Shown here: positions 1 through 64,000 of the stretch, piece by piece
Position numbering within the stretch: the stretch's first letter is position 1
Layout of the letters: each line of letters begins with the position of its first letter
Origin: TPA_inf: Saccharomyces
Taxonomy: Eukaryota
Assembly (NCBI GenBank): GCA_000146045.2
Contig: BK006937.2
Coordinates: 252,621 to 316,620 of the forward strand
Length of the DNA stretch: 64,000 bases
Direction of reading: 5' to 3'
Position numbers and translations under genes: made by a program
Notes under the pieces: generated by a model
Told to the model about the DNA's origin: nothing
The model's input: the letters and a program-made list of their open reading frames with translations, nothing else
Database searches by the model: none

Positions 1-221
1 AAGGACATTGCTAGTGCTTCTTGCTGCTCTTACTTCCGGTTAAAACCTTTGCTTCCTTCAAGGTGTACATGTTTCTTTTCATTCACCTTGTTTCTTTCTT
101 TAAAAAGAGGAAGAGGAAAAAAAAAATTTCGTGTAATGCGAGAAGAACAAATAGGGAAGTGATAACAATAGTATCAATAACAGGCTGCAATCGGGGCAAT
201 TAAGCATCAGAAGAGGGGAAT

Positions 222-1553
222 TTGATGCGGCTGGGGAATGCTTATGCGTATTGCAAGCCGTCGCAAAATGTTGGGCTGAAGCTGGACTTGTTACGGGGTC
301 TTCCAGGGTACGTGGGTCACGCCACGAGTAGGATCAACCGGTTAGAGAACCAGGACAATTACTCCATTAAAATGATGCGGTCGTGGCCTAATGCGTATGG
401 AAGTGCCCTGAACTGCTCTGTATTCGATGGCCATGGGGAGAAAGGTGCGCAACTGTCACAGTTGTTAGCCGATAAATTGTGCAGTAGCCTGGATTTCCCT
501 GAACCCTCCTGGGACAAGCAGGACTTGAAGAAGTTGGTACAGGAATATGCAAGAAGGTTTCCCGAGGGAAATTACTGGAAACATAAGCTGTCCACGTTTG
601 AAAAATTCTACAACAAGTTTATAAAGAACTGCAACTCGAAACAAGAACTGCTGCTGATGAAGGAGGGCGATAGTGCGATCCTTGGACAAAATGGTGGCAG
701 GATGATTTTTGATAAAATGGGGAATATTATTGACAAAATTGCACTGCTCACTGAGCTAGACCGTCTGCGATTGTTCTACGGGTTTGCCAGGTTCGATCTC
801 GACCAATGCTGCGGCCTGGGCACCGCAGCGGGGTCCACAGCGTCGTCCATATTTCTATATCCGTATGATGATCCGAATGCACCCATTGATGAGGGGAAAG
901 ACGATGACTCGTGGATCATATCGCACTCTGGATTGCTCAAACTCATTGTCACGCAGGTGGGCGACTCTAAGATCATCCTCTGCGATCAAGACGGGATTGC
1001 ACACGCATTAACAACAACTCACCACATCAATTCCAGTAGGGAACGACACCGTTTGAGCATAGACCCTTCTCGATTGGACCCAGACGCCTTTGGAGAGACA
1101 AGGTTTTTGAATAATTTCGCCAACACTAGATCGTTTGGTGATGTCGCTGGGAAACCGTATGGTATATCTAGTGAGCCGGATATTTTCTCGTTTCTTGTCG
1201 GAAATACCTTGCATTTGCCGCGATCTGAAAGGTCGAAGCTGCCCTTCAATGGTGATGAATGCTTCCTGGCGCTTGTCACCGACGGCATCACCAATAAACT
1301 TGCAGACCAAGAGGTTGTTGACCTCATCACCTCTACGGTGAACTCCTGGGGACTGAAAAAGGCGACTCCTCAATTTGTTGCAGAGGAGACAATCAAATTT
1401 ATTCAGGCAATAGCCACTAAACACTCAGACAACGCCACTTGCGTGGTGGTTAGGCTTTCCAATTGGGGCAACTGGCCCAATGTTGACAGAACTGGCCCCC
1501 AAAGAGAAACCAAACTAATGAATGCACAATCTAACGAAACAAAATTAAACTAA
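222..1553 (+). CDS. PTC6: Mitochondrial PP2C-type protein phosphatase
   Basis: 443-aa ORF recognised as yeast YCR079W, with PP2C-like motifs (DGHG, LALVTDG). The annotated start may be the second Met, giving 442 aa. Confidence 0.8.
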
Positions 1554-1750
1554 ACACCCCCCTGGGTGGAAACAAGTCCTAGATAATCATCTTTTGTATT
1601 TTTTTTCTTCCTTTTATTAGTATGTATACATATATATTACTTTTTATATTCTTTATAGCGCATTTTAAACACCTTTCTGAAAAAATGCTGAGATTTTTGA
1701 TGCTAATCGAAAGATTAAAAAAAGGTCTATAGAGGTAAGCCAATAACGCG

Positions 1751-4700
1751 ATGAATAACGGTTCTGGTCGATACTTGCTGACTCCCCCAGATGATCTTCA
1801 CCCCTATGTGCCAAGCTCGAAACCTCAGGAACAAGTATACCCTGATTTCAAGCCTTGGGAGCACACTGCAGCAGAAGATCAAATCCTAGCAAACTTTGTG
1901 GCTAAGGGCTTTTACCATACACCAATGGTAAATTTCGAGTCCATATCTGCGAGATCATCTGTTCATGAATCATTAGTCACTCAATCCAACATTCTTTCCC
2001 AGCAATTCGACAAAATTATCAAGATTAGAGAAGACCACATTAATAAGATCCCCTCAAATTCCACGACGACATTACACGGGCCTGGTTTTCAGTTGCCTAA
2101 TAGAATAACCCTTACTGATCATAGAAAGGAAACGTGGTTGCATGAATTGAGTTCGTCTCACACTTCGCTGGTCAAAATTGGCAAGTTTATACCTCACGGC
2201 TTGAAAAGAAGGCAAGTCATCGAGCAGTGCTATTTAAAATTTATACCATTGAAAAGGGCGATTTGGTTGATAAAGTGCTGCTATTTTATCGAATGGAAAT
2301 CGAACCACAAAAAGAAGAGGTCAAATGCTGCTGGGGCAGATGATGCCATTTCCATGCACCTGCTAAAGGACTGGACGGATACCTTTGTATACATCCTGGA
2401 AAAGCTCATCTTTGATATGACAAATCACTATAACGATTCTCAACAACTGCGTACGTGGAAGAGGCAGATTTCTTATTTTTTAAAACTTTTGGGGAATTGC
2501 TACTCACTAAGATTGATCAATAAGGAAATCTTTCATCATTGGCTTGTAGAGTTTATAAATAAGATGGAAAACTTCGAATTTTTGCCATTATCTTTACATA
2601 TTTTGATGATTTTTTGGAACGACATCTGCCAAATTGATACAAATGCTCCTGTTGCGGCTACAATAACATCAAGTCAAAAAGAGCCCTTCTTTCTGGTAAC
2701 AAAAATCACTGATATGCTATTGCACAAATATTATATTGTTTCCAGCAGCAAATCAATGATAAATGACGAGAACTACATCATCAATGATATAAAGAAAAAC
2801 AACAAGATAAAGTTGAATATTCTCAAAATATTATCCAGTTTAATTTTGAAAATTTTTCAAGAACAATCTTTAGAGGTGTTTATATTTCCCACATCTAACT
2901 GGGAAATTTACAAGCCCTTACTTTTTGAAATAGTCTCAAACGCCGACACTAATCAAAATTCTGATATGAAGAAAAAATTAGAGTTAATTAGTTACAGAAA
3001 CGAGTCATTGAAGAATAATTCTTCTATACGAAACGTAATAATGTCTGCCAGCAACGCAAATGACTTTCAATTAACTATCGTCACCTGTAAACAATTTCCA
3101 AAACTATCATGCATTCAATTAAATTGTATAGATACTCAGTTCACCAAGCTACTGGACGATAACCCTACAGAATTCGATTGGCCCACTTACGTTGACCAAA
3201 ATCCCCTTACAATGCATAAAATTATTCAATTAATTCTCTGGTCCATACATCCATCAAGGCAATTTGATCACTATGAATCTAATCAACTGGTAGCGAAATT
3301 ATTACTATTGCGAATAAATTCAACAGATGAGGATTTGCACGAATTCCAGATAGAAGATGCCATTTGGTCATTGGTTTTCCAATTAGCCAAAAATTTTTCG
3401 GCCCAAAAGAGGGTGGTATCATATATGATGCCTTCTTTGTATCGCCTGCTTAATATACTAATTACTTATGGCATCATTAAGGTCCCTACGTATATCAGAA
3501 AGCTAATCAGTTCCGGCCTACTTTATCTCCAAGATTCCAATGATAAGTTTGTGCATGTCCAGCTGTTAATTAACTTGAAAATTTCACCGTTGATGAAAAG
3601 TCAATACAATATGGTATTGAGGAACGTTATGGAATATGACGTTAAATTTTATGAAATTTTTAATTTCGACCAACTCGTGGAAATCACAGAACAAATCAAA
3701 ATGCGAATACTCTCCAATGATATAACTAATTTGCAACTGTCGAAAACTCCTCTGAGCATTAAAATCATGGTTGCAGAATGGTACTTATCACATTTATGTT
3801 CCGGTATTTTATCTAGTGTTAACCGCACAGTGTTGCTAAAAATATTCAAGATTTTTTGTATCGATCTGGAGGTTTTCCACCACTTTTTTAAGTGGATCGA
3901 GTTTATTGTCTACCATCAATTGCTAAGTGATATAGAATCTCTGGAGGCATTGATGGACATCTTGCTATGCTACCAAAAATTGTTCTCACAATTCATTAAT
4001 GACCATATTCTTTTTACGAAGACGTTCATATTCATTTACAAGAAAGTTTTGAAAGAAAAAGACGTGCCTGCTTATAATGTGACTTCATTTATGCCATTCT
4101 GGAAATTTTTTATGAAAAACTTCCCTTTTGTTTTAAAGGTGGATAACGATTTAAGGATTGAGTTACAATCTGTTTACAATGATGAGAAATTGAAAACTGA
4201 GAAGCTGAAGAATGATAAATCAGAAGTCTTGAAGGTGTATTCCATGATCAATAATTCAAACCAAGCTGTTGGACAGACTTGGAATTTTCCCGAGGTGTTT
4301 CAAGTAAACATCAGGTTTCTACTACACAACTCCGAGATCATTGATACAAATACAAGCAAACAGTTCCAGAAAGCACGAAACAATGTCATGCTTTTGATTG
4401 CCACTAACTTGAAGGAGTACAATAAATTTATGTCCATTTTCTTGAAAAGGAAAGACTTTACTAACAAAAATTTAATTCAATTGATCTCTCTAAAACTTCT
4501 AACTTTTGAAGTGACGCAGAATGTGTTGGGGCTCGAGTATATTATTCGATTATTACCAATAAACTTGGAAAATAATGACGGCTCATATGGTCTGTTTTTG
4601 AAGTATCATAAAGAACAATTCATAAAGTCAAATTTTGAGAAAATTTTACTTACATGTTATGAATTAGAAAAAAAATATCATGGCAACGAATGTGAAATAA

Positions 4701-6034
4701 ATTATTATGAGATCCTATTGAAAATTTTAATAACTTATGGGTCATCTCCCAAATTACTTGCAACATCTACAAAAATCATTATGTTGTTATTGAATGATAG
4801 CGTGGAAAACTCATCTAATATTTTGGAGGATATTTTGTACTACTCAACTTGTCCGTCGGAAACCGATCTTAACGATATTCCATTGGGTAGTGGACAACCA
4901 GACAATGACACTGTTGTAACCAACGATGATAAAAGTGACGATGATGATCACACAGTCGACGAAATTGATCATGTAGAATATTACGTTATGATGGACTTTG
5001 CCAATCTTTGGGTTTTCCAAGCGTTTACCTGTTTCTGCATCAAAAAAATCATGGAGAATAATGAGCCAGCAATGGCAATGGAAGACTTGAAGAACTTCAT
5101 ATTCCAAATTATCGAAATAACTAATTCTAATGATTTATGTTCACAAATATTTGACCAACTGAAGGATATGCAGACCATTGAGATGATAACCCAAATAGTG
5201 GAGAAAGATTTCTGCACTTCTTGTTTGCAAAACAACAACCAAAAGATAGATGATAATTACATCGTTGTGGTGATCGAGATTATAACGTCATTATCGATGA
5301 GGTTTCAAAGAGAAACTTCTGGTATGATAGTTATTTCCATGGAGAACTATCATTTACTAATAAAGATCATAAGACAATTAAGTGAACTGAACGAAGGAAA
5401 TTTATCTAAGAGAGAAATCCAAATAGATGCCGTCTTGAAAATTTTTAGCTTTCATCAGGATTCCATTTTCCAACGCATCATCGCTGATTTATCAGCTGAT
5501 AAACCCACAAGTCCATTCATTGATAGCATATGCAAGCTGTTTGATAAAATATCATTTAATTTAAGATTGAAGCTGTTCTTGTACGAAATTTTGTCTTCAT
5601 TGAAATCATTCGCCATCTATTCATCCACAATTGATGCCCCAGCATTCCACACAAGCGGTAAGGTCGAACTACCGAAGAAATTGCTGAACTTACCACCATT
5701 CCAAGTGTCCTCTTTCGTTAAGGAAACAAAACTTCATAGTGGCGACTACGGGGAAGAAGAAGATGCAGACCAAGAAGAATCGTTTAGTTTAAATTTAGGA
5801 ATCGGCATAGTTGAAATAGCGCACGAAAACGAACAGAAATGGCTCATTTATGACAAGAAAGATCATAAATATGTCTGCACATTTTCCATGGAGCCGTACC
5901 ACTTCATCTCCAACTATAATACCAAGTACACAGATGACATGGCTACAGGCAGTAATGATACGACTGCGTTTAACGATTCCTGTGTAAACCTGAGTCTTTT
6001 TGATGCTCGGTTTGAGAGGAAAAATCCACATTGA
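1751..6034 (+). CDS. SRB8: Mediator kinase-module subunit Med12
   Basis: 1427-aa uninterrupted ORF; sequence and length match yeast SRB8 (YCR081W). Confidence 0.9.
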
Positions 6035-6262
6035 TCTCAGAATATATCCAAATGGATAAATTATAAATTTACCAATAACAGTAATTATGTGTCAGTTTTA
6101 ATACCCAACCAATTGATTCCTCTAAATGATACCGTACCAAATGACATGTTTGCCACCGATTATAAAACTGGGGTTTATGAGCGATGGTTAAGGAGGATTA
6201 AGACAAAGTGCTCATCCGCTTACAAGATCAGTACTAGCGTGTACCAGTCTATTTAAACTGGA

Positions 6263-6649
6263 ATGATCACCCCAAAGGGAACGCACGATGCTGTGGCCAA
6301 GTTTCAAAAAACTGACCTGCATCAAGATCTCGATTACATCGTACTGCAACAACGAAGAACACAGCTAGAGACGCTTATTAACGAAAGAGAATCTTTTGTC
6401 AAGAATCTGTGTTCTCTTTTCCACAAAATTCAAAATACCAAGAATTACCAGGAATTTGTTGATGTATTGGCGGAGAATAGGGATTTACTGCGAGAAATTT
6501 TCACTGTAGAGAACGGATTTCAAAAGCAAAAATGGATTAGCAACGACGACATTCCCCAGATAGACTGGGACAAGTTTGCCCTAGATATCAACGCTTATAT
6601 AGCAGAGAACGATCAATTGTTGGCTTTGTATGAAGATGGCTTATTATGA
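6263..6649 (+). CDS. AHC2: ADA HAT complex component
   Basis: 128-aa ORF in the expected position between SRB8 and TRX3; length matches YCR082W. Confidence 0.7.
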   Translation: MITPKGTHDAVAKFQKTDLHQDLDYIVLQQRRTQLETLINERESFVKNLCSLFHKIQNTKNYQEFVDVLAENRDLLREIFTVENGFQKQKWISNDDIPQIDWDKFALDINAYIAENDQLLALYEDGLL

Positions 6650-6957
6650 TCAAATAGCGGCTATGGACATTTTTAAACATATATTTATATATATATACAT
6701 ATATGCGTATATTGCATAAATCACAAAGAAGAACAACGCCCTAGATATAGTGACCCAAAATATTATGTTTAAGTTACTGGTTGGGGTTCATGTACATTTT
6801 TCACTATCTTTTAATTCCAAATGTGGATTGTGCTTCTGCAGATTTTGTTGCCTAGTATTCTGTGATGGAAAAAATTGCCCCGATGAGATATAAAATGAGC
6901 TAGCCCCCTAACCAAAGAAAGCAGGATTGGTTAGTACATAGAGAAACCAAAGCTGTT

Positions 6958-7341
6958 ATGTTGTTCTATAAGCCTGTGATGAGGATGGCGGTGAGACCGC
7001 TAAAAAGCATAAGATTCCAGTCCTCATACACCAGTATTACTAAATTGACGAACCTAACAGAATTTAGGAATTTGATCAAGCAAAATGATAAACTAGTCAT
7101 CGATTTTTATGCTACTTGGTGTGGCCCCTGTAAGATGATGCAACCACACTTAACGAAATTAATTCAGGCTTATCCAGATGTAAGATTTGTCAAGTGCGAC
7201 GTGGACGAATCACCAGATATTGCCAAAGAGTGTGAAGTGACGGCTATGCCCACCTTTGTTCTTGGCAAGGATGGCCAACTCATCGGCAAGATCATTGGAG
7301 CTAACCCTACTGCTTTAGAGAAGGGAATCAAAGATCTATAA
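6958..7341 (+). CDS. TRX3: Mitochondrial thioredoxin
   Basis: 127-aa ORF with the WCGPC thioredoxin active site and a basic N-terminal presequence. Confidence 0.9.
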   Translation: MLFYKPVMRMAVRPLKSIRFQSSYTSITKLTNLTEFRNLIKQNDKLVIDFYATWCGPCKMMQPHLTKLIQAYPDVRFVKCDVDESPDIAKECEVTAMPTFVLGKDGQLIGKIIGANPTALEKGIKDL

Positions 7342-7406
7342 ATTTTATATTCATGAGCACATGTAGTTTTTTTTTTTTTAGTTTTAAATATAAGAAAAAA
7401 GATAGT

Positions 7407-7437
<31 letters not shown>

Positions 7438-7690
7438 AAAGGAAAGTAAGCTTATACAATACACAAATAAATTCATATCAAAGAATAATGAACCGCAATA
7501 TTCAGAAACACAGGAAAAGGAGGGGAAGGGATGAATGGTGAGGAAAGTAACTGTTTGTTTTAAAGCGTACCTGGATCATAACATAACAAATAAGTAGATA
7601 AAAAAGAATAGAGAGAAAGATATAATGACAATGAATTGAAGAATAGTTTAGTTAGTTACATTTGTAAAGTGTTCCTTTTGTGTTCTGTTC

Positions 7691-9832
7691 TTAATTTGGC
7701 GCTATTTTTTTATACTTCCAAATCCTTGCTTTACAATCACCGCTACCAGTAGCAAAAACGTTATATTCTGGACCCAGCGGAGACCCGTTTGCCACAGCCA
7801 CAGATATAACTGAATTCCTATGACCTTGCAACATCAATAACGGATTGCCGGATTTCTTATCCCAAAACAGGACACCACGATCTTTGGAACCGGACAAGAT
7901 GTACTCATCATTTTGTGTGGTGGCCACGGACAATACAAAGTCTTTATGCCCGATATACGTAACTTCACAAGTGCCGGAATTTGGAGTTTTCGAATCGCTC
8001 TTGTTGTTTGCATTCTGCAAATTCCAGAGCTTAACAGATCTATCTAATGAGCCGGATACAACGCTTTGTCCATCTCTAGTGAAGACAACGCTATAAACAG
8101 AGTCCTTGTGGCCTGTACCGGATTCGTTTTCCGAATCTAGTCTTTCCACCAAGAATCCGGTCTCGGAATCCCAAACTCTCACAGCACGATCTAGAGAACC
8201 AGCAGCGATGTATTTACCATCACCTGGTGATACAGCGACGGTGGTAACACCATCTTCAATGGATAAAGTCAATGAACACTGGCCTGTACGTAAGTCCCAA
8301 ATACGAACGGTACGGTCACCAGAACCGGAGACTAATTTGTCACCTGAGGGAAAGTAGTCCAATGAATAAATATCTTGTTCGTGGCCTTGAAGAATCATAA
8401 CAATCTTTCTATTTTCAATATCCCAAATTCTAATCAGTCTGTCTTCAGCACCTGTTGCCAAAAATTTCCCATCTGGAGAAAAACACACTGAACGGATATA
8501 CAAGTCGGATGATGGGGAAGACGAAGTGTTCAGGTTTTCCACATCTTTTGCCAATTCTGCTGCCGAAGTCATCGCTGTGGTAGTAATTGTGGTGGTAGTA
8601 GTGGTTGTCATTGTATTGTTATCCGTGGACGTGGTGGTGTTATTTTCAGTGATCGAATTTCGATGGTTATTGGCAGCAGAATCGTCAGATAGACGGGCCA
8701 CCAGAGAACCATCTGAAACGCGATACACTTGAGTAGTTTTGTTGCAGCCTGTGGCTAAGTATTCACCATCGTTACTGAACTTCACGCAACAAACAACTGA
8801 AGTATGATCCAAAGATTTGTGTAACTCAACGTCAATTTCTCTTGGTAGTGCCGGGTTGTATAAAATATAATAATCATTTGTTTGCTTCTTCAGAGCATCG
8901 GGAACAGACTGGGAATCTAGATCCAAAAGGAAAGGTGGGATAGGTTTAGAGTGGTTTGCTCTTTGATTATAAGGGACTAAGTAGTGATCCTGGTGCAAAC
9001 TAGCCGGGGTGGCGTCTTCCTCCTTAGGTTTGATTTCAGTTTCAGTTGCGGTGGTAGTGGTGGCCGTGGTGGCGGATCCGGTGTCATTTATCTTCGAGGT
9101 ATTATTATTTTCCGGTTCAGTTTCTTTCAACGTAGATTCAGGTGCCTTGACAGAGGGTAAAGTAGTGGTCTCTTTAGAAGTAGGAGATCCGTTGATGGCT
9201 GTGTTACTCAATGGTGCCACGGAAACCTGGGGAGGTGGTTGCTGTTGTTGAAGTTGCTGCTGTTGCAGTTGCTGTTGTGGTAGTTGTTGTTGGGCGTTTG
9301 AGGACACCACAGGCAAAGTGGTGGTAGGCAACTGTGAGCCAACCAGATTAGGACGGCTAGCTTGTACTGGGAAGGCCGATGGCGAACCAGTAGTTGTGTT
9401 TGCTGCTGGAGTGGCGGTGGCCGAAGTAGTAGCCGGTGGTTGTTGCGCAACTGGAACAGATGCAGATGCAGCGGCTAGCTGCTGCTGTTGCTGTTGTAAA
9501 TGCTGCTGGACCTGTTGCTGCTGTTGCTGTTGCCGCTGTTGCTGGACGGTCAAAGATGCAATTTGATGGTCTCTTTGCTCCAGCCCTAGTTTCAAGTGCT
9601 TGATCTCTTCTTCGTACGCGTCCTTCATTTTCCTGTGAGTTAGTTCCAGTTCGTAGACGGTGTTTCTTATCTGCTGCATCTCAGCCAGCTGCTGGTTCAT
9701 TTTGAAATCGTAATCCTTTTGGTTTTGAAGACGGTAGGTATTTGCCTCTTGTGAGACTTGGAGAAACTCCTGTCTGATGGCATCGAGAAGCTCATTCAGC
9801 TTATTCTGCGTATTCGAAACGCTGGCAGTCAT
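7691..9832 (-). CDS. TUP1: General transcriptional corepressor with WD40 repeats
   Basis: 713-aa ORF with an N-terminal coiled coil, poly-Q tracts encoded by CAG/CAA runs at about 9210-9560, and seven C-terminal WD40 repeats (GH...WD motifs). Confidence 0.95.
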
Positions 9833-10771
9833 ATTGGTTTGGATGGAAAGCTGATTTCTTTCTTCCCCTGCTTATCAAAAAAGACAAAAAAACAATAGAA
9901 AAAGAGTAGTGGTGTGCGAAAGGTAACTTGGCGTGAAAGAAAATTAAACAATTGCAGAAGGACAGATAGAGGGGCACGTGTTCAGCCAGTTGTTCTTGCT
10001 TCGCTGATGTTTATCAATTGGGGGTAGATGGGGGAATTTCTCTCTATTTGTTTACTTATGTACTTGTTATTTTGTTTTGTTGTTTGTTGCTTTGACGGGA
10101 GAGCTTTTTAATTTTTTCGCAGTTTTTCAGTGTTTTTTGAAAAGTACGAAAAATTAAGGTCCGTCGGTAGCGATAATGTAAGAGGGTTCTGTCTCTAAAA
10201 ATGTTAGGGTGAAAGTTCCAAAAAATTATTAACTCCTAGATTGCTCAGCCAAAAAGAAGGGTAAATTAGGGCTTTCCTGGTTTATTTATTTGTTTATGTT
10301 GTTCTTATATACATATGTTTATGTCTTTTTATGTACAAATAATGATGTTTACAATGAAACATCTGTTATGCTATCAAAAACGTCAGCGCATTGTTTTATA
10401 GCTGAAGAAGTTACAACGGATAACGGTCTGATTTGCGGCCTGGCAATGCTTGGTAAAACTAAATATCAATTTTACGAATTATTTACTGTATATAGTATTC
10501 AGTCCCTCACTCAACTGGCGTCAAGAGTGAAGAAGGGCGGCCTCATTATGGCTCGCCTTATTCTGTTCACCCTCTGCGCTCTTCCCGTATTATTTCATTT
10601 TATTTTGTTTATGCTTCAATATCTTGTATTTGTTTACATTGAAAAATGATTGGAAAAAGGTCACATTGAAATCAAAACAGTGAAGAAGCAGACAGACAAG
10701 AAGGTCATTAGATAGATAAACAGGAACAATAAAAAAAAGAAAGCGAAACAAGACAATCCAACGTGCGCAAA

Positions 10772-11344
10772 ATGGATCCATTGACTGTATACAAAAACTC
10801 AGTGAAACAACAGATCGATTCCGCAGACTTACTAGTGGCAAATTTGGTAAATGAGAATTTCGTACTGTCGGAGAAGCTGGATACAAAAGCAACCGAGATC
10901 AAACAGCTGCAGAAGCAGATAGACTCGCTAAACGCACAAGTCAAGGAGCTGAAGACTCAGACTTCCCAACAGGCAGAAAATTCAGAAGTCATAAAGGACC
11001 TTTACGAGTACCTCTGTAACGTACGTGTACATAAAAGCTACGAGGATGATTCTGGGTTGTGGTTCGACATCTCGCAGGGCACCCACTCAGGGGGATCTTC
11101 CGATGATTATTCGATAATGGACTATAAACTCGGATTTGTCAAGGGCCAGGCCCAAGTCACAGAAGTCATATATGCGCCCGTTCTTAAACAGCGATCCACC
11201 GAGGAACTATACTCGCTACAGTCGAAACTACCGGAATACCTCTTCGAAACGTTGAGTTTCCCCCTCTCGTCGCTAAACCAATTCTATAACAAAATCGCTA
11301 AAAGCCTGAATAAGAAAAGAGAGAAAAAAGATGAAACCGAGTAA
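10772..11344 (+). CDS. CSM1: Monopolin complex subunit
   Basis: The 193-aa ORF begins MRKMDPL; the annotated 190-aa protein starts at the internal Met (MDPLTVYKNS...), with coiled-coil heptads. Confidence 0.8.
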   Translation: MDPLTVYKNSVKQQIDSADLLVANLVNENFVLSEKLDTKATEIKQLQKQIDSLNAQVKELKTQTSQQAENSEVIKDLYEYLCNVRVHKSYEDDSGLWFDISQGTHSGGSSDDYSIMDYKLGFVKGQAQVTEVIYAPVLKQRSTEELYSLQSKLPEYLFETLSFPLSSLNQFYNKIAKSLNKKREKKDETE

Positions 11345-11385
11345 GCTGCTACATAATGTCTATATATCTACACATAAAATTCCGA

Positions 11386-11847
11386 TTATTCCTTTGCATA
11401 CCTGATTTGCCCCTCAGAATCCACAACCAGACTTTTCAAGAAGGTCTTTTTTGCCCCTTTATCCTTCATGGTTTTCAAAATTTTGTACAACGACTTGCCC
11501 TTGTGAAGCTCGATACCGTTCGAGGTCTTTTCCACTTTCTCTGCCTTCTTGATCACAGGCTTCTCCACTTTCTTTGCAGGAGTTGCCACTGGCTGGTGCT
11601 GGTGCTGCTTCTGCTGCTGCTTCTGCTGCTGCTTCTGCTTCTGCTTCTTGTTGCCCTTGTACAACGCTTTCTGGTACTTCTCGTCCTCGCTGATGCAAGA
11701 CGTGTGATTCTTGTAACTCACGCCATCTTCAAACGTCTTGGAGCAATCTATGCATGTATAGTACGCGTTAGGACATCTATAATAATGCTTTTCGGTATTC
11801 TTCTTGGGCACAGTATCATTACACACCTCACAGTTGAACGTAACCAT
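11386..11847 (-). CDS. LYAR-type C2HC zinc-finger nucleolar protein (YCR087C-A)
   Basis: 153-aa ORF with N-terminal Cys/His finger spacing (CEVC...H...C, C..C..H..C) and a K/Q-rich tail encoded by CTGCTGCTTCTG repeats. The overlapping plus-strand ORF at 11356-11871 (YCR087W) is likely spurious. Confidence 0.75.
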   Translation of the reverse strand: MVTFNCEVCNDTVPKKNTEKHYYRCPNAYYTCIDCSKTFEDGVSYKNHTSCISEDEKYQKALYKGNKKQKQKQQQKQQQKQHQHQPVATPAKKVEKPVIKKAEKVEKTSNGIELHKGKSLYKILKTMKDKGAKKTFLKSLVVDSEGQIRYAKE

Positions 11848-12447
11848 CCTGTAATAACAAATATTTCTTGACTGAGACCGTTTGCTGTTGTATACAGAAT
11901 ACTCTTAGAGCTCATCGCAAGTTAAAAATTTTCAATTTTTTTTCACTTTTTCCCGTCAAGGCAAAAAGCAACCAAAAGAGAATGAACCTTTATTTTTGAT
12001 TTATTTATTATGAGATGCTGCTAGTCCACTCATCTGCATCAATGTAGTAGTCACAAAGCTAATATTTAGACGTTACTTTGATATCTCTGTCCATGAGAGC
12101 ACTTATTTTAGGAAGTTAAATGAGACAGTCAATAGTTCACAATATCCCGTCAGCAATGGAGGGAAAAGGCATTCCTTTTCCATAGGATTTTAATCGTTTT
12201 CAAGCATCATACGCCCTCGAGGAACTCTTGTTTTCGCTTTACTATGCAACCATTGATGTATTTCTGTATAAATGTGCGTCACGTGGCCTTGTGTCTCTTA
12301 TTTCCACTTGTTTTTTCACAATGCGGAAAACCTCGATTAAAGTAGAAAAAAAGGATATAATAGGAGTATACCATATTGGATAGTTCAATCTATAAACAAA
12401 CAATCGCATAACCGCACGTATATACACGCACACACCTATCAATCACA

Positions 12448-14226
12448 ATGGCTTTGGAACCTATTGATTATACTACTCACTCGAGAGAGATCGACGCAGA
12501 GTACCTGAAGATTGTCAGAGGCTCCGATCCTGACACCACCTGGTTGATTATTTCACCCAATGCGAAAAAAGAATACGAACCTGAGTCTACCGGTTCCTCC
12601 TTTCACGATTTCTTGCAATTGTTTGATGAAACCAAGGTCCAGTACGGACTGGCACGTGTGTCCCCACCAGGGTCAGACGTTGAGAAGATTATTATCATTG
12701 GTTGGTGTCCTGATTCTGCGCCATTGAAGACAAGGGCCTCTTTCGCCGCCAATTTTGCTGCAGTTGCTAATAATCTGTTCAAGGGTTACCACGTTCAAGT
12801 TACCGCCAGAGACGAGGACGATCTTGACGAAAATGAACTGTTGATGAAAATCAGTAACGCGGCCGGTGCCCGTTATTCTATTCAGACTTCCTCCAAGCAA
12901 CAGGGGAAGGCTTCCACTCCTCCCGTGAAGAAATCCTTCACACCTTCCAAGAGCCCTGCTCCAGTTTCTAAGAAGGAACCAGTCAAGACTCCTTCCCCAG
13001 CACCTGCTGCTAAGATTTCTTCCCGTGTTAACGACAACAATGACGACGACGATTGGAATGAGCCTGAATTAAAGGAACGCGACTTCGATCAGGCTCCCCT
13101 GAAACCAAATCAATCATCTTACAAACCAATTGGCAAAATCGACTTGCAAAAAGTGATTGCTGAAGAAAAGGCTAAGGAGGACCCACGTCTTGTTCAAAAG
13201 CCAACCGCTGCTGGTTCCAAGATTGATCCTAGTTCTGATATCGCTAATTTAAAGAACGAATCAAAATTAAAGAGGGACTCCGAGTTTAACTCCTTTTTGG
13301 GCACCACTAAACCCCCCTCCATGACGGAATCTTCATTAAAGAATGATGATGATAAAGTCATTAAGGGTTTTAGAAACGAGAAATCACCTGCTCAATTATG
13401 GGCCGAAAGAAAGGCAAAGCAAAACAGCGGCAACGCCGAAACTAAGGCTGAGGCACCAAAACCTGAAGTTCCAGAAGATGAGCCTGAAGGTGAACCTGAC
13501 GTCAAAGATTTGAAATCAAAATTTGAAGGATTGGCCGCTTCAGAAAAAGAGGAGGAAGAAATGGAAAACAAATTTGCTCCTCCTCCAAAGAAATCAGAAC
13601 CAACTATTATCTCACCAAAACCCTTCTCCAAGCCACAAGAACCTGTGAAAGCTGAAGAAGCCGAGCAGCCTAAGACTGATTACAAGAAGATCGGCAACCC
13701 ATTACCCGGTATGCACATTGAAGCGGATAATGAGGAAGAACCAGAAGAGAATGATGATGACTGGGATGATGATGAAGACGAGGCTGCTCAACCTCCTTTG
13801 CCTTCGAGGAATGTTGCGTCAGGAGCACCAGTGCAAAAAGAAGAGCCTGAACAAGAAGAGATCGCCCCAAGCTTACCTTCTAGAAACTCGATCCCAGCTC
13901 CAAAACAAGAAGAAGCACCTGAACAAGCACCTGAAGAAGAAATTGAAGAAGAAGCTGAGGAAGCCGCTCCACAGCTGCCATCAAGAAGCTCTGCAGCTCC
14001 TCCTCCGCCTCCAAGACGAGCAACTCCAGAGAAAAAGCCAAAGGAAAATCCTTGGGCCACAGCAGAATATGATTACGATGCTGCAGAAGATAACGAACTG
14101 ACCTTTGTGGAAAATGACAAGATTATCAATATTGAATTTGTCGACGATGACTGGTGGCTAGGGGAACTAGAGAAAGACGGCTCAAAAGGTCTCTTCCCCA
14201 GCAATTATGTGTCTTTGGGCAACTAG
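12448..14226 (+). CDS. ABP1: Actin-binding protein with ADF-H domain, acidic/Pro-rich linker and C-terminal SH3
   Basis: 592-aa ORF; the C-terminus (AEYDYDAAEDNELTF...WWLGE...GLFPSNYV) is a canonical SH3 domain, and poly-P motifs (PPLPSR ×3) are present. Confidence 0.95.
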   Translation: MALEPIDYTTHSREIDAEYLKIVRGSDPDTTWLIISPNAKKEYEPESTGSSFHDFLQLFDETKVQYGLARVSPPGSDVEKIIIIGWCPDSAPLKTRASFAANFAAVANNLFKGYHVQVTARDEDDLDENELLMKISNAAGARYSIQTSSKQQGKASTPPVKKSFTPSKSPAPVSKKEPVKTPSPAPAAKISSRVNDNNDDDDWNEPELKERDFDQAPLKPNQSSYKPIGKIDLQKVIAEEKAKEDPRLVQKPTAAGSKIDPSSDIANLKNESKLKRDSEFNSFLGTTKPPSMTESSLKNDDDKVIKGFRNEKSPAQLWAERKAKQNSGNAETKAEAPKPEVPEDEPEGEPDVKDLKSKFEGLAASEKEEEEMENKFAPPPKKSEPTIISPKPFSKPQEPVKAEEAEQPKTDYKKIGNPLPGMHIEADNEEEPEENDDDWDDDEDEAAQPPLPSRNVASGAPVQKEEPEQEEIAPSLPSRNSIPAPKQEEAPEQAPEEEIEEEAEEAAPQLPSRSSAAPPPPPRRATPEKKPKENPWATAEYDYDAAEDNELTFVENDKIINIEFVDDDWWLGELEKDGSKGLFPSNYVSLGN

Positions 14227-14364
14227 AATCACACGTCAGCGTCATGCTATTATATTATTCTTACGTAAAAAAATACTTACAGAGACGTTAAAGCTTTTGT
14301 ATAGATACTTTCACGAGCCTTCCCTTTCAGTAAAATGAACAAATTATTTTGCCTTGTCCTTCTT

Positions 14365-14466
14365 TGTTTCAAGCGTTTATATGACTCCTCTACAGTATTA
14401 TTTTTCAACAGACGGTGTGCCCGTACGGCGTTGTCAAAACCTCGAACATAAAACAACACTGAAACA
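14365..14466. promoter_or_regulatory. Two pheromone-response-element-like TGAAACA motifs in the FIG2 promoter
   Basis: TGTTTCA at 14365-14371 (reverse orientation) and TGAAACA at 14460-14466, about 350-450 bp upstream of the FIG2 ATG. FIG2 is a pheromone-induced gene. Confidence 0.4.
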
Positions 14467-14813
14467 AACTTATTGCACTCCTGCATCGCATACAGATCTG
14501 ATACTTACTACAACCATAATGCTGTTTTAGAATCGCATCAGGTGTTTACCAGAAGTGTATGGTACATGGTGCTTTCCTTATGCTCACTATTTCGGATTTA
14601 CTTCTAGTCTATGTATAGATTTGTTAGAGACCAGTTTTAAGCTACAATGGAACGTTAAGATTAAGAAATGCATGAAGAGTCTCCCAGTAGATATATAAAG
14701 CTGAATTAAATTCAGTACAATGGAAGTTTCCACGTCTTTCTGTATTTTCATACCTTTAATTATAGGAAAAGCACACTACAAAAATACGCTATCATCTACC
14801 GAATATAACTGCA

Positions 14814-17800
14814 ATGAACTCATTTGCGTCATTAGGTCTGATATATTCAGTAGTAAACCTTTTAACTAGAGTAGAGGCTCAAATTGTGTTCTACCAGAAT
14901 AGTAGTACTTCACTGCCTGTCCCTACTTTAGTATCCACCTCAATAGCAGATTTTCACGAGTCCTCATCAACTGGCGAAGTGCAGTATTCATCCTCTTATT
15001 CGTATGTGCAGCCCTCAATAGACTCCTTCACTTCATCTAGCTTCTTAACAAGTTTTGAAGCTCCTACCGAAACTTCTTCCAGCTATGCAGTTTCTTCCTC
15101 ATTGATAACTTCTGATACTTTTTCTTCATACTCTGATATCTTCGATGAAGAAACAAGTTCATTAATATCAACCTCAGCTGCCTCATCGGAGAAAGCCTCG
15201 TCCACCCTTTCTTCAACTGCACAACCTCATAGGACATCTCACTCTTCCTCTTCATTCGAGCTACCAGTCACTGCTCCATCATCCTCTAGTTTACCGTCCT
15301 CAACTTCATTGACATTTACGTCAGTTAATCCATCTCAAAGTTGGACTTCATTTAACTCAGAAAAATCTAGCGCTCTTTCCTCAACCATAGATTTTACTTC
15401 TTCTGAGATTTCAGGTTCAACATCTCCAAAGAGCCTGGAAAGTTTCGATACCACCGGTACTATAACTTCATCTTATTCTCCTTCTCCTTCTTCAAAAAAT
15501 TCTAACCAGACCTCACTACTCAGCCCATTGGAGCCTCTGTCCAGTTCTTCAGGAGATTTAATATTGAGTTCAACTATTCAAGCTACTACCAATGACCAAA
15601 CTTCAAAAACTATTCCAACTCTTGTTGACGCCACATCGTCATTACCACCAACATTGAGGTCATCCAGTATGGCACCAACAAGTGGTTCTGATTCAATCTC
15701 ACACAACTTTACGAGCCCCCCCTCTAAAACAAGTGGTAACTACGATGTTTTGACTTCAAACTCAATAGATCCTTCTCTATTTACAACTACGAGTGAATAT
15801 TCATCTACACAATTGTCGAGTTTAAATCGGGCCTCAAAAAGTGAAACAGTTAATTTCACTGCTTCTATTGCTTCCACACCATTTGGTACAGATTCGGCTA
15901 CTTCTCTAATAGACCCCATTAGTTCAGTGGGTTCTACAGCATCTAGCTTTGTGGGAATTTCAACCGCCAATTTTAGTACACAAGGGAACTCGAACTATGT
16001 TCCTGAATCAACTGCAAGTGGAAGTTCACAATACCAGGACTGGTCAAGCTCTTCTCTTCCGCTGTCACAAACCACTTGGGTTGTCATCAACACAACTAAT
16101 ACACAAGGGTCTGTAACGTCAACCACATCCCCGGCTTATGTTTCTACGGCCACCAAAACGGTTGACGGGGTGATCACCGAATATGTTACATGGTGTCCTC
16201 TAACACAAACCAAATCACAAGCAATTGGGGTCAGTTCGTCCATTTCTAGCGTTCCACAAGCCTCCTCATTTAGCGGTAGTTCTATTTTGAGCTCCAATTC
16301 CAGCACTCTTGCTGCCTCGAACAACGTTCCTGAATCAACTGCAAGCGGAAGTTCACAATACCAGGACTGGTCAAGCTCTTCTCTTCCGCTGTCACAAACC
16401 ACTTGGGTTGTCATCAACACAACTAATACACAAGGGTCTGTAACGTCAACCACATCCCCGGCTTATGTTTCTACGGCCACCAAAACGGTTGACGGGGTGA
16501 TCACCGAATATGTTACATGGTGTCCTCTAACACAAACCAAATCACAAGCAATTGGGATCAGTTCATCCACGATTAGCGCCACACAAACCTCTAAACCATC
16601 TTCAATATTAACATTGGGGATATCGACCTTACAATTGTCTGATGCCACATTTAAGGGGACTGAAACTATAAACACCCATCTCATGACCGAAAGTACTTCA
16701 ATCACAGAGCCCACCTATTTTAGTGGCACATCGGATAGTTTTTATTTGTGCACCAGTGAAGTTAATCTTGCGTCTTCCTTATCTTCTTATCCAAATTTTT
16801 CATCTTCAGAAGGCTCTACGGCGACCATTACTAACTCTACCGTTACATTTGGATCGACCAGCAAGTATCCATCTACTAGTGTATCTAACCCAACAGAAGC
16901 CAGCCAACATGTGAGCTCTAGTGTGAACTCACTCACTGATTTTACTTCAAATTCAACCGAAACCATCGCAGTTATATCTAATATTCACAAAACTTCGTCA
17001 AATAAAGACTATTCATTGACGACTACGCAATTAAAGACCAGCGGAATGCAAACGCTTGTGCTTTCTACTGTCACAACAACGGTGAACGGTGCTGCTACGG
17101 AATACACAACGTGGTGCCCGGCATCAAGTATTGCTTATACGACATCCATATCATATAAAACATTAGTTTTGACCACTGAAGTCTGCTCTCATTCTGAGTG
17201 TACTCCAACGGTTATTACCAGTGTTACTGCAACAAGCTCTACAATCCCCCTTTTATCAACCTCTAGCTCTACGGTATTATCTTCTACAGTATCCGAAGGT
17301 GCAAAAAATCCCGCTGCTTCTGAAGTAACTATTAATACCCAAGTTTCTGCTACTTCCGAAGCTACTAGTACTAGCACTCAAGTGTCTGCTACTTCTGCGA
17401 CGGCCACTGCTAGCGAGAGTTCAACCACATCCCAGGTTTCTACTGCTTCCGAAACTATTAGCACTCTCGGTACTCAAAACTTTACCACTACTGGAAGCTT
17501 ACTTTTCCCGGCTTTGTCTACTGAAATGATAAATACTACTGTGGTTTCCCGAAAAACCCTAATTATTAGTACAGAGGTATGTTCCCATTCCAAATGTGTC
17601 CCAACAGTCATTACCGAGGTTGTTACTTCGAAAGGCACGCCTTCTAATGGACATTCTTCTCAAACTCTACAAACGGAGGCAGTAGAGGTGACATTGTCAT
17701 CCCATCAAACCGTAACTATGAGTACCGAAGTATGTTCTAATTCGATTTGCACACCGACTGTTATTACATCTGTGCAAATGAGAAGTACTCCTTTTCCATA

Positions 17801-19643
17801 CTTAACTTCTTCAACGTCAAGTTCCTCTTTAGCCTCCACCAAAAAAAGTTCCTTAGAAGCCTCCTCAGAAATGTCCACCTTTTCTGTCAGTACGCAAAGT
17901 TTGCCTTTGGCATTCACAAGTTCAGAAAAACGCTCCACCACATCTGTCTCTCAATGGTCAAATACCGTTTTAACTAATACAATAATGTCCTCTTCTTCTA
18001 ATGTCATATCAACAAATGAAAAGCCCAGTAGTACTACCTCTCCATACAACTTCTCTTCGGGGTACTCTTTACCTTCTTCTTCTACACCTTCCCAATATTC
18101 ACTATCTACAGCTACTACAACAATCAACGGAATCAAAACTGTGTACACAACTTGGTGTCCATTGGCAGAAAAATCTACTGTAGCTGCTTCTTCTCAATCT
18201 TCCCGCAGTGTTGACAGGTTTGTTTCGTCGTCAAAACCATCCTCATCTTTATCTCAGACCTCTATTCAATATACATTATCTACTGCTACCACCACCATAA
18301 GTGGTTTGAAGACTGTATACACGACTTGGTGTCCATTAACAAGTAAATCGACTTTAGGTGCTACTACTCAAACTTCCTCGACAGCCAAAGTTAGAATTAC
18401 TTCCGCTTCATCTGCAACATCTACTTCTATTTCTTTGAGCACTTCAACAGAATCAGAATCTTCATCTGGATATTTGTCGAAAGGAGTATGCTCAGGTACT
18501 GAATGTACGCAAGATGTGCCAACACAATCATCCTCACCTGCTTCAACGTTAGCATATTCCCCCTCTGTTTCTACATCATCATCATCATCATTCTCAACAA
18601 CAACTGCATCAACACTAACGTCAACACACACCTCTGTCCCGTTATTACCATCATCTAGCTCTATATCAGCATCTTCGCCATCATCAACTTCGTTGTTATC
18701 CACTTCTTTACCATCTCCCGCTTTTACGTCATCAACACTTCCAACAGCAACAGCAGTATCTTCCTCCACTTTCATAGCGTCTTCTCTACCATTGTCCTCT
18801 AAATCATCATTGTCGTTATCGCCAGTCTCGTCGTCTATTTTGATGTCTCAGTTTTCATCATCATCATCATCATCATCATCATTGGCATCGTTGCCATCTC
18901 TTTCTATATCACCAACTGTTGACACTGTTTCTGTTCTACAACCAACTACTTCCATCGCAACACTAACTTGCACAGACTCACAATGCCAACAGGAGGTATC
19001 CACTATCTGTAATGGATCCAACTGTGACGATGTGACTTCAACTGCCACTACTCCTCCATCTACGGTTACTGATACTATGACATGTACTGGATCTGAGTGC
19101 CAGAAAACCACATCTAGCAGCTGTGATGGTTACTCGTGTAAAGTATCCGAAACGTATAAATCAAGCGCTACAATATCTGCATGTAGTGGAGAAGGATGCC
19201 AAGCTTCCGCTACAAGTGAGCTAAATTCTCAATACGTCACGATGACGTCTGTCATTACCCCAAGTGCCATAACAACAACATCAGTGGAAGTGCATTCAAC
19301 TGAATCCACTATATCAATTACTACAGTGAAGCCAGTTACATATACATCCAGTGATACTAATGGAGAACTGATAACCATAACAAGTTCCAGCCAAACTGTA
19401 ATTCCATCAGTAACGACGATAATAACGAGAACAAAAGTGGCCATAACTTCAGCACCAAAGCCAACAACTACGACCTATGTCGAGCAACGACTTTCCTCCA
19501 GTGGGATTGCTACTTCTTTTGTTGCTGCTGCATCCTCAACTTGGATTACTACACCCATTGTCAGTACGTATGCTGGTTCGGCGTCAAAATTTCTCTGTAG
19601 TAAGTTCTTTATGATAATGGTAATGGTGATCAACTTCATTTAA
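14814..19643 (+). CDS. FIG2: Ser/Thr-rich GPI-type cell-wall adhesin, pheromone-induced
   Basis: 1609-aa ORF with an N-terminal signal peptide, an extreme S/T content, internal repeats and a hydrophobic C-terminus. Confidence 0.9.
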   Translation: MNSFASLGLIYSVVNLLTRVEAQIVFYQNSSTSLPVPTLVSTSIADFHESSSTGEVQYSSSYSYVQPSIDSFTSSSFLTSFEAPTETSSSYAVSSSLITSDTFSSYSDIFDEETSSLISTSAASSEKASSTLSSTAQPHRTSHSSSSFELPVTAPSSSSLPSSTSLTFTSVNPSQSWTSFNSEKSSALSSTIDFTSSEISGSTSPKSLESFDTTGTITSSYSPSPSSKNSNQTSLLSPLEPLSSSSGDLILSSTIQATTNDQTSKTIPTLVDATSSLPPTLRSSSMAPTSGSDSISHNFTSPPSKTSGNYDVLTSNSIDPSLFTTTSEYSSTQLSSLNRASKSETVNFTASIASTPFGTDSATSLIDPISSVGSTASSFVGISTANFSTQGNSNYVPESTASGSSQYQDWSSSSLPLSQTTWVVINTTNTQGSVTSTTSPAYVSTATKTVDGVITEYVTWCPLTQTKSQAIGVSSSISSVPQASSFSGSSILSSNSSTLAASNNVPESTASGSSQYQDWSSSSLPLSQTTWVVINTTNTQGSVTSTTSPAYVSTATKTVDGVITEYVTWCPLTQTKSQAIGISSSTISATQTSKPSSILTLGISTLQLSDATFKGTETINTHLMTESTSITEPTYFSGTSDSFYLCTSEVNLASSLSSYPNFSSSEGSTATITNSTVTFGSTSKYPSTSVSNPTEASQHVSSSVNSLTDFTSNSTETIAVISNIHKTSSNKDYSLTTTQLKTSGMQTLVLSTVTTTVNGAATEYTTWCPASSIAYTTSISYKTLVLTTEVCSHSECTPTVITSVTATSSTIPLLSTSSSTVLSSTVSEGAKNPAASEVTINTQVSATSEATSTSTQVSATSATATASESSTTSQVSTASETISTLGTQNFTTTGSLLFPALSTEMINTTVVSRKTLIISTEVCSHSKCVPTVITEVVTSKGTPSNGHSSQTLQTEAVEVTLSSHQTVTMSTEVCSNSICTPTVITSVQMRSTPFPYLTSSTSSSSLASTKKSSLEASSEMSTFSVSTQSLPLAFTSSEKRSTTSVSQWSNTVLTNTIMSSSSNVISTNEKPSSTTSPYNFSSGYSLPSSSTPSQYSLSTATTTINGIKTVYTTWCPLAEKSTVAASSQSSRSVDRFVSSSKPSSSLSQTSIQYTLSTATTTISGLKTVYTTWCPLTSKSTLGATTQTSSTAKVRITSASSATSTSISLSTSTESESSSGYLSKGVCSGTECTQDVPTQSSSPASTLAYSPSVSTSSSSSFSTTTASTLTSTHTSVPLLPSSSSISASSPSSTSLLSTSLPSPAFTSSTLPTATAVSSSTFIASSLPLSSKSSLSLSPVSSSILMSQFSSSSSSSSSLASLPSLSISPTVDTVSVLQPTTSIATLTCTDSQCQQEVSTICNGSNCDDVTSTATTPPSTVTDTMTCTGSECQKTTSSSCDGYSCKVSETYKSSATISACSGEGCQASATSELNSQYVTMTSVITPSAITTTSVEVHSTESTISITTVKPVTYTSSDTNGELITITSSSQTVIPSVTTIITRTKVAITSAPKPTTTTYVEQRLSSSGIATSFVAAASSTWITTPIVSTYAGSASKFLCSKFFMIMVMVINFI
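15999..16567 (+). repeat. Near-perfect tandem duplication (period 327 bp, 109 aa) inside the FIG2 coding sequence
   Basis: The sequence gttcctgaatcaactgcaag...caagcaattggg occurs at 15999-16240 and again at 16326-16567 with only one or two mismatches, giving the protein repeat VPESTASGSSQYQDW...TWCPLTQTKSQAIG. Confidence 0.9.
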
Positions 19644-19694
19644 TTTCCCGTATATATTATATGTACGTATATATGCTATAAACAGACACTCTTT

Positions 19695-20243
19695 TTACTT
19701 ACCTTTAATAATGCTTGATGAGAAATCAGTCATTGTTACTTCTTCCCCAAGGTTGTCATCATAATCATACCATTCATTATCCTCTAGTTGGCATGACATT
19801 ACTTTCCCCGAACTTAGAGAAACTTCAAACGTTATGGTGTCGGGATAAAATTTGATTAATTCACAACCTCTGCAATCAAGGCTTAAAGGAATGAAAGAAT
19901 CTTCTTTGACCTTCGATAAACCATGCTTCTTCCGCACATCTTTTATCTTGGCCCATTTGTCGTCACTCTGATCAGTTAAATATTCATCCTCAAAAGCGCA
20001 CAGGTTAACTGACAATTCTTTTGAACAAAATTTACACTTCATCAAGAAAGATGCGGTACCTTTTGATGCCGGCATAGCATATTCTTCAAATGTATTGATG
20101 ATGACTTTAGAATCGTGTAATTCTCTACAACTGGTACATTGTAGATCGAAGGCAAATTCTGCCCTTGATTCGTTTGTATTCTCAATTGAAACCTTGGTCA
20201 CGTTTTCTGATAATGTTGCTTTCAGAACCAAAAATAACGGCAT
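19695..20243 (-). CDS. Conserved DUF866-family protein with paired CxxC motifs (YCR090C)
   Basis: 186-aa ORF; the annotated 182-aa protein starts at the internal Met (MPLFLVLK...). Confidence 0.7.
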   Translation of the reverse strand: MPLFLVLKATLSENVTKVSIENTNESRAEFAFDLQCTSCRELHDSKVIINTFEEYAMPASKGTASFLMKCKFCSKELSVNLCAFEDEYLTDQSDDKWAKIKDVRKKHGLSKVKEDSFIPLSLDCRGCELIKFYPDTITFEVSLSSGKVMSCQLEDNEWYDYDDNLGEEVTMTDFSSSIIKGK

Positions 20244-21783
20244 TATCGTACACAACCTGGTTTTCTTTATTGGTTAAGTTGTCTTTATTCAAAATTTTTC
20301 ATTACTTCTTATAAACAGCTTCTTGACGCTTGTAATTTCATAAGTTTTTGATACAAGCAATGGAAACAAAATTAAGAAAATGTAGGCAACGAAGAACTAA
20401 ATTTGAAAAAAAAAAAAAAAAAAATTTACTGCCAAGATCATCTAAATTATCTTATAGTAGCAAAGCTTGAGCATAAAAGGATCAATCTTTTAGTTTTTTA
20501 TGGCAAAGTACATTTGCAGTAAGTAATTAGTGATGAGATAAACAAAGAATAATAATCCAATTCGAAATCAAAAATTCAAACAACAAAAAACATAATTTCA
20601 CATATATATCTAATTCATTCACGAAAAACACGTCAGTTCCTTCTGTCTGTTGTAAATAGGATGCATCCGCAGTGAATCATGGAAATATTTCAAAACTTTC
20701 AGCCCAATCATTTTATTTGGTCAATGAAGCCATAAACGCTCCGTAATTCTAAGATTAAAAAAAATTCATAAAAATAAGGACCAATATAAATATATATATT
20801 TAATGTGCTAGTGACAATCCTAGTGATAAAATTGCAAATTATACTACAATTGGTCATGGTGAAGCCTAAACACACCATTACGTCTTCACAGTGTTATTCA
20901 TTTTATTTTCAAAGGTATGCTACTACTAATGCACCAGTGTATACCATGATACGGTGAAAAGGGCATGTAATATTGCGTTAATTTGTCGATAACCTTTCTT
21001 TACGTTTAAATTTTTTTTTTATAACTGGCGACACTAAACTTCTCGATAAAATACAACATAAAAAGCAGTACCTAGCTAAGCGAACAACAGATAATAAATA
21101 GCTAAACATCTAGGTTAATAGCCAATTAGCAATACATTTAAGGATTGATAGTGTGGTATTTACAAGGTAATAGCCCGCTAGGCTATAAGGAAACTACTCT
21201 AAATTCACCTTCCATATATGTGACTGCCAAGAAAATATTACTAGTTATCAAGCTTTTTTTGTGTGCATTCAACTTCAACGAATCCTTCGTCATCAATGAA
21301 ACAAAAGAACAAGCCAGAACTGAAAAAAAAAAATCAAAACCACTAAGAATGTCACATCCTTCCAAAACTCCTGCTGGCTCTTCAACTCTTCAAAGAATAT
21401 CAAGATAAATATCATTATCTCCAGTGTGGCCGACCCATGCATGAGTGCGAGGAGCATTAAGTTGGATCCTGGGAAAACATGTCAAGGACATTCAATAAAG
21501 TACTTTTCATACTACAACAGACGCTAGAAGAACTAGAATGTAACCGTGAACTGCCTCTCAAACACATAATTATGATAGCGCCGTCTTCGGCATCCTTTTT
21601 CGGAAATATACTTTCCTTTTTCCCTCTTTCAGCTATATTGTTCAAGGAGTAACATAAGACATAATAACCCCAGTTTTTTTAGAGAAAGTTCTTCTTCTTT
21701 AATTATAGTATGTTTGAAACGTACAAGAATTCATTGAGTGCCCTAAGGATTACTGCAAACAAGGTTCAACAGTGTTGGTACAC

Positions 21784-23946
21784 ATGACTCAGCAAGAATA
21801 CCGTTCCCCCTCACAACGCTTATCCAAGGGGAGGAGCATGTCGCTACCCAAAATATTTGCTCGTAATTTGAGATCTCTGCAAAACAATGCACCTCCTGGC
21901 AAAAACATCAATGTCAATTGTTTGAACGTCAATTCTTGTTCGTTGTCCGCAAGCCCAAGCTCACAAATTAATATGGCTTGTAATGGAAACAAGCAAGATC
22001 TTCCCATACCGTTTCCCCTGCATGTAGAATGCAACGATAGCTGGTCAAGCTCCAAACTTAACAAGTTCAAATCAATGTTTAATCATAACAGATCAAAGAG
22101 CAGTGGTACTACAGATGCGTCAACTTCAGAAAAAGGTACGCATAAGCGTGAACCCCGGTCGACGATACATACAGAGCTGTTACAAAGTTCCATTATCGGT
22201 GAGCCAAATGTCCATAGTACTACAAGTAGCACACTTATACCCAATGAGGCGATATGCTCCACACCTAATGAGATCTCAGGTAGCTCTTCTCCGGACGCGG
22301 AGTTATTTACCTTTGACATGCCCACAGACCCGTCATCCTTCCACACTCCTAGCTCCCCAAGTTATATAGCAAAGGACAGTAGAAACCTGAGTAATGGATC
22401 TTTGAATGATATTAACGAAAATGAAGAGCTCCAAAATTTCCATAGAAAAATCAGCGAAAATGGCAGTGCCTCCCCCCTGGCTAACTTGTCATTATCCAAT
22501 TCACCAATTGATTCCCCAAGGAAAAATAGCGAAACCAGAAAGGATCAAATACCTATGAACATAACACCACGTTTAAGGAGGGCCGCTTCCGAACCGTTCA
22601 ATACGGCAAAGGATGGGTTAATGCGGGAAGATTACATTGCCTTGAAACAACCTCCAAGCTTGGGAGATATTGTAGAACCGAGGAGATCTCGTCGTTTAAG
22701 AACCAAGTCATTCGGTAACAAGTTCCAAGACATTACTGTCGAACCTCAATCCTTCGAAAAAATTAGACTACTTGGCCAAGGTGACGTAGGTAAAGTGTAT
22801 TTAGTGAGGGAACGCGATACCAACCAGATATTCGCCCTGAAAGTTTTGAATAAACATGAGATGATCAAGAGGAAGAAAATTAAACGAGTACTCACTGAAC
22901 AGGAAATTCTCGCGACAAGTGATCATCCATTTATTGTGACACTGTATCATTCCTTTCAAACCAAAGACTATTTGTATCTCTGTATGGAATACTGCATGGG
23001 AGGGGAATTCTTTAGAGCCTTACAAACAAGAAAAAGTAAATGCATTGCAGAAGAAGATGCGAAGTTTTACGCCAGTGAAGTAGTAGCAGCTTTGGAATAT
23101 TTACACCTACTGGGCTTCATATACAGAGATTTGAAACCCGAAAACATATTACTGCATCAATCTGGTCATGTCATGCTTTCTGACTTTGATTTATCCATCC
23201 AAGCAACGGGATCAAAAAAACCCACCATGAAAGACTCTACGTATTTAGATACAAAAATTTGTTCAGATGGATTCAGAACTAATTCCTTTGTTGGTACTGA
23301 AGAGTATTTAGCTCCAGAAGTAATCAGAGGGAATGGCCACACTGCAGCAGTAGACTGGTGGACTTTAGGAATATTGATTTACGAGATGCTATTTGGCTGT
23401 ACTCCATTTAAAGGAGATAATTCAAATGAAACATTCTCTAACATTTTAACCAAGGACGTCAAATTTCCACATGATAAGGAAGTTTCGAAGAATTGTAAAG
23501 ACCTGATAAAGAAACTACTAAACAAAAACGAGGCAAAAAGGCTTGGTTCCAAATCAGGAGCTGCAGACATAAAGAGACATCCCTTCTTCAAAAAAGTTCA
23601 GTGGTCGTTCTTAAGAAACCAAGACCCCCCTCTAATACCTGCATTAAATGATAACGGCTGCGAACTTCCTTTTATATTGTCTTGCAATAAACACCCGAAA
23701 AGGAACTCAGTGAGTGAACAGGAAACCAAAATGTTCTGTGAGAAAGTTGCAAACGATGATGAAATTGATGAGGCTGATCCATTCCATGATTTTAATTCTA
23801 TGAGTTTAACGAAGAAAGATCACAATATCTTAACCTACTCTGAAAATTATACCTACGGAAAAATTCTATACAAAGCAACTTGTACAAGGCCAAGGCATAA
23901 CAGCTCACATAGAAGTTTCTTTAAAGACATCATACCTGAACTATAA
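21784..23946 (+). CDS. KIN82: Ser/Thr protein kinase, flippase-kinase family
   Basis: 724-aa ORF (720 aa from the second Met) with a full kinase catalytic domain (GxGxxG, VAIK-like ALKVL, HRDLKPEN, DFD, APE) and a long S/N-rich N-terminus. Confidence 0.85.
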
Positions 23947-24143
23947 CATGTTTACAGAAAGATAAACCCATGGCCAAATTTCTGTATTGTTTCTCTCAAT
24001 TTATCTTATGATAAAAATGTAAAAAATTATTTAAAAGTAAACAAATAAACAAAGGAACAATTCAAAAACGAGAAAGTGAATGAAAAATATAATATCATTT
24101 ATTGTCTGATAATGCTGCATTTAGAACATACGTACCATCCGCA

Positions 24144-27100
24144 TCAGTGGATATCCAATGATAGTAATTTCGCGAGTTTATCCGTTGCTGTTATATTATC
24201 ACTTTTTAATATTCTTTTCAAAGAGCTGAATAATTTCAACGCGTCTTCGTTAATGGATTCCTTCCGCAATTCTTCTGAAATACTGAATGCCCGATTTATA
24301 ATATCTTTGTCCAGGCGTGCCAATTTCGCCACATTCATCCCATAACTATTATAAGTCAATCCCTTTTTTAACTTATATAGAAAAATTACACTCATCCAGT
24401 CCTCGCCAGTTTTTTGTTCTTCCACGTAATCCATATGATAATTCCTTATTAACGGAGATTTGATTTCTCCCAGCATGGGAAAATGGGTAGTAAATAATAT
24501 CAAGGGGCAGTCACTTAACTCAGAAAAATACTTTATTAAAGCATAAGAAATTGCTATACCATCGTGCGTGCCAGTACCTCTTCCCACTTCGTCTAATAAT
24601 AGTAAAGACCGTTTATTGCAATTTTTCAAGATGTGTAGGATATCAAGCATTTCCACTTTAAAAGTAGAATCACCGTTTATAATATCATCGTGCGCACCGA
24701 TTCGAGTGAGTACGTTTTCAAATATGCTTAATCTGATCTCTTCTGCGGGGACAAATGAGCCGATCTGTGCCATTATAGTAAGCAGTGCCACTTGTCTAAT
24801 ATAAGATGATTTCCCACCCATATTCGGCCCCGTTATAATATTGATTTTACCGTTTTCTGGGGACATCATGATATCATTTGGTACATAATGAACATCCAGC
24901 GACTCGATAATTGGATTTCTTGCATTTTTTGCGATTATGGCTTGTTGACCATTCACAAAAGTTGGTCTAACATAATTTACGTTGCATGATGTGGCTGCTA
25001 ACGACAAAATACAGTCATACTGCGCCAAATTGAGTGTAATTTTACGGAGCTCTGTATATTCTGCCGTAATTTTGTTCAAGAATTCTTTATACTGTAGTTC
25101 AGATTCCCGAATTAATAAGTCCTTGTAATATTCTAGCTTTTGAGTCAGTTTCTGGGTTCTGGGAGTGGTAAATCTACTGACCATCTTCGTATTGTTAACT
25201 TTTATCCAATCATCTGGCAAGTCCTTAATTTGCGAGTTTTTCACTTCGATTAAGTAATCAACTTCATCTCTAAAATTTAGATATGGACGTTTGAGATATT
25301 TTCGTATTTCTGCCAATTCTTCCTTTAACTGTGACCGTACTGATTCGCTTTCCCTTTGAATTTTTATTATACCCTCTGAACAATCATAGTTATTTAAATT
25401 AAAAAAATCCATTACTTGCTTATCTGAATTTTTTTCCATTACCGCAGAAACGTTGATCATGGTCAAAAAATGAGGCAACTGAGTGGTAGAAAGTAGTTCA
25501 TTCAATTCACTAAATAGTCTAAAAAGTAAAGGAGATTGTTTGCCTATCCTTCCATCTGATGACTTGAAATGTTCTGACAGGTAAGATTGATGCATCTTGA
25601 AGTGATCAACGAAAGAAGTTATTTGCTTTAAATAGAAATAGACTTCTTTTCTAGAAGTTGTACCATACATTATGCGATTTAAAGTTCTTAATAAGTCAGG
25701 GGTATGATTCAACATTTGATTCAACGATTCAAAAAATATACTGTTGTTGATTTCGGATGTAATGCACTCAATGGCATCAAGCCGCTCTTCAATTTGGTGT
25801 ACATCAACCAAAGGTTTGAGAATCCATTCTCTCAACATTCTTAATCCAAACGATGTCCTTGTATGGTCCAATAACCAAAACAAAGAACCTTTACCACCAT
25901 CATGGGTAAAAATGTCCAAACTTTGCAGGGAGTTAGGATCAAGTAACATATGTATTTTTGATGCGAAGGGCGAATAGATAGAAGGAATCAACATCACCTG
26001 CTCATTATTGTACTCAACCATATGCGAATATAACTTAGAAACTAAGCGTATGAGAGACGGCGAGAGTTGAATTTTCTCATTCATTACTTTTATTGCCTGA
26101 ACTACATGATCTTCCAAATCATACTCCTGCTTGTGTATTAAAGGACATGAAATATCTTTGAAAAATTTCGCTACATGTAATGGAAGATCATCTGTATTTA
26201 CCAGTACTTCTATGGGCTGTAAATATTTGATTCGTATCTGTAGTTTCTCATCAGCAAGATTAGGCTCTTCAAATTCATCATACACGACTTCCCCGTTATT
26301 TAAATTGACAGAAATTAAGGAATATTTAGCCACCTTTCCCTGATGTACGTCACGGGACAAAGCCCATATACTGTTTGTATCACCGAGAATACGTTTCCCC
26401 CTAAGGACAAAGGTGGAATTAACACCAAATGTAGCTTTGGTAAAGACATTTGAAATCTTTCTTTCAAAAACGCTTGATTTGCTGGCACCTGGATCATGCT
26501 TCTTAATAGCGCTTGTTTCTGCTTGCTCTACCACGGCAACCTTTAAATTATGATGCACAAGTCTCTCTAGGTGAACGTTTAATCTGACATCCGGGAAAGA
26601 ACAGTACGCAAACTGCCTATGATTGCAATCTTGAGGATTAGACTCATCGATAGTCAATTTTCCAGGCACAAGTTTGATGTGAAGTATTCTGCTAACCGTT
26701 ACTGCATCCTCTGCAAAACATTTGTACTTGTAGCCTACTCTAATAACAAGCACTTTATCTCTATGATGCATTTTCAGGTCCTTCACCTGTTTGTCCAAGG
26801 GAGTAAGTTTCGCTGTAGGGGACTTTCTGGCTTTTTTTTTTACGAAATCTTCCTCACCCTCTTCCTCATCATCTTCAGCCTCAACATTTTCATCACTTCG
26901 TCTTTTCATAATCCTATCCAATTTCTTAGCAAAGTCAATATCATTAAATGTTGTCGAAGTACCACTAGTCTTTTCTGAATTTTTCGAATTCTTGGAAGAA
27001 ACACTGCCTTTGAGTGGAAAGCTATCATTAGTTACTGTTGTGCTTGCAACAGAAGATAAATTGTCCTCTTCATCAGTGTCAAGGCAGATGGATTCGCTAC

Positions 27101-27200
27101 CAGCGCCATTTCCAACCGCAACTTCTTGTTCTTGCTTATGCGTCAGCTCTGATTTTACCGCCTTCTTGAAAAACCTGCTTATTGTGGGTTGTCCCGCCAT
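24144..27200 (-). CDS. MSH3: MutS-homolog mismatch-repair protein
   Basis: The 1047-aa ORF holds the annotated 1018-aa protein, which begins at the internal [11 protein letters not shown]. Walker A (GPNMGGKSS) and MutS signature (TH...GIA) motifs are present. Confidence 0.9.
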
Positions 27201-27496
27201 TATTGTTAATAGATTCAACAAAATAAATCTATTTGCACTGCTTTTGGCTCTCAAAAGTACCAGTTTAGGTTCATTACCTATCACCATTGTTCCAGCTTAT
27301 TTATCATTGAAAATTCACGTGATCGCAATATTCCGTCAGGAGTGATAAATACACGAAAATTTTTCTTTTTTTTCGGTGGCAACCAAAGTCAAACCATCGA
27401 ATTCGAATAAGATAAACAGGGGCAAAGGTGAGTCGGGGAAACACTATTGGTAAAAGATAAGCAATTGAGAAACGTCACTCAGGGACAATTGATTAC

Positions 27497-30400
27497 ATGC
27501 TATCGGCCACATACCGTGATTTGAACACAGCATCTAATTTAGAAACATCAAAGGAAAAACAGGCCGCTCAAATCGTCATTGCACAAATTAGTTTATTATT
27601 CACGACTCTTAACAACGACAATTTTGAATCCGTGGAAAGAGAAATTAGACATATTTTAGACAGGTCGTCCGTAGATATTTACATAAAAGTTTGGGAACGA
27701 TTATTAACCTTAAGTTCTCGGGATATTTTACAAGCGGGAAAATTTTTACTTCAAGAAAATCTACTACACAGACTACTATTAGAATTTGCGAAGGATTTAC
27801 CGAAGAAAAGCACAGACCTTATTGAGCTTTTGAAAGAACGAACCTTCAATAACCAGGAGTTTCAAAAACAAACAGGAATTACATTATCACTTTTCATTGA
27901 TCTATTTGATAAATCTGCAAACAAGGACATTATAGAGTCACTTGACCGCTCCTCTCAGATTAACGATTTCAAGACAATTAAGATGAATCATACAAATTAT
28001 TTAAGGAATTTTTTTCTTCAAACCACACCAGAAACACTAGAGTCCAATCTACGCGACTTATTGCATTCCTTGGAAGGTGAAAGTCTAAATGACTTATTAG
28101 CTCTTTTACTGTCCGAAATACTTTCACCTGGGTCTCAGAATTTACAAAATGATCCCACACGGAGTTGGTTGACACCTCCGATGGTTTTAGACGCAACGAA
28201 CCGTGGGAACGTTATAGCAAGATCTATAAGTTCTCTGCAAGCCAACCAGATAAATTGGAATCGTGTGTTTAATTTAATGTCAACAAAGTATTTCTTGAGC
28301 GCACCATTGATGCCTACTACAGCATCTTTGAGTTGCTTATTTGCAGCATTGCACGATGGTCCAGTTATTGATGAATTTTTCAGTTGCGACTGGAAAGTTA
28401 TTTTCAAACTAGATTTGGCCATTCAACTTCATAAGTGGTCGGTACAGAATGGTTGCTTTGACTTATTAAATGCAGAAGGTACCAGGAAAGTTTCTGAAAC
28501 CATCCCAAACACAAAGCAATCTTTACTCTACTTATTATCCATTGCATCATTGAATTTAGAATTGTTCCTACAAAGGGAGGAATTGTCTGATGGTCCTATG
28601 CTAGCTTATTTTCAAGAGTGCTTCTTTGAAGATTTCAACTACGCCCCTGAATATCTTATTTTAGCATTAGTCAAAGAAATGAAGCGGTTCGTTTTATTGA
28701 TAGAAAACAGGACAGTCATAGACGAAATACTTATTACCTTATTGATTCAAGTGCATAATAAATCACCGTCATCGTTCAAGGACGTTATTTCTACAATAAC
28801 CGATGATTCTAAAATCGTAGATGCAGCAAAAATCATAATCAACTCGGATGACGCACCTATTGCCAACTTTTTAAAATCGTTGTTAGATACGGGAAGATTA
28901 GATACGGTCATTAATAAACTTCCTTTCAATGAAGCTTTTAAAATTTTGCCATGCGCAAGACAAATTGGTTGGGAGGGGTTCGATACTTTCTTAAAAACAA
29001 AAGTTTCTCCATCTAATGTCGATGTAGTGCTGGAATCACTAGAGGTTCAAACGAAAATGACTGATACAAACACTCCATTTAGGTCATTAAAGACATTTGA
29101 CTTATTCGCTTTTCATTCATTAATTGAAGTACTGAACAAATGCCCACTAGATGTTCTCCAATTACAAAGGTTTGAATCCTTGGAATTTTCCTTATTAATT
29201 GCATTTCCTAGATTGATCAATTTTGGTTTTGGACACGATGAAGCTATTTTAGCCAATGGTGACATCGCAGGGATTAATAATGATATTGAAAAGGAGATGC
29301 AGAACTATTTACAGAAAATGTATAGTGGTGAGTTAGCCATTAAAGATGTAATCGAACTTCTGAGAAGGTTAAGAGATAGCGACTTGCCAAGGGACCAGGA
29401 AGTCTTCACATGTATTACCCATGCCGTTATAGCAGAATCGACATTCTTCCAAGATTATCCATTGGATGCATTGGCTACTACATCTGTTCTTTTTGGATCC
29501 ATGATTCTCTTTCAACTGTTACGTGGATTCGTATTAGACGTCGCATTTAGGATAATCATGAGGTTTGCCAAGGAGCCTCCAGAGTCCAAGATGTTTAAGT
29601 TTGCTGTACAAGCTATTTATGCATTTAGGATACGTTTGGCCGAATATCCACAGTATTGTAAGGACCTCTTGAGAGATGTTCCGGCTTTGAAGTCTCAGGC
29701 TCAAGTTTACCAATCTATCGTCGAAGCTGCTACCCTAGCAAATGCTCCAAAGGAAAGGTCAAGACCCGTCCAGGAAATGATCCCATTAAAATTTTTTGCT
29801 GTAGATGAAGTTTCATGTCAGATCAATCAAGAAGGTGCTCCTAAAGATGTCGTAGAAAAAGTTCTTTTTGTTCTCAACAACGTTACTCTGGCTAACTTGA
29901 ATAATAAGGTTGATGAATTGAAAAAAAGTTTGACACCAAATTATTTTTCTTGGTTTTCCACATATTTAGTTACGCAAAGGGCTAAAACAGAACCTAACTA
30001 TCATGATCTTTATAGCAAGGTTATAGTTGCTATGGGGTCAGGGTTGCTACATCAGTTCATGGTCAACGTTACTTTGAGACAATTATTTGTCCTACTATCT
30101 ACAAAAGACGAGCAAGCCATCGATAAAAAGCACCTAAAGAATTTGGCTTCATGGTTAGGATGTATCACATTAGCTTTGAATAAACCAATTAAACACAAGA
30201 ATATCGCATTCAGGGAAATGTTAATCGAAGCTTATAAGGAAAATAGACTTGAAATAGTTGTGCCTTTTGTAACAAAGATTTTACAAAGGGCTTCTGAATC
30301 AAAAATTTTCAAGCCTCCAAATCCCTGGACTGTTGGCATATTAAAGCTGTTGATTGAGTTGAACGAAAAAGCAAACTGGAAATTAAGTTTGACTTTCGAA

Positions 30401-33400
30401 GTTGAGGTTTTATTAAAATCTTTTAATTTGACCACCAAATCTCTCAAGCCCTCGAATTTCATCAATACTCCGGAAGTTATAGAAACTTTATCCGGTGCTT
30501 TGGGATCAATCACTCTGGAGCAACAACAAACAGAGCAACAAAGGCAAATTATACTAATGCAACAACACCAGCAACAGATGCTAATATATCAACAGAGACA
30601 ACAACAACAACAACAAAGGCAACAACAACAACAACATCATATTAGTGCAAATACAATCGCAGACCAACAAGCGGCATTTGGCGGCGAGGGTTCAATTTCA
30701 CACGACAATCCTTTTAACAACTTACTTGGTTCTACTATTTTTGTAACCCACCCTGACTTGAAGAGGGTATTTCAAATGGCTTTAGCCAAGTCAGTTCGCG
30801 AAATTTTGTTGGAAGTAGTCGAAAAGTCATCAGGAATTGCTGTTGTTACGACGACAAAAATAATACTTAAAGACTTTGCCACTGAAGTTGATGAGTCTAA
30901 GTTGAAGACGGCTGCAATCATTATGGTAAGGCATTTGGCACAAAGTTTAGCTCGAGCTACTTCAATTGAACCATTGAAAGAAGGCATACGTTCTACTATG
31001 CAATCACTAGCACCGAATTTAATGTCTCTTTCTTCTTCACCTGCAGAGGAGCTTGACACGGCAATAAATGAAAATATTGGCATTGCTCTAGTTTTGATTG
31101 AGAAAGCATCTATGGACAAGTCTACTCAAGATTTAGCAGACCAATTGATGCAAGCGATTGCTATTCGTCGTTATCACAAGGAAAGAAGGGCAGACCAACC
31201 ATTTATTACGCAAAATACCAATCCATATTCACTGTCTTTACCAGAACCTCTTGGTTTGAAAAACACTGGTGTTACTCCTCAACAATTCAGGGTATACGAA
31301 GAATTTGGTAAGAATATTCCAAACTTGGATGTTATTCCGTTTGCAGGATTGCCCGCTCACGCTCCACCGATGACTCAAAATGTGGGTTTAACTCAGCCTC
31401 AGCAACAACAAGCGCAAATGCCTACCCAAATCCTAACCTCCGAACAAATAAGAGCTCAACAACAACAGCAGCAATTACAGAAAAGCCGTTTGAATCAGCC
31501 ATCCCAGTCGGCTCAACCTCCAGGAGTGAATGTCCCAAATCCTCAAGGTGGGATTGCTGCAGTTCAATCAGATTTGGAACAGAATCAACGTGTTCTCGTT
31601 CACCTCATGGACATTTTAGTTTCTCAAATTAAAGAAAATGCTACGAAGAATAACTTAGCTGAATTAGGCGATCAAAACCAAATTAAAACCATCATTTTTC
31701 AAATTTTGACATTCATTGCAAAAAGCGCACAAAAGGATCAATTAGCTTTAAAGGTATCCCAAGCTGTCGTTAATAGCCTTTTTGCCACTAGTGAGAGTCC
31801 TCTCTGCAGAGAAGTTTTGTCCCTACTTTTGGAAAAGTTATGTTCTTTATCCCTCGTTGCTAGAAAAGACGTTGTCTGGTGGTTAGTTTATGCCTTGGAC
31901 AGTAGGAAATTCAATGTTCCCGTTATCAGATCCCTTCTAGAAGTTAATTTAATTGATGCTACAGAATTAGATAACGTTTTAGTTACTGCAATGAAAAATA
32001 AAATGGAGAACTCAACTGAATTTGCTATGAAATTAATTCAGAATACTGTCTTGTCTGATGATCCAATTTTGATGAGAATGGACTTCATTAAAACCTTAGA
32101 ACACTTGGCCTCTTCGGAAGATGAAAATGTAAAGAAATTCATCAAAGAGTTCGAAGATACTAAGATAATGCCAGTGAGGAAAGGTACCAAAACCACAAGA
32201 ACAGAAAAGCTTTACTTAGTATTTACGGAATGGGTAAAATTACTTCAAAGAGTTGAGAATAACGACGTAATCACAACTGTTTTTATCAAGCAATTAGTCG
32301 AAAAGGGTGTTATCAGCGATACTGATAATTTACTTACATTTGTCAAAAGTTCTCTTGAGCTATCAGTTTCTTCATTCAAAGAAAGTGACCCGACTGATGA
32401 GGTTTTCATCGCTATTGATGCTCTAGGATCGCTAATTATAAAATTGTTGATTTTACAGGGTTTCAAAGATGATACAAGAAGAGATTACATAAATGCAATA
32501 TTTTCTGTGATCGTTTTAGTGTTTGCTAAGGATCATAGCCAAGAGGGTACCACATTCAATGAACGACCATATTTCAGACTATTTTCTAACATCTTATACG
32601 AATGGGCTACCATCAGGACGCACAATTTTGTTAGAATATCTGATTCCAGCACTAGGCAGGAGCTGATCGAATTTGATTCTGTATTTTACAACACTTTCTC
32701 AGGATATTTGCACGCTCTGCAACCATTTGCCTTCCCTGGATTCTCATTTGCATGGGTGACACTATTATCACACAGAATGTTATTACCAATTATGCTAAGA
32801 TTACCCAATAAAATAGGTTGGGAAAAGTTAATGCTTTTGATTATCGATTTGTTTAAATTTTTGGACCAATACACAAGTAAACATGCAGTCTCTGACGCTG
32901 TTTCGGTTGTTTATAAGGGAACACTGCGTGTTATTTTAGGCATTTCGAATGATATGCCATCCTTTTTGATTGAAAATCACTATGAATTAATGAACAATCT
33001 ACCTCCAACATATTTCCAACTAAAGAATGTTATTTTATCTGCTATTCCTAAGAATATGACCGTTCCCAACCCATATGACGTGGATCTTAATATGGAGGAT
33101 ATTCCAGCATGTAAAGAACTACCTGAAGTCTTCTTTGATCCTGTAATTGATTTACACTCATTGAAAAAGCCAGTTGACAACTACCTACGTATTCCCTCAA
33201 ATTCATTATTAAGAACAATACTAAGCGCTATTTACAAGGATACCTATGACATAAAAAAGGGCGTAGGCTACGACTTTTTATCTGTTGATAGTAAATTAAT
33301 TCGCGCTATTGTATTACATGTGGGCATTGAAGCTGGAATAGAGTATAAGAGAACTTCTTCAAATGCGGTATTTAATACGAAGTCTTCTTATTATACTTTA

Positions 33401-33823
33401 TTGTTCAATCTGATTCAAAATGGTAGCATCGAAATGAAATATCAAATTATTCTGTCTATTGTGGAACAATTGCGGTATCCAAACATCCACACCTATTGGT
33501 TCAGCTTTGTGTTAATGAATATGTTCAAAAGTGACGAATGGAATGATCAAAAACTTGAAGTCCAAGAAATTATTTTAAGAAACTTTTTAAAAAGAATTAT
33601 TGTTAACAAACCACATACCTGGGGTGTTTCAGTTTTCTTTACTCAGTTGATAAACAATAACGATATTAATCTTTTAGACCTGCCCTTTGTACAAAGTGTT
33701 CCCGAAATTAAACTAATTTTACAACAATTAGTAAAATATTCCAAAAAATACACAACCAGTGAACAAGATGACCAATCCGCCACCATCAATAGAAGGCAAA
33801 CCCCTCTACAATCCAACGCATAA
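27497..33823 (+). CDS. CDC39: Ccr4-Not complex scaffold subunit Not1
   Basis: 2108-aa ORF with a poly-Q region at about 30520-30650; length and sequence match NOT1. Confidence 0.95.
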   Translation: MLSATYRDLNTASNLETSKEKQAAQIVIAQISLLFTTLNNDNFESVEREIRHILDRSSVDIYIKVWERLLTLSSRDILQAGKFLLQENLLHRLLLEFAKDLPKKSTDLIELLKERTFNNQEFQKQTGITLSLFIDLFDKSANKDIIESLDRSSQINDFKTIKMNHTNYLRNFFLQTTPETLESNLRDLLHSLEGESLNDLLALLLSEILSPGSQNLQNDPTRSWLTPPMVLDATNRGNVIARSISSLQANQINWNRVFNLMSTKYFLSAPLMPTTASLSCLFAALHDGPVIDEFFSCDWKVIFKLDLAIQLHKWSVQNGCFDLLNAEGTRKVSETIPNTKQSLLYLLSIASLNLELFLQREELSDGPMLAYFQECFFEDFNYAPEYLILALVKEMKRFVLLIENRTVIDEILITLLIQVHNKSPSSFKDVISTITDDSKIVDAAKIIINSDDAPIANFLKSLLDTGRLDTVINKLPFNEAFKILPCARQIGWEGFDTFLKTKVSPSNVDVVLESLEVQTKMTDTNTPFRSLKTFDLFAFHSLIEVLNKCPLDVLQLQRFESLEFSLLIAFPRLINFGFGHDEAILANGDIAGINNDIEKEMQNYLQKMYSGELAIKDVIELLRRLRDSDLPRDQEVFTCITHAVIAESTFFQDYPLDALATTSVLFGSMILFQLLRGFVLDVAFRIIMRFAKEPPESKMFKFAVQAIYAFRIRLAEYPQYCKDLLRDVPALKSQAQVYQSIVEAATLANAPKERSRPVQEMIPLKFFAVDEVSCQINQEGAPKDVVEKVLFVLNNVTLANLNNKVDELKKSLTPNYFSWFSTYLVTQRAKTEPNYHDLYSKVIVAMGSGLLHQFMVNVTLRQLFVLLSTKDEQAIDKKHLKNLASWLGCITLALNKPIKHKNIAFREMLIEAYKENRLEIVVPFVTKILQRASESKIFKPPNPWTVGILKLLIELNEKANWKLSLTFEVEVLLKSFNLTTKSLKPSNFINTPEVIETLSGALGSITLEQQQTEQQRQIILMQQHQQQMLIYQQRQQQQQQRQQQQQHHISANTIADQQAAFGGEGSISHDNPFNNLLGSTIFVTHPDLKRVFQMALAKSVREILLEVVEKSSGIAVVTTTKIILKDFATEVDESKLKTAAIIMVRHLAQSLARATSIEPLKEGIRSTMQSLAPNLMSLSSSPAEELDTAINENIGIALVLIEKASMDKSTQDLADQLMQAIAIRRYHKERRADQPFITQNTNPYSLSLPEPLGLKNTGVTPQQFRVYEEFGKNIPNLDVIPFAGLPAHAPPMTQNVGLTQPQQQQAQMPTQILTSEQIRAQQQQQQLQKSRLNQPSQSAQPPGVNVPNPQGGIAAVQSDLEQNQRVLVHLMDILVSQIKENATKNNLAELGDQNQIKTIIFQILTFIAKSAQKDQLALKVSQAVVNSLFATSESPLCREVLSLLLEKLCSLSLVARKDVVWWLVYALDSRKFNVPVIRSLLEVNLIDATELDNVLVTAMKNKMENSTEFAMKLIQNTVLSDDPILMRMDFIKTLEHLASSEDENVKKFIKEFEDTKIMPVRKGTKTTRTEKLYLVFTEWVKLLQRVENNDVITTVFIKQLVEKGVISDTDNLLTFVKSSLELSVSSFKESDPTDEVFIAIDALGSLIIKLLILQGFKDDTRRDYINAIFSVIVLVFAKDHSQEGTTFNERPYFRLFSNILYEWATIRTHNFVRISDSSTRQELIEFDSVFYNTFSGYLHALQPFAFPGFSFAWVTLLSHRMLLPIMLRLPNKIGWEKLMLLIIDLFKFLDQYTSKHAVSDAVSVVYKGTLRVILGISNDMPSFLIENHYELMNNLPPTYFQLKNVILSAIPKNMTVPNPYDVDLNMEDIPACKELPEVFFDPVIDLHSLKKPVDNYLRIPSNSLLRTILSAIYKDTYDIKKGVGYDFLSVDSKLIRAIVLHVGIEAGIEYKRTSSNAVFNTKSSYYTLLFNLIQNGSIEMKYQIILSIVEQLRYPNIHTYWFSFVLMNMFKSDEWNDQKLEVQEIILRNFLKRIIVNKPHTWGVSVFFTQLINNNDINLLDLPFVQSVPEIKLILQQLVKYSKKYTTSEQDDQSATINRRQTPLQSNA

Positions 33824-34141
33824 AAAAACTGCATTTATTTATATACGAAAATCATGATTTCAGAAAAAAAAATATAACTTGTATAATACTATATTTCAGA
33901 GAATACTATTTTGAATAAGAATAGAAGCAATTTCGATTAACTTTTCTTACTGTATATGGGTCGCTTTCACTTTTGAACTACTGAAAATTAGTGTTACCCG
34001 TATTATTGTTTTGGAGAATAATAATAATAATGAGCATCAATTTATATCAAACAAGAGCTGCAATTACCTTATGTCCATGACGCACTGCGAACAAAGAATA
34101 ATTGAGTAATCGAACTTGAAGTTCTATAGAACAGCTTGTAT

Positions 34142-35317
34142 ATGGTTTCATTGTTCAAAAGAGGTAAGGCTCCACCGCTCACGAAAGAAGGCCCCACTTC
34201 TAAAAAGCCTCCTAACACAGCGTTTAGACAACAAAGGCTTAAGGCATGGCAACCAATACTGTCTCCTCAAAGTGTGCTTCCGTTGTTAATATTCGTTGCA
34301 TGTATATTTACTCCTATTGGTATTGGACTCATTGTAAGCGCTACTAAGGTACAAGATCTAACAATTGATTATAGTCATTGTGATACAAAAGCATCTACAA
34401 CTGCTTTTGAAGATATACCAAAGAAGTACATTAAATATCACTTTAAAAGTAAAGTTGAAAATAAACCACAATGGAGGCTAACCGAAAATGAAAATGGCGA
34501 ACAATCATGCGAACTGCAGTTCGAAATCCCAAACGATATCAAGAAATCCATTTTTATATATTATAAAATAACCAATTTTTATCAAAATCATCGCAGATAT
34601 GTCCAATCGTTTGACACAAAGCAAATATTAGGGGAGCCTATCAAAAAAGATGATCTGGATACAAGCTGTAGTCCAATAAGAAGTAGGGAAGACAAAATAA
34701 TATATCCCTGTGGGTTGATCGCTAATTCCATGTTTAATGATACATTTTCTCAGGTGTTGAGTGGTATAGATGACACAGAAGACTATAATTTAACTAACAA
34801 GCATATATCATGGAGTATTGATCGTCACAGATTTAAAACCACCAAGTATAATGCTAGCGATATTGTTCCACCGCCAAACTGGATGAAGAAGTATCCCGAT
34901 GGGTATACAGATGAAAATCTTCCTGATATCCATACTTGGGAAGAGTTCCAGGTATGGATGAGGACTGCAGCCTTTCCCAAGTTTTACAAGTTGACGTTGA
35001 AAAATGAATCTGCTTCTTTACCGAAGGGTAAATATCAAATGAACATTGAGTTGAATTATCCGATTTCACTCTTTGGTGGCACAAAATCATTTGTACTGAC
35101 TACAAATGGAGCTATTGGTGGTAGAAATATGTCACTAGGCGTACTGTACCTCATCGTTGCAGGGCTTTGCGCCTTATTTGGCATCATTTTTTTGGTTAAA
35201 TTAATCTTCCAACCAAGAGCGATGGGTGATCACACTTATTTGAATTTTGATGATGAAGAAAACGAGGATTATGAGGATGTACACGCAGAGAATACAACAT
35301 TGAGGGAAATTTTATAG
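34142..35317 (+). CDS. CDC50: Beta subunit of the Drs2 P4-ATPase flippase (Cdc50/Lem3 family)
   Basis: 393-aa ORF (391 aa from MVSLFKRG) with two transmembrane segments flanking a large lumenal domain. Confidence 0.9.
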
Positions 35318-35549
35318 AGGCCAAAAAACAAACTTTAGTGCCTGTAGGTATTTGTGTTTATAAGTAAACAAGTTTTGTTGACTTCCTGAAACGTAAACAA
35401 AAGAAAAATTGAAGTATGCCTTTTTACGCTTGGAAAATAGTGCGACAAAGAACTCCCAGGGTTTGCTATTCCCATTTAGATGATGAAATGATAGAAAAGT
35501 GGAAAACGTTTATCATGAAATCATCTATACATATACGTAAAAATGTAAA

Positions 35550-36638
35550 CTATGTAAAAATATGTTCCCTATAAAAGTGATGCTCTTCCGGAACGTTTTC
35601 TTTTTCCCACAAATCTCGTTGAAACCTGAACCAATCTGGTAATTCAGAATCACAGGGTATCCTTATTTTGACGTTATCTTTTCCCCTTGCTTTATAATAG
35701 CCATAATCTCCATTTTCTTTTTTATTAAATGCTAATCTATACCTATGGCCAAAAATTCCTAGGTCAGAAGAGGTTTTCTTCAAATCGTCTCCTAGAACTC
35801 CACTTACTTGTAATACTTTATTATTTTTCACTTTGGTTTCGATTTGATTTATTAATGTCAAAAGCCGCTGAGGCACTTCTGGCTCTCTGCAAAGGTCATC
35901 TTCATTTACTCTAATAAGTTTGCCAGAATTGGCCTTATACTCTATCGAATGCGTCCTATTATTCTCAAGGGGCAATTTTTTTGCTTTGTTGTCCACAATT
36001 GTCTTATTATCCTTCTCCTGTTCTATCTCAATGTTAATTATTTCTAGAAATGTTTCCGCAAAATAATTTCTATTCTTACCAGAAAATAATCTGTACTCAT
36101 TTATGATTGATGCAATATTCCATTTCTGAATTTTTCGAAGTATACCAATGACCAACGCGGTCTTATCTACCAATAAAACATTATAATTATCCACATTCAA
36201 TAATGTTTTGAAAGTTCTTTTTAAACACGTGCTCTTAATCAGCATTAAGTCATCATTGTCAGTCAAGTGGTAAGCCAATTCCTCCTGAATTACAGGATCC
36301 CCTGTAGTAGAATTTTGTGACCCATTTGCAGTGGATTTTTTCTTTTCTTCCTGTAATGATAGAGTACTGTTATTATTCGAATATAAATTTGCGTTAGATA
36401 CAGAAGAGCTTTTTACCGGAACTGCCGCAGCCGAGAAATCAGACATCCTTAAAACAATCCATTTTATGGATGATCTTGTGAAAAAATCTTTGAAAAACTT
36501 GGATGGTTCTTGACCTCCAATAAATATAGCTGTCTTTAAATTGAGAGTTTCCAGAAAGGATAAATTTAATGTCTCCACTTTAGAACATCTATATATTCCT
36601 TCTTCAGCAATCCCAAAGTTAGCAGGTGGAACCAGCAT
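35550..36638 (-). CDS. OCA4: Cytoplasmic protein-tyrosine-phosphatase-like (Oca family) protein
   Basis: 362-aa ORF lying convergent with CDC50. Confidence 0.75.
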   Translation of the reverse strand: MLVPPANFGIAEEGIYRCSKVETLNLSFLETLNLKTAIFIGGQEPSKFFKDFFTRSSIKWIVLRMSDFSAAAVPVKSSSVSNANLYSNNNSTLSLQEEKKKSTANGSQNSTTGDPVIQEELAYHLTDNDDLMLIKSTCLKRTFKTLLNVDNYNVLLVDKTALVIGILRKIQKWNIASIINEYRLFSGKNRNYFAETFLEIINIEIEQEKDNKTIVDNKAKKLPLENNRTHSIEYKANSGKLIRVNEDDLCREPEVPQRLLTLINQIETKVKNNKVLQVSGVLGDDLKKTSSDLGIFGHRYRLAFNKKENGDYGYYKARGKDNVKIRIPCDSELPDWFRFQRDLWEKENVPEEHHFYREHIFT

Positions 36639-37394
36639 TATGAATTCAGGTTATGGATCGCACCAGTGCTGTAAGTGTCTCTCTTTTTATTCTACGATCT
36701 CCATATAACAACCACATCTCATTTCTTTACCTTACTGTCCATTTAATGCTAGAAAACTTCCGAATATTGTATTATTATTACCCGGATATGTCAAGGCGGT
36801 ATATTAAGATGTTCCTTTCAAAAGTTTCATTATACCGCATACGGTAAGGACAGCCATAAGTAGTTTTACTGATAAAATATGGGGCTAAAGAACTGTATAT
36901 TTATGGATAGCACTAAAAGTAAAGATTTTCCCCGTGTCCTGACTTGGAGAAACAAAATTTCATTGTCATAAAAAACTTTTAAAATATGATATTCAAAGCT
37001 TGAGCATTGGGCTTCTGGATGACAGTTCTAATCAAGTTGGGTCTAAGGATATTGCATGTATACAAAGGATTCTTTCGGAAAGTAATCCTGAAATATTTTT
37101 TTTTTTCGTCTGAACATACGAAAGTAAATAAAAAAAGTTCAATGCATGCCTTCCTATGCAAGATTTATAAAAGGTGAACAGGTCAGGAGCAGCCACATCT
37201 CAATAAAGGCAGTTAAAGACGGTGATGTAGGTGCAGAAAGAGAAAGTGAACAAAGGATGATTTGAGATGTGTAATGATTCGTTTGAGCAGCAACAACTGC
37301 TAAGATATTCATACTAATAGGCCACTTCACACATTATGCCTTGGAGAATATCCTGCATTGCTCCTTTTATAGTATAGTCTATTCAGCACTAACA

Positions 37395-37590
37395 AGCAAA
37401 GCGAACATAATGGTAAAACTAACTTCAACTGTTGCTGGTGTCGCCTGCATCGCTGGCCCTCCCCTCCACTACGGCCATTTTAGCACAACTTGAATGAGTC
37501 AACTTGGTTGAGTTGCATGTTAACGTCTCTGATATCAGAGCTCACTTGCTCAATAATACATGTTACAAACTGCCCACTAAATTGAACACT
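37395..37590 (+). pseudogene. Degenerate relic of a PAU (seripauperin) gene
   Basis: atggtaaaactaacttcaactgttgctggtg... aligns with the PAU3 5' coding sequence and its leader (cagcactaacaa...ca atg gt[ac]aaa[ct]taacttcaa), including ...gtcaacttggt.gaatt.ggtgtt.acgtctc.gatatcagagctca.ttg.ctcaata.tac. It is interrupted by stop codons and frameshifts after about 27 codons. Confidence 0.6.
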
Positions 37591-38748
37591 CTAACATTAT
37601 ATTGACCTGAATTATTTGAAACGAAGTCAACAGAATGATCACTGATTTTCCAATGTACTCCGCTATGTTGAAGCTAGCCATCTTAAGCGATCAATGACGG
37701 TGCTCAATCATTCTTCGAAATGGGCTAAAAATGACAGTTGAAATATATTCTTTACGTTCATTTTTTTTCATACTGCAAACCCATTCTAGAACCAATGGTA
37801 AAAGTGACGGGAGTTGCTTTCTTTTACTATTTCAATGATAGCTATAGCCTGCATACACACAAAAGAATGTAAGTGATTGCGTGAAAGCTTAAAGTCTTAA
37901 AACTGTATTTTTTTCAACTCCTCCCATATATTAAACTGGTCCTCACAGTTCGCAGGATAACTAACAATTAAAAAAATTGTTCATATGGTTGTATTTCTTT
38001 CCGTCTCACATTATTAAAATTCAACGAAGAAGTTTCTACAATAACAGACAAGGGCCTACGATTACTATGTACTGGAAGGTGAGTCTTGAATTCATCCTCA
38101 GAGATTGTTCTAAAGACCAACAGAAATCCATATAGATTACCGTAGTTACTCTGATGGAATTTCAGAGTAAGACCCTTGTCAACTTCATCACTTTAAGTTG
38201 AGATGTAGAAAGACACTTTTGTAAGGTCTCCAACAAGTATATTTGATAAATAGACTGTTGAGCTACAAAAACTCAATGTGAAGTAAAAGACCTCATAAAT
38301 GATCGATTATCTGTTTGGCAGGTACTAATAAAACTGCATTGGTGTCTTTTTTCACTTACGTTAAAAAAAACTTTTTGCAATGATTTAAGCGTGCGTGAAG
38401 ATAACACTACAATCCATTTTAAAGCAACATCCACATTGAGTGTATACACCACAAAGGTTTTTTCAGGGCGTTTTTCTCGCCACTTTATGTTGACCAAAAT
38501 TATTAATGGAACTTACAACGTTTCCAAAAGTTAGTTAAATACATACGTCTATTTACTAAGCAAGAAATATATCATGACAAGCCCAAATATTATATTGTTA
38601 TGTTTACAAAAAAAAAATGGCTATATACATCAAGTCTGGAGGCTTTTTATAACAAGCAAGTGGGGTAACTTAGACATAAGATTGACTTCTTTGAATTCAA
38701 CAAAAATACATACTTTTGATGATTTCAATGGTAGAAGCAGTAGTAACT

Positions 38749-39092
38749 ATGCCGATGAAATAAAATCCTGATATCATCTATATAGTAGTACTCACGTTAC
38801 TAGTATATCATCTATAAGATGTAGGAAAATGTCATAAGAAATGAGAAACAGTCATTAAATTTAATGGAAACGAAATGCAAGGATTGGTGATGAGATAAGA
38901 TAATGAAACATAGAAAACGAAAGGAGAAATAACAGTAGTATTATTATTATTATTATTATGTAGAAATATTGACTCTCTCTTGTAGATTCATATATCTTCA
39001 AGGGGAACTTCTTGTACATTTTGTATACCTATATTATAGCGTTTAACAACAATGGAATCCCAACAATTACCAAAATTTTCACACATTCCTCA
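38749..39092 (+). mobile_element. Diverged solo delta (Ty1/Ty2 LTR)
   Basis: About 344 bp that align to the Ty1 LTR: ...acgttactagtata...aacgcaaggattg.t.atg...tgtagaaatat...caacaatggaatcccaacaatta...cacacattcctca. Confidence 0.65.
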
Positions 39093-39301
39093 TATAAAAT
39101 CTAAGCAATGACTAGAGAACTATCGCTAAATTATATAGAGCAAGGAAACCGAATAATTACATGTGTCAGATAAGAAAAAAATAAAGAAAACAACGCGTCA
39201 TGAAAAAGAGTTACTGAACCTTCAGATCCTACTTATTGTAATGCTTCGCGACATCCAATCCATTTAATAATCAATTTAAAACTAGAGTTGGTAGAGTTCC
39301 T

Positions 39302-39547
39302 TGTTGAACGTGATAACCCAAAAGCATAATACGAGTAATGTTTCAGTATTGCTATTATATGTTTACACAAGGAAAACATATAATAACAAACCTCTAATCC
39401 GGTAGTACTTAAGAAACTATAGTTTCTATGTACAAAAAGGTAACTATGTAATTCTTACATTTACATAACATATAGAAGGGTCCAATAAACTTACTAAACT
39501 TACTACCTTGTTGTATATAGGCTAGATCGTAATCCACTACGTCAACA
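39302..39547 (+). mobile_element. Solo LTR with TGTTGA...TCAACA termini, consistent with a Ty5 LTR
   Basis: A 246-bp element with terminal inverted repeats, immediately left of HMR-E. Ty5 is known to target silent chromatin. Confidence 0.5.
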
Positions 39548-39670
39548 TAAAAAAAACTTAAGGAGTTTGAATTTTATGTACAAACAGATTGTTAAAATAT
39601 AATATAAGATTATGGAAACGAACTTGCTCTAAAAAAAATTTAAAGTTTTATAAAATCCTCGCACTATCGC

Positions 39671-39908
39671 TGTTATACATGATGTCCCCAAAGCGTGTAC
39701 AAATAATTTTGTAGTATTGTATCGGTAATATCATACAAGAAGAAAATAGTTGCAAATCTCTAACCCACTAGTACTTAAAAAAACTGTAGTTTCAGTGCAA
39801 AAAAGTTTTAACATTACGTATCTTGTACCCTTTTTATTGCATATAGAAAGGTCAAATAATCCTTCACATCATGAAATATAAGCTAAATCGCATTTCTTTT
39901 CGTCCACA
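39671..39908 (+). mobile_element. Second, more diverged copy of the same LTR family, in direct orientation
   Basis: Aligns with 39302-39547, for example ctctaa.cc..tagtacttaa.aaaact.tagtttc and atatagaa.ggtc.aataa, and ends cgtccaca versus cgtcaaca. Confidence 0.4.
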
Positions 39909-40053
39909 TTTGCAAACAAAACTTTTCAATAATAATTTTATAAATAGTATCAATATATATATATATATATATATTTATTTGTTTACTTTTTCTATCAGTG
40001 TTTTCAATTTTTTATTAAACAATGTTTGATTTTTTAAATCGCAATTTAATACC

Positions 40054-40149
40054 TAAATATAAAAAATGTTATTATATTGCAAAAACCCATCAACCTTGAA
40101 AAAAAGTAGAAACGTTTTATTTAATTCTATCAATACATCATAAAATACG
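40054..40149. promoter_or_regulatory. HMR-E silencer (ORC/ACS, Rap1 and Abf1 sites)
   Basis: An ACS match, TAAATATAAAA (the complement TTTTATATTTA fits WTTTAYRTTTW), lies at 40054-40064. A Rap1-like AAACCCATCAACC lies at about 40083-40098 and an Abf1 consensus ATCATAAAATACG (RTCRYN5ACG) at 40137-40149. An (AT)n tract at 39953-39976 is adjacent. Confidence 0.7.
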
Positions 40150-40558
40150 AACGATCCCCGTCCAAGTTATGAGCTTAATCTTCCATAAAAATATTTGAAA
40201 GCAATAGATCATGTACTAAACTAAAATCAGGGAAATTAAGACTCCTTTTGAAGTAATACCTATTACTTACTAATACGTTTGAGAATAAGCGCAGGTACTC
40301 CTGGTTTTTGTTAAAACTACAAATTTATACTTAGCATTACGAAGATTCTCGATTCCGAAAAACAAAAATTTTATCGTCATATACAAATCTAGAAATTACC
40401 AGAGCTATCCATCTTGTTCAAGAAGGTAGGCGAGGACATTATCTATCAGTACAAACATCTTAGTAGTGTCTGAGGAGAGGGTTGATTGTTTATGTATTTT
40501 TGCGAAATATATATATATATATATTCTACACAGATATATACATATTTGTTTTTCGGGC

Positions 40559-40918
40559 TCATTCTTTCTTCTTTGCCAGAGGCTCACCGCTCAAGAGGTC
40601 CGCTAATTCTGGAGCGATTGTTATTGTTTTTTCTTTTCTTCTTCTATTCGAAACCCAGTTTTTGATTTGAATGCGAGATAAACTGGTATTCTTCATTAGA
40701 TTCTCTAGGCCCTTGGTATCTAGATATGGGTTCTCGATGTTCTTTGCAAACCAACTTTCTAGTATTCGGACATTTTCTTTTGTAAACCGGTGTCCTCTGT
40801 AAGGTTTAGTACTTTTGTTTATCATATCTTGAGTTACCACATTAAATACCAACCCATCCGCCGATTTATTTTTCTGTGTAAGTTGATAATTACTTCTATC
40901 GTTTTCTATGCTGCGCAT
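40559..40918 (-). CDS. HMRA2: Silent a2 ORF (the 119-aa C-terminal alpha2-homeodomain segment)
   Basis: The ATG at 40918-40916 gives [13 protein letters not shown]...[11 protein letters not shown]..., which is identical to the C-terminal part of the alpha2 homeodomain protein. The full open frame runs to 41176 (205 aa) and matches alpha2 from [11 protein letters not shown] onward. Confidence 0.85.
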
Positions 40919-41214
40919 TTCTTTGAGTAATACAGTAATGGTAGTAGTGAGTTGAGATGTTGTTTGCAACAACTTCTTCTCCTCATCACTAATCTTACGG
41001 TTTTTGTTGGCCCTAGATAAGAATCCTAATATATCCCTTAATTCAACTTCTTCTTCTGTTGTTACACTCTCTGGTAACTTAGGTAAATTACAGCAAATAG
41101 AAAAGAGCTTTTTATTCTTGATTTTTGTTCTTTCGGGGAAACTGTATAAAACTTCCAAAAAGGAAAAGTAAAACAATACATCTCCTTATATCAAAGAAAA
41201 TCAAGAAGGACAAC

Positions 41215-41701
41215 ATGGATGATATTTGTAGTATGGCGGAAAACATAAACAGAACTCTGTTTAACATTCTAGGTACTGAGATTGATGAAATCAATCTCAA
41301 TACTAATAATCTTTATAATGTATGTTTTCATTTCAAGGATAGCCTTTGAATCAATTTACTAACAATACTTCAGTTTATAATGGAAAGTAATTTGACTAAA
41401 GTAGAGCAACATACATTACACAAAAATATTTCTAACAATAGGTTAGAAATATACCACCACATTAAAAAAGAGAAGAGCCCAAAGGGAAAATCATCAATAT
41501 CACCCCAAGCACGGGCATTTTTAGAACAGGTTTTTAGAAGAAAGCAAAGCCTTAATTCCAAGGAAAAAGAAGAAGTTGCAAAGAAATGTGGCATTACTCC
41601 ACTTCAAGTAAGAGTTTGGGTATGTAATATGAGAATCAAACTTAAATATATCCTATACTAACAATTTGTAGTTCATAAATAAACGTATGAGATCTAAATA
41701 A
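41215..41701 (+). CDS. HMRA1: Silent a1 homeodomain gene with three exons
   Basis: Exons at 41215-41319, 41374-41619 and 41672-41701 give 126 aa plus a stop. Both introns have GTATGT donors, TACTAAC branchpoints and AG acceptors. The spliced product ends ...PLQVRVWFINKRMRSK, restoring the WFxNxR homeodomain helix 3. Confidence 0.85.
41320..41373 (+). other. a1 intron 1 (54 nt)
   Basis: GTATGT...TACTAAC...CAG. Confidence 0.8.
41620..41671 (+). other. a1 intron 2 (52 nt)
   Basis: GTATGT...TACTAAC...TAG. Confidence 0.8.
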
Positions 41702-41747
41702 ATTCGTTTTCAATGATTAAAATAGCATAGTCGGGTTTTTCTTTTAG

Positions 41748-41771
41748 TTTCAGCTTTCCGCAACAGTAAAA
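41748..41771 (+). other. HO endonuclease recognition sequence at the Ya/Z1 junction
   Basis: tttcagctttccgcaacagtaaaa matches the MATa HO site; it is kept uncut here by silencing. Confidence 0.7.
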
Positions 41772-42184
41772 TTTTATAAACCCTGGTTTTGGTTTTGTAG
41801 AGTGGTTGACGAATAATTATGCTGAAGTACGTGGTGACGGATATTGGGAAGATGTGTTTGTACATTTGGCCTTATAGAGTGTGGTCGTGGCGGAGGTTGT
41901 TTATCTTTCGAGTACTGAATGTTGTCAGTATAGCTATCCTATTTGAAACTCCCCATCGTCTTGCTCTTGTTCTCAATGTTTGTTTATATACTCATATTTC
42001 TATGTGTTTATACAATTGCTATTGTTTATATAATGTAGTGACATTTTCTCTTAATCTTATACTAATTTCTATGACATTTATATAAGAAGAGACTTATGAT
42101 CAACATAATTTTGCAAACTTTGAGAGAAATATGTCTTTCTACTGCGATAAAGTTATTATTTAGATTACATGTCACCAACATTTT

Positions 42185-42300
42185 CGTATATGGCGATATA
42201 ATTTATCATGTTTTGGTATGATAATTTAATTTTTAAAAAAACAAATTTAATTGACCTCATTAATTAATATTTATTAATACCTTTAAATGTTGAGGTAAAT
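42185..42300. promoter_or_regulatory. Putative HMR-I silencer region
   Basis: Lies between Z1 and the delta. It has an Abf1 consensus on the reverse strand (cgtatatggcgat = CGTN5RYGAY) at 42185-42197 and a 10/11 ACS match (atttaattttt) at about 42226. The assignment is positional and weak. Confidence 0.35.
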
Positions 42301-42382
42301 AGCTATTTTCTCTCTTCTTTTCCTTTAGTTGGAATTTGCACAAGAAAATGTTTTTCCACACACTTTAGCGTTTTTTCCTAAA

Positions 42383-42710
42383 TGTTGGAATAAAAAACAA
42401 CTATCATCTATCAACTAGTAGTCACACTACCAATGTGTTATCATTATACTGTGTTAAACAATGACATAAGGTATGAAAATTTGTCAACGAAGTTAGAGAA
42501 AGCTGGATGCAAGGATTGATAATGTGGTAGGAAAATGAAACATATAACGGAATGAGGAATAATCGTAATATCAGTATATAGAAATATAGATTCCCTTTTG
42601 AGGATTCCTATATCCTCGAGGAGAACTTCTAGTATATTCTATATACCTAATATTATTACTTTTATCTACAATGCAACCCCACAATAATATAAAAATTCAC
42701 CAATTCCGCA
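42383..42710 (+). mobile_element. Ty1 solo delta LTR
   Basis: Begins tgttggaata and matches the Ty1 LTR along its length (...ggaatgaggaataatcgtaata...gaggattcctatatcctcgaggagaacttctagtata...). It lies about 150 bp upstream of a tRNA gene, the classical Ty1 target window. Confidence 0.8.
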
Positions 42711-42863
42711 TCTGCAGATTACTTTCCTAAATTTGCATATAGAATTGTCAAGCGCAAATCCGACGTCGATTCCGCGGCGGATGGGTCATTCTAGGTCATT
42801 CTACCAATTTTATTTGAGACCAGGTTTATTCAACCGGTAACATAGAAATATTCATACAATTAA

Positions 42864-42936
42864 GCTTCTATGGCCAAGTTGGTAAGGCGCCACACTAGTA
42901 ATGTGGAGATCATCGGTTCAAATCCGATTGGAAGCA
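42864..42936 (+). tRNA. tT(AGU): tRNA-Thr (anticodon AGT)
   Basis: A 73-nt sequence, gcttctatggccaagttggtaaggcgccacactagtaatgtggagatcatcggttcaaatccgattggaagca, with an acceptor stem pairing GCTTCTA with TGGAAGC, a D-loop AGTTGGTAA and a T-loop GGTTCAAATCC. This gene is the known right-hand boundary element of HMR heterochromatin. Confidence 0.9.
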
Positions 42937-42943
42937 TTTTTTA
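42937..42943 (+). terminator. Pol III T-run terminator
   Basis: A run of six T's directly after the tRNA 3' end (ttttttatcac). Confidence 0.6.
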
Positions 42944-44428
42944 TCACGTTATTCGGTGACACCCAGGTTGCCGCCGCGTTCGCGTCCATCGTCATCTGAA
43001 AAATAATGAATATTAATGGACCTTGTGCCCCATAAAGGTTCCATGTTCCATAAGTCTTCAATAATACTTTTGTATATTAAATTTACCGTTATTCGGAGAT
43101 CTCTTACGGCTTATGATTTTCTTTACATTCCAGGCCGCCTTTTGATGACATTCAGTGCGTCACGACGCGAATAGGGCTTTGAAAGCCTTAATGTGGAGTA
43201 AATAAATATATGAATGCAATAAGTAAACATAAGACGAGTTCTTCTATATCCGGTGTACCTAATAATATAGATTTTGCCAACAATGGAATCTCATTACCCA
43301 TCCCAAGATAAAATATTGATCAAGGCATGGGCCACCAACATAGGAATACGCAAAATAGGATTGATATTTTTACATATTATATTATCTTTCTTCTTCTGTC
43401 TCAAATATAGCTCTTCTCCTATTTAAAAAATTATCAATTCTTGAATCTCAACTTCCATTAAATTTGATGATTGTTTCCCAATATCGATGTCATCTTTTTA
43501 CACTGTAAATTATAATTTACTAGGAACATGAATACTGATCAATGGATGATAGTTGATTCTTATTGCAATAAAAAGTACTTTCTAAGACGCTAGGACTTCT
43601 AAACACAGATATTATGAAAATGCCAAAAAATACAGAATATTTTCCTTCTTTTCACTATAACAAGTAGTAAGAAATTAAGCAATATGGTAATTTGAGCTTA
43701 TCAGATAAAAGATCCTGGTAGTCTTGCAAAGGTGTGAGTACTTTTGATGAAACTAAGTTTCAGCGCAGCTATTTCAATTTTGGAACCTTTAAAGAAAGTT
43801 TAATCGAAACATTGAACGATCCAAAGCACAACTTTGTAGCGGGAAGTCACAAACAAATATAAAAAGTGTTAATAAACTGCCATCCTATGTTAGAATTGTG
43901 AAACTTTTTGGACTAATAAAAGGTTTTCAACATGGTGTTCCAAAGCACTTATTTCTAGGTTAGCTATGGTAACGAGTTTTAACGTAATCAAAACAATATA
44001 CAATTCAAGATCTGTATCATTTACACTAACACACCCCATTTTAATAGAGCTGAGTACTTCCTACATTTCTTTTGCATATGATATCGCCACTGCATCATTT
44101 CTGTAGTCGTAAAATTTCCTTCTCATTAAGACACCGAAAATAGCTAAGGATTATAACAAAACAAACAAATGCTCAAACAAAACTTTTAGTAAATCTTTTG
44201 AAATGTAAAAGTTACTTAGAATAACTAAAAAAAAAATATTACGCTATACCATATATTTCCATTCCCAATTTTATCGTTTTATAATAATATTCAGTTTCAA
44301 GAACAATGAATATATTTCAAACATTACATGCACTCTTGGGAGTAAGCTGCATCATAATAAATTAAAATTAACGCTTTAGAAAAAGAAATTTTGAGGTTAA
44401 AGGATGGAGGAAGAAATCGATACCAATT

Positions 44429-45985
44429 TCAACTTTGATCGACCTGTCTGACTGAAATTATTTCTGCGTTTTTCTTACTACAATTAGTACCATTCTCTTC
44501 AACTTCAATAGTTCTAACCATTGATTCTTCATCTGTCTCATCAAATCCCATCTTACCAGTCCAGCCATTGGATACCAAATAGTTGTGAAATTCAACGTCT
44601 TGCTTCATTAAATCGCTTTCAAGAGAATGTGGAACAAAGAAATATGTAATAATGATACCAATAAGACCACAAATTGCAGCAATAATAAAAGTCCATCTTG
44701 CACCCAAATTATCCCTAATGGGTTGGAAACATTCGACGCCTACTACAGAACCGATTTTACCAGTCACAGCAGATAAACCATAGAAAACACCTCTAACAGC
44801 GGTTGCTGACGCTTCACTACTAATAACACCAAGCATATCACCTGGTCCAGCATTACCTAACATATTCATGAATGCGTAGAAGATAATAAACAAGGGGGTG
44901 ATTTTTTTCAATTGGTCGTACGCACATCCAATGATTAGACCAAAGATGATGTACCCAGAGAAACCAAACATCAACGTATATTTACGACCAATACGATCGG
45001 ACAGATAAGCACCAATTGGTACACCCAGTACAGCTAAAACTCCCAACAGTAAGTTCCACTCTGCCACTTTTACTAAATCATTTTGGTCCTTGATAACGGA
45101 ACTGATAATTGTTGAACTGAAAATACCATTTGGGAAGGTAACAAAATCATACATAAACCATGTACCACATGTACCAAGTAACCTTTTCCAATAAAATTTC
45201 AATGCTAGGAAATATGGTATATTTCTCTTGATTCTACCTTTTTCATAGACTTCTGTAGTAGCAGTCTTCCATCTAAAATAGAACACACTCAATGGCCAGA
45301 AGCACCCTATTGCAAAAACAGTCCTCCAGATCGCCTCTAAATGTTTTGTTCCTGAACAGATTTTGTAGACGATTAAAAAGATGATCGTAGCAAATGGACC
45401 ACCGAAGGCTAGTGGCAAATTTGTCACCATAACCAGGATACCACCTCTTTTGGTAGTGGTATATTCATTAGCAGACTCATTAGCACTTAATGTACTGGTA
45501 GGATATTCTGCACCAACACCAATACCTACCAAACCTCTCATAACTGTTAACATCCAAAACATGCCAGGTACAGTAGTACCGTGAGAGGCAGCACACAGAG
45601 CACTACCAATAACCAAGATAGCAGTGGCCACAAGGATACAAGATTTTCTACTATAATAATCAGCAGCGATACCCATAAAGAATTGGCCAAAAATAATACC
45701 AACTAGGGCTGCGTTGGAAACTCTAGTCGACACTTTTGAGCTATAGTTTTTCTTACCGTACTCCATAACAAAAACCTTGTTTAGCATACTCATTGAACCA
45801 TTTACGTAACCATCACTTATCAGAGCAAAACCGGACGCAATGATTGTAACTATGTTTTTCCATTTATCTTTCTTTGAGGTTTCAGTACGGGTTGCACGCC
45901 TCTCGGCATCATATTTTATTATTCTAGGATTAGTGTTCTCGTTCACTTCCTTCTCATTTACCGATGTGATATCTTTGTCTTCCAT
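44429..45985 (-). CDS. GIT1: Glycerophosphoinositol/glycerophosphocholine permease (MFS)
   Basis: 518-aa ORF with 12 predicted transmembrane segments and MFS sugar/phosphate-transporter motifs. Confidence 0.9.
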   Translation of the reverse strand: MEDKDITSVNEKEVNENTNPRIIKYDAERRATRTETSKKDKWKNIVTIIASGFALISDGYVNGSMSMLNKVFVMEYGKKNYSSKVSTRVSNAALVGIIFGQFFMGIAADYYSRKSCILVATAILVIGSALCAASHGTTVPGMFWMLTVMRGLVGIGVGAEYPTSTLSANESANEYTTTKRGGILVMVTNLPLAFGGPFATIIFLIVYKICSGTKHLEAIWRTVFAIGCFWPLSVFYFRWKTATTEVYEKGRIKRNIPYFLALKFYWKRLLGTCGTWFMYDFVTFPNGIFSSTIISSVIKDQNDLVKVAEWNLLLGVLAVLGVPIGAYLSDRIGRKYTLMFGFSGYIIFGLIIGCAYDQLKKITPLFIIFYAFMNMLGNAGPGDMLGVISSEASATAVRGVFYGLSAVTGKIGSVVGVECFQPIRDNLGARWTFIIAAICGLIGIIITYFFVPHSLESDLMKQDVEFHNYLVSNGWTGKMGFDETDEESMVRTIEVEENGTNCSKKNAEIISVRQVDQS

Positions 45986-46497
45986 TTTTTATCCTATTCT
46001 ATTTTTTTGATTATAAGCAAAAAGATCAACTCACGTCTGCGGCTGGTTGACTAGTCACAAGAAACAGATAATAAATACTGTAACGAACATCTGCTACAAC
46101 TACATTCATCGGGGTTTATATATTCACGAGTTTCCTACTTCATCCAGACACATTCTGGATGTCTTCCAGCAGATGTCCCTCATCAAAGAATTAAGATAGC
46201 CAGATTGAAAAACTAGGTTAACCAGAGAACTAAGTTAACTAATGTTGGAAAATAATCCTACGATACAGTGGACGGAATGCCCATATGCCTATATAATCAA
46301 TCCATGCTAAGGTGGGGGTCCAGTAAGGAAATTCATGAATATGAAGATAAATGTGGCACCAAACGGCAACGCGGAAGACCGTAGGATCCAATCATATAAC
46401 CCCTATTATTCTAACATCATTGCTGTTGGGTACAACATTCTACGCCGCTATTACTACGTGCTGCTTCTTTTGATTCTCTGCTTTCTTTACCGTCATG

Positions 46498-46597
46498 CAC
46501 GTGCGCCGCGAAAAGTATTAATCATGCGGACACTCTGGCATTTAGGGGATACTGTCAAAAAGACTATGCTCAATACTGTCATATTCATATGCACGTT
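46498..46597. promoter_or_regulatory. Candidate Pho4/E-box sites upstream of GIT1
   Basis: CACGTG at 46498-46503 and CACGTT at 46592-46597, about 500-600 bp upstream of the GIT1 ATG. GIT1 is phosphate-regulated. Confidence 0.3.
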
Positions 46598-48211
46598 CTT
46601 TTTTTAATTTATCTTGGCAAAACGTGGGGCTGGAACTTTTGAAACGCACTGCAACATCTGTGGCTGTACAGTCAAGAAAAGTAAGTACTCATCGTCATGC
46701 TCTAATGTGTATATGGTATTTGTGGTGCAGACACCATTAGAAGTATAGTTCACGAAATGATGACACGATAGCATGTGCTTTTCGACGGCTGATAACCTTG
46801 TATTCTCTTATTTTTGTATTCTTTTCGTAAGCGGCATTTGTTTGCAGAACCTTATCGCAGATATCGATAAACATTTGTTGACAATTCTTTTTCGCTCCCC
46901 TTCTTTTTGTTTATCTTCGTTATATTCAATAGTCTACATACACTAACCGTTGAATTGTTGCAAACAAATACTAATAAAAATCTATATATAGTAAATTGAA
47001 GATGTACTGATCAGTCTATCATTGTTTAGTGCACCCAGACTCGAATCTTAAATACCACTTTACACACCTACTAAATTTTGTCCTCACAAAATGAAGACAG
47101 GATTCAAAACCGATTAATAGTAGCAGAAACTAAAAAAGTACGAATATTAGTAAAATTCATGTTCTTGAATCGAGCTACTATCTTTGTCGGGAGGGTAAAC
47201 GATTATAACTCAAAATGACTGGAACTGGTGATTATTAATTTTTACGTTTCCTGTGCCAATAAGCGGAAGATAAGAGGATAGAAGAAAAGAAAGGCGGCAC
47301 TTGGCGAACTACAATGGCGATTATATTCATGGCGATTATATTCATACAAAGGTAATGGAGGCCTCGGATAATGGACAATATTGAGAAAATCCTTATGCTT
47401 ACTTCTCTTAATAAAAAATAGACACAGCCATTTATTATGCGTAAAAAAGATTACCCACTTGTCTTCGATGCGTGCTGCTGCCAATCAACCTTTTGAGCGG
47501 AACTTCGAGCTCGCAATGCGTCTGGAATGTTGCTAGAGACAGTCTTGGTTATCTGTGACATGTGTTTCGTTCAGGCGTGTGAGCATCTTCTTGTTCGATT
47601 TCAAAATTACCGCCTTGACTCGTGAAACTGGATAATTCGTTGGCGTTTTCATATAAGTCGTCTGATGGCGAAAACTTTTCCTTTACTTAGCATACAGCAA
47701 ATATCCCCATTTGACGGATTTTTGAAAAATGAGCCCGCTAACCCAGAATGAACTGCATTACCAAGCATTTATGTAAACGTTCCGCCACCATCTTTGGTAA
47801 GGTATACTATTATGTTCTGGATTTAAGGTTGATTCACAATTTTTCATCACCAAAATCTGGTGGCATGCCTAGTTGTCTGGTTTCAGGCAATTTAGCCATC
47901 ATAGAAAAGCATCCTCTGTCTTGAGTTGAGAAAATGTTACTCATAGAGCCAAACAAATAAACCCTGGAATTAAAATATAGTTTAAACACAACTTCATATT
48001 ACACTGTAAATACATATCACAATAATAAATTAACGAAATAGTAAGACCTTATGTTTCTATATGACATCAGTCCCGAATAGTGTCAATTTTTTGTCGTCAG
48101 TGTCGAACATTTTTACTGTTTATTCATCATATCGTGAGGTATGTAGGCATCTTCTATTGACTTAAGCATGATAAAAGATTCACCCAAAACTGTATCGAAA
48201 TATTGATAAAA

Positions 48212-50482
48212 TTAAATTTCAAAGTCAAACTTGTTTTCAATGGTTGCTATTTTCTTACCATTCGAGCTCTCCCTCAGGATTTTTTCACATGGAATGTTCA
48301 TGGCCTCAATTTCCATGGGCTTTTTGCATTTATCTCCTTTAATTAATTGTAATGGCTCTAATGATACAGTTTCGCCATTAGCTTTGTCACATATATCGGA
48401 AAGGGCAATCTGATCATAATCTGGTATACAGTCACCCTTTGCATCTCTAACAAATTCAGAAGAGCATTCGTAGTCGGATTCAGTACAACTGTCACAAGGT
48501 ATTTCATGCAAAATCATATCTTTGAATGTCCTTTTTACCAAACAACGGGCGTCCTGTTTCCTCCTTTTATACATGTATTTGGCGCCATTAAGGCATTTCC
48601 CATCTGCCAAATTCCAGTCTTCGAAATCTTCCTCTTCACACGTTTTATAGTCAAAATGCAGCAGAAAAATCGATCGCATACAGGACACTTCTTGCAATAT
48701 ATGAGATGTTGGTGTTGTTTCCTTCTTGACTAGCCGTAGTAATGAGATGTCCGCTTAAAATAAATTTTGAGCCTGATCCATCTGGCGTTGTATTAATCAA
48801 CTCTAATGGATGGATATAAAATAAAGCGTCAACAAGCTCATATTGATTCCATGTTCTACCTTGGTCCAAGGAAAAATAAAGTTTGGATTGTACATCACCA
48901 TCTTTATATGAAGGAGACGGGATATATACAATAATATTTCCCAGATCACCAGTAGCATATAATCCAGAAGAATTATGGGCCACCCTCCATGTTAGACCAC
49001 CGTCTCTAGAAATGAAAGTTTTTCGGTCCTTCCGATCGAATTCATTGTCATCGCCAACAGAACCTGTCATTAATATGATCCCAGCAGAAGGATTTGAAAG
49101 TTTTAGATTGTAAAAATAACCCTGAAGTGAACATCTCTCAGGCCTAGTGATATCACAGCCGAACGAATCGGCATTTTCTTCATCAACAACTTTCAAATTT
49201 GACCATGTGAGGCCGTTATCAACGGATATTTTGGTTTCTCCTCCGGCTATATTTTCAGTATAGTTTACTTGGTGATTAGAATAGTCAATGGAAGGATGAA
49301 ACGATCCAAATATTGTCCCTTTCAAGAAATCAGGAAAAGTGAGCCTAAAATTTCCAAACTGATGGTTTGGTGTCCATTCAACAGGTGAGAATTTCAACCC
49401 TTGCGAATCTGATATGAAAATCTCTGAGAGATCTGGATCAGCATTTTCCTCATTTGTGATTTCTGTCGATATAAGAAGGATGATCCTTCCGATAGAATCT
49501 TCACGAATTTTAATCACTTTGACGTGCCGTAATTGAGTAGGCAGCTGTGCCTTTTGAAAAGTAGATGCATCATTGGATATCCAGATGTCCGTAGATGACA
49601 TCTCGTTATGCCCGTCATCTTGCGTTAAAACGACCACATATGACTTCAATATCTTGTATTGAGTAACAATCTTATCTTTAAATTCATCAAAATCTTTAAA
49701 CGTTTTGCCTCCATCACTACTGAAAGCCAACTGTGTGTAGGTAGCAGTTAAGCGATATTCTTCATCGTATTCACGGTTAGAGAACAAACAGAGTATCGAA
49801 GTATCATTACCAGTAAAGTCAGAATCCTTGCTAGACTTAATGAAATGACAGCTTTAAGTTGTTATATCGTCGTCTTTTTTCTTTTCCAAGGAAGGTTTAA
49901 TTTTAAAAAAGGATTCCCATCATTGCTCAAGTAAATTTCACTTGGGTCATATAAAACGTCTGCGTCTATCATATAGCTATAGCAATTCGCAATAAGAAGT
50001 TCTTTGTTTCTAGGATGAGTAGTTATAAAACAGTCGCCATCTAAATATTCTTCTGATGAGGGTATAGTTAAAGCCCTCCATGACTCCCCACGGTCGTCGG
50101 TAATGTAGAATTTGGGTGATTCACATATAAAAGCGAAACCTCTTTCCTGTCCATGGAAAGGATCAACAGTAAATCTGAAAATGCGCTCTTCAATTTCTTT
50201 GACCGTTTCCCAATTTTCTCCAGCGTCGAAACTTATCCATACAACCCCCCAACCATCTAATCTGATAGAAGTGTTGGAATCATCAAAACTCACTAGATTA
50301 AATGATGTTTCTATAGGAGCCTCCGTTACTTTTGGGACAAATTTCTCTGCATTGAGTAGCGGAAGTAGTATAATTACCCAAAGAGTATATATGGCATGAA
50401 GTAATATCATAATTGAGGATCTCTTACCTTTTCTTAGTTCAAAGTTTTTTTTCAAAGCTCGGAACTTTATGCTACAATTCAA
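48212..50482 (-). pseudogene. Fragmented N-terminal half of a VPS10/VTH-family sorting receptor, as three consecutive same-strand ORFs (YCR099C, YCR100C, YCR101C)
   Basis: ORFs at 49862-50482 (signal peptide and first BNR/Asp-box region), 48651-49787 and 48212-48697 are adjacent and collinear on the minus strand, separated by a frameshift or stop. Together they cover only the first ~740 aa of a Vps10-type lumenal domain (normally >1500 aa). Confidence 0.7.
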
Positions 50483-51740
50483 TGACTAAAAAAAAGGTAG
50501 CGGATAATCTTTTGGTTGCAAATTGGCGGCATTTAAATATATTTTGGGTTGCAAGTATTCTAAAAATATTCTCATAATATTCTAAAAATATCCAGTCTAG
50601 GTAATTGCAATTATTTTGAGTCCGGTGACTTTGAGTTGACCATGTTCACTTCCTGTACAGCCATCAAGGTAACGTGTTTACCATCTAATGGAGAAAACCA
50701 AGAGATAAGACTAGAAACCTAGTTAGGATACTTGGATTTGCTAATGTCGCCAGTAGTACGATAATACCATAAAGATACGCTGTTGAACCTGATTTGTATA
50801 TTTAAAGAATGGGAATCTTTAAGGGATCATAGTCTAGAATGGTATTCTGCAGAATAGATTTTAAATGGTGAAAACTTTCCCTCACTATGTCCAATTGATG
50901 CTTTTTAGGATGACGTTAGAATTTTATTCTGGTGAAGGCACTTTTAATATGAAGATTCGTTGAAGTATCAATAACCTTTTATTGGCATACCCTTACCTAA
51001 CTGGTCTCTCTCACCTCGTGATGTTACGAACGCCACGATTATTCTCAAACTAGGTAAAGATTTTTTCTTCAAAATTAGTGGGAAAGACTCGACAGACCCG
51101 CTTACCAGGTATTCTTTCTAAACAATAGGGTTTACCAGTACCCCTGAAAATGATAATGCCCATGTGCGGCTGATCGCGTTAACTACGTATGCAGTTGAAT
51201 CAAAGCCATACCACAGAAAATGGTACAAGAGCCCACTGGATAGAATAGTGCTGGCTATCAAACCAATATTTTCTTTCCAGCTCTTGGGGGACCTCTACTG
51301 CGTTATATCGTAGTTTCCATTCAGCCTGCTTATCGCCTTAGGAAAAGGGAATGTAAGAGGCAGAAAAGTGCGGCGCAATCGTTCGGACAGCGAGCCGCTA
51401 TTATAGGTAAGAATTCTTAAAGAGCTTCGCCGGATATTATTACAGTGTATTAAATTTCGCCAAGTCTTTGCCAATGGAAATAGGTGCATAATTTTATGTG
51501 CTTGGTACATATGAGTTCAATAGATATGTAGTAGTTGGATAGTAGATAGTAAGGATATATAATCATGGAAGGGTGACGCACAACAAATCACATAATGAGT
51601 TATGATTTTCACTGTTCTCATCTGTTTCCCCTACAAGGCGTGATCAATAACAAACAATTTCATTAAAAAAAAAAAAACCAAGTCACTCTAACATACGTAA
51701 TAACTGTGTATACAAAAGAAAAATAATATCTGTTCGTCAT

Positions 51741-52847
51741 CTAGTTTAATACGGCAACTAGTTTTTCACCAGAGTTCTTACCGATTTTAATGTCTTCCAG
51801 GATACGAGGAACATCGTAAAGCCCGTTCTTATAGACCCTTGCTGGAATATGGTGAATTTGCCCATCACTAATCTTTGGATTGATGAACTTGACGAATTCG
51901 GTGGCAGCTCTCCTGGCTTCTGGGTCAGCAGGGAAAGTAATGCCACCAAATGGTACTTCATGGCCGCCTATTGAATACAGTCTTGTTCTGTCAATAGTGA
52001 CATTTTGCCTCCTATTCTCCTTTTTGACGTTTTCTTCTGTCAAATTAGTTAATTCGACAACGGTAGCATCCTGTTTATCGGCCGCACATTTGTACACTTG
52101 TTGAAGCGTATTTTGATTCGCGACACAGTCGACTAAATACGAGATATTGTTGTACTTGTGTTTAATTTGTTCTACCACGTCAATATCATGGTAATCAAAT
52201 AGTTGATCAGCACCATATTCTTTCAACAGTTTTTCGTGTTTCCGAGAAGCCACAACAATGATCTTGGTGAAGCCATTCAATTTATTGGCTAATTGGATGA
52301 GCGACTGACCTACTGCAGTTGCACCGCCCCATAATAAGATGGGGCCGTTTCTTTGTGGGGTTGATGGCTCCCACTTCAGGTTCAAGCCCAAGTTATAGGT
52401 CAACACCAAGCCAGCTGTGGTCAGTGACACTGGGATAGTGGCTGCCCCTTCCAAAGACCTGACAGGGCCGGCAGGTAGAACATCTTCACCCAAAAATTTG
52501 AGTTCATTGGGTGATTTGTAGGCAACCACAGTTGAAATAGCAGAATATTCAGCAAAAGCACCATTGGAAGGAAACCTTACGGAAGATCCGTGAATGAACC
52601 CATAAATATAATCACCAATAGAAAAGTCTTTAGGATCGACGGCTGGGCCCAATTTGACAATTTGGCCGGCAGCGTCACATCCCAGAATAGATCCTTGAGG
52701 CCCGACCTTGTAGTCAATGTGTGCCCAATCAGTCGGGTTACCAGCAACAGCGAGTGTCTTAATCAATACGAATCCTTCTTCCAATTCAGGAATGGGAACG
52801 CCCTCTTTGACAACCGCTTTACCGTCTTCAATGACGACAGCCTTCAT
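51741..52847 (-). CDS. Zeta-crystallin/quinone-oxidoreductase-like medium-chain dehydrogenase (YCR102C)
   Basis: 368-aa ORF with the MDR fold, a Rossmann GGATAVGQ motif and paralogy to subtelomeric YLR460C and YNL134C. Confidence 0.8.
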   Translation of the reverse strand: MKAVVIEDGKAVVKEGVPIPELEEGFVLIKTLAVAGNPTDWAHIDYKVGPQGSILGCDAAGQIVKLGPAVDPKDFSIGDYIYGFIHGSSVRFPSNGAFAEYSAISTVVAYKSPNELKFLGEDVLPAGPVRSLEGAATIPVSLTTAGLVLTYNLGLNLKWEPSTPQRNGPILLWGGATAVGQSLIQLANKLNGFTKIIVVASRKHEKLLKEYGADQLFDYHDIDVVEQIKHKYNNISYLVDCVANQNTLQQVYKCAADKQDATVVELTNLTEENVKKENRRQNVTIDRTRLYSIGGHEVPFGGITFPADPEARRAATEFVKFINPKISDGQIHHIPARVYKNGLYDVPRILEDIKIGKNSGEKLVAVLN

Positions 52848-53031
52848 GGTTTCTGGAATTGCAACTTGCCTGTTTGTAGGTTATATGTAATTGTCGTTGA
52901 TAATCTGTATTCAGCTTGCCATTTTATAGAATATGGTTAGAAGGATCTTAAGCTAGATAAAGAAAAAGAAAAAAATAGAAAAAAGCCTGCCCGCTTTATA
53001 AGAACTTTTCTCAATATCTGTTGAGGAACAC

Positions 53032-53038
53032 TTAGTAA
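53032..53038. promoter_or_regulatory. Yap1-response-element-like TTAGTAA about 185 bp upstream of YCR102C
   Basis: An exact TTAGTAA heptamer in the promoter of an oxidative-stress-type oxidoreductase gene. Confidence 0.35.
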
Positions 53039-55180
53039 TATTGTCTATCATGGTTGCTTTATTCTTGGTGATATTACTCTCTGGGATTCGATGTGTTCTC
53101 ATCATCTGAAGGGTTTCCTATGTGTTGAAAGCCTATCCCACTAGACGGAGCCGCGCGCCAGCCGGGCGGATCCGAGACATCTTAGTCAGCTGAGACAAGA
53201 AAGGCACAGCTCTCGGACAGGAACTGCTGTCATATGAAAACCTAAAAATGTTTCCTGGAAATTCCATGACTGCGCAAAGTTTGATACGTTTATTGTTCTT
53301 CTCTACTACCGCACTTTCTATCTCGGAAACCTTTCAACTGAATGAACTATTGTTAATTGTATGGCGTGTGGCCTTGCTATTTCAGCAAATTTAGAGTAAA
53401 GTAAACTCCGTCGGACCAGTATAGTAACGAAACAAGCCATTGATTCTGCAGCATATTGCGACCAAAACCTGGAAATTGGTGGCTATGAGTTTTAATTTAT
53501 AATTATATGAAGACAAAGCTTGGAATGCTGAGTACTTTTTCTTCAATGCTGCTCACTGCCCAGAAGCGTTCAGAACAACTCTACTGGAGCCATTCTGCTT
53601 GAAGGAGGATAAAAATGCCAAGATCAAGTCTTTTAAAGACTCTATCCCTTTTCATCGGAAAAGCACTACAAGTTTATTCTACAGAAGTGGACAAACTGTG
53701 GAACTTGATCCATACTGAGTAAGTATGGAAGACTGTTAACTTGGAGGATTTTTCTCTGCTTTCTAAAGAAGGTTCACTGCTTTACACTCACCTAGGTTCT
53801 CATGAGTATTGCTAGCTAGTGCGAGTTTGATCTATACTTCACAGACTTTTAACACCCCGTTCTTTAAGTTTTCCCTGATTATCAAGCGGATTTCCAATTC
53901 TTATTCCCCACTATCGCACCTTTCTTATCTGAATTGTATTTTTGAGTGGCCTAACTGTAATCTTTTATTTTGTTTTCTAATTATTGAAGGCGGTTTCTCG
54001 AAACATTTCACGATTTCCAAAATTCAAGAATTGAAATTATGAACATAGAAGACAAAATGCCTTTTTTATCAACTATTATGAATTCTCTAGAAAGTGGTTG
54101 CAAAGGAAATAAATATGTATTTGCTGAGAGGAAAAGTTTGGAAGAACAAAAAGTATTTCTTTGATGGAGCTGATTATCAAGCATTCTTTACGGGGAGCTT
54201 TCGAAATTTTTTATATTCAAGGACATTTATGTTGTGTGGGTTATTAAACGTGGGACTTTGGAAATACATCCAAGAAGCACAATTGAGCTCTAACGATGAA
54301 CCGTTACCATAAAGATAGAGACATTTCTTTTGACTTAGAAGCTACATGGAGTACCAACTATTAATACACCTCTCCTAGAGAACATTTTTAAAATAGAATA
54401 AAATAAAGTAGCGCTCTCAACTACCCTTACACTTTTTTCCTTCATATCTGGCTAGAAAAGAGGGATTACATCTCGGAATCAAAGTTTTAATACTGCTACT
54501 ACGAACTGGTTACAATTCTATTTTTATCATACACGATACTTTGAACATCAACTTCTCTCAATACCATCCGCCTTCAGCGGCTACAATTACGTAATTGCAC
54601 CAAGGCATTCGCCGAGAGTTTACATATTTGCAGACCCTAACAGTATACGACTCCCAACACACGTTTAATGTTGTACGAATTCAAGAGATGGAAATATTTC
54701 TTCCGCGGAAGCCGTTTAAAGCAGACTGAATTTAGGCTTAGACAATAAGCTTCTGAACGAGGGTCCAAATCTAAAATTCGGATATTCTTTTTGACCGAAA
54801 GCGGAAACTTCACAGGCGCGCGTAAAAGGGTTTTTCAAGGCACCCCGGCACCCCTATAATTGGCATTCCCACATTCTGCGCATACGAATACACATGAGTG
54901 CCATAAAACAATACTCCACATACGAAACCTATGAAAGATGTATGATTCGTTCAGAAACAAGAGCATCTCCATAGAGATAATGAGATTGTGTGAAAGATGA
55001 GATATGGAGGATATGTGAGGTGCTAAATGAGCGTCTGTTAACGAATCGTTTAAGTAGTGATGACAGATGGAGGAACGGGTATAAATAGAGCTGCTTCAAC
55101 TATATGCCTTTGAGGTATGCGCTTTCATTTCACTATTTCTTGTTAAGATTACATCAGCACTAACAAACAAAACAAATACA

Positions 55181-55555
55181 ATGGTCAAATTAACTTCAAT
55201 CGCTGCTGGTGTTGCCGCCATCGCTGCCGGTATTGCCGCTGCCCCAGCCACTACCACTCTATCTCCATCTGACGAAAGGGTCAACTTGGTCGAATTGGGT
55301 GTTTACGTCTCCGATATCAGAGCTCATTTGGCTCAATACTACTTGTTTCAAGCAGCTCATCCAACTGAGACCTACCCAGTTGAGATTGCTGAAGCTGTTT
55401 TCAACTATGGTGACTTCACCACTATGTTGACTGGTATTCCAGCTGAACAAGTCACCAGAGTCATCACTGGTGTCCCATGGTACTCCACTAGATTGAGACC
55501 AGCCATCTCCAGTGCTCTATCTAAGGACGGTATCTACACTGCTATTCCAAAATAG
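55181..55555 (+). CDS. PAU3: Seripauperin (PAU family) cell-wall protein
   Basis: 124-aa [20 protein letters not shown]...[17 protein letters not shown]..., which is the PAU consensus. A TATA box tataaatag lies at about 55083. Confidence 0.85.
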
Positions 55556-56258
55556 AGACATGCCTTTACTAATGAACTTCCATAGACATTGAAAAATAAC
55601 GAAAGAATAAAAAAAAAATCTTTTTTTTTTTTTGATATAAATACAGTTGACTATATAAACATATATCAATACTATAAGCCTATATTTGATCAAGACGACA
55701 TTATTTAGGTGCATCAACAACGGAAAAGAAACTTTCTTCTAGGCTATCCTTCTGGGGAAGCAGTTGAAAGTGCTATCCAGTATTATTGCATATATTCTTA
55801 ATGAGTAGTGCTGAAGTTTGATACGTTTGGCTCTGTTGCTTTTATTTCTCCCACGAAAATAAATTGATTTCTTTATTTTTCAGTGTGTTGGCCCGGAGTT
55901 GTTTACACACATGTCTCTTTTTGGATTAATGCTGTAGATCAGGGACTATGCGAGCGACAAGTCAGAGTAACCATATTGAATTTTCGTCTCCTGTTATACG
56001 AATATTTGCATTTCTGTGCCTACTTATGTGTGTATATGTTTTTATTAGTCAGAAAATGGAGTAAGTGTTAAAGTAAGGATAGTGTTAAGGAGGTAATAAC
56101 TAAAGATTTGTAGGATAAGGCGGTGTTATTTGTTGCAATTTTCTCAGGGGTGGAGTGGAAATGGTTTGATTCAATTATCAGTTAAGCAAGGAAGAGTTGA
56201 AGGGCGAACATTTGCAATAATCCCAATGTCATTTAATGCGGGTCGGCTGAGACGCTCA

Positions 56259-56285
56259 ATATTCGGCCGAAAAGTATCATTCGGC
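56259..56285 (+). promoter_or_regulatory. Direct repeat ATTCGGCCG ×2 (18-bp spacing) in the ADH7 promoter
   Basis: attcggccgaaaagtatcattcggccgcat lies about 170 bp upstream of the ADH7 ATG. The palindromic CGGCCG core suggests zinc-cluster half-sites. Confidence 0.3.
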
Positions 56286-56449
56286 CGCATAATAAAATGG
56301 AATAGAAGATAAAGCAGATGTCACTAATTGAGCACCAAAACTCTGAGTAGAAATTATATAAAGAAGCACGAACATGACCTGCTTTAGATGTTGCTTGATA
56401 TTATTGAAATAAAAAAAAACATAGAACCACTGAAAAATACAAAAAAAAA

Positions 56450-57535
56450 ATGCTTTACCCAGAAAAATTTCAGGGCATCGGTATTTCCAACGCAAAGGAT
56501 TGGAAGCATCCTAAATTAGTGAGTTTTGACCCAAAACCCTTTGGCGATCATGACGTTGATGTTGAAATTGAAGCCTGTGGTATCTGCGGATCTGATTTTC
56601 ATATAGCCGTTGGTAATTGGGGTCCAGTCCCAGAAAATCAAATCCTTGGACATGAAATAATTGGCCGCGTGGTGAAGGTTGGATCCAAGTGCCACACTGG
56701 GGTAAAAATCGGTGACCGTGTTGGTGTTGGTGCCCAAGCCTTGGCGTGTTTTGAGTGTGAACGTTGCAAAAGTGACAACGAGCAATACTGTACCAATGAC
56801 CACGTTTTGACTATGTGGACTCCTTACAAGGACGGCTACATTTCACAAGGAGGCTTTGCCTCCCACGTGAGGCTTCATGAACACTTTGCTATTCAAATAC
56901 CAGAAAATATTCCAAGTCCGCTAGCCGCTCCATTATTGTGTGGTGGTATTACAGTTTTCTCTCCACTACTAAGAAATGGCTGTGGTCCAGGTAAGAGGGT
57001 AGGTATTGTTGGCATCGGTGGTATTGGGCATATGGGGATTCTGTTGGCTAAAGCTATGGGAGCCGAGGTTTATGCGTTTTCGCGAGGCCACTCCAAGCGG
57101 GAGGATTCTATGAAACTCGGTGCTGATCACTATATTGCTATGTTGGAGGATAAAGGCTGGACAGAACAATACTCTAACGCTTTGGACCTTCTTGTCGTTT
57201 GCTCATCATCTTTGTCGAAAGTTAATTTTGACAGTATCGTTAAGATTATGAAGATTGGAGGCTCCATCGTTTCAATTGCTGCTCCTGAAGTTAATGAAAA
57301 GCTTGTTTTAAAACCGTTGGGCCTAATGGGAGTATCAATCTCAAGCAGTGCTATCGGATCTAGGAAGGAAATCGAACAACTATTGAAATTAGTTTCCGAA
57401 AAGAATGTCAAAATATGGGTGGAAAAACTTCCGATCAGCGAAGAAGGCGTCAGCCATGCCTTTACAAGGATGGAAAGCGGAGACGTCAAATACAGATTTA
57501 CTTTGGTCGATTATGATAAGAAATTCCATAAATAG
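56450..57535 (+). CDS. ADH7: NADPH-dependent medium-chain (cinnamyl-type) alcohol dehydrogenase
   Basis: 361-aa ORF with catalytic-Zn ligands (C..H), a structural Zn CxxCxxC...C motif (CFECERCKSDNEQYC) and a GIVGIGGIGH Rossmann motif. Confidence 0.85.
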   Translation: MLYPEKFQGIGISNAKDWKHPKLVSFDPKPFGDHDVDVEIEACGICGSDFHIAVGNWGPVPENQILGHEIIGRVVKVGSKCHTGVKIGDRVGVGAQALACFECERCKSDNEQYCTNDHVLTMWTPYKDGYISQGGFASHVRLHEHFAIQIPENIPSPLAAPLLCGGITVFSPLLRNGCGPGKRVGIVGIGGIGHMGILLAKAMGAEVYAFSRGHSKREDSMKLGADHYIAMLEDKGWTEQYSNALDLLVVCSSSLSKVNFDSIVKIMKIGGSIVSIAAPEVNEKLVLKPLGLMGVSISSSAIGSRKEIEQLLKLVSEKNVKIWVEKLPISEEGVSHAFTRMESGDVKYRFTLVDYDKKFHK

Positions 57536-58337
57536 TCTATATACGTAATATTTTTCAGAATCTCTTAAAATGCATGTCAAATCTCGGAATTTATCATGAC
57601 CCATTACATAACAAGAGAAAAGTGGTTTGCATTGTATGTATACCTTAAACCAATTCTTCGGTAGTCACATGACCTATATATAGGGACATTCATTTCTTGA
57701 ATAGGATATTTCTTAAACTTAAGGGAAATTTTGATGAAAATTTAGAATCTCTCGACAACAGTGCAGAGCAGTAAGTTTTATTCAATACGAAATGTGTGCA
57801 GGGTTTTACCCATTCATGTCGAGTACGTCTACATTTGTTCTGCGATTTAACTTAATACTTAGCCTACTCATATGTATCGAAGCCAAACTATTAAATCTGA
57901 AAACTGAATACCCATTAAGTAGGTACATTAATGCAATTTTCGTCCGAAAGGTAGAGTGTTAATCATGCTTTTACTTCGAAATCTAGAGTCCGAGCATGTC
58001 TGATGAGGTCCTCTTAAAGCACTTCAATTTTAAAAGAGAAGAGCGCAAATTTTTACAAAGAATGCCTATATTAATATACTGTGCTATCTAAGAGGATGGT
58101 TCAATGGTTTGAAATGAGTTGAAAAATAAAGATTTACATAGTAGCGTGTATTCTTCACATTTTTGCATTCGGTAGATTTTCTACTCAAGACCCGTGCAGA
58201 TCACTATTACACTCATTATTACAAGTCATTGAGAACGAAATTTTGACATCATTACTAATAATGTTACTCATTAATACTTTATTAATGTAAGCGGTAGATA
58301 AACAAATGAACATGAAATTGGCTGCTGAAATGCTCTG

Positions 58338-60836
58338 ATGGATTCGATTACAGTAAAAAAACCTCGGTTAAGATTGGTTTGCCTGCAATGCAAAAAGATC
58401 AAACGGAAATGTGATAAACTGCGGCCTGCTTGCTCGCGATGCCAACAAAATTCATTACAGTGTGAATATGAAGAGAGAACAGATTTATCTGCCAATGTTG
58501 CAGCAAACGACTCTGATGGATTCAATTCCTCTCATAAGCTCAATTTCGAACAGCAACCTGTACTTGAAAGGACTGGGCTTAGATATTCCTTACAAGTGCC
58601 TGAAGGTGTCGTTAATGCTACGCTGTCGATATGGAACGCCGAAGATATGCTAGTTATAGTAGGATTAGTTACATTTCTGGATTATCCTTTTGCTGCGCAT
58701 AGTCTGGCGCAACATGACCAGTATATCAGGGCACTTTGTGCTTCGTTGTACGGCATGGCGCTTGTTGACTTTAGCAATTATGCTAATGGTATTCCTTGTG
58801 AAGACACATCAAGAAGTATACTAGGACCATTGTCATTCATAGAAAAGGCCATTTTTAGACGGATAGAACATAGTAAGCAATTTCGAGTTCAGTCTGCCGC
58901 CTTAGGGTTATTATACAATGCATTTTCAATGGAAGAAGAAAACTTCTCGACTCTTCTACCGTCACTCATCGCTGAAGTGGAAGACGTGTTGATGCAAAAA
59001 AAAGACTGTGAAATACTTTTGAGGTGTTTCTATCAAAATATTTATCCCTTCTATCCTTTTATGGACATTTCACTCTTTGAGAGCGATCTCACTAGTTTGC
59101 TTTTACAAGACGACAATAATCGTTGGAAAATTAGTACTGAAGTTAAAAATGTGCGCAAAAAAATAGAAACTTTGTCATTACTTACAATAGTAATGGCCAT
59201 GGCCTTGATGCATTCAAAATTGGATGCAAATCTTCTTTCAATGGTAAAAGAAAATGCCTCCGAAAGTGCCAGGAAACTTTCTCTTTTATGTCATAAACTA
59301 TTATGCCTCCTGGATGTATTTCGCTATCCAAATGAGAACACTTTTACTTGCCTTTTATATTTCTACGTTTCAGAGCATTTAGATCCCGAGAGTCCCGATT
59401 GTGTACTGAGCCCCACTAACTTGCTTACTCTGCACCATCTTTTAAATTTGTCCATGACCTTAGGTCTTCAATATGAGCCTTCGAAGTACAAACGTTTCAA
59501 AGATCCAGAAGTGATAAGGCAGAGACGGATATTATGGTTAGGAGTTCAGTCATTACTTTTTCAAATTTCTCTTGCTGAAGGTGATGCTGGTAAATCAAAT
59601 AGTGAATATATGGAGGCATATTTAACAGACTTCGAAGAATATATTGAAGCTTCCTCAGAGTATGAAAAAAGTTCTGCGAGTGAATCGAACGTGCAAATGA
59701 ATGATATTGTTTGGAATAAGTACAAATTTCACGTCATTTTGAGTAAACTAATGTCTGATTGCACTTCAGTTATACAACATCCGCAGCTTTTCCACATTTT
59801 AGGAAATATTAAAAGATCTGAAGATTTTATGGCTGAGAACTTTCCTACAAGTTCGATTTACCAACCCCTTCATGAAAAGGAACCAAATGCGATCAAAGTT
59901 GGCAAAAGTACGGTTCTCGATGTCATGGATATTCAAAAAACTGAAATATTTCTTACAAATATTGTGGGAAGTATGTGTTTTTTAAACATTTTTGATGTCC
60001 TATCGTTACATTTTGAAAAAAAATGTGTTATGCACTGGGAAGAATATGAAAAGAACTATCATTTCCTTACTTTGAAAAGTTTCAATGCATACTTAAAGCT
60101 AGCAGGGTTGATATCTGATTATCTCGAGAATAAGTTTCAAGGGAACATTTTAGAGAGTCGCGGTTATATCATAGATAAACAAATATGTTTTATGCTTGTA
60201 AGGATCTGGATGTTCCAATGTCGTATTTTGTTAAGGTTTTCATACAAGCAAGAAAGTCAGAAAAAATTGGCCTCTTCCAGTATATCCACTAACGATAATG
60301 AAAAAGAAGATGAAATGATTGTCATTTTAGAAAGACTTATTAAACACATTCGTAACCAAATGGCACATTTAGTGGATCTAGCAAAGGGAAAACTTCAAGA
60401 TAGTTACTTTGGTGCTTACCAAACTGTTCCCATGTTTAGATACGTTGTGTATTTGATCGATGTTGGCGGCTTAGTATCTGTGACAAATGGGTTTTGGGAT
60501 AAGATTTCCAGTGATGGTGAAATACCGCCAAAAGTACAACAAGCCGTGAGATTGAAATGGGGATTGGACTGCAATAATTCGAGAAGAATCAAACAAAAGT
60601 TAATAAGCAGCCAGAGTTTGCAGAGTTTCAATCAAGTTCTGTTGTGCCAGATGGAGGATGCAGTTCTCTCCAGTTCCTTCGCAATAAAAGCCAATACCGC
60701 TATGTCCCAAAACACGGCTGAAGAATTTTTCAATATCAGCGAAGAAGAGGCTTTAAATCAACTATTGGAAAACAACAATTTTGATGCCTTCTGGGATTTA
60801 TTAGGTGAAAATCTGAGCGATATGCCTTCTTTGTGA
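58338..60836 (+). CDS. RDS1: Zn2Cys6 binuclear-cluster transcription factor
   Basis: 832-aa ORF with an N-terminal CLQCKKIKRKCDKLRPACSRCQQNSLQCEY zinc-cluster motif and a fungal-specific TF middle homology region. Confidence 0.8.
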   Translation: MDSITVKKPRLRLVCLQCKKIKRKCDKLRPACSRCQQNSLQCEYEERTDLSANVAANDSDGFNSSHKLNFEQQPVLERTGLRYSLQVPEGVVNATLSIWNAEDMLVIVGLVTFLDYPFAAHSLAQHDQYIRALCASLYGMALVDFSNYANGIPCEDTSRSILGPLSFIEKAIFRRIEHSKQFRVQSAALGLLYNAFSMEEENFSTLLPSLIAEVEDVLMQKKDCEILLRCFYQNIYPFYPFMDISLFESDLTSLLLQDDNNRWKISTEVKNVRKKIETLSLLTIVMAMALMHSKLDANLLSMVKENASESARKLSLLCHKLLCLLDVFRYPNENTFTCLLYFYVSEHLDPESPDCVLSPTNLLTLHHLLNLSMTLGLQYEPSKYKRFKDPEVIRQRRILWLGVQSLLFQISLAEGDAGKSNSEYMEAYLTDFEEYIEASSEYEKSSASESNVQMNDIVWNKYKFHVILSKLMSDCTSVIQHPQLFHILGNIKRSEDFMAENFPTSSIYQPLHEKEPNAIKVGKSTVLDVMDIQKTEIFLTNIVGSMCFLNIFDVLSLHFEKKCVMHWEEYEKNYHFLTLKSFNAYLKLAGLISDYLENKFQGNILESRGYIIDKQICFMLVRIWMFQCRILLRFSYKQESQKKLASSSISTNDNEKEDEMIVILERLIKHIRNQMAHLVDLAKGKLQDSYFGAYQTVPMFRYVVYLIDVGGLVSVTNGFWDKISSDGEIPPKVQQAVRLKWGLDCNNSRRIKQKLISSQSLQSFNQVLLCQMEDAVLSSSFAIKANTAMSQNTAEEFFNISEEEALNQLLENNNFDAFWDLLGENLSDMPSL

Positions 60837-61050
60837 GAATACGGATATTTGGAAAGGCTAAAAAAAAAAAAACAAGCCAAAAACAAGAAACACTGTTATC
60901 CTCCACGTTTTTTCCACTGTTTTAAGACTCGACAAGACGGAAAGATTCCTCACATTTCGCAGTGTTTCTTTTAACCTGCTCGTCAATTTGAAAAAATGAG
61001 CATGGTTAGGCAGGCGGAATGTAATAGGTGCGGTGCGTATAAATAAGTAT

Positions 61051-61081
61051 CTCGGCCGTTCCTCTATTGCGCTCGGCCGAG
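61051..61081 (+). promoter_or_regulatory. Direct repeat CTCGGCCG ×2 (21-bp spacing) next to the TATA box in the AAD3 promoter
   Basis: tataaataag tat ctcggccg ttcctctattgcg ctcggccgag; the second copy is a perfect 10-bp palindrome, CTCGGCCGAG. Confidence 0.3.
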
Positions 61082-61269
61082 ATGTCCTACATGCATAAAA
61101 TAGATTAAAAAAAGGGATCACGATACTCAAATATGCATATAATAACAACAACACACTTTGCGGTAAATAGAAGGATAATATCGTAATCTTTTGCTGGTTT
61201 CGATGATGACTTGAAAAAATTCAATTACTCTTTCGATCATCTAGAAGAAGCATATCCATCGTGCTTAAA

Positions 61270-62361
61270 ATGATTGGGTCCGCGTCCGACTCATCTAGCA
61301 AGTTAGGACGCCTCCGATTTCTTTCTGAAACTGCCGCTATTAAAGTATCCCCGTTAATCCTAGGAGAAGTCTCATACGATGGAGCACGTTCGGATTTTCT
61401 CAAATCAATGAACAAGAATCGAGCTTTTGAATTGCTTGATACTTTTTACGAGGCAGGTGGAAATTTCATTGATGCCGCAAACAACTGCCAAAACGAGCAA
61501 TCAGAAGAATGGATTGGTGAATGGATACAGTCCAGAAGGTTACGTGATCAAATTGTCATTGCAACCAAGTTTATAAAAAGCGATAAAAAGTATAAAGCAG
61601 GTGAAAGTAACACTGCCAACTACTGTGGTAATCACAAGCGTAGTTTACATGTGAGTGTGAGGGATTCTCTCCGCAAATTGCAAACTGATTGGATTGATAT
61701 ACTTTACGTTCACTGGTGGGATTATATGAGTTCAATCGAAGAATTTATGGATAGTTTGCATATTCTGGTCCAGCAGGGCAAGGTCCTCTATTTGGGTGTA
61801 TCTGATACACCTGCTTGGGTTGTTTCTGCGGCAAACTACTACGCTACATCTTATGGTAAAACTCCCTTTAGTATCTACCAAGGTAAATGGAACGTGTTGA
61901 ACAGAGATTTTGAGCGTGATATTATTCCAATGGCTAGGCATTTCGGTATGGCCCTCGCCCCATGGGATGTCATGGGAGGTGGAAGATTTCAGAGTAAAAA
62001 AGCAATGGAGGAACGGAGGAAGAATGGAGAGGGTATTCGTTCTTTCGTTGGCGCCTCCGAACAAACAGATGCAGAAATCAAGATTAGTGAAGCATTGGCC
62101 AAGATTGCTGAGGAACATGGCACTGAGTCTGTTACTGCTATTGCTATTGCCTATGTTCGCTCTAAGGCGAAAAATTTTTTTCCGTCGGTTGAAGGAGGAA
62201 AAATTGAGGATCTCAAAGAGAACATTAAGGCTCTCAGTATCGATCTAACGCCAGACAATATAAAATACTTAGAAAGTATAGTTCCTTTTGACATCGGATT
62301 TCCTAATAATTTTATCGTGTTAAATTCCTTGACTCAAAAATATGGTACGAATAATGTTTAG
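61270..62361 (+). CDS. AAD3: Aryl-alcohol dehydrogenase (aldo-keto reductase family)
   Basis: 366-aa ORF (363 aa from MIGSASD) recognised as an AKR-superfamily aryl-alcohol dehydrogenase and a member of the subtelomeric AAD paralog family. Confidence 0.8.
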   Translation: MIGSASDSSSKLGRLRFLSETAAIKVSPLILGEVSYDGARSDFLKSMNKNRAFELLDTFYEAGGNFIDAANNCQNEQSEEWIGEWIQSRRLRDQIVIATKFIKSDKKYKAGESNTANYCGNHKRSLHVSVRDSLRKLQTDWIDILYVHWWDYMSSIEEFMDSLHILVQQGKVLYLGVSDTPAWVVSAANYYATSYGKTPFSIYQGKWNVLNRDFERDIIPMARHFGMALAPWDVMGGGRFQSKKAMEERRKNGEGIRSFVGASEQTDAEIKISEALAKIAEEHGTESVTAIAIAYVRSKAKNFFPSVEGGKIEDLKENIKALSIDLTPDNIKYLESIVPFDIGFPNNFIVLNSLTQKYGTNNV

Positions 62362-62895
62362 ATAATTTTTCAGTAATCAACTACGCAAGTAAAGCAGTAA
62401 ATACGTTACTGCTGGTATTAATGTCATGTATTGAGGCAATGATGCTATGCTCTTAACGACATGTAGCTTACAAAACGTTCCTATGGTTTTACTGCATGGT
62501 ATTTACAAATTAGATAGCAGTTCCATCCGCCCTTGACATATTATTATTCAGACAAGGTGTATATGAGCATAAATATGTATATATGCACATGAGGTTTGTA
62601 TTAACCTTGCAACTGTACCAAAATACAATCTTCTTTGCTGCTATTTAACGGCGTATGTGCAGTTCATAAATGCGTGTTCTGTATAGTACATCCGCGCACA
62701 TTCTTCCTAGCGGAAGACATATTAACGTAGCCCGTACGCCCTGGTTAAGACTTGGTATAGTTCCAATAATTGGAATATTACTGCATAGTGGTCCAATAGC
62801 AGGATTTAGCATAAACATGATAATATTTAGAGATGCTTTCATCCCTCTGACGAAGGTGGTAGAGAACAAGAAAATGAATAACATTATATCATATT

Positions 62896-62928
<33 letters not shown>

Positions 62929-62989
62929 TATAACGGTGGAAAATCCCGGCGATATTACAGATAAACATTACACCCGCATGAATGTGAGC

Positions 62990-63899
62990 CACTACTATAT
63001 TATAACTTAGTGAATAAAGAGTGTTACAATAGTGAGGTGCATATTATTCTAATGTAAGGTCTGTATAAGTACGAAATATTCTGAAGTGGCATCCAGTCAA
63101 GCAAATGGTAATATTAAGGAACTTTTAAGTTAATGACGTCATGGTAGTGCTCGTACTTCAAGTCAAAGTGTTTATGTATTATGGTTGAAGAATAGAATAT
63201 TTTTATGTTTAGGTGATTTTAGTGGTGATTTTTCTGTAATATTGACATAAGTGTATATAAATTAAGTGGTTAGTATACGGTGAAAAAGAGGTATAACGTA
63301 TGTATTAAGGGAATTTATACGATATTTGGGCCCGCCGAATGAGATATAGATATTAAAATGTGGATAATCGTGGGCTTTATGGGTAAATGGCACAGGGTAT
63401 AGACCGCTGAGGCAAGTGCCGTGCATAATGATGTGGGTGCATTTGGTACTGATTTAGTGAGAATGGGCCATGGATTGGAGTGTGAGAGTAGGGTAACTTG
63501 AGAGTGGTATATACTGTAGCATCCGTGTGCGTATGCCCCATCAATATAAGTGAAGGTGAGTATGGCATGTGGTGGTGGTATAGAGTGGTAGGGTAAGTAT
63601 GTATGTATTATTTACGATCATTTGTTAACGTTTCAATATGGTGGGTGAACAACAGTACAGTGAGTAGGACATGGTGGATGGTAGGGTAATAGTAGGGTAA
63701 GTGGTGGTGGAGTTGGATATGGGTAATTGGAGGGTAACGGTTATGATGGGCGGTGGATGGTGGTAGTAAGTAGAGAGATGGATGGTGGTTGGGAGTGGTA
63801 TGGTTGAGTGGGGCAGGGTAACGAGTGGGGAGGTAGGGTAATGTGAGGGTAGGTTTGGAGACAGGTAAAATCAGGGTTAGAATAGGGTAGTGTTAGGGT
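62990..63899. repeat. Subtelomeric X element (core X plus TTAGGG-containing subtelomeric repeats)
   Basis: The core region has an ACS match TTTTATGTTTA at 63201-63211 and an Abf1 consensus CGTGCATAATGAT (reverse RTCRYN5ACG) at 63419-63431. From about 63485 there are iterated (T)AGGGTAA/TTAGGG motifs (Tbf1-type sites). Boundaries are approximate. Confidence 0.55.
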
Positions 63900-64000
63900 A
63901 GTGTGTGGGTGTGGGTGTGTGGGTGTGGTGTGTGGGTGTGGTGTGTGTGGGTGTGGTGTGTGGGTGTGGGTGTGTGGGTGTGGTGGGTGTGGTGTGTGTG
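63900..64000 (+). repeat. Terminal telomeric TG1-3 repeat tract
   Basis: Irregular (TG)1-3 TGGG repeats, gtgtgtgggtgtgggtgtgtgggtgtggtg..., run to the end of the window with no Y' element. Confidence 0.95.

Follow-up and report, generated by a model that had tools for sequence, protein, structure and literature searches.

Genes and features distal of OCA4

The window analyzed here, a stretch of 64,000 nucleotides from the right arm of Saccharomyces cerevisiae chromosome III, extends to the real chromosome end, where it closes with a terminal TG1-3 telomere tract (63902..64000, forward strand). The last syntenically conserved core gene on the way to the telomere is OCA4 (35550..36638, reverse strand; 362 aa, 99% identical to S. 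cerevisiae Oca4p), orthologs of which are present in all species examined; on its centromere side, the list of open reading frames contains ORFs of 2108 aa (27497-33823) and 393 aa (34136-35317). The ORF pattern, the Oca4p match, a single tRNA-Thr(AGT) gene and the telomere tract together show the window to be the terminal 64 kb of the arm. Distal of OCA4, the same list contains no ORF of 80 aa or more between 36638 and 40559, and none of more than 50 codons that overlaps the feature of main interest here, the decayed copy of a PAU (seripauperin) gene at 37272-37701 (forward strand), which is transcribed divergently from OCA4, 772 bp apart from it. An ORF of 52 codons (37019..37177, forward strand), which we take to be YCR095W-A of SGD, lies within the former PAU upstream region. 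Of the 1.9 kb that had been flagged as an ORF-free zone with a PAU relic when the sequence was first read, only ~430–640 bp are accounted for by the relic; the segment beyond it (37702-38750) yields nothing recognizable in Rfam and Pfam scans and is alignable only to S. paradoxus, and six small ORFs examined in the flagged interval have no Pfam match.

Next on the chromosome is a degenerate solo delta LTR of the Ty1/2 type (38756..39093, forward strand), 69% identical to the LTR at 42386-42711. This element is absent at the orthologous site of S. paradoxus, where its flanks map 46 bp apart, which identifies it as a later insertion in the S. cerevisiae lineage; the LTRs had been cited in support of the proposal that this neighborhood was once a chromosome end. 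The HMR cassette region follows, with approximate limits 39916..42245, and is recognized by homology to the HMR regions of S. paradoxus and S. eubayanus; the segment 40412-42011 is 84% identical to the former and 92% identical to the latter, and gene calls with a homeodomain fall at the matching positions. The gene beyond HMR is not the same in S. cerevisiae and S. paradoxus as in S. eubayanus. A single tRNA-Thr(AGT) gene (42864-42936) was the only match in an Rfam scan of 36600-43200. The nearest intact paralog of the relic is PAU3 (55181..55555, forward strand; 124 aa, identified as an ORF, by tblastn and by a PF00660 score of 90.9 bits), at a distance of 17.8 kb.

A decayed PAU gene and its earlier record

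The presence of a PAU relic upstream of OCA4 is borne out by several sequence comparisons. In a blastn search, the segment 37272-37652 aligned with PAU3 and its leader (55039-55441), with 66.6% of the 407 columns identical (E = 2e-38), and a tblastn search with PAU3 as the query matched 37410-37688 in two frames. An nhmmer search with a profile made from the DNA of three intact PAU ORFs matched the window at 37410-37701, covering profile positions 1-351 of 375 (E = 1.4e-40). Chance similarity to PAU is ruled out by E-values of 1e-38 to 1e-40. The match thus extends well beyond the leader: once a 42-nt deletion (14 codons; junction 37586/37587) inside the relic ORF is allowed for, a MAFFT alignment carries the homology to the end of the PAU ORF, so that the relic spans codons 1 to ~118 along with ~140 nt of leader. 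The sequence-only reading had recognized the leader and the first ~60 codons, an underestimate; the second half of the ORF is hidden because of this internal deletion.

Two parts of the former gene can be delineated. The decayed promoter and 5' leader (37064..37409, forward strand) are defined by homology to the PAU3 upstream region and to the positional ortholog in S. kudriavzevii (see below), and the decayed ORF (37410..37701, forward strand) by the nhmmer match, a frame-aware translation, the PF00660 score and a previously published pseudogene record. In the reading frame of PAU3, the ATG and the start of the signal peptide, MVKLTS, are preserved in the relic; the frame-aware translation then reveals five in-frame stops, the earliest of which is a TGA at 37495-37497, and at least four frame breaks in addition to the 42-nt deletion. 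The TATA region is mutated as well, reading TCATACTAATAGG, where the copies of S. kudriavzevii and S. arboricola have TCATATAAATAGGG and PAU3 has GGTATAAATAGAG. A TCGTT motif located ~130 nt upstream of the ATG, which resembles Upc2 sites, is invariant in all five aligned copies. The frame-corrected translation of the relic scores 24.5 bits against PF00660 (E = 2.9e-5), slightly short of the cut-off of 25, whereas the relic of S. paradoxus described below scores 70 bits and intact copies score 91–96 bits.

The relic shares with PAU3 (YCR104W) and the 24-member PAU family (PF00660, SRP1_TIP1), a yeast cell-wall family of small genes, the leader, the MVKLTS start, the domain order and the short length, with 67–70% DNA identity to PAU3; it differs from the members of the family in lacking an open frame and in the mutated TATA region. 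The homology stops at the PAU stop region, as expected of the short form without the Ser/Thr-rich region; this form, of ~120–124 aa, sets PAU apart from DAN/TIR/TIP (PMC9551191). The relic is a homolog of the PAU family across the coding region, but has no uninterrupted ORF and, combining similarity to a functional gene with disabling mutations, is a pseudogene in the sense of Lafontaine & Dujon.

Window coordinates are converted to those of chromosome III by adding 252,620, which we take to be the offset in SGD coordinates. With this offset, the relic coincides with SACE0Cp1, a pseudogene that was catalogued in 2010 by Lafontaine & Dujon (BMC Genomics 11:260, Table S1; PMC2876123) at chrIII 289925-290306, W strand, that is, at ~37305-37686 of the window, with the PAU gene YPL282C as the best match. 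The offset is corroborated by the fact that all five chromosome III entries of the pseudogene table fall on fitting features of the window. The catalogued properties of SACE0Cp1 (relative length, R.L., 0.88; nucleotide divergence, D.N., 0.31; 5 stops and 3 frameshifts; PMC2876123) compare well with those obtained here (30–33% nucleotide divergence, five stops and at least four frame breaks), and the two are the same object. The relic is, accordingly, an already published pseudogene and of a familiar type. Synteny is not covered in the catalogue entry for SACE0Cp1, and the catalogue's "Conserved or Duplicated" column is blank (PMC2876123) because that study included no other Saccharomyces species. 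The other pseudogenes of the chromosome III-R subtelomere (the VTH-like YCR099C-YCR101C and the COS-like and YAL067W-A-like relics) belong to the same class, all being decayed copies of subtelomeric multigene families within the last ~27 kb of the arm. The PAU relic differs from them in being the innermost pseudogene of chromosome III-R; it alone lies proximal to HMR.

The OCA4-linked PAU locus in other Saccharomyces

We compared the DNA around the OCA4 orthologs of S. kudriavzevii, S. arboricola, S. paradoxus, S. eubayanus and one further relative (L006). Two of these genomes carry an intact PAU gene at the corresponding site: the S. kudriavzevii subgenome of VIN7 (AGVY01000152.1; positions 8849-9223 of locus L003) encodes a 124-aa PF00660 protein that is 92% identical to Pau3p, and S. 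arboricola H-6 (CM001565.1; positions 8821-9192 of locus L001) has a PAU ORF of 123 aa. The two genes, with PF00660 scores of 92–96 bits and ~92% identity to Pau3p, are divergent from OCA4, in the same orientation as the S. cerevisiae relic, and start at nearly the same distance from the OCA4 ATG (778 bp in S. kudriavzevii and 809 bp in S. arboricola, compared to 772 bp for the relic ATG). The identity between them is 89.5% in the ORF and 74% upstream, a difference which suggests that these orthologs are under constraint. Further along the chromosome, S. arboricola has an assembly gap at the position of HMR followed by the same tRNA-Thr gene; on the S. kudriavzevii VIN7 contig, neither HMR nor the tRNA-Thr gene was found within 10 kb.

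Positional orthology is also apparent from the flanking DNA. The window is homologous to the S. kudriavzevii locus from 37064 onward, a point 426 nt away from the OCA4 ATG, whereas homology to the PAU3 upstream region begins only at 37272, ~200 nt further downstream. The additional ~200 nt shared with S. kudriavzevii argue for positional orthology rather than an independent insertion of PAU DNA.

The genome of S. paradoxus CBS432 is collinear with the window through this region and contains its own dead PAU copy, in which the ATG is changed to AAG, 2 nt are inserted, 16 nt are deleted and 5 stops are present. The 42 nt that are missing from the S. cerevisiae relic are still present in S. paradoxus, and the two relics have no stops in common. 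One lesion is shared by the two species, a 1-nt deletion at 37547/37548, after codon 49 ("DIRAH"). This deletion is situated in a GG dinucleotide, where a double origin is possible. Within S. cerevisiae, the divergent strains CQS_1a and HN1 have the relic with the same major lesions.

No trace of PAU was detected between OCA4 and HMR in S. eubayanus by tblastn, sensitive blastn and nhmmer --max searches, and none was found in this interval in L006. In S. eubayanus, OCA4 and HMR are 3.9 kb apart, and the interval shares no alignable sequence with the other species; because the interval is so diverged, loss of the gene in this species and its original absence are indistinguishable.

That S. paradoxus, S. 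kudriavzevii and S. arboricola each have a gene or a relic at the site bears directly on the suggestion that HMR received subtelomeric DNA by ectopic recombination. A recent event of this kind, by which ectopic recombination or gene conversion would have put subtelomeric PAU DNA beside HMR in S. cerevisiae, draws on the frequent reshuffling of subtelomeres, including chr03-R, in this species (bioRxiv 10.1101/076562), but has a negligible probability given that the relic is only 67–70% identical to the paralog within the window and at most 72% identical to any PAU gene examined, that the orthologs and relics of the three other species come with common flanking homology, notably to S. kudriavzevii, and that the lesions are fixed in divergent S. 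cerevisiae strains. The positional orthologs and the divergence together refute such a transfer as a recent event. An ancient transfer of a PAU gene in the ancestor of the genus cannot be separated from the reading that the gene was resident at the site.

Subtelomeric position, decay and loss

The relic is located 26.6 kb from the telomere, its ATG being 26,590 bp from the telomeric end of the window. Lafontaine & Dujon count the terminal 30 kb of every chromosome arm as subtelomere (PMC2876123), and Yue et al. place the HMR locus within the synteny-defined chr03-R subtelomere (bioRxiv 10.1101/076562). Being less than 30 kb from the end, and with HMR counted as subtelomeric, the relic, which is proximal to HMR, thus lies within the present chromosome III-R subtelomere, the innermost point of which it marks. 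The proposal made for this locus withstands the observations that were to refute it, as the alignment to PAU does not stop at the short leader and a gene or relic occurs in related species. The association with subtelomeres that it invokes holds insofar as the territory distal of OCA4 is subtelomere-like; the idea of a "fossil" end does not, with the relic only 26.6 kb from the present telomere. The accompanying premise that PAU genes are strictly subtelomeric is overstated as well, since they are described as "mostly" subtelomeric (PMC9551191).

In its explicit form, the fossil-end proposal holds that the OCA4-HMR interval is a former telomere or subtelomere that was internalized by the distal addition of HMR and of what is now the terminal 25 kb, the PAU relic being what remains of it. 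Several features of the region would fit such a history. The distal side of OCA4 coincides with a break in the ancestral gene order, with a different neighbor in each genus examined: BRE5/POP2/NOG2/ESF2-like genes come next in Z. rouxii and L. thermotolerans, and other genes follow in K. africana and N. dairenensis. In the latter two species, the Pfam content of the OCA4 neighbors resembles that of genes elsewhere on chromosome III-R, suggestive of inversions. Furthermore, all five catalogued chromosome III pseudogenes lie within the last ~27 kb, with the PAU relic in the innermost position, and the substitution rate jumps exactly at the 5' end of OCA4. Against these observations, the window contains no interstitial TG1-3 tract or X-element remnant outside the real end, and a comparison of the terminal 1.2 kb with the rest of the window gave low-complexity matches only. 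The relic belongs to the present subtelomere by both published definitions, and the DNA distal of it consists of HMR, a tRNA gene, LTRs and genes of subtelomeric families, without any core gene, so that nothing need have been "internalized." The OCA4-PAU-HMR order, moreover, is already seen in S. arboricola, if the assembly gap that is followed by the same tRNA-Thr gene is taken as the position of HMR. We consider a former chromosome end at this site to be very unlikely, and the idea of a fossil subtelomere is unnecessary: what is observed is ordinary birth-and-death gene loss.

The relics of S. cerevisiae and S. paradoxus share 66% identity, and each is 68–76% identical to intact copies, as predicted by mostly independent decay from an intact ancestor. 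Between these two species, the relic ORF is 67% identical and the adjoining non-coding DNA is 61–74% identical, a range that covers all the non-coding DNA distal of the OCA4 ATG, compared to 82–83% in two intergenic regions proximal of OCA4. The relic thus evolves like its non-coding surroundings, free of constraint. The divergence of the relic region matches the hyper-divergence to the left of HMR reported by Teytelman et al. in 2008 (52% identity, against a genome average of 80%; PMC2570616), a paper in which the relic is not mentioned. The relic could serve as a convenient neutral marker of the accelerated substitution rate beside HMR.

Taken together, these observations lead us to assign a probability of about 0.9 to the reading that the relic is what remains, functionless and decaying neutrally, of a resident PAU gene that was disabled around the time of the S. 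cerevisiae/S. paradoxus split. The OCA4-linked PAU gene, intact in S. kudriavzevii and S. arboricola and disabled in S. cerevisiae and S. paradoxus, goes back at least to the ancestor shared by S. cerevisiae, S. kudriavzevii and S. arboricola; this ancestor, rather than that of the whole genus, is the earliest one for which its presence at the site is demonstrated. The gene would have resided at the centromere-proximal edge of the chromosome III-R subtelomere, lying 0.77 kb upstream of OCA4, from which it was transcribed divergently. Its inactivation can be placed around, and probably just before, the S. cerevisiae/S. paradoxus split, after which each lineage would have acquired stops, frameshifts and deletions of its own, with the decay proceeding at the unusually high rate of substitution that is typical of the HMR flanks. 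The relic, which presumably has no function at present, would be one of the many losses in the birth and death of the PAU family. PAU genes are confined to Saccharomyces, with 9–24 per species and "many loss events" (Krause & Hittinger 2022, PMC9551191). As such, the relic carries little weight beyond bookkeeping and is in line with what is known of birth and death among PAU genes; what the present comparison adds to the record of SACE0Cp1 is that the loss is unitary, in that S. kudriavzevii and S. arboricola retain an intact gene at this position, and that it can be dated to about the S. cerevisiae/S. paradoxus split.

A more speculative extension, which we regard as improbable, is that the OCA4-proximal PAU gene was the oldest positionally stable locus of the genus, an "anchor" or founder for the subtelomeric amplification of the family, and that its loss was hastened by the mutagenic, Sir-silenced flanks of HMR. 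At least four species have the locus at a conserved position, in a family whose other genes reshuffle; in S. eubayanus, the locus is not detectable.

As for a present role, the relic might have been co-opted, either to provide the ORF at 37019-37177 with a promoter or 3' region, to act as a non-coding RNA or to form part of the left boundary of the silenced HMR domain. Such a role gains some appeal from the invariant TCGTT motif and from the growth and mitochondrial phenotype in mucin medium reported for the deletion of YCR095W-A (PMC8527512), but the relic has no Rfam match, and the frame of the small ORF is broken in S. cerevisiae strains CQS_1a and HN1 as well as in every other species (S. 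paradoxus, S. kudriavzevii and S. arboricola), so that co-option in any of these forms seems extremely unlikely. The small ORF is unconserved even within S. cerevisiae. The deletion removes DNA that lies 381–539 bp upstream of the OCA4 ATG, and an effect on the neighboring gene would be the simpler reading of its phenotype. The orphan ORF YCR095W-A is therefore to be interpreted with caution, sitting as it does in the former promoter of a dead PAU gene.

Sequence features of the former PAU upstream region

Examination of alignment A2, which includes the PAU relic, its S. paradoxus counterpart, the intact orthologs from S. kudriavzevii and S. arboricola, and PAU3, identifies a TCGTT motif (columns 30-34; window ~37279-37283), located some 130 nt before the PAU ATG, that is invariant in all five copies. 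The motif, a candidate Upc2/Ecm22 site, resembles the core of the anaerobic/sterol response element found in DAN/TIR/PAU promoters.

The former PAU upstream region also encompasses a 52-codon open reading frame on the plus strand (window 37019-37177; 381-539 bp from the OCA4 ATG), presumably the one annotated in SGD as YCR095W-A. In the S. cerevisiae strains CQS_1a and HN1 this ORF is disrupted by 1-nt indels, and S. paradoxus, S. kudriavzevii and S. arboricola either lack it or have it interrupted; it is therefore either very young or spurious. Deletion of YCR095W-A has been reported to produce a mucin-growth and mitochondrial phenotype, and the same study states that this gene has no homologs anywhere (PMC8527512); the deletion phenotype may reflect a neighbouring-gene effect on OCA4.

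Pseudogenes, repeats and divergence around HMR

In the catalogue of Lafontaine and Dujon, all five chrIII pseudogenes fall within the terminal ~27 kb of the arm on the right, and their coordinates map onto window positions 37305-54968 (PMC2876123, Table S1). Besides the PAU relic, they comprise a BUD5 fragment within HMR, the VTH-like YCR099C-101C and two further relics, one COS-like and one YAL067W-A-like (PMC2876123, Table S1).

Comparison of window positions 33824-39900 with the S. paradoxus CBS432 locus (L004) reveals a sharp step in divergence that coincides precisely with the OCA4 5' end: the intergenic identity between the two species is 82-83% proximal of this point and 52-74% distal of it. 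This step is consistent with the published acceleration of substitution around HMR.

Two LTRs flank HMR. The one on the left, a solo delta LTR (window 38756-39093), is missing from the orthologous site in S. paradoxus, its flanking sequences mapping there 46 bp apart; the one on the right (window 42383-42711), which adjoins the tRNA-Thr gene, also occurs in S. paradoxus (L004 3271-3601). In addition, a diverged direct repeat (39302-39606 and 39671-39965; 65% identity over ~317 columns, E = 3e-20) lies immediately to the left of where the HMR region starts, or overlaps that start.

Gene order distal of OCA4 in other yeasts

In the S. kudriavzevii subgenome of VIN7 (L003 1-8848), HMR and tRNA-Thr are both missing within 10 kb distal of OCA4/PAU, their place being taken by a fragment of an LTR together with a gene for a GRE2-like reductase (712-1755); this arrangement could be a real rearrangement or an assembly collapse.

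An OCA4 homolog containing a frameshift is present in a 2771 bp Logan contig (SRR31481541), which is about 80% identical at the DNA level to each of the Saccharomyces species compared and is collinear with S. eubayanus, including the upstream non-coding region; no PAU sequence was found in this contig.

The gene block MSH3-CDC39-CDC50-OCA4 is kept in N. dairenensis (L009) and K. africana (L010). Distal of OCA4, the Pfam content of these two loci is like that of other chrIII-R genes (SSK22/ERS1/FUB1-like; THR4/CTR86/PWP2/YIH1/TAH1-like), which suggests independent inversions with a breakpoint on the same side of OCA4.

Follow-up and report, generated by a model that had tools for sequence, protein, structure and literature searches.

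The analysed stretch of DNA, a window of 64,000 nucleotides, corresponds, as judged from its open reading frames and a tRNA scan, to the end of the right arm of chromosome III of Saccharomyces cerevisiae; since TG1-3 telomeric repeats occupy positions 63900-64000, the chromosome terminates with these 64 kb. Positions refer to the window unless another sequence is named, those published for chrIII (sacCer2) being converted by subtracting 252617, a value obtained from matching the published coordinates. The HMR a2/a1 homeodomain ORFs (40559-41661) come after the core of the HMR-E silencer, which covers 40054-40149 and in which a motif scan located the ACS (TTTTATATTTA; 40054-40064, minus strand), the Rap1 site (40086-40095) and the Abf1 site (40137-40149). 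To the left lies OCA4 (35550-36638, minus strand), and on the far side of HMR the gene for tRNA-Thr(AGU) at 42864-42936, the sole tRNA gene detected by the scan in the 64 kb. The remaining ORFs of the window include one for a 2108-aa protein of the CNOT1/Not1 family, one of the CDC50 family and one of the sugar-transporter/MFS family.

The interval between OCA4 and HMR-E is the subject of the present study. It contains three LTR relics—a delta and two Ty5 LTRs, the latter designated here as copies A and B—preceded, on the side of OCA4, by a frame-shifted PAU-like (seripauperin/SRP1-TIP1) pseudogene at 37341-37700 on the plus strand. The ORF pieces of this pseudogene, including the one beginning MVKLTSTVAGV, match an intact 124-aa gene that occupies the corresponding site in S. 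kudriavzevii (L012:8849-9223), and the stretch is also similar to subtelomeric sequence of the metagenome contig L001, which adds to the subtelomere-like nature of the interval.

Three solo LTRs left of the HMR-E silencer

All three LTRs are on the plus strand. The delta starts 1304 bases from the ACS of HMR-E, copy A ends 506 bp from it and copy B exactly 145 bases from it, so that the arrangement given in the preliminary description—three solo LTRs of the same orientation within 1.3 kb to the left of the silencer, the nearer Ty5-like one about 145 bp from the ACS—has been confirmed at essentially the same positions.

The delta, a diverged solo LTR of the Ty1/Ty2 type known as YCRWdelta12 (chrIII_st25+_TY1), covers 38750-39092, i.e. 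343 bp, its boundaries being set by the TG...CA ends and its membership in the delta family by homology. The preliminary description was thus right about the presence of a diverged delta, the start being, however, at 38750, where the TG end is found, and not at 38749. The published annotation, chrIII 291373-291709, corresponds to 38756-39092 (Carr et al. 2012, File S2, PMC3511429), and the element is classed there as solo and inactive, with fixation in 24/24 scored strains. It exhibits 70% identity to positions 4-318 of the library TY2-LTR on the plus strand (E 5e-35) and 69% to the delta found in the window at 42386-42710 (E 2e-32). The flanking pentanucleotides, AACTA and TATAA, agree at two of five positions and do not represent a target-site duplication.

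Concerning the two Ty5 LTRs, copy A (YCRWomega3; 39302-39547, 246 bp) has been preserved with the exact termini TGTTGA...TCAACA. It is byte-identical to the row chrIII_st26+_TY5, chrIII 291919-292164 in sacCer2, described as solo, inactive and fixed in 21/21 scored strains (Carr et al. 2012, PMC3511429). Copy B (39671-39908, 238 bp) is degenerate, with the termini TGTTAT...TCCACA, of which the former retains four and the latter five of the six positions of the Ty5 inverted repeat; they are still recognisable. The claim that both elements of about 240 bp possess the TGTTGA...TCAACA ends therefore holds for copy A, but not for copy B. The latter is byte-identical to the row chrIII_st27+_TY5, chrIII 292288-292525 in sacCer2, which was given no SGD name and which is also solo, inactive and fixed, in 19/19 scored strains (Carr et al. 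2012, PMC3511429). A second S. cerevisiae assembly (L011), diverged by 2% across the interval, carries all three LTRs, too. It may be added that copy A contains a 9-bp tandem duplication, TAAACTTAC present twice, at 39486-39503, which is private to this copy among the Ty5 LTRs of the published alignment (Carr et al. 2012).

Family assignment and independence of the two Ty5 LTRs

The reference set consisted of an alignment of the Ty5 LTRs from the reference genome together with the repeat library (Carr, Bensasson & Bergman 2012, PMC3511429), the 5' LTR of Ty5-1, the sole full-length Ty5 element, being used for comparison. Ty5 similarity of 39302-39547, the check proposed in the preliminary description, is evident: copy A aligns end to end with positions 1-251 of the Ty5-1 5' LTR (E 6e-64), and alignments over its whole length were likewise obtained for the library TY5-LTR (E 2e-62) and for a profile HMM derived from seven Ty5 LTRs other than the HMR copies (E 6e-61); its identity to the other Ty5 LTRs reaches 85-88%. 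Copy B is more distant, yielding E 6.5e-19 for positions 59-251 of the Ty5-1 5' LTR and E 1e-15 for positions 55-251 in the second LTR alignment; against the profile of seven Ty5 LTRs, from which both HMR copies had been left out, nhmmer gives E 5e-26 over HMM positions 9-247. It is 64-69% identical to the other Ty5 LTRs, the best match being chrV_s145 (69%). The same profile revealed no further significant match in the 64 kb beyond the two copies. As judged from their sequences, copies A and B thus both qualify as Ty5 (omega) LTRs in homology, in length and termini, and in their solo state.

The two copies are about 65-69% identical to each other (E 1e-8), their global alignment score exceeding that of shuffled sequences with z = 12.7. 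They have a 20-nt motif in common, which the window contains at these two places only, whereas none was expected from shuffles; chance is thereby excluded as the source of the resemblance. The spacer between them, 123 bp long (39548-39670), is not Ty5 internal sequence: the two end portions of the library Ty5 internal sequence, its first 600 nt and its last 574 nt, find no match in the window (best E 0.37), and the comparison of junction sequences revealed neither a Ty5 primer-binding site after copy A nor a polypurine tract before copy B.

Two ways of deriving both copies from a single insertion were considered. One of them, a local duplication of copy A, tandem or segmental, that produced copy B, takes its appeal from the common orientation, the short distance of 123 bp and the similar length of the two copies; it had been put forward in the preliminary description as the reading to adopt if no similarity to Ty5 LTRs were seen, a situation that did not arise, since both copies match Ty5 LTRs elsewhere. 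It is, moreover, at odds with the pattern of identities, because copy A is 86-88% identical to the copies from chromosomes V, VII and XI but 65% identical to copy B, whereas the closest relative of copy B is chrV_s145 and not copy A. The similarity between them stops at the LTR borders (z of 0.8 and 1.8 for the flanks vs 12.7 for the LTR bodies), both are recognised by a family profile built without them, and the family has an independent locus, chrVII_st81/st82, adjoining X-element-like sequence. On the identity pattern and the unrelated flanks, local duplication has been rejected, its probability being practically negligible. The other possibility, that a single Ty5 element, its interior collapsed to 123 bp, supplied copy A as its 5' LTR and copy B as its 3' LTR, would account for the same orientation, for the closeness and for the fact that neither copy has a target-site duplication of its own. 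The two LTRs of one element start as identical sequences, yet copy A has diverged from the family by about 12-15% and copy B by about 31-36%; the spacer contains neither a primer-binding site nor a polypurine tract nor any match to the Ty5 internal ends, and the outer flanks, TTCCT and TTTGC, agree at two of five positions only. It is therefore very improbable that a single collapsed element is involved, and this derivation has been rejected as well, on the unequal divergence of the LTRs and the content of the spacer. The two Ty5 LTRs are thus best seen as the products of independent insertions.

The search for target-site duplications of 5 bp, also suggested in the preliminary description, had a negative outcome, none of the three elements having retained an intact one. 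The flanks of copy A, TTCCT and TAAAA, agree at one of five positions; those of copy B, ATCGC and TTTGC, agree at three, the chance probability of three or more being about 0.15, and do not represent a duplication. Allowing the boundaries to shift by ±4, the length to vary from 4 to 6 and the flanks to be paired across elements, no perfect repeat was found for any element. In the absence of the duplications, a simple history—insertion followed by recombination within the element—is not demonstrated; their loss needs either decay in a fast-evolving region or recombination between elements, and it does not contradict the family identity of the LTRs.

Copy B looks older, or has decayed faster, than copy A. 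It should be noted, however, that its divergence of 31-36% is not convertible to an age, because the interval evolves unusually fast: silenced DNA is subject to accelerated substitution, and its flanks are hyperdivergent (Teytelman et al. 2008, PMC2570616).

The interval in other Saccharomyces species

The orthologous loci were located via the homologues of OCA4 in S. paradoxus CBS432 (L009), S. arboricola, S. eubayanus and S. kudriavzevii. For S. paradoxus, the comparison was based on anchored BLAST blocks, an unanchored global MAFFT alignment having been uninformative owing to the divergence of 35-45%; the behaviour of 38570-40310 against L009 agrees with the published hyperdivergence of silenced flanks (PMC2570616). 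Two blocks are collinear between the two species, positions 38570-38747 corresponding to 14098-14276 of S. paradoxus (in the reverse complement of L009) and positions 39126-39242 to 14322-14431. Between them, there are 378 bp in S. cerevisiae vs 45 bp in S. paradoxus CBS432, and the latter sequence gives no match to a delta. The absence of the delta from the collinear site is most simply explained by its insertion in the S. cerevisiae lineage.

The silencer itself is recognisable in S. paradoxus, which keeps the HMR-E Rap1 site at 14802-14811 and the Abf1 site at 14856-14868. About 270 bp to the left of this Rap1 site, at 14494-14532 (L009 6558-6596), there is a remnant of the 3'-end of a Ty5 LTR, terminating with TCAACA (E 4e-4), and a second, marginal fragment is positioned nearer to the silencer, at 14669-14712 (L009 6378-6421; E 0.02-0.05). 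Only 39-44 nt survive in these remnants, which may be orthologues of one of the two copies, A or B, or may stem from independent insertions. In the orthologous loci of S. arboricola, S. eubayanus and S. kudriavzevii, no Ty5 LTR was found.

Targeting, tolerance and the left boundary of HMR

The targeting of Ty5 to HML, HMR and telomeres through the interaction of its integrase with Sir4 is established, the targeting domain of the integrase that binds Sir4 comprising six residues (PMC7175516, PMC5911963). In assays of de novo insertion by active Ty5, about 76% of the new insertions were found in heterochromatin, depending on the integrase-Sir4 interaction (PMC7175516), and the association of Ty5 with HMR is claimed in the very title of the paper by Zou, Wright & Voytas (1995, PNAS 92:920). 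Copies A and B lie near the silencer ACS in what the literature describes as Sir-dependent silent chromatin, and their distances to the ACS, 506 and 145 bp, are in agreement with the model of targeting by Sir4. It is accordingly proposed that the two Ty5 copies owe their location to such tethering: the short targeting domain of the integrase would bind Sir4 and thereby hold the integration complex at the silent chromatin nucleated by HMR-E. Each relic would then be what remained after the loss of a full element, normally by recombination between its two LTRs, and would have decayed further by point mutation. It is from the literature that both the tethering and the origin of solo LTRs by recombination are inferred.

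The delta, a Ty1/Ty2 element, is not explained by targeting of the Ty5 style, and would go back to an event of its own in the lineage of S. cerevisiae. Insertion close to genes transcribed by Pol III is a typical property of Ty1/Ty2, although it is no requirement for membership in the delta family. The sole tRNA gene of the window is 3.8 kb away from this delta, on the other side of HMR, and Pol III targeting of Ty1 therefore fails to explain it as well. The persistence of the delta is probably due to the silent, gene-poor nature of the interval.

With the identity, family, orientation and positions of the LTRs, the independence of the two Ty5 copies, the fixation of all three elements and the absence of the delta from S. 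paradoxus established, the interval very probably holds three fixed, inactive solo LTRs resulting from one Ty1/Ty2 insertion and two independent insertions of Ty5, the latter directed there via Sir4. The same cluster could have arisen mainly by tolerance, insertions having been purged everywhere except in a gene-poor silent interval, where their relics accumulate passively. The retention of a Ty1-type delta, which makes no use of Sir4 and is situated far from tRNA genes, the PAU-like pseudogene next door at 37341-37700 and the fixation of all three LTRs speak for it; the preference of de novo insertions of active Ty5 for the HM loci and telomeres, dependent on Sir4 (PMC7175516), and the fact that members of the Ty5 family elsewhere adjoin X elements speak against it. 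As the main cause, tolerance is thus considered rather unlikely, while it probably contributes to retention, especially that of the delta. A reading that concerns function and not origin is that the relics—YCRWdelta12, YCRWomega3 and the unnamed Ty5 LTR—form, or contribute to, a left barrier against the spread of Sir proteins toward OCA4. According to Mano et al., the structure of the left boundary of HMR has not been elucidated; in their work, URA3 replacing the LTR was expressed, whereas an insertion nearer to HMR-E variegated, and this, along with the fixation of the LTRs in all scored strains, is in line with a barrier. The arrangement is, however, not conserved, S. paradoxus lacking the delta and having Ty5 fragments of only about 40 bp, and the loci of S. 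arboricola, S. eubayanus and S. kudriavzevii being without any Ty5 LTR; most old LTRs are fixed genome-wide anyway, and nearness to a boundary is no proof of function. A barrier role of the relics is thus quite improbable.

Sir4-directed insertion of the two Ty5 elements, with the delta as a separate event, is therefore the preferred reading, and it concerns known objects: both Ty5 copies and the delta have already been annotated, the essentials have been published, and functional papers already take these LTRs as landmarks. The flank of HMR-E is a textbook case of a naturally preserved record of retrotransposition targeted to chromatin, the Ty5 integrase being tethered by Sir4, and because the locus has been annotated and published, the confirmation brings no new biology. 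What is added to the published record is the lack of intact target-site duplications, the degenerate terminal hexamers of copy B and the 9-bp duplication in copy A; the insertion of the delta in the S. cerevisiae lineage, the Ty5 remnant in S. paradoxus and the unsuitability of the divergence as a measure of age are likewise modest extras.

Relation to Ty5 LTRs at subtelomeres and to known arrangements around HMR

A pattern scan of metagenome sequences delivered six loci; three of them, L003-L005, were discarded, since their resemblance did not extend beyond a fortuitous 20-mer match. The contig L001 is the chrVII subtelomere with the LTRs chrVII_st81/st82, which adjoin X-element-like sequence. 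Positions 455-671 of L001 represent a Ty5 LTR with the exact TGTTGA...TCAACA ends, and positions 672 to about 830 a second, 5'-truncated one directly abutting the first; the sequence adjoining the pair is 94% identical to 63082-63530 of the window. About 700 bp centromere-proximal of this latter X-element-like segment near the right telomere, at 62332-62375, there is a 44-nt fragment with similarity to the 5' portion of a Ty5 LTR, sharing 84% identity with L001 670-712, i.e. with chrVII_st82 (E 1.6e-5). It is marginal with the profile HMM (E 0.09-0.25) and is absent from the chrIII Ty5 list of Carr et al. (2012, PMC3511429).

The closest known counterpart of copies A and B is, of course, the published pair itself, YCRWomega3 with its unnamed neighbour (Carr et al. 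2012), which are the Ty5 elements associated with HMR by Zou, Wright & Voytas (1995), the sequence, position, orientation and class being the same. Concerning the chrVII_st81/st82 pair, it belongs to the same family, with 83-88% identity to copy A, and it resembles the HMR pair in that two LTRs of one orientation are stacked beside an ACS-bearing site of heterochromatin nucleation. It differs in the target, which is a telomeric X element and not an HM silencer, and in that its second member, chrVII_st82, is, unlike the HMR copies, truncated at the 5' end and follows the first without a gap. Another comparison is offered by a second LTR cluster to the right of HMR, consisting of the delta YCRWdelta13 (42383-42710; 77% identity to the library TY2-LTR), the gene for tRNA-Thr(AGU), situated about 150 bp downstream of it, and an inverted delta fragment at 43430-43568. 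The YCRWdelta13/tRNA-Thr pair, which the left-hand relics would parallel if they acted as a barrier, is a typical Pol III-targeted arrangement, unlike that of YCRWdelta12 to the left of HMR: Ty1 is typically placed upstream of a Pol III gene, at no more than a few hundred bp from it, whereas YCRWdelta12, at 3.8 kb, is placed atypically for it.

Follow-up and report, generated by a model that had tools for sequence, protein, structure and literature searches.

The interval 40054-42300 of the window, by which we denote the whole 64,000-nucleotide stretch of DNA analysed here, corresponds with a probability of about 0.98 to HMRa, the silent mating-type cassette on the right arm of chromosome III in Saccharomyces cerevisiae, and its sequence is of the S288C type. 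A sequence-only reading, made without database searches, had proposed a complete HMRa cassette with both silencers, and every element that it described was found in its place. The cassette is textbook biology that had been correctly named, and no discovery is claimed. Its assignment to the right arm of chromosome III follows from the combination of gene products, neighbours and terminal telomere repeats. The cassette is bordered by OCA4, YCR095W-A, a tRNA-Thr gene and GIT1, the neighbouring proteins Oca4p, YCR095W-A and Git1p are exact matches in a protein comparison with S288C, and TG1-3 telomere repeats close the window, ~22 kb beyond the cassette on its right side. The same HMR context (between OCA4 and GIT1, with tRNA-Thr on the right) is present in eight other S. 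cerevisiae chromosome III assemblies, and locus L006 shows 100% identity with the window over 12,360 bp.

Comparison with the S288C HMR locus (HMRA1/YCR097W, HMRA2/YCR096C, HMR-E = ARS317, HMR-I = ARS318) yielded agreement on everything tested, encompassing the a1, a2, Oca4, YCR095W-A and Git1 proteins, the silencer sites, the ChIP primers, the HindIII fragment length, the tRNA-Thr barrier and the telomeric end, with no difference detected in the window. Two HindIII sites, 37885 and 42862, delimit an HMR fragment of 4,983 bp, as in PMC3355138, and nothing was found that contradicts the HMRa identity. Work on heterochromatin, on silencers and barrier elements, and on gene conversion directed by a donor counts HMR among its founding model systems. 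For annotation purposes, its identification places the window at the right end of S. cerevisiae chromosome III, of which it forms the last 64 kb, assigns exact positions to X, Ya, Z1, E, I and the tRNA barrier, and accounts for the presence of intact a1 and a2 genes in a non-expressed context.

The limits of the cassette were defined against two MAT-context loci (L001 and L009; neighbours TAF2, a BUD5-like RasGEF and a PHO87-like gene) retrieved via a2. Homology to these loci is confined to ~40412-41997, and both breaks are sharp: identity begins abruptly at ~40412, on the left edge of X, and in Z1 it amounts to 94-100% per 50-bp bin from 41750 before ending abruptly at ~41997. The 1,586-bp tract was split into three regions according to what we take to be their published lengths, and the HO site was found at the Y/Z1 junction:

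40413-41116: X homology region, 704 bp, common to MAT and ~100% identical to L001 and L009
41117-41758: Ya region, 642 bp, a-specific information, including the start codon of a1 and the larger part of its coding sequence
41759-41997: Z1 homology region, 239 bp, common to MAT, its left end occupied by the HO recognition sequence
41759-41782, plus strand: HO endonuclease recognition sequence, CGCAACAGTAAAATTTTATAAACC, with T->A ("stk"-type) at Z11, position 41769

Unlike X and Z1, Ya could not be aligned with the Y parts of L001 and L009. The Y regions of these two loci are Yalpha-like or mosaic and contain no intact a1, alpha1 or alpha2 ORF. Both may be collapsed a/alpha diploid assemblies, suited to establishing the X and Z1 boundaries and unsuited to a Ya-to-Ya comparison. 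The sequence-only reading had anticipated that X and Z1 would match MAT and that the E and I elements would be unique to HMR. The alignment bears this out, with X and Z1 ~100% identical to the MAT-context loci and the E- and I-bearing flanks missing there. The cassette flanks, with E and I among them, match nothing in the MAT-context loci except a (TA)n microsatellite; none of W, Z2, E and I is common to the window and L001/L009, and the W/Z2 sequences on the MAT side are unrelated to the window flanks. Within the shared tract, the minus strand of X encodes the C-terminal 184 aa of alpha2 (KKLFSICC...KKKE), and frame 3 of Z1 encodes a C-terminal remnant without an upstream ORF, ending in NFINPGFGFVEWLTNNYAEVRGDGYWEDVFVHLAL and a stop codon.

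The cassette contains two divergent genes, as had been proposed, with a1 (two introns) on the plus strand and a2 on the minus strand, both encoding exact S288C proteins:

40559-40918, minus strand: a2 (HMRA2) ORF, 119 aa, wholly inside X
41215-41701, plus strand: a1 (HMRA1) gene, exons 41215-41319, 41374-41619 and 41672-41701, 126 aa
41320-41373 (54 nt) and 41620-41671 (52 nt), plus strand: a1 introns, both canonical (GTATGT...TACTAAC...AG)

The spliced a1 product matches S288C Hmra1p/MATA1_YEASX exactly, and its homeodomain is recovered both against the PDB a1 chains 1f43 and 1yrn (E=1e-33) and by the Pfam Homeodomain model (E=1.4e-13). The a2 product and NP_010020.1 (S288C, "homeodomain mating type protein a2") match exactly, and a homeodomain match is obtained at E=8.9e-10. 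In sequence a2 equals the last 119 aa of alpha2, and reading on upstream in frame gives further alpha2 sequence (KKLFSICC...). Full-length S. cerevisiae alpha2 was not found by homology search with a2, and the long members of the cluster are over-extended calls spanning the X/Ya junction. By established knowledge, the divergent a1/a2 promoter lies within Ya, and of a2 only this promoter and the transcription start belong there, the ORF itself lying entirely in X. This refines the earlier reading, in which the two genes share their promoter within Ya.

To the left of X, at a distance of ~270-360 bp, the E silencer comprises three sites:

40054-40064, minus strand: HMR-E ORC-binding site (ACS, A element), TTTTATATTTA, exact 11/11 ACS
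40082-40096, plus strand: HMR-E Rap1-binding site (E element), AAAACCCATCAACCT, verbatim the published Rap1-BS (PMC3355138)
40137-40149, plus strand: HMR-E Abf1-binding site (B element), ATCATAAAATACG, exact match to RTCRYNNNNNACG

The ACS, among just three exact matches in the 64 kb window, is verbatim the ORC-BS TAAATATAAAA mutated in PMC3355138, a sequence with a single occurrence in the window. The Rap1 15-mer occurs once in the window and constitutes a consensus variant, with three mismatches to ACACCCRYACAYM, which is how the HMR-E site has likewise been described (PMC3355138). A scan with the Rap1 pattern ACCCATNCA returned no match at the E silencer, and the authentic site, such a variant, was found with the published 15-mer instead. 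The description of these three sites as textbook is apt for the exact ACS and Abf1 matches, and must be relaxed for the Rap1 site, which is authentic but departs from the consensus. Of 400 simulations of the whole 64 kb with matched composition, only 13 produced an exact ACS with an exact Abf1 site no more than 100 bp away. The silencer sites are conserved in the eight other HMR-context loci while neighbouring bases vary: the ORC and Rap1 sites of HMR-E are invariant, and the Abf1 site is substituted in one locus of the eight (L010), at a degenerate N position. The published HMR-E ChIP primers (PMC3139579) have a single map position, located where expected, and the reported order of contribution at this silencer is Rap1 > ORC > Abf1 (PMC3355138).

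The I silencer is placed ~190-275 bp to the right of Z1 and involves two sites:

42185-42197, minus strand: HMR-I Abf1-binding site, ATCGCCATATACG, exact Abf1 consensus
42263-42273, plus strand: candidate HMR-I ORC site, ATTAATATTTA, ACS-like, 10/11

The Abf1 site is invariant in the eight other HMR-context loci and absent from the MAT loci, and the published HMR-I ChIP amplicon (primers: PMC3139579), which maps once, at 42086-42195, ends on it. The second site is the sole ACS match with at most one mismatch within 42000-42450, and as a single 10/11 match 3' of the Abf1 site we consider it a candidate for ORC binding; in ARS318 the ORC site lies 3' of the Abf1 site (PMC4825667). ACS matches with one mismatch arise by chance at ~1.2 per kb, so the motifs by themselves lend HMR-I little weight, and its identity is confirmed by the mapping of published primers together with conservation across strains. 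The putative I silencer on the right is upheld in its Abf1 site, its ORC site being a candidate, and its role in silencing is known to be auxiliary (PMC3923967).

These data bear on whether the flanking silencer motifs could be chance matches in AT-rich DNA, with the genes alone being real. Taken singly, ACS, Abf1 and Rap1-like motifs are each no commoner than in shuffled sequence, and the I-side ACS is just a 10/11 match of the kind whose chance frequency is given above. We nonetheless regard chance as a very improbable source of these motifs and reject it on the published sites, the rarity in simulations, the conservation and the amplicon positions. The E-side sites are verbatim those experimentally mutated in PMC3355138, their exact ACS and Abf1 pair is rarely reproduced in simulated sequence, the sites persist across HMR-context loci despite varying nearby bases, the amplicons published for HMR-E and HMR-I fall on them, and the literature reports loss of HMR silencing when they are mutated.

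The flanking sequence also distinguishes the silent HMRa cassette from the other loci that can carry a-information. The possibility that the window contains the expressed MATa locus draws on the fact that a1, a2, X, Ya and Z1 have the same sequences there: X and Z1 are ~100% identical in the MAT-context loci, Ya and the a1 and a2 genes are, by established knowledge, also the same at MATa, and the look-up with the a2 protein returned MAT-context loci as well. Active MATa is ruled out by the flanking sequence, its probability being negligible, since the neighbours are OCA4, YCR095W-A, tRNA-Thr and GIT1 rather than TAF2, BUD5 and PHO87, MAT homology does not reach beyond X and Z1, leaving W and Z2 missing, and the telomere is ~22 kb away. 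On either side the cassette has silencer sites, E and I, that occur in none of the MAT loci; MAT, unlike HMR, possesses W and Z2, has BUD5 and TAF2 as neighbours and lacks both silencers. It also differs from HMR in being expressed and cut by HO (PMC5765346). An HML cassette with a-information (HMLa), as found in some strains, would likewise present silent a-information between two silencers and close to a telomere, and yet it is just as hard to entertain as MATa. It is well established that HML and MAT have W and Z2 in common, whereas homology in the window goes no further than X and Z1; the silencer sequences are those published for HMR-E, the published HMR primers map to the window, and OCA4 and GIT1 are right-arm genes, with YCR0xx names in S288C. 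The missing W and Z2, together with the neighbours, rule out HMLa. By established knowledge, HML-alpha differs from HMR in its left-arm position, in its Yalpha, W and Z2 sequences, in having other silencer sequences and in lacking a tRNA barrier. In design it is the same as HMR, with E and I silencers made up of ORC, Rap1 and Abf1 sites, Sir-dependent silencing and a function as switching donor (PMC3355138, PMC3923967).

The HMRa system continues to the right of HMR-I, where a tRNA gene is found ~600 bp further on:

42864-42936, plus strand: tRNA-Thr(AGT) gene, ARAGORN, Rfam tRNA 70.1 bits

This gene is the right-hand heterochromatin barrier of HMR (PMC3139579, PMC3923967). The published HMR-tDNA primers have a single map position, at 42698-42964, and the primers for HMR-E, HMR-I, HMR tDNA and 5'-GIT1 (PMC3139579) each map once and in the expected order. 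The barrier belongs to the HMR system and falls outside 40054-42300, the interval previously assigned to the cassette.

Sir2/3/4-dependent silencing is a property of chromatin that has been documented for the same sequence (PMC3923967, PMC3355138, PMC5765346), in papers whose primers and sites have unique positions in the window. The reported Sir-bound domain begins shortly to the left of the E-silencer sites (~40.05 kb) and extends no further than the tRNA-Thr gene, which ends at 42936 (PMC3923967). The sequence-only reading had invoked the cassette to explain the lack of ordinary genes across 36.8-44.4 kb. By itself the cassette is not a sufficient explanation for this interval, in the remainder of which we find three LTR-like remnants, the tRNA gene, the 52-aa YCR095W-A ORF, the GIT1 upstream region and long intergenic DNA.

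The behaviour of the locus can be outlined from published work on the same sequence. Once bound at E, ORC, Rap1 and Abf1 would recruit Sir1 and the Sir2/3/4 complex, which would occupy nucleosomes across the cassette and thus repress a1 and a2. HMR-I would act as a weaker, auxiliary silencer and as a replication origin (ARS318), and the tRNA-Thr gene would keep silencing from reaching GIT1. Sir occupancy would also shield the HO site in Z1 from cleavage, in line with the SIR protection of HO sites reported for silent cassettes (PMC5765346). In agreement with established knowledge, the cassette would serve as donor of a-information: following an HO cut at MAT, the X and Z1 homologies would guide the gene conversion that replaces the MAT Y region.

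The HO site of this donor contains the sole feature that goes beyond the textbook picture. Among the nine HMR sequences compared, A at Z11 (41769) is confined to the window and its identical twin L006; the seven other HMR loci, as well as the two MAT loci, have T. The T->A change at Z11 has been described for BY4741 as the stk mutation (PMC12405464), and the A found here is the known stk-type allele of the S288C-type lineage (PMC12405464). Copied into MAT, this allele would generate a poorly cleaved MATa-stk. The stk allele was reportedly described in 1991, together with its occurrence at HMRa of some laboratory strains. It is conceivable, if very unlikely, that the donor-borne Z11 A has a population-level role beyond that of a laboratory-lineage polymorphism, for instance as a naturally segregating brake on a-to-alpha switching with which MAT is re-seeded at every alpha-to-a switch; such a reading would add little, given that the allele and its location at HMRa are said to have been on record since that report. 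The stk-type allele in HMR is a practical concern for induced mating-type switching in S288C-derived strains.

The region at 40054-42300 is confirmed as the silent cassette HMRa, with all defining features that sequence can test being present, save that the HMR-I ORC site matches its consensus at only 10 of 11 positions. The sequence-only reading of a complete cassette with both silencers is upheld by exact a1 and a2 products, the X-Ya-Z1 layout and published sites and amplicons. This is a known and intensively studied locus, and the value of the analysis lies in precise annotation and very little in discovery. Protein matches, a tRNA gene and the TG1-3 telomeric repeats closing the window identify the latter as the right-hand terminus of S. 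cerevisiae chromosome III, in accord with S288C chrIII coordinates 252,621-316,620.

Features of HMRa and its neighbours (window positions; ACS, ORC-site consensus)
35550-36638, - strand: Oca4p ORF, exact protein match
37019-37177, + strand: YCR095W-A, exact protein match
40054-40064, - strand: HMR-E ACS TTTTATATTTA, exact, one of only three exact ACS in the window
40082-40096: HMR-E Rap1 site AAAACCCATCAACCT, between ACS and Abf1 site
40137-40149: HMR-E Abf1 site ATCATAAAATACG, exact consensus
40413-41116: X, 704 bp (published segment length)
40559-40918, - strand: a2 ORF, 119-aa product, exact look-up match
41117-41758: Ya, 642 bp (published segment length)
41215-41319, 41374-41619 and 41672-41701, + strand: a1 exons, 126-aa product, exact look-up match
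41759-41997: Z1, 239 bp (published segment length)
42185-42197, - strand: HMR-I Abf1 site ATCGCCATATACG, exact consensus
42263-42273: candidate HMR-I ORC site ATTAATATTTA, 10/11 ACS match
42864-42936: tRNA-Thr(AGT) gene
44429-45985, - strand: Git1p ORF, exact protein match

Exact-sequence look-up identified the 126-aa protein as Hmra1p (NP_010021.1, MATA1_YEASX) and the 119-aa protein as "homeodomain mating type protein a2" (NP_010020.1), both of S. cerevisiae S288C. Pfam places homeodomain PF00046 in each (a1, E=1.4e-13; a2, E=8.9e-10), and in a1 the last 61 residues correspond to the homeodomain of the crystallised "mating-type protein a1" (1f43/1yrn, E=1.2e-33). Both a1 introns are short and follow the yeast pattern GTATGT...TACTAAC...AG. 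The initial description of the divergent a2 and a1 genes as sharing a promoter within Ya needs refinement for a2: its ORF lies wholly inside X, and only its promoter and transcription start are placed in Ya by established knowledge. Upstream of the a2 ATG, the in-frame reading on the - strand runs on as KKLFSICC... to the X/Ya junction; this is alpha2 sequence, and a visible mark of the cassette. A second such mark is the orphan C-terminal peptide ...GFVEWLTNNYAEVRGDGYWEDVFVHLAL* encoded by Z1, recognisable as the end of alpha1. Full-length alpha2 was not found in a homology search with a2. An 88-aa ORF at 41819-42085 (+), corresponding to the dubious ORF YCR097W-A, starts in Z1 and ends in the HMR-specific right flank; it is called as a gene in several assemblies (L004, L007 and L010), has no match on record in Pfam, and in the MAT copy of Z1 its frame is lengthened to 110 aa with another C-terminus.

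The limits of the cassette were set by comparison with contigs encoding the exact a2 protein, of which ten were found, all S. cerevisiae chromosome III assemblies. Eight share the window's context (MFS transporter/GIT1, a1, a2, 52-aa ORF, OCA4 and CDC50) and align to it nearly or fully end to end at 98-100%, with L006 identical across all 12,360 bp; the exceptions fall between the tRNA and GIT1, where some strains have insertions or diverge. The remaining two, L001 and L009, lie in MAT context (TAF2, a RasGEF/BUD5-type gene and an SPX-CitMHS/PHO87-type gene), and their match to the window is confined to 40412-42003/42029. Bin-wise identity and aligned junctions put identity to these two loci at ~100% from ~40412 to ~41117 and at 94-100% per 50-bp bin over 41750-41997 (the start being approximate), as anticipated for X and Z1; the stretch between ~41117 and ~41750 is non-alignable. 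The homology tract, which breaks abruptly at both outer ends, spans 1,586 bp. It was split by segment lengths reportedly published by Astell et al. in 1981 and Haber in 2012, and the parts total 1,585 bp.

Beyond the tract, the window flanks show no relation to W and Z2, the outer segments at the MAT-context loci, and the proposal that the region is active MATa is contradicted. So is the proposal that it is HML carrying a-information, since the absence of W and Z2 homology tells HMR apart from HML. Sensitive short-word BLAST of the right flank (41998-42900) against the MAT-context loci returned no match, and that of the left flank (39500-40411) returned only (TA)n microsatellites and a few chance-level short AT-rich matches. 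The flanks being unmatched, the E and I elements are specific to the HMR locus, as had been predicted. In the window, (TA)n microsatellites occur within X (40508-40525) and immediately left of HMR-E (39953-39975); the one in X has one more TA unit here than in both MAT-context loci, the cassette arms being otherwise identical. The Y regions of L001 and L009 (each 5000-6000) are mosaic and correspond cleanly to neither Ya nor Yalpha, and no intact a1, alpha1 or alpha2 ORF occurs in them. That of L009 carries patches 50-94% like Ya, yet an alpha-type Y/Z junction CTTCGCGCAACAG. Both may be consensus artefacts of collapsed MATa/MATalpha diploid assemblies.

It could be argued that the silencer sites are chance motifs, given that ACS, Abf1 and Rap1 motifs are singly no commoner than in shuffled sequence and that the I-side ACS is only a 10/11 match. 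This explanation is contradicted. Of 400 simulated 64-kb sequences of matched composition, only 13 placed an exact ACS and an exact Abf1 site within 100 bp of each other, as on the E side, and the three E-side sites are kept in the eight other HMR-context loci, a nearby poly-A tract being variable. The HMR-E ORC site TAAATATAAAA and Rap1 site AAAACCCATCAACCT, both replaced by mutagenesis in PMC3355138, each occur once in the window, at E-side positions. The description of these sites as textbook stands, although the Rap1 site departs from the consensus ACACCCRYACAYM, being a variant of it (PMC3355138). The published "HMR-E" ChIP amplicon (PMC3139579) maps to 40157-40308, and HindIII sites at 37885 and 42862 yield a 4,983-bp fragment, equal in length to the HindIII-HMR-HindIII fragment of PMC3355138.

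On the right, ATTAATATTTA is the sole ACS match with at most one mismatch in 42000-42450, and we infer that it is the ORC site of HMR-I. One-mismatch ACS matches occur at ~1.2 per kb, so I-side motifs alone are weak evidence, and the identification of HMR-I draws instead on published amplicons, tDNA distance and ARS318 anatomy. The "HMR-I" ChIP amplicon has a single location, 42086-42195, ending on the exact Abf1 site and substantiating the putative I silencer; that for "HMR tDNA" lies at 42698-42964, with the 3'-tRNA and 5'-GIT1 amplicons farther right in the expected order (PMC3139579). The reported spacing of ~600 bp between HMR-I and the tDNA (PMC3139579) agrees with the window, as does the arrangement of ARS318/HMR-I, where an Abf1 site essential for silencer function lies 5' of the ORC site (PMC4825667). 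A third exact Abf1 consensus, ATCATTGAAAACG at 41705-41717 (-), occurs within the cassette, immediately downstream of the a1 stop codon and near the Ya/Z1 junction, and could be a chance match.

The anatomy described here is taken from the window sequence, and the mechanism from literature on identical sequence. X and Z1 homologies are where broken MAT pairs with a donor, and HMR would act as donor through these two segments. Silent cassettes are donors for MAT gene conversion, and SIR gene products protect their HO site from cleavage (PMC5765346). Site contributions to silencing at HMR-E rank Rap1 > ORC > Abf1, HMR-I being auxiliary (PMC3355138) and unable to nucleate Sir proteins alone (PMC3923967). 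Enrichment of Sir2, Sir3 and Sir4 is seen at the silencers and the tRNA-Thr gene, and it ends sharply, on the left just beyond the E-silencer sites and on the right just past the tRNA gene (PMC3923967). This gene is a barrier shielding neighbouring genes (PMC3139579, PMC3923967). By this literature, the Sir2/3/4 domain would extend from ~40.05 kb to the tRNA-Thr gene, with the barrier at the latter. The interval 40054-42300 holds the cassette elements but leaves out this barrier (42864-42936), which is part of the system. Similarly, the suggestion that the cassette explains the gene-poor interval 36.8-44.4 kb is tenable for ~40.05 kb to 42936 and not for the remainder, which comprises YCR095W-A, three LTR-like copies, the tRNA and a long GIT1 upstream region.

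These degenerate LTR-like copies (38756-39093, 42385-42711 and 43340-43568; 66-71% alike) are scattered about HMR and the tRNA-Thr gene, and the second starts TGTTGGAATA, as in Ty1/2 delta elements. Extra related copies are present between the tRNA and GIT1 in L003 and L007, so this interval differs in LTR content among strains.

Position 41769, the eleventh base of Z1 (Z11), falls within the HO recognition sequence CGCAACAGTAAAA and is A in the window and the identical L006, against T in the other seven HMR loci and at both loci in MAT context. Z11 T->A is known as the "stuck" (stk) mutation; HO cleaves such sites inefficiently, and the S288C derivative BY4741 has the mutation at MATa (PMC12405464). 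S288C-type HMR carries Z11 A, as is already known, and among the compared loci the allele appears specific to the S288C lineage. Ray, White and Haber reportedly described this substitution in 1991 at the HMRa of stk strains, so that every alpha-to-a switch brings the allele back into MAT. Once copied into MAT it reduces HO cleavage, and it is worth annotating.

Towards the chromosome end, the third exact ACS, TTTTATGTTTA (63201-63211), and an exact Abf1 consensus (63420-63432) lie ~220 bp apart just inside the TG1-3 repeats (63901-64000), which would be the layout expected of a subtelomeric core X element with proto-silencer sites. Between YCR095W-A and HMR, a segment of ~200 bp (37383-37576) is 74% identical to 55154-55359, within which a 21-bp tandem duplication occurs at 55199-55239.

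Follow-up and report, generated by a model that had tools for sequence, protein, structure and literature searches.

The Locus and Its Reading Frames

The window analysed here, a stretch of 64,000 nucleotides, comes from S. cerevisiae S288C, where it forms the right end of chromosome III. It terminates in TG1-3 repeats that lie 13.5-15.8 kb beyond a VPS10-like feature, in keeping with the subtelomeric position proposed by an earlier reading made from the sequence alone. A mechanical ORF listing places three ORFs head-to-tail on the minus strand at 50482-49862, 49787-48651 and 48697-48212, with ATG starts at 50410, 49601 and 48679 and reading frames that alternate 1, 0, 1. These ORFs are YCR101C, YCR100C (EMA35) and YCR099C, respectively. 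The translation of ORF2 is identical to NP_010024.1 (YCR100C/Ema35p), and published qPCR primers map in the window in the order GIT1, YCR099C, YCR100C, YCR101C, YCR102W-A, ADH7, RDS1, AAD3 and YCR108C (PMC10136053), with those for YCR099C at 48267-48330, those for YCR100C at 48977-49038 and those for YCR101C at 50151-50212. Positions 48212-50482 hold the ORF-bearing part only, and recognisable remnant sequence reaches ~47451. On the strand opposite to the remnant, the mechanical listing contains only short ORFs of at most 95 residues.

The YCR099C-YCR101C locus is a catalogued, ordinary pseudogene and as such is already known. It has been described as the gene remnant REMYCR099C/REMVTH4, located on the Crick strand of chromosome III at 300104-303030 and spanning YCR099C-YCR101C (PMC12157680; bioRxiv 10.1101/2023.09.07.545205, 'Core gene set of the species Saccharomyces cerevisiae'). 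In that preprint the remnant is a PEP1 paralog with many frameshifts and stops that is missing 1833 bases relative to S. paradoxus VTH4; YCR099C, YCR100C and YCR101C are proposed as dubious ORFs, and the whole locus is taken as a dead remnant. The present mapping, from window position 50410 to ~47451 with a ~1.8-kb deletion, agrees with this description. Beyond the preprint, it is found here that no more than three lesions stand between the S288C type and an open allele of 732 codons, that such open alleles occur in many isolates, and that the 732-codon half has a dN/dS below 1.

The three lesions were called by DNA alignment with the same locus of strain CPI_1c (L001), which carries an uninterrupted 732-codon ORF. 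The window and this allele are 98.9% identical over 8.4 kb, with exactly three ORF-breaking differences. Fragments and lesions are as follows:

49862..50410, minus strand: fragment 1, YCR101C, 182 codons plus stop; signal peptide and first propeller blades
49916..49918, minus strand: lesion 1, frameshift; 1-bp deletion in a G run, GGG here vs GGGG in the intact allele
49854..49856, minus strand: lesion 2, nonsense TAA; TCA (Ser186) in the intact allele, A>C difference at 49855
48651..49601, minus strand: fragment 2, YCR100C/EMA35, 316 codons from ATG 49601; most of the beta-propeller
48653..48656, minus strand: lesion 3, frameshift; 1-bp insertion in a T run, TTTT here vs TTT in the intact allele
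48212..48679, minus strand: fragment 3, YCR099C, 155 codons from ATG 48679; 10CC module with all ten cysteines

Fragment 1, which tblastn matches to Pep1p residues 1-143, terminates at an out-of-frame TAA produced by lesion 1, and the frame is restored by adding one G. Lesion 2 sits between ORF1 and ORF2 in the frame of ORF2, where tblastn reads 'ITT*SCHF'; the mechanical ORF2 begins at TTG 49787, upstream of ATG 49601. Lesion 3 yields the TGA that ends fragment 2, and removing one T restores the frame. Where at least two frame disruptions had been surmised, there are thus two 1-bp frameshifts and one nonsense codon between ORF1 and ORF2.

Lesions 1 and 3 each alter the length of a G or T run by 1 bp, the classic error type, and the breaks might be ascribed to sequencing or assembly errors in homopolymer runs of a gene that is intact in the strain. 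This is extremely improbable. The third lesion is a base substitution producing TAA, the identical 316-residue YCR100C product is found on five contigs from several independent accessions, variants that differ from it by one and two residues occur on 18 and 3 contigs, from RM11-1a and other strains, and the downstream truncation is common to all alleles examined. Sequencing error was rejected on the recurrence of the 316-residue product on independent contigs and in several strains, together with the substitution. Programmed recoding, in which ribosomal frameshifting and stop-codon readthrough join the three ORFs in one product, would suit their head-to-tail arrangement and the slippery-looking homopolymer runs in which both frameshift lesions lie. 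It would also require that a single mRNA undergo a -1 shift, readthrough of TAA and a +1 shift. Closely related alleles are without the lesions, which are therefore mutations rather than conserved signals, and other strains have different lesions at other positions. With three different recoding events needed and near-identical alleles free of the lesions, programmed frameshifting and readthrough were rejected as having next to no chance of being correct.

One VPS10 Domain and the Remains of a Receptor

Pfam places the three ORFs collinearly on one VPS10 domain consisting of a signal peptide, a ten-bladed propeller and a 10CC module. ORF1 matches Sortilin-Vps10 (PF15902) at profile positions 3-104 (E 3e-13) and ORF2 the same profile at positions 148-439 (E 1e-44), both over the gathering score, while ORF3 matches Sortilin_C (PF15901) at positions 36-167 (E 3e-24). 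Such a placement is far above chance. Rather than each coming from an unrelated family, the ORFs fall on a single domain, which upholds the sequence-only reading in its proposal of one VPS10/VTH-type gene carried by three head-to-tail ORFs on one strand.

Repair of the lesions gives a reading of 732 codons that is 99% identical to the intact allele P0001. It has an N-terminal hydrophobic segment (Kyte-Doolittle 19-residue mean of 2.36 at residues 1-19), seven strict Asp-box motifs and exactly ten Cys within residues 580-732, as anticipated for an N-terminal signal peptide followed by an Asp-box-rich lumenal domain. A hydrophobicity scan of this reading returned no segment besides the N-terminal one, hence no transmembrane segment. 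In tblastn against S. arboricola Pep1p (1566 residues), the ORFs cover residues 1-~730 with 48-50% identity in the aligned blocks, so that the estimate of about half of a Vps10-type receptor was accurate. Sequence matches in the PDB include SorLA (3e-14) and sortilin (4e-09). An AlphaFold2 model of the intact allele P0001, not of the broken S288C reading, reached a pLDDT of 75.7 and a pTM of 0.77. Its best Foldseek matches are the Vps10p domains of SorLA, sortilin and SorCS2 (E 5e-30 to 1e-23; TM 0.54-0.72 over ~700 columns), those of SorLA and sortilin being matched as whole domains at E ~5e-30 and TM 0.6-0.72, and the predicted fold of the intact allele is that of a complete Vps10p domain.

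Sequence on either side of the three fragments can also be assigned:

50411..50900, minus strand: 5' flank (promoter region), homologous to the VTH3 5' flank; blastn alignment starts at 50900, ~490 bp upstream of the ATG
48212..48214, minus strand: premature stop TAA at codon 733, ending ORF3; ancestral state AAA (Lys)
47852..48211, minus strand: degenerate start of the second VPS10 domain; tblastn to Pep1p residues 733-821
47652..47810, minus strand: domain-2 remnant in another frame, 'YLTKDGGGTFT*ML...'; tblastn to Pep1p residues 848-900, 53% identity
47666..47669, minus strand: junction of a single ~1.8-kb deletion; blastn to the chromosome XIV VTH3 locus
47451..47665, minus strand: cytosolic-tail remnant, 'ENANELSSFTSQGGNFEIEQED...', then 'SNIPDAL...' in another frame; tblastn to Pep1p residues 1493-1530

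Across the stop at codon 733, Pep1p and VTH3 read 'FDF(K/E)IKFYQYFDT', and one allele (P0005/L008) has Lys at this codon followed by 33 more codons, for 765 residues in total. The start of the second domain contains four further in-frame stops (48113-48115, 48083-48085, 48017-48019 and 47999-48001) and, relative to VTH3, an ~88-bp insertion at about 47996-48083 that appears as a gap in the blastn alignment. The domain-2 remnant contains another stop at 47769-47771, and at least six stops lie downstream of the first domain. In blastn, positions 8681-10473 of the VTH3 locus (L003) are without counterpart in the window, a ~1.8-kb deletion equivalent to Pep1p residues ~901-1492, which take in the remainder of domain 2 together with the second 10CC and the transmembrane segment; in Pep1p itself, run as a control, that segment lies at ~1377-1400, inside the gap. 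The tail remnant extends to the ancestral stop position with the tail fragment out of frame, and nucleotide homology to the VTH3 3' flank persists to about 47346. A rearrangement breakpoint at 48212, as an explanation for the end of the gene there, was rejected on the degenerate domain-2 and tail homology downstream.

Vps10p/Pep1p is reportedly the CPY sorting receptor, and the domain seen in the chromosome III copy, a ten-bladed propeller plus 10CC, is the one found in Vps10p/Pep1p and in the metazoan sortilin, SorLA and SorCS receptors. A functional yeast receptor of this type has one uninterrupted ORF, two tandem VPS10 domains, and a single transmembrane segment with a cytosolic sorting tail, and it binds CPY/PrA as cargo for sorting between late Golgi and prevacuolar compartment. 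At the locus, the first domain is broken by two frameshifts and a nonsense codon, domain 2 is present only as degenerate equivalents of Pep1p ~733-900, and the only hydrophobic segment is the signal peptide. Unlike Vps10p/Pep1p, then, the chromosome III copy has no continuous ORF, second domain, membrane anchor or usable sorting tail, and with these lost the cycling-receptor mechanism would be unable to operate.

Alleles and Relatives

In several S. cerevisiae isolates, an uninterrupted 732-codon ORF occupies the syntenic site, as had been expected of alleles with a restored frame. Products at the locus are 765, 732, 699, 691, 607, 586, 565, 542, 538, 462 or 316 residues long; the 607-residue CEN.PK allele has a frameshift that differs from the S288C lesions. 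At least 10 distinct alleles keep the 2.2-kb ORF open, with protein sequences differing by up to ~3.5%. The truncation of domain 2, transmembrane segment and tail is nonetheless common to 6/6 other alleles examined, and the 'intact' 732-codon alleles are therefore still truncated half-receptors. All other alleles have the same distance to GIT1, and their 730-bp downstream alignments are free of gaps. The description of the locus as a recent pseudogene thus holds only for the three lesions that created the ORFs. In strain BGP_1a, the 5' 2.6 kb of the locus is replaced by VTH1/2-type sequence, and the site undergoes gene conversion from functional VTH paralogs. Full-length VTH4 is reported in S. 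cerevisiae only as an S. paradoxus introgression (PMC12157680). No full-length S. paradoxus-type VTH4 was found among the word-indexed sequence matches, and among the top entries of a search of 50%-identity representatives the only full-length relative was S. arboricola Pep1p, at 43% identity; full-length VTH4 is therefore taken here from the preprint alone.

The closest paralog of the chromosome III copy is VTH3 (YNR066C/YNR065C), located near the right telomere of chromosome XIV, with 65-68% amino-acid identity over the first domain and 79% nucleotide identity, ~490 bp of 5' flank included. The two copies are alike in lying near a telomere and in being disrupted, VTH3 in many strains (PMC12157680); it is intact in 30/93 strains (PMC12157680) and split into three ORFs in L003. 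In VTH3, two VPS10 domains, a transmembrane segment and a tail can still be recognised in order; the chromosome III copy has lost ~1.8 kb. VTH1 (YIL173W) and VTH2 (YJL222W), subtelomeric VPS10 paralogs of the same subfamily with about 60-64% identity to the chromosome III copy over the first domain, are full-length, intact genes in S288C (PMC12157680).

Shorter relatives are found in Z. rouxii, where ZYRO0C18612p, ZYRO0F18722p, ZYRO0B00176p and their relatives are single VPS10 propellers of ~700 residues with 28-31% identity. They resemble the 732-codon ORF in length and in having no hydrophobic transmembrane-like segment, but their conserved C-terminus falls within the 10CC region and together they make up a small family of paralogs, so that they look like genuine genes. 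The likeness to the 732-codon ORF is one of length and propeller and implies neither orthology nor equivalent function.

Probable Decay in Two Layers and Possible Constraint

The best explanation, to which a probability of roughly 93% is assigned, is that the locus is a duplicated subtelomeric paralog of VPS10/PEP1, the gene for the vacuolar hydrolase sorting receptor; it belongs to the VTH subfamily (VTH4/REMYCR099C), decayed in two layers and has ceased to encode a receptor. It is marked as a pseudogene by its homology to a functional paralog and by disabling lesions confirmed against an intact relative, and the deletion and the allelic series were likewise observed. The paralogs suggest that the product of the ancestral gene was a type I membrane protein in which a signal peptide was followed by two VPS10 domains, a single transmembrane segment and a sorting tail in the cytosol. 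The older layer, present in every S. cerevisiae allele examined, would comprise the premature TAA at codon 733 (where the 765-codon alleles encode Lys and continue for 33 codons), the further stops, the ~88-bp insertion and the ~1.8-kb deletion. These changes destroyed the second domain, membrane anchor and tail, and the ORF left behind had 732-765 codons at most, enough for one soluble VPS10 domain with its signal peptide. In a younger, polymorphic layer, this remaining ORF would have been hit independently in different strains, with two 1-bp homopolymer slips and one nonsense substitution giving rise to YCR101C, YCR100C (EMA35) and YCR099C in the S288C type. This order of events is the one the allele distribution suggests. 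Only the 182-residue YCR101C fragment could presumably enter the secretory pathway, and the S288C locus is probably without sorting-receptor activity.

The N-terminal half is a separate matter. In six alleles chosen as intact, at a locus prone to gene conversion, pairwise dN/dS over the 732-codon part is 0.13-0.47. Segregating sites in the same selected alleles number 26 synonymous and 34 nonsynonymous, a nonsynonymous fraction of 0.57 compared with an expected 71-78% (p 0.0002-0.02). dS is 0.02-0.04 in the 732-codon part vs 0.011-0.016 in the adjacent remnant. Transcripts of the region have been reported (PMC10136053; PMC8675926), as have phenotypes of the YCR100C (ema35) and YCR099C deletion-library strains, with an Oxa1-Ura3 reporter for ema35 and in alkaline vacuole morphology for ycr099c, without complementation in the available portions of those reports (PMC9579816; PMC11595888). 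Ema35 is not mentioned in the main text of Laborenz et al. 2021 (PMC8108515).

It is conceivable, though unlikely, that in part of the species the N-terminal half is still alive as a gene, its 732-765-codon ORF encoding a selected soluble, secreted or lumenal single-VPS10-domain protein, and that its loss in S288C is recent or YCR099C, YCR100C and YCR101C are residually active. The low dN/dS and the nonsynonymous deficit would fit such a gene, as would the number and divergence of the open 2.2-kb alleles, the precedent for short soluble forms set by five paralogous Z. rouxii VPS10-propeller proteins, and the phenotypes that the available portions of the deletion reports describe for ema35 and ycr099c. 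Set against this, the many independent disruptions that segregate at the locus are as for dispensable sequence, the alleles used for dN/dS were selected for being intact, and conversion by functional VTH paralogs can both bring in variation that looks selected and raise dS. YCR100C and YCR099C have no signal peptide, and their products therefore could not reach the lumen, while the reported phenotypes, as far as those portions go, come without complementation. Somewhat more doubtful still is the specific form in which the ORF became a neo-functionalised protein of this kind, selected in part of S. cerevisiae and lost recurrently, in S288C by the three recent lesions; were it true, the phenotypes reported for the ema35 and ycr099c deletions might stem from some activity left in the locus or its transcripts. 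Decay in two layers thus stays the preferred account, with one mildly open point: the 732-codon half may have been under constraint in the past and, in some strains, perhaps still is, so that 'dead' may be too strong a word for it there. The dN/dS values, transcription and deletion phenotypes are no argument for the locus encoding a receptor.

The locus matters little beyond correct bookkeeping. A caution does follow for deletion collections, screens and expression studies, which treat YCR099C, YCR100C (EMA35) and YCR101C as separate uncharacterised genes: they are fragments of one truncated VPS10-family gene, and phenotypes assigned to them need to be interpreted and complemented accordingly. 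Should the 732-codon form prove to work in wild isolates, it would offer a modest instance of a receptor that was truncated and kept as a soluble fragment. Ultimately, the locus illustrates in textbook fashion how a trafficking receptor's subtelomeric paralogs arise, are swapped by ectopic conversion and disappear.

A VPS10 domain split across three ORFs

The stretch at 48212-50482 is best explained as part of a duplicated VPS10-family gene in two-layer decay, a reading to which we assign a probability of about 0.93, and the decayed VPS10-family gene recognized there by the sequence-only reading is both real and rightly interpreted, although the locus was already known as such. The window can be placed at the right end of S288C chromosome III because published qPCR primers for GIT1, YCR099C, YCR100C, YCR101C, YCR102W-A, ADH7, RDS1, AAD3 and YCR108C (PMC10136053) all map to it with chromosomal order kept, because it ends in TG1-3 telomeric repeats, and because translating 49601-48654 gives exactly the protein NP_010024.1 (S. 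cerevisiae S288C YCR100C; current NCBI name Ema35p). The YCR099C, YCR100C and YCR101C primer pairs sit within ORF3, ORF2 and ORF1, respectively. These ORFs run head-to-tail on the minus strand in frames that alternate 1, 0, 1, at a distance of 13.5-15.8 kb from the repeats, in keeping with the subtelomeric placement proposed earlier.

Reading frames and their Pfam matches
50482-49862, minus strand, ATG 50410: ORF1 (YCR101C), Sortilin-Vps10 profile positions 3-104, E 3e-13
49787-48651, minus strand, ATG 49601: ORF2 (YCR100C/EMA35), Sortilin-Vps10 positions 148-439, E 1e-44
48697-48212, minus strand, ATG 48679: ORF3 (YCR099C), Sortilin_C positions 36-167, E 3e-24

The Pfam matches fall collinearly on consecutive stretches of one VPS10 domain rather than on three unrelated families, as expected of a single VPS10/VTH-type gene. 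When repaired, the 732-residue product begins with a hydrophobic segment that is conserved with Pep1p and fits a signal peptide; it also has seven strict Asp boxes, and exactly ten cysteines within its final 150 residues. A hydrophobicity scan of the whole repaired reading found no transmembrane segment, while the same scan gave a clear one at ~1377-1400 in the control, S. arboricola Pep1p (P0035, 1566 residues). An AlphaFold2 model of an intact allele (P0001, strain CPI_1c; mean pLDDT 75.7, pTM 0.77) superposes on the complete Vps10p domains of SorLA, sortilin and SorCS2 (E 5e-30 to 1e-23; TM 0.54-0.72 over ~700 columns), and PDB sequence searches concur. Taken together, these product features, fold matches and searches indicate that the three ORFs make up one complete first VPS10 domain, which is about half of a two-domain Vps10/Vth receptor, the same share estimated from the sequence alone.

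Several neighboring features were also recorded. Directly upstream of the remnant, at the YCR102C position, lies a 368-residue zinc-type alcohol dehydrogenase/quinone reductase-like ORF (51741-52847, minus strand; ADH_N + ADH_zinc_N); a YCR102C gene model is not present at the corresponding place in L008, another chromosome III allele, and according to a preprint, variable gene content on the right arm begins with the gene at this position, which 6/93 strains lack (PMC12157680). The sole tRNA gene of the window, tRNA-Thr(AGT) (42864-42936, plus strand), lies upstream of GIT1 in an AT-rich stretch (GC 0.30-0.32 at 38-44 kb). Irregular TG1-3 repeats close the window at 63700-64000, preceded by G-rich subtelomeric repeat sequence, with a GC skew of +0.38 in the final 2 kb.

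Three lesions and a probably older truncation

With the three ORFs joined and repaired by hand as the query, the search recovered uninterrupted 732-residue proteins, 96-99% identical to it, from other isolates of S. cerevisiae. The best match, P0001, is encoded at a syntenic site in CPI_1c, with GIT1 on one side and a YCR102C-type dehydrogenase gene on the other; over 8.4 kb its locus and the window share 98.9% identity. Base-by-base alignment of the two shows exactly three differences that break the ORF, and undoing all three yields a 2199-bp ORF.

Lesions relative to the CPI_1c locus
49916-49918, minus strand: lesion 1, 1-bp deletion in a G run (GGG vs GGGG)
49855, minus strand: lesion 2, TCA(Ser186)>TAA nonsense, inside the short ORF1/ORF2 gap
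48653-48656, minus strand: lesion 3, 1-bp insertion in a T run (TTTT vs TTT)

The earlier count of at least two frame disruptions is thus made precise as two frameshifts and one nonsense codon, and the frame-restored alleles it anticipated do exist.

The homology does not end with ORF3. Its terminal TAA is premature: in L008, which encodes P0005, the codon is one for Lys and the frame stays open for 33 codons ('...FDFEIKFYQYFDTVLGESF...'), and Pep1p and VTH3, the chromosome XIV paralog, likewise read through this position.

Remnant beyond ORF3
48667-47852, minus strand: Pep1p residues 579-821 (tblastn)
47810-47652, minus strand, other frame: Pep1p residues 848-900 (tblastn)
47665-47564, minus strand: Pep1p residues 1493-1530 (tblastn)
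48113-48115, 48083-48085, 48017-48019, 47999-48001, 47769-47771, minus strand: additional stops (stop analysis)
About 47996-48083, minus strand: ~88-bp insertion (nucleotide alignment to VTH3 of strain BBM_1a, L003)
Junction 47666-47669, minus strand: single clean ~1.8 kb deletion (L003 positions 8681-10473 without counterpart)

Nucleotide homology to VTH3 (L003) extends to 47346, beyond the ancestral stop position at 47451-47453. The ~1.8 kb deletion takes out the rest of domain 2, its ten-cysteine (10CC) module and the transmembrane segment. Just past the end of the coding remnant, a 15-bp tandem duplication (47331-47345; ATGAATATAATCGCC, two copies) is present as one copy in CPI_1c.

All six of the other chromosome III alleles fetched share the truncated structure. 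Spacing to GIT1 is 2210 bp in the five non-chimeric alleles and 2212 bp in the chimeric allele of BGP_1a (L002); across the 730-bp downstream stretch the five align gap-free with each other and with the window, and L002 matches the window at 99-100% identity. Because the structure is common to all six, the truncation appears to predate, and to be independent of, the three S288C lesions. Deletion size and remnant extent match those given in a preprint for this locus, there called REMYCR099C (REMVTH4) and described as a remnant of a PEP1 paralog (chromosome III 300104-303030) and the right arm's last conserved element, with 16 indels, 5 in-frame stops and 1833 deleted bases relative to S. paradoxus VTH4; full-length S. 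cerevisiae copies (YJM1252, 8/1,011 genomes) are attributed to S. paradoxus introgressions (PMC12157680).

Allelic diversity and gene conversion

Database products of the chromosome III locus range widely in length (765, 732, 699, 691, 607, 586, 565, 542, 538, 462 and 316 residues). The 607-residue form of CEN.PK113-7D is without the S288C lesions and carries a different frameshift ~12 codons past the T run, while the S288C-type 316-residue YCR100C, or one- or two-residue variants of it, occurs in many contigs from RM11-1a and other strains. Such repeated independent disruption is the pattern of dispensable sequence, and since it recurs across strains, sequencing error is ruled out as the source of the broken frames. 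Programmed recoding of the three ORFs was rejected as having practically no chance of being correct.

In BGP_1a (L002:5000-8150), VTH1/2-type sequence stands in place of ~2.6 kb that comprises the promoter and ~630 codons (window ~51100-48500); its identity to the window is 55-79%, and identity returns to 99-100% downstream of ~48500. A 'Vth2p, partial' record matches the chimeric product at 91% identity. In this allele, ectopic gene conversion or recombination has joined two subtelomeric paralogs into a chimera, and ectopic conversion is demonstrably active at this locus. The 90%-identity cluster of the chimeric product (P0021) also includes Hxt11/Hxt12-type hexose transporters and Vth2p fragments, probably through fused gene models spanning adjacent subtelomeric genes, and cluster sizes for these proteins are therefore not allele frequencies.

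Possible selection, possibly soluble relatives and the proposed course of decay

Six alleles chosen as intact (the repaired window, L001 of CPI_1c and L005-L008) were compared over 732 codons. Pairwise dN/dS is 0.13-0.47, and the 60 segregating sites comprise 26 synonymous and 34 nonsynonymous changes, against a neutral expectation of 71-78% nonsynonymous (binomial p 0.0002-0.02, varying with the assumed transition bias). Given these ratios and this deficit, the N-terminal half has not drifted freely throughout the separation of the six alleles, subject to the choice of intact alleles, imported variation and conversion. The ORF dS of 0.02-0.04 exceeds the divergence of the adjacent remnant (0.011-0.016), which suggests that variation was imported into the locus.

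As the main alternative, some strains might make, or might until recently have made, a functional VPS10-domain protein in soluble form from the 732-765-codon ORF, which we consider unlikely. Precedent for a soluble form comes from Z. rouxii, where five ~700-residue VPS10-propeller paralogs (P0030-P0034), in which no hydrophobic transmembrane-like segment was found, share a conserved C-terminus (…NEESCEPKDIQSSI) ending within the 10CC region and, from these sequences, may represent a naturally occurring family of VPS10-domain proteins that are both short and soluble. The chromosome XIV VTH3 locus (YNR066C/YNR065C region, adjoining a GH81 glucanase gene) is also split into three ORFs in BBM_1a and CPI_1c (L003:6001-10687, L004:6001-10687), where the first interruption is a frameshift close to codon ~720 and the second a break close to codon ~980; though broken, it still includes the two domains, a transmembrane segment and a tail. 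The chromosome III ORF pieces are transcribed and used as heterochromatin-boundary reporters (PMC10136053; PMC8675926). Deletion of ema35 is reported to improve growth in an Oxa1-Ura3 import screen (PMC9579816) and that of ycr099c to give abnormal vacuoles in alkaline medium (PMC11595888); no complementation of either phenotype was seen in the text consulted.

In the two-layer decay that we favor, an old layer common to the alleles would have removed domain 2, the membrane anchor and the tail, and would thereby have abolished any cycling-receptor mechanism. In a recent, strain-specific layer, the 732-codon ORF that survived would then have been hit by further lesions; three of these account for the S288C triplet. 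In S288C, the putative signal peptide is kept only by the 182-residue YCR101C fragment, and the products of YCR100C and YCR099C, if made at all, could presumably not enter the lumen.

Follow-up and report, generated by a model that had tools for sequence, protein, structure and literature searches.

ADH7 and AAD3 flank the regulator gene RDS1, and each carries two direct copies of TCGGCCG in its promoter. The question raised by this locus is whether the regulator encoded between the two genes acts on both of them through these copies. We judge it highly probable that the four TCGGCCG copies are upstream activating sites for Rds1, and they are treated below as putative sites of this kind.

Genes of the locus

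The three genes are read from the forward strand, and the locus is ~3 kb from the telomere. ADH7 (56450..57535) encodes a 361 amino acid protein of the ADH6/7 medium-chain type with ADH_N and ADH_zinc_N domains; in bioethanol and wine yeasts it is among the main enzymes that detoxify vanillin, furfural, and related aldehydes. AAD3 (61270..62361) encodes a 363 amino acid member of the aldo/keto reductase family. Between them, as the preliminary description had it, is the zinc-cluster gene RDS1 (YCR106W; 58338..60836), whose 832 amino acid product has the N-terminal binuclear cluster of a Gal4-type Zn2Cys6 transcription factor. The Pfam Zn_clus domain spans residues 14-49 (E 5e-10), and the six cysteines of its CX2CX6CX6CX2CX6C array (C15, C18, C25, C32, C35, and C42) do not vary among seven orthologues.

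Copies of the motif and their rarity

Exact copies of TCGGCCG in the ADH7 promoter occupy 56263-56269 and 56281-56287, 18 bp apart from start to start and 186 and 168 bp before the ATG at 56450. The two in the AAD3 promoter occupy 61052-61058 and 61073-61079, 21 bp apart and 217 and 196 bp before the ATG at 61270. The duplication and both spacings thus agree with the preliminary description, but two of its details were wrong: the base 5' of the motif was given there as A or C, whereas the ADH7 copies both have T (ATTCGGCCG) and the AAD3 copies both have C (CTCGGCCG), and the ADH7 span of 56259-56285 is corrected to about 56261-56288. All four sites read TCGGCCG[A/C/T]. The full palindrome TCGGCCGA occurs once per promoter, as the first ADH7 site (56263..56270) and the second AAD3 site (61073..61080). 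The second ADH7 site is TCGGCCGC (56281..56288), invariant in a three-species alignment, and the first AAD3 site is TCGGCCGT (61052..61059), kept in all four Saccharomyces sequences. AAD3 site 2 is perfect in S. cerevisiae and S. mikatae and has one mismatch in probable S. paradoxus and in S. kudriavzevii. A decayed third site, TCGGCTGA, lies upstream in the ADH7 promoter (56243..56250), where probable S. paradoxus and S. mikatae have a perfect CGGCCG.

A GC-rich hexamer could of course have arisen by chance in two AT-rich promoters, and by count alone coincidence has a little room: the window (the whole 64 kb stretch of DNA analysed) contains seven strand-wise hits to TCGGCCG against 1.31 expected from dinucleotide shuffles, and one of 100 shuffles reached seven. 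The shuffle test is, however, blind to clustering. CGGCCG occurs only six times in the window, and four of the six form two tight pairs, with members at most 21 bp apart, in the promoters of ADH7 and AAD3 on either side of RDS1; the remaining two, at 12860 and 52079, fall within coding sequence.

Promoter geometry

The ADH7 promoter has a conserved TATA element, TATATAAA (56355..56362, forward strand), 73-91 bp downstream of the sites. The earlier placement of the motifs close to the TATA region therefore holds for ADH7; for AAD3, the adjacent TATAAATA at 61038 is not kept in related species. AAD3 instead has a conserved TATA-like TATAATAA (61138..61145, forward strand) 64-85 bp downstream of its sites, which gives the two promoters the same geometry. 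Overall, the distance from the sites is 168-217 bp to the ATG and 64-91 bp to the conserved TATA element downstream, a placement appropriate to upstream activating sites. Spacing between neighboring copies ranges from 11 to 26 bp without significant helical phasing (Rayleigh p 0.10), and a fixed spacing, helical phasing, or fixed cooperative geometry was accordingly rejected. Common ancestry of the two promoters was also rejected. A repeat search found that they share only the motif and a few flanking bases; because nothing else is common to both, their likeness is at the level of the motif, and there is no duplicated promoter.

The published Rds1 motif

The Rds1 motif is kCGGCCGa in a table derived from the Harbison ChIP-chip data (H2O2Hi condition) and CGGCCG in the supplement of MacIsaac 2006 (PMC1435934), and a later paper also states CGGCCG as the Rds1 binding sequence. 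The ADH7 and AAD3 sites are identical to the published consensus in the core and in its flanks (T at -1 and A at +1). The likeness extends to promoter location and, according to the literature, to the response of the regulated genes to RDS1 dosage. As Tafere Abrha et al. 2023 (PubMed 37544800) are cited in PMC13322483, upregulation or overexpression of RDS1 increases ADH7 and AAD3 expression and furfural tolerance. PMC13322483, itself a 2026 paper, reports that rds1 and adh7 deletions are vanillin-sensitive, that overexpression of either gene confers resistance, and that tolerance rises when the whole RDS1-ADH7 segment gains copies. The MacIsaac 2006 supplements give the motif alone as regards Rds1 targets, with no YCR105W or YCR107W entries. 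In a full-text literature search, TCGGCCG together with Saccharomyces and promoter apparently occurred, by titles and abstracts, only in primers and unrelated uses.

The regulator, the motif, and the effect on ADH7 and AAD3 are thus already in the literature, and what is gained here is detail, not discovery. The paired or triple arrangement of sites, their constant distance to TATA and ATG, and conservation of the cluster in pre-duplication yeasts were not found described in the literature searched; the conserved cluster of regulator plus targets is a modest new detail.

Restriction to RDS1-linked genes

Many yeast zinc-cluster factors bind CGG-containing sites, and it might be argued that the sites work chiefly through some other zinc-cluster or CGG-binding factor of overlapping specificity, the adjacency of RDS1 being incidental. 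An expression-network study places RDS1 together with STB5, YAP1, and YJL206C in an "alcohol dehydrogenase genes" module. In addition, the later paper that cites the Rds1 motif found that a TCGGCCGA element in ADE2 was just as active a recombination hotspot in an rds1 knockout, so other proteins may also recognize the sequence. We nevertheless consider a different principal reader improbable. Apart from the exact match to the published Rds1 motif, there is no match to the Stb5 or Yrr1 consensus in the ADH7 and AAD3 promoters, none to Yrr1, Stb5, or Yap1 at the four sites themselves, and none to the PDRE (TCCG[C/T]GGA) in the upstream regions of ADH7, AAD3, and RDS1. The YRE (T[T/G]A[C/G]T[A/C]A) is absent from the proximal promoters of ADH7 and AAD3; a lone Yap1-like TTAGTCA is found 405 bp before the ADH7 ATG, and AAD3 has none.

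The distribution of the motif also argues for Rds1. No CGGCCG lies within 4 kb of AAD14, AAD4, a third AAD paralogue, or ADH6 in either direction, nor in the YCR102C promoter. This rules out a general promoter element of the AAD/ADH6 family and makes the module local, as had been proposed. The motif does travel with RDS1 orthologues and paralogues in Saccharomyces, Zygosaccharomyces, Lachancea, and two accessory S. cerevisiae clusters.

Conservation of cluster and motif across yeasts

Orthologues of RDS1 adjoin ADH6/7-type and/or aldo-keto-reductase genes in S. mikatae, probable S. paradoxus, Zygosaccharomyces parabailii, and two Lachancea species. The same is true of two accessory S. cerevisiae loci, L008 and L015; accessory copies, present in some strains, carry a 55%-identical RDS1 paralogue. 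Adjacency was scored over seven RDS1 orthologue or paralogue loci with called neighbors plus L015, which was reached through its ADH7-like protein, and every one of these loci adjoined ADH6/7-type and/or Aldo_ket_red genes. A partial S. kudriavzevii contig, on which no neighboring genes were called, was outside this count.

Of 32 CGGCCG hexamers, 27 lay within 400 bp upstream of RDS1-linked reductase genes and five in the other 103 kb, an 83-fold enrichment (binomial p 2.6e-28), and the motif is in this sense kept in the orthologous promoters of RDS1-bearing species. The sites align across Saccharomyces, which is weak evidence by itself, as the promoters are 74-77% identical overall. With independent lineages only, 16 of 20 hexamers were in reductase upstream regions (p 1.8e-17). 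Recurrence of the arrangement in separate lineages makes coincidence vanishingly improbable, and chance co-occurrence is already effectively refuted. An unbiased k-mer search led to the same sequence, with CGGCCG-derived words at the top at every length: GGCCGA and CGGCCG among 6-mers, CGGCCGA among 7-mers, and CGGCCGAA, CGGCCGAG, and TCGGCCGA among 8-mers. The half-site was preceded by T in 52 of 68 cases. Four reductase genes beside RDS1 orthologues had no site within 400 bp: Z. parabailii AKR338c, L. fermentati AKR375, L. nothofagi AKR342, and the accessory AKR284.

Sites in RDS1-linked reductase promoters usually come in pairs or triples at about -160 to -290. This position bears on a non-transcriptional role, in which the motif pairs would be meiotic recombination hotspot elements or subtelomeric chromatin-boundary elements. 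WNTCGGCCGA (4156) is a fission-yeast hotspot motif that, in the later paper citing the Rds1 motif, is also active in budding yeast, stimulating recombination when placed in S. cerevisiae ADE2; the telomere is about 3 kb away, and the region has been studied as a silencing boundary, according to the title and abstract of PMC10136053. However, the sites keep a consistent position before the reductase ATGs, with a conserved TATA element 65-90 bp further downstream, as is characteristic of promoter elements, and they do so equally in the non-subtelomeric-looking contexts of other genera. A hotspot role would, moreover, add to a promoter role and not replace it. We regard a purely non-transcriptional explanation as very unlikely, and activation by Rds1 remains the preferred reading.

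By sequence comparison, the adjacency of the genes and the motif have been conserved together in Saccharomyces, Zygosaccharomyces, and Lachancea. As the RDS1 unit is present in the latter two genera, it would predate the whole-genome duplication. We lean slightly toward the view that RDS1 and its reductase targets, with their multiple copies of TCGGCCGA, form an ancient self-contained unit of this age that subtelomeres have time and again duplicated, relocated, and lost as a whole. No earlier account of such a history appears to exist in the literature searched. MacIsaac et al. noted poor conservation of the motif in S. bayanus and an "orthologue" of 32% identity in that species. Among the sequences searched for orthologues, none labelled as belonging to the S. 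bayanus clade was a close match to RDS1, which suggests that the cluster is missing from that clade rather than rewired.

Proposed regulation and comparison with known systems

The sites exist, are non-random, and match the published motif, and sites and adjacency are co-conserved. Together with the literature on RDS1 dosage and the absence of the motif from unlinked paralogues, this sustains the earlier idea of a local detox/redox module driven by RDS1 through CGG/CCG sites. In CGG|CCG, two CGG half-sites abut directly in inverted orientation, and the extended consensus is the palindrome TCGGCCGA; by analogy with zinc-cluster binding in general, each copy is thus probably a complete site for one Rds1 homodimer. 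With two sites per promoter (three in the ancestral ADH7 promoter), some 65-90 bp ahead of a conserved TATA element, several Rds1 dimers could load and turn on transcription once Rds1 is plentiful or has been activated, as might happen under aromatic-aldehyde or oxidative stress. Regulator and targets, the latter NADPH-dependent aldehyde reductases, would then constitute a compact subtelomeric unit, inherited, duplicated, and lost together. Binding of Rds1 to CGGCCG, the effect of RDS1 overexpression on ADH7 and AAD3, and the shared vanillin phenotype of rds1 and adh7 are taken from published papers; we infer dimer binding, multi-site loading, and activation via exactly these sites.

The PDRE (TCCGCGGA) is the site of Pdr1/Pdr3 in multidrug-resistance promoters. 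Like the ADH7 and AAD3 sites, it is an 8-bp palindrome of two CGG triplets with zero spacer, is often present several times per promoter, and is bound by Zn2Cys6 factors controlling detoxification genes. Its triplets are everted (CCG CGG), whereas those at ADH7 and AAD3 are inverted (CGG CCG), and the ADH7/AAD3 regulon, neither promoter of which has a PDRE, is tiny and physically linked to its regulator. In that linkage the locus resembles fungal clusters with a pathway-specific Zn2Cys6 activator (e.g., secondary-metabolite clusters), where the regulator is found among its targets and the motif in their promoters, and where conservation, duplication, and loss affect the unit as a block. The RDS1 targets are, however, parallel stand-alone aldehyde/ketone reductases and not successive steps of a pathway, and the cluster is subtelomeric and only two to five genes in size. 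On a small scale, it cleanly illustrates how a transcription factor can remain in physical linkage with its targets across great evolutionary distances. If the unit is as proposed, copy-number variation of the whole would provide a cassette for aldehyde tolerance that is ready-made and regulates itself. The exact cis-elements by which Rds1 probably activates ADH7 and AAD3 are direct targets for promoter engineering and help to explain the tolerance gained from extra copies of the RDS1-ADH7 segment.

Upstream region of RDS1

Yap1 input into RDS1 was considered from the YRE-like TTACTAA and TTACTCA, 86 and 74 bp before the RDS1 ATG in S288C; both are unconserved in probable S. paradoxus. The S288C RDS1 upstream region contains no CGGCCG, and the one-mismatch TCGTCCGA found 397 bp before the ATG is not conserved. 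Autoregulation of RDS1 would be lineage-specific at most, because upstream sites are present only in some lineages: probable S. paradoxus has a perfect site, absent from S. cerevisiae, 649 bp before the RDS1 ATG, and divergent promoters place a site 47 bp (L. fermentati) and 185 bp (accessory L008) before it.

Gene content and promoter sites

The region forms the right terminus of S. cerevisiae chromosome III and carries, all on the plus strand, a PAU-type gene (55181-55555), ADH7 (56450-57535; Pfam ADH_N plus ADH_zinc_N), RDS1 (58338-60836; Pfam Zn_clus, residues 14-49), and AAD3 (61270-62361; Pfam Aldo_ket_red). The protein clusters nearest Rds1 and Adh7 in the database were 99% and 100% identical, respectively, and the top match to the AAD3 product was S. 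cerevisiae Aad3p (99% identity). TG1-3 telomeric repeats terminate the window; together with subtelomeric repeat sequence they fill about 63150-64000, beyond a (TA)n run near 63040, and the ADH7-RDS1-AAD3 module thus lies within about 3 kb of the chromosome end.

Both promoters contain an exact duplication of TCGGCCG, just as the preliminary description had it, with the copies 18 bp apart in ADH7 (56263 and 56281; cores at -186 and -168 from the ATG) and 21 bp apart in AAD3 (61052 and 61073; cores at -217 and -196). The preceding base, which had been given as A or C, is actually T for both ADH7 copies and C for both AAD3 copies. The full palindrome TCGGCCGA occurs once in each promoter, and in both a conserved TATA element follows the pair at a distance of 64-91 bp (TATATAAA at 56355 for ADH7, TATAATAA at 61138 for AAD3). 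Strand-wise matches to TCGGCCG numbered seven in the window, against 1.31 expected from shuffles. Across the 64 kb there are just six copies of the palindromic core CGGCCG, of which the two tight promoter pairs account for four and the remaining two fall within coding sequence. A chance origin of the pairs was excluded.

RDS1 orthologues and their neighbors

Homologues of Rds1 were retrieved with their surrounding DNA and the neighboring genes compared locus by locus, using automated calls of gene starts. ADH7, RDS1, and AAD are found together on a contig with 83% Rds1 identity, which derives from a synthetic metagenome and is assumed to be S. paradoxus. In S. mikatae (71%), the order is PAU, a truncated ADH, an extra aldo-keto reductase (AKR), RDS1, and AAD. 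More distantly, RDS1 is accompanied by three AKR genes and one ADH in Zygosaccharomyces parabailii (47%), one divergent AKR in Lachancea fermentati (40%), and one AKR and one ADH in L. nothofagi (40%); no neighbor genes were called on the partial S. kudriavzevii contig. The regulator therefore adjoins ADH6/7-type and/or AKR genes at every locus with called neighbors, and the six cysteines of its DNA-binding domain are invariant among the orthologues compared.

Two accessory loci, present in some strains of S. cerevisiae, follow the same pattern. L008 has an RDS1 paralogue (8001-10469, 55% identical) with a pair of AKR genes and, adjoining it, an AAD-like gene, beyond which come THI5-, SNZ-, and SNO-type genes. 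L015, found via an ADH7-like protein (80% identical), has a divergent AKR/ADH pair, a truncated RDS1-like ORF (10968-12620), a further two AKR genes, and a PAU gene; a melibiase gene adjoins its RDS1-like gene. The RDS1-like genes of the two loci are 55-56% identical to Rds1, and the neighboring AKR/ADH7-like genes bear their own CGGCCG sites.

The extra S. mikatae AKR (344 aa, 6645-7679 of locus L001) is flanked by ADH7 and RDS1 and preceded by three CGGCCG copies, and a sequence matching these sites is kept in S. kudriavzevii (L003, about 1340). Its absence from S. cerevisiae and probable S. paradoxus implies loss in their lineage. The S. mikatae ADH7 orthologue (L001, 2971-3693) was called at only 240 aa, without the ADH_N part, and could be a pseudogene or have a mis-called start; its upstream CGGCCG pair, for which the gene start was estimated from gene length, is intact. 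MacIsaac et al. (2006) found the Rds1 motif poorly conserved in S. bayanus, together with a 32%-identical "orthologue", and read this as rewiring. No close RDS1 orthologue labelled as S. bayanus clade appeared in our homologue search, in which several matches were unlabelled and one 30%-identical match had an unreadable source species; the whole cluster may be absent from that clade.

Distribution of CGGCCG

Almost all CGGCCG in the compared loci is intergenic and upstream of a reductase gene. The 400 bp before reductase ATGs (6.7 kb in total) contain 27 of the 32 copies, versus five in the other 103 kb, an 83-fold enrichment (p 2.6e-28). Restricting the count to lineages with mutually unalignable promoters left 16/20 copies upstream of reductases (p 1.8e-17). 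Four reductase genes adjoining RDS1 orthologues have no site within 400 bp. Unbiased ranking of k-mers in the promoters against the remaining sequence of the loci placed CGGCCG-derived words first at every length (GGCCGA and CGGCCG; CGGCCGA; CGGCCGAA, CGGCCGAG, and TCGGCCGA), and T precedes the half-site in 52 of 68 cases. The consensus recovered independently in this way is the published Rds1 consensus.

Within Saccharomyces the sites align, with one mismatch in AAD3 site 2 in two species, but the promoters are 74-77% identical overall and this is by itself weak evidence. A decayed third copy in the ADH7 promoter, TCGGCTGA (56243-56250), lies 20 bp upstream of site 1 and is a perfect CGGCCG in both probable S. 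paradoxus and S. mikatae; the S288C promoter has thus lost one of three ancestral sites.

The usual arrangement in reductase promoters is a pair or triple of CGGCCG at about -160 to -290. The sites could additionally have a recombination-hotspot or boundary role, although this would leave such constant promoter geometry unexplained.

The loci of AAD14, AAD4, ADH6, and a third AAD paralogue were each free of CGGCCG out to 4 kb in both directions, as was the YCR102C promoter. This rules out a family-wide AAD/ADH6 element; the motif instead marks reductase genes physically linked to an RDS1-type gene, and the proposal of a local module held among the promoters scanned. The sites could be read by a different CGG-binding factor, and the published hotspot activity of the TCGGCCGA element in ADE2 is unchanged by rds1 knockout; however, Rds1 is the more probable reader, because the motif is inherited together with RDS1-type genes and missing from unlinked paralogues. 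The YCR102C-type gene itself (51741-52847, minus strand) holds, in its coding sequence, the one other TCGGCCG near the locus (52078-52084, about 770 bp past the start); its promoter carries a pair of Yap1-like elements instead, TTAGTAA (53032) and TTAGTCA (53182).

Rds1 and its probable targets

RDS1 appears as kCGGCCGa (high-H2O2 condition) in a Harbison-derived table of ChIP-chip motifs, the MacIsaac 2006 supplement (PMC1435934) gives CGGCCG for Rds1, and a further paper asserts that Rds1 binds this sequence. A 2026 population-genomics study (PMC13322483) linked vanillin resistance to copy number of YCR104W, YCR106W, and YCR107W; rds1 and adh7 deletions increased vanillin sensitivity, whereas overexpressing either gene conferred resistance. 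As cited there, Tafere Abrha et al. (2023) reported that RDS1 upregulation increases ADH7 and AAD3 expression as well as furfural tolerance. RDS1 was also grouped with STB5, YAP1, and YJL206C in an "alcohol dehydrogenase genes" module of a network-inference study. From these motif tables and dosage and expression reports, factor, motif, and co-regulation of both neighbors are already in the literature; the relation is a rediscovery, and interpretation of the genes as a co-regulated detox/redox module is supported. Our literature search found no paper naming these four sites explicitly. Added here are an exact map of the sites, the geometry common to both promoters, and a regulator-plus-targets cluster conserved from Lachancea to Saccharomyces, including the S. 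cerevisiae accessory copies.

CGGCCG consists of inverted CGG triplets with zero spacer and has a palindromic extended consensus; judging from other Zn2Cys6 factors, each copy would most likely be a full Rds1 homodimer site. Copies are spaced 11 to 26 bp apart without significant helical phasing (p 0.10), and several dimers might load additively rather than in a fixed cooperative geometry. Rds1 would act as an activator at both promoters, because overexpression, as cited, raises both genes. Neither promoter matches the PDRE, Stb5, or Yrr1 consensus, and the only Yap1-like site in the two is a distal one in ADH7.

Upstream of RDS1, TTTCGTCCGAAAGGTA (57938-57953) is 81% identical to ADH7 site 1 plus flank (ATTCGGCCGAAAAGTA), with a broken core, and is not kept in probable S. 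paradoxus. Two Yap1-like elements, TTACTAA and TTACTCA, likewise not kept there, are positioned at -86 and -74 from the RDS1 ATG (58252-58270) and hint at an oxidative-stress input into RDS1.
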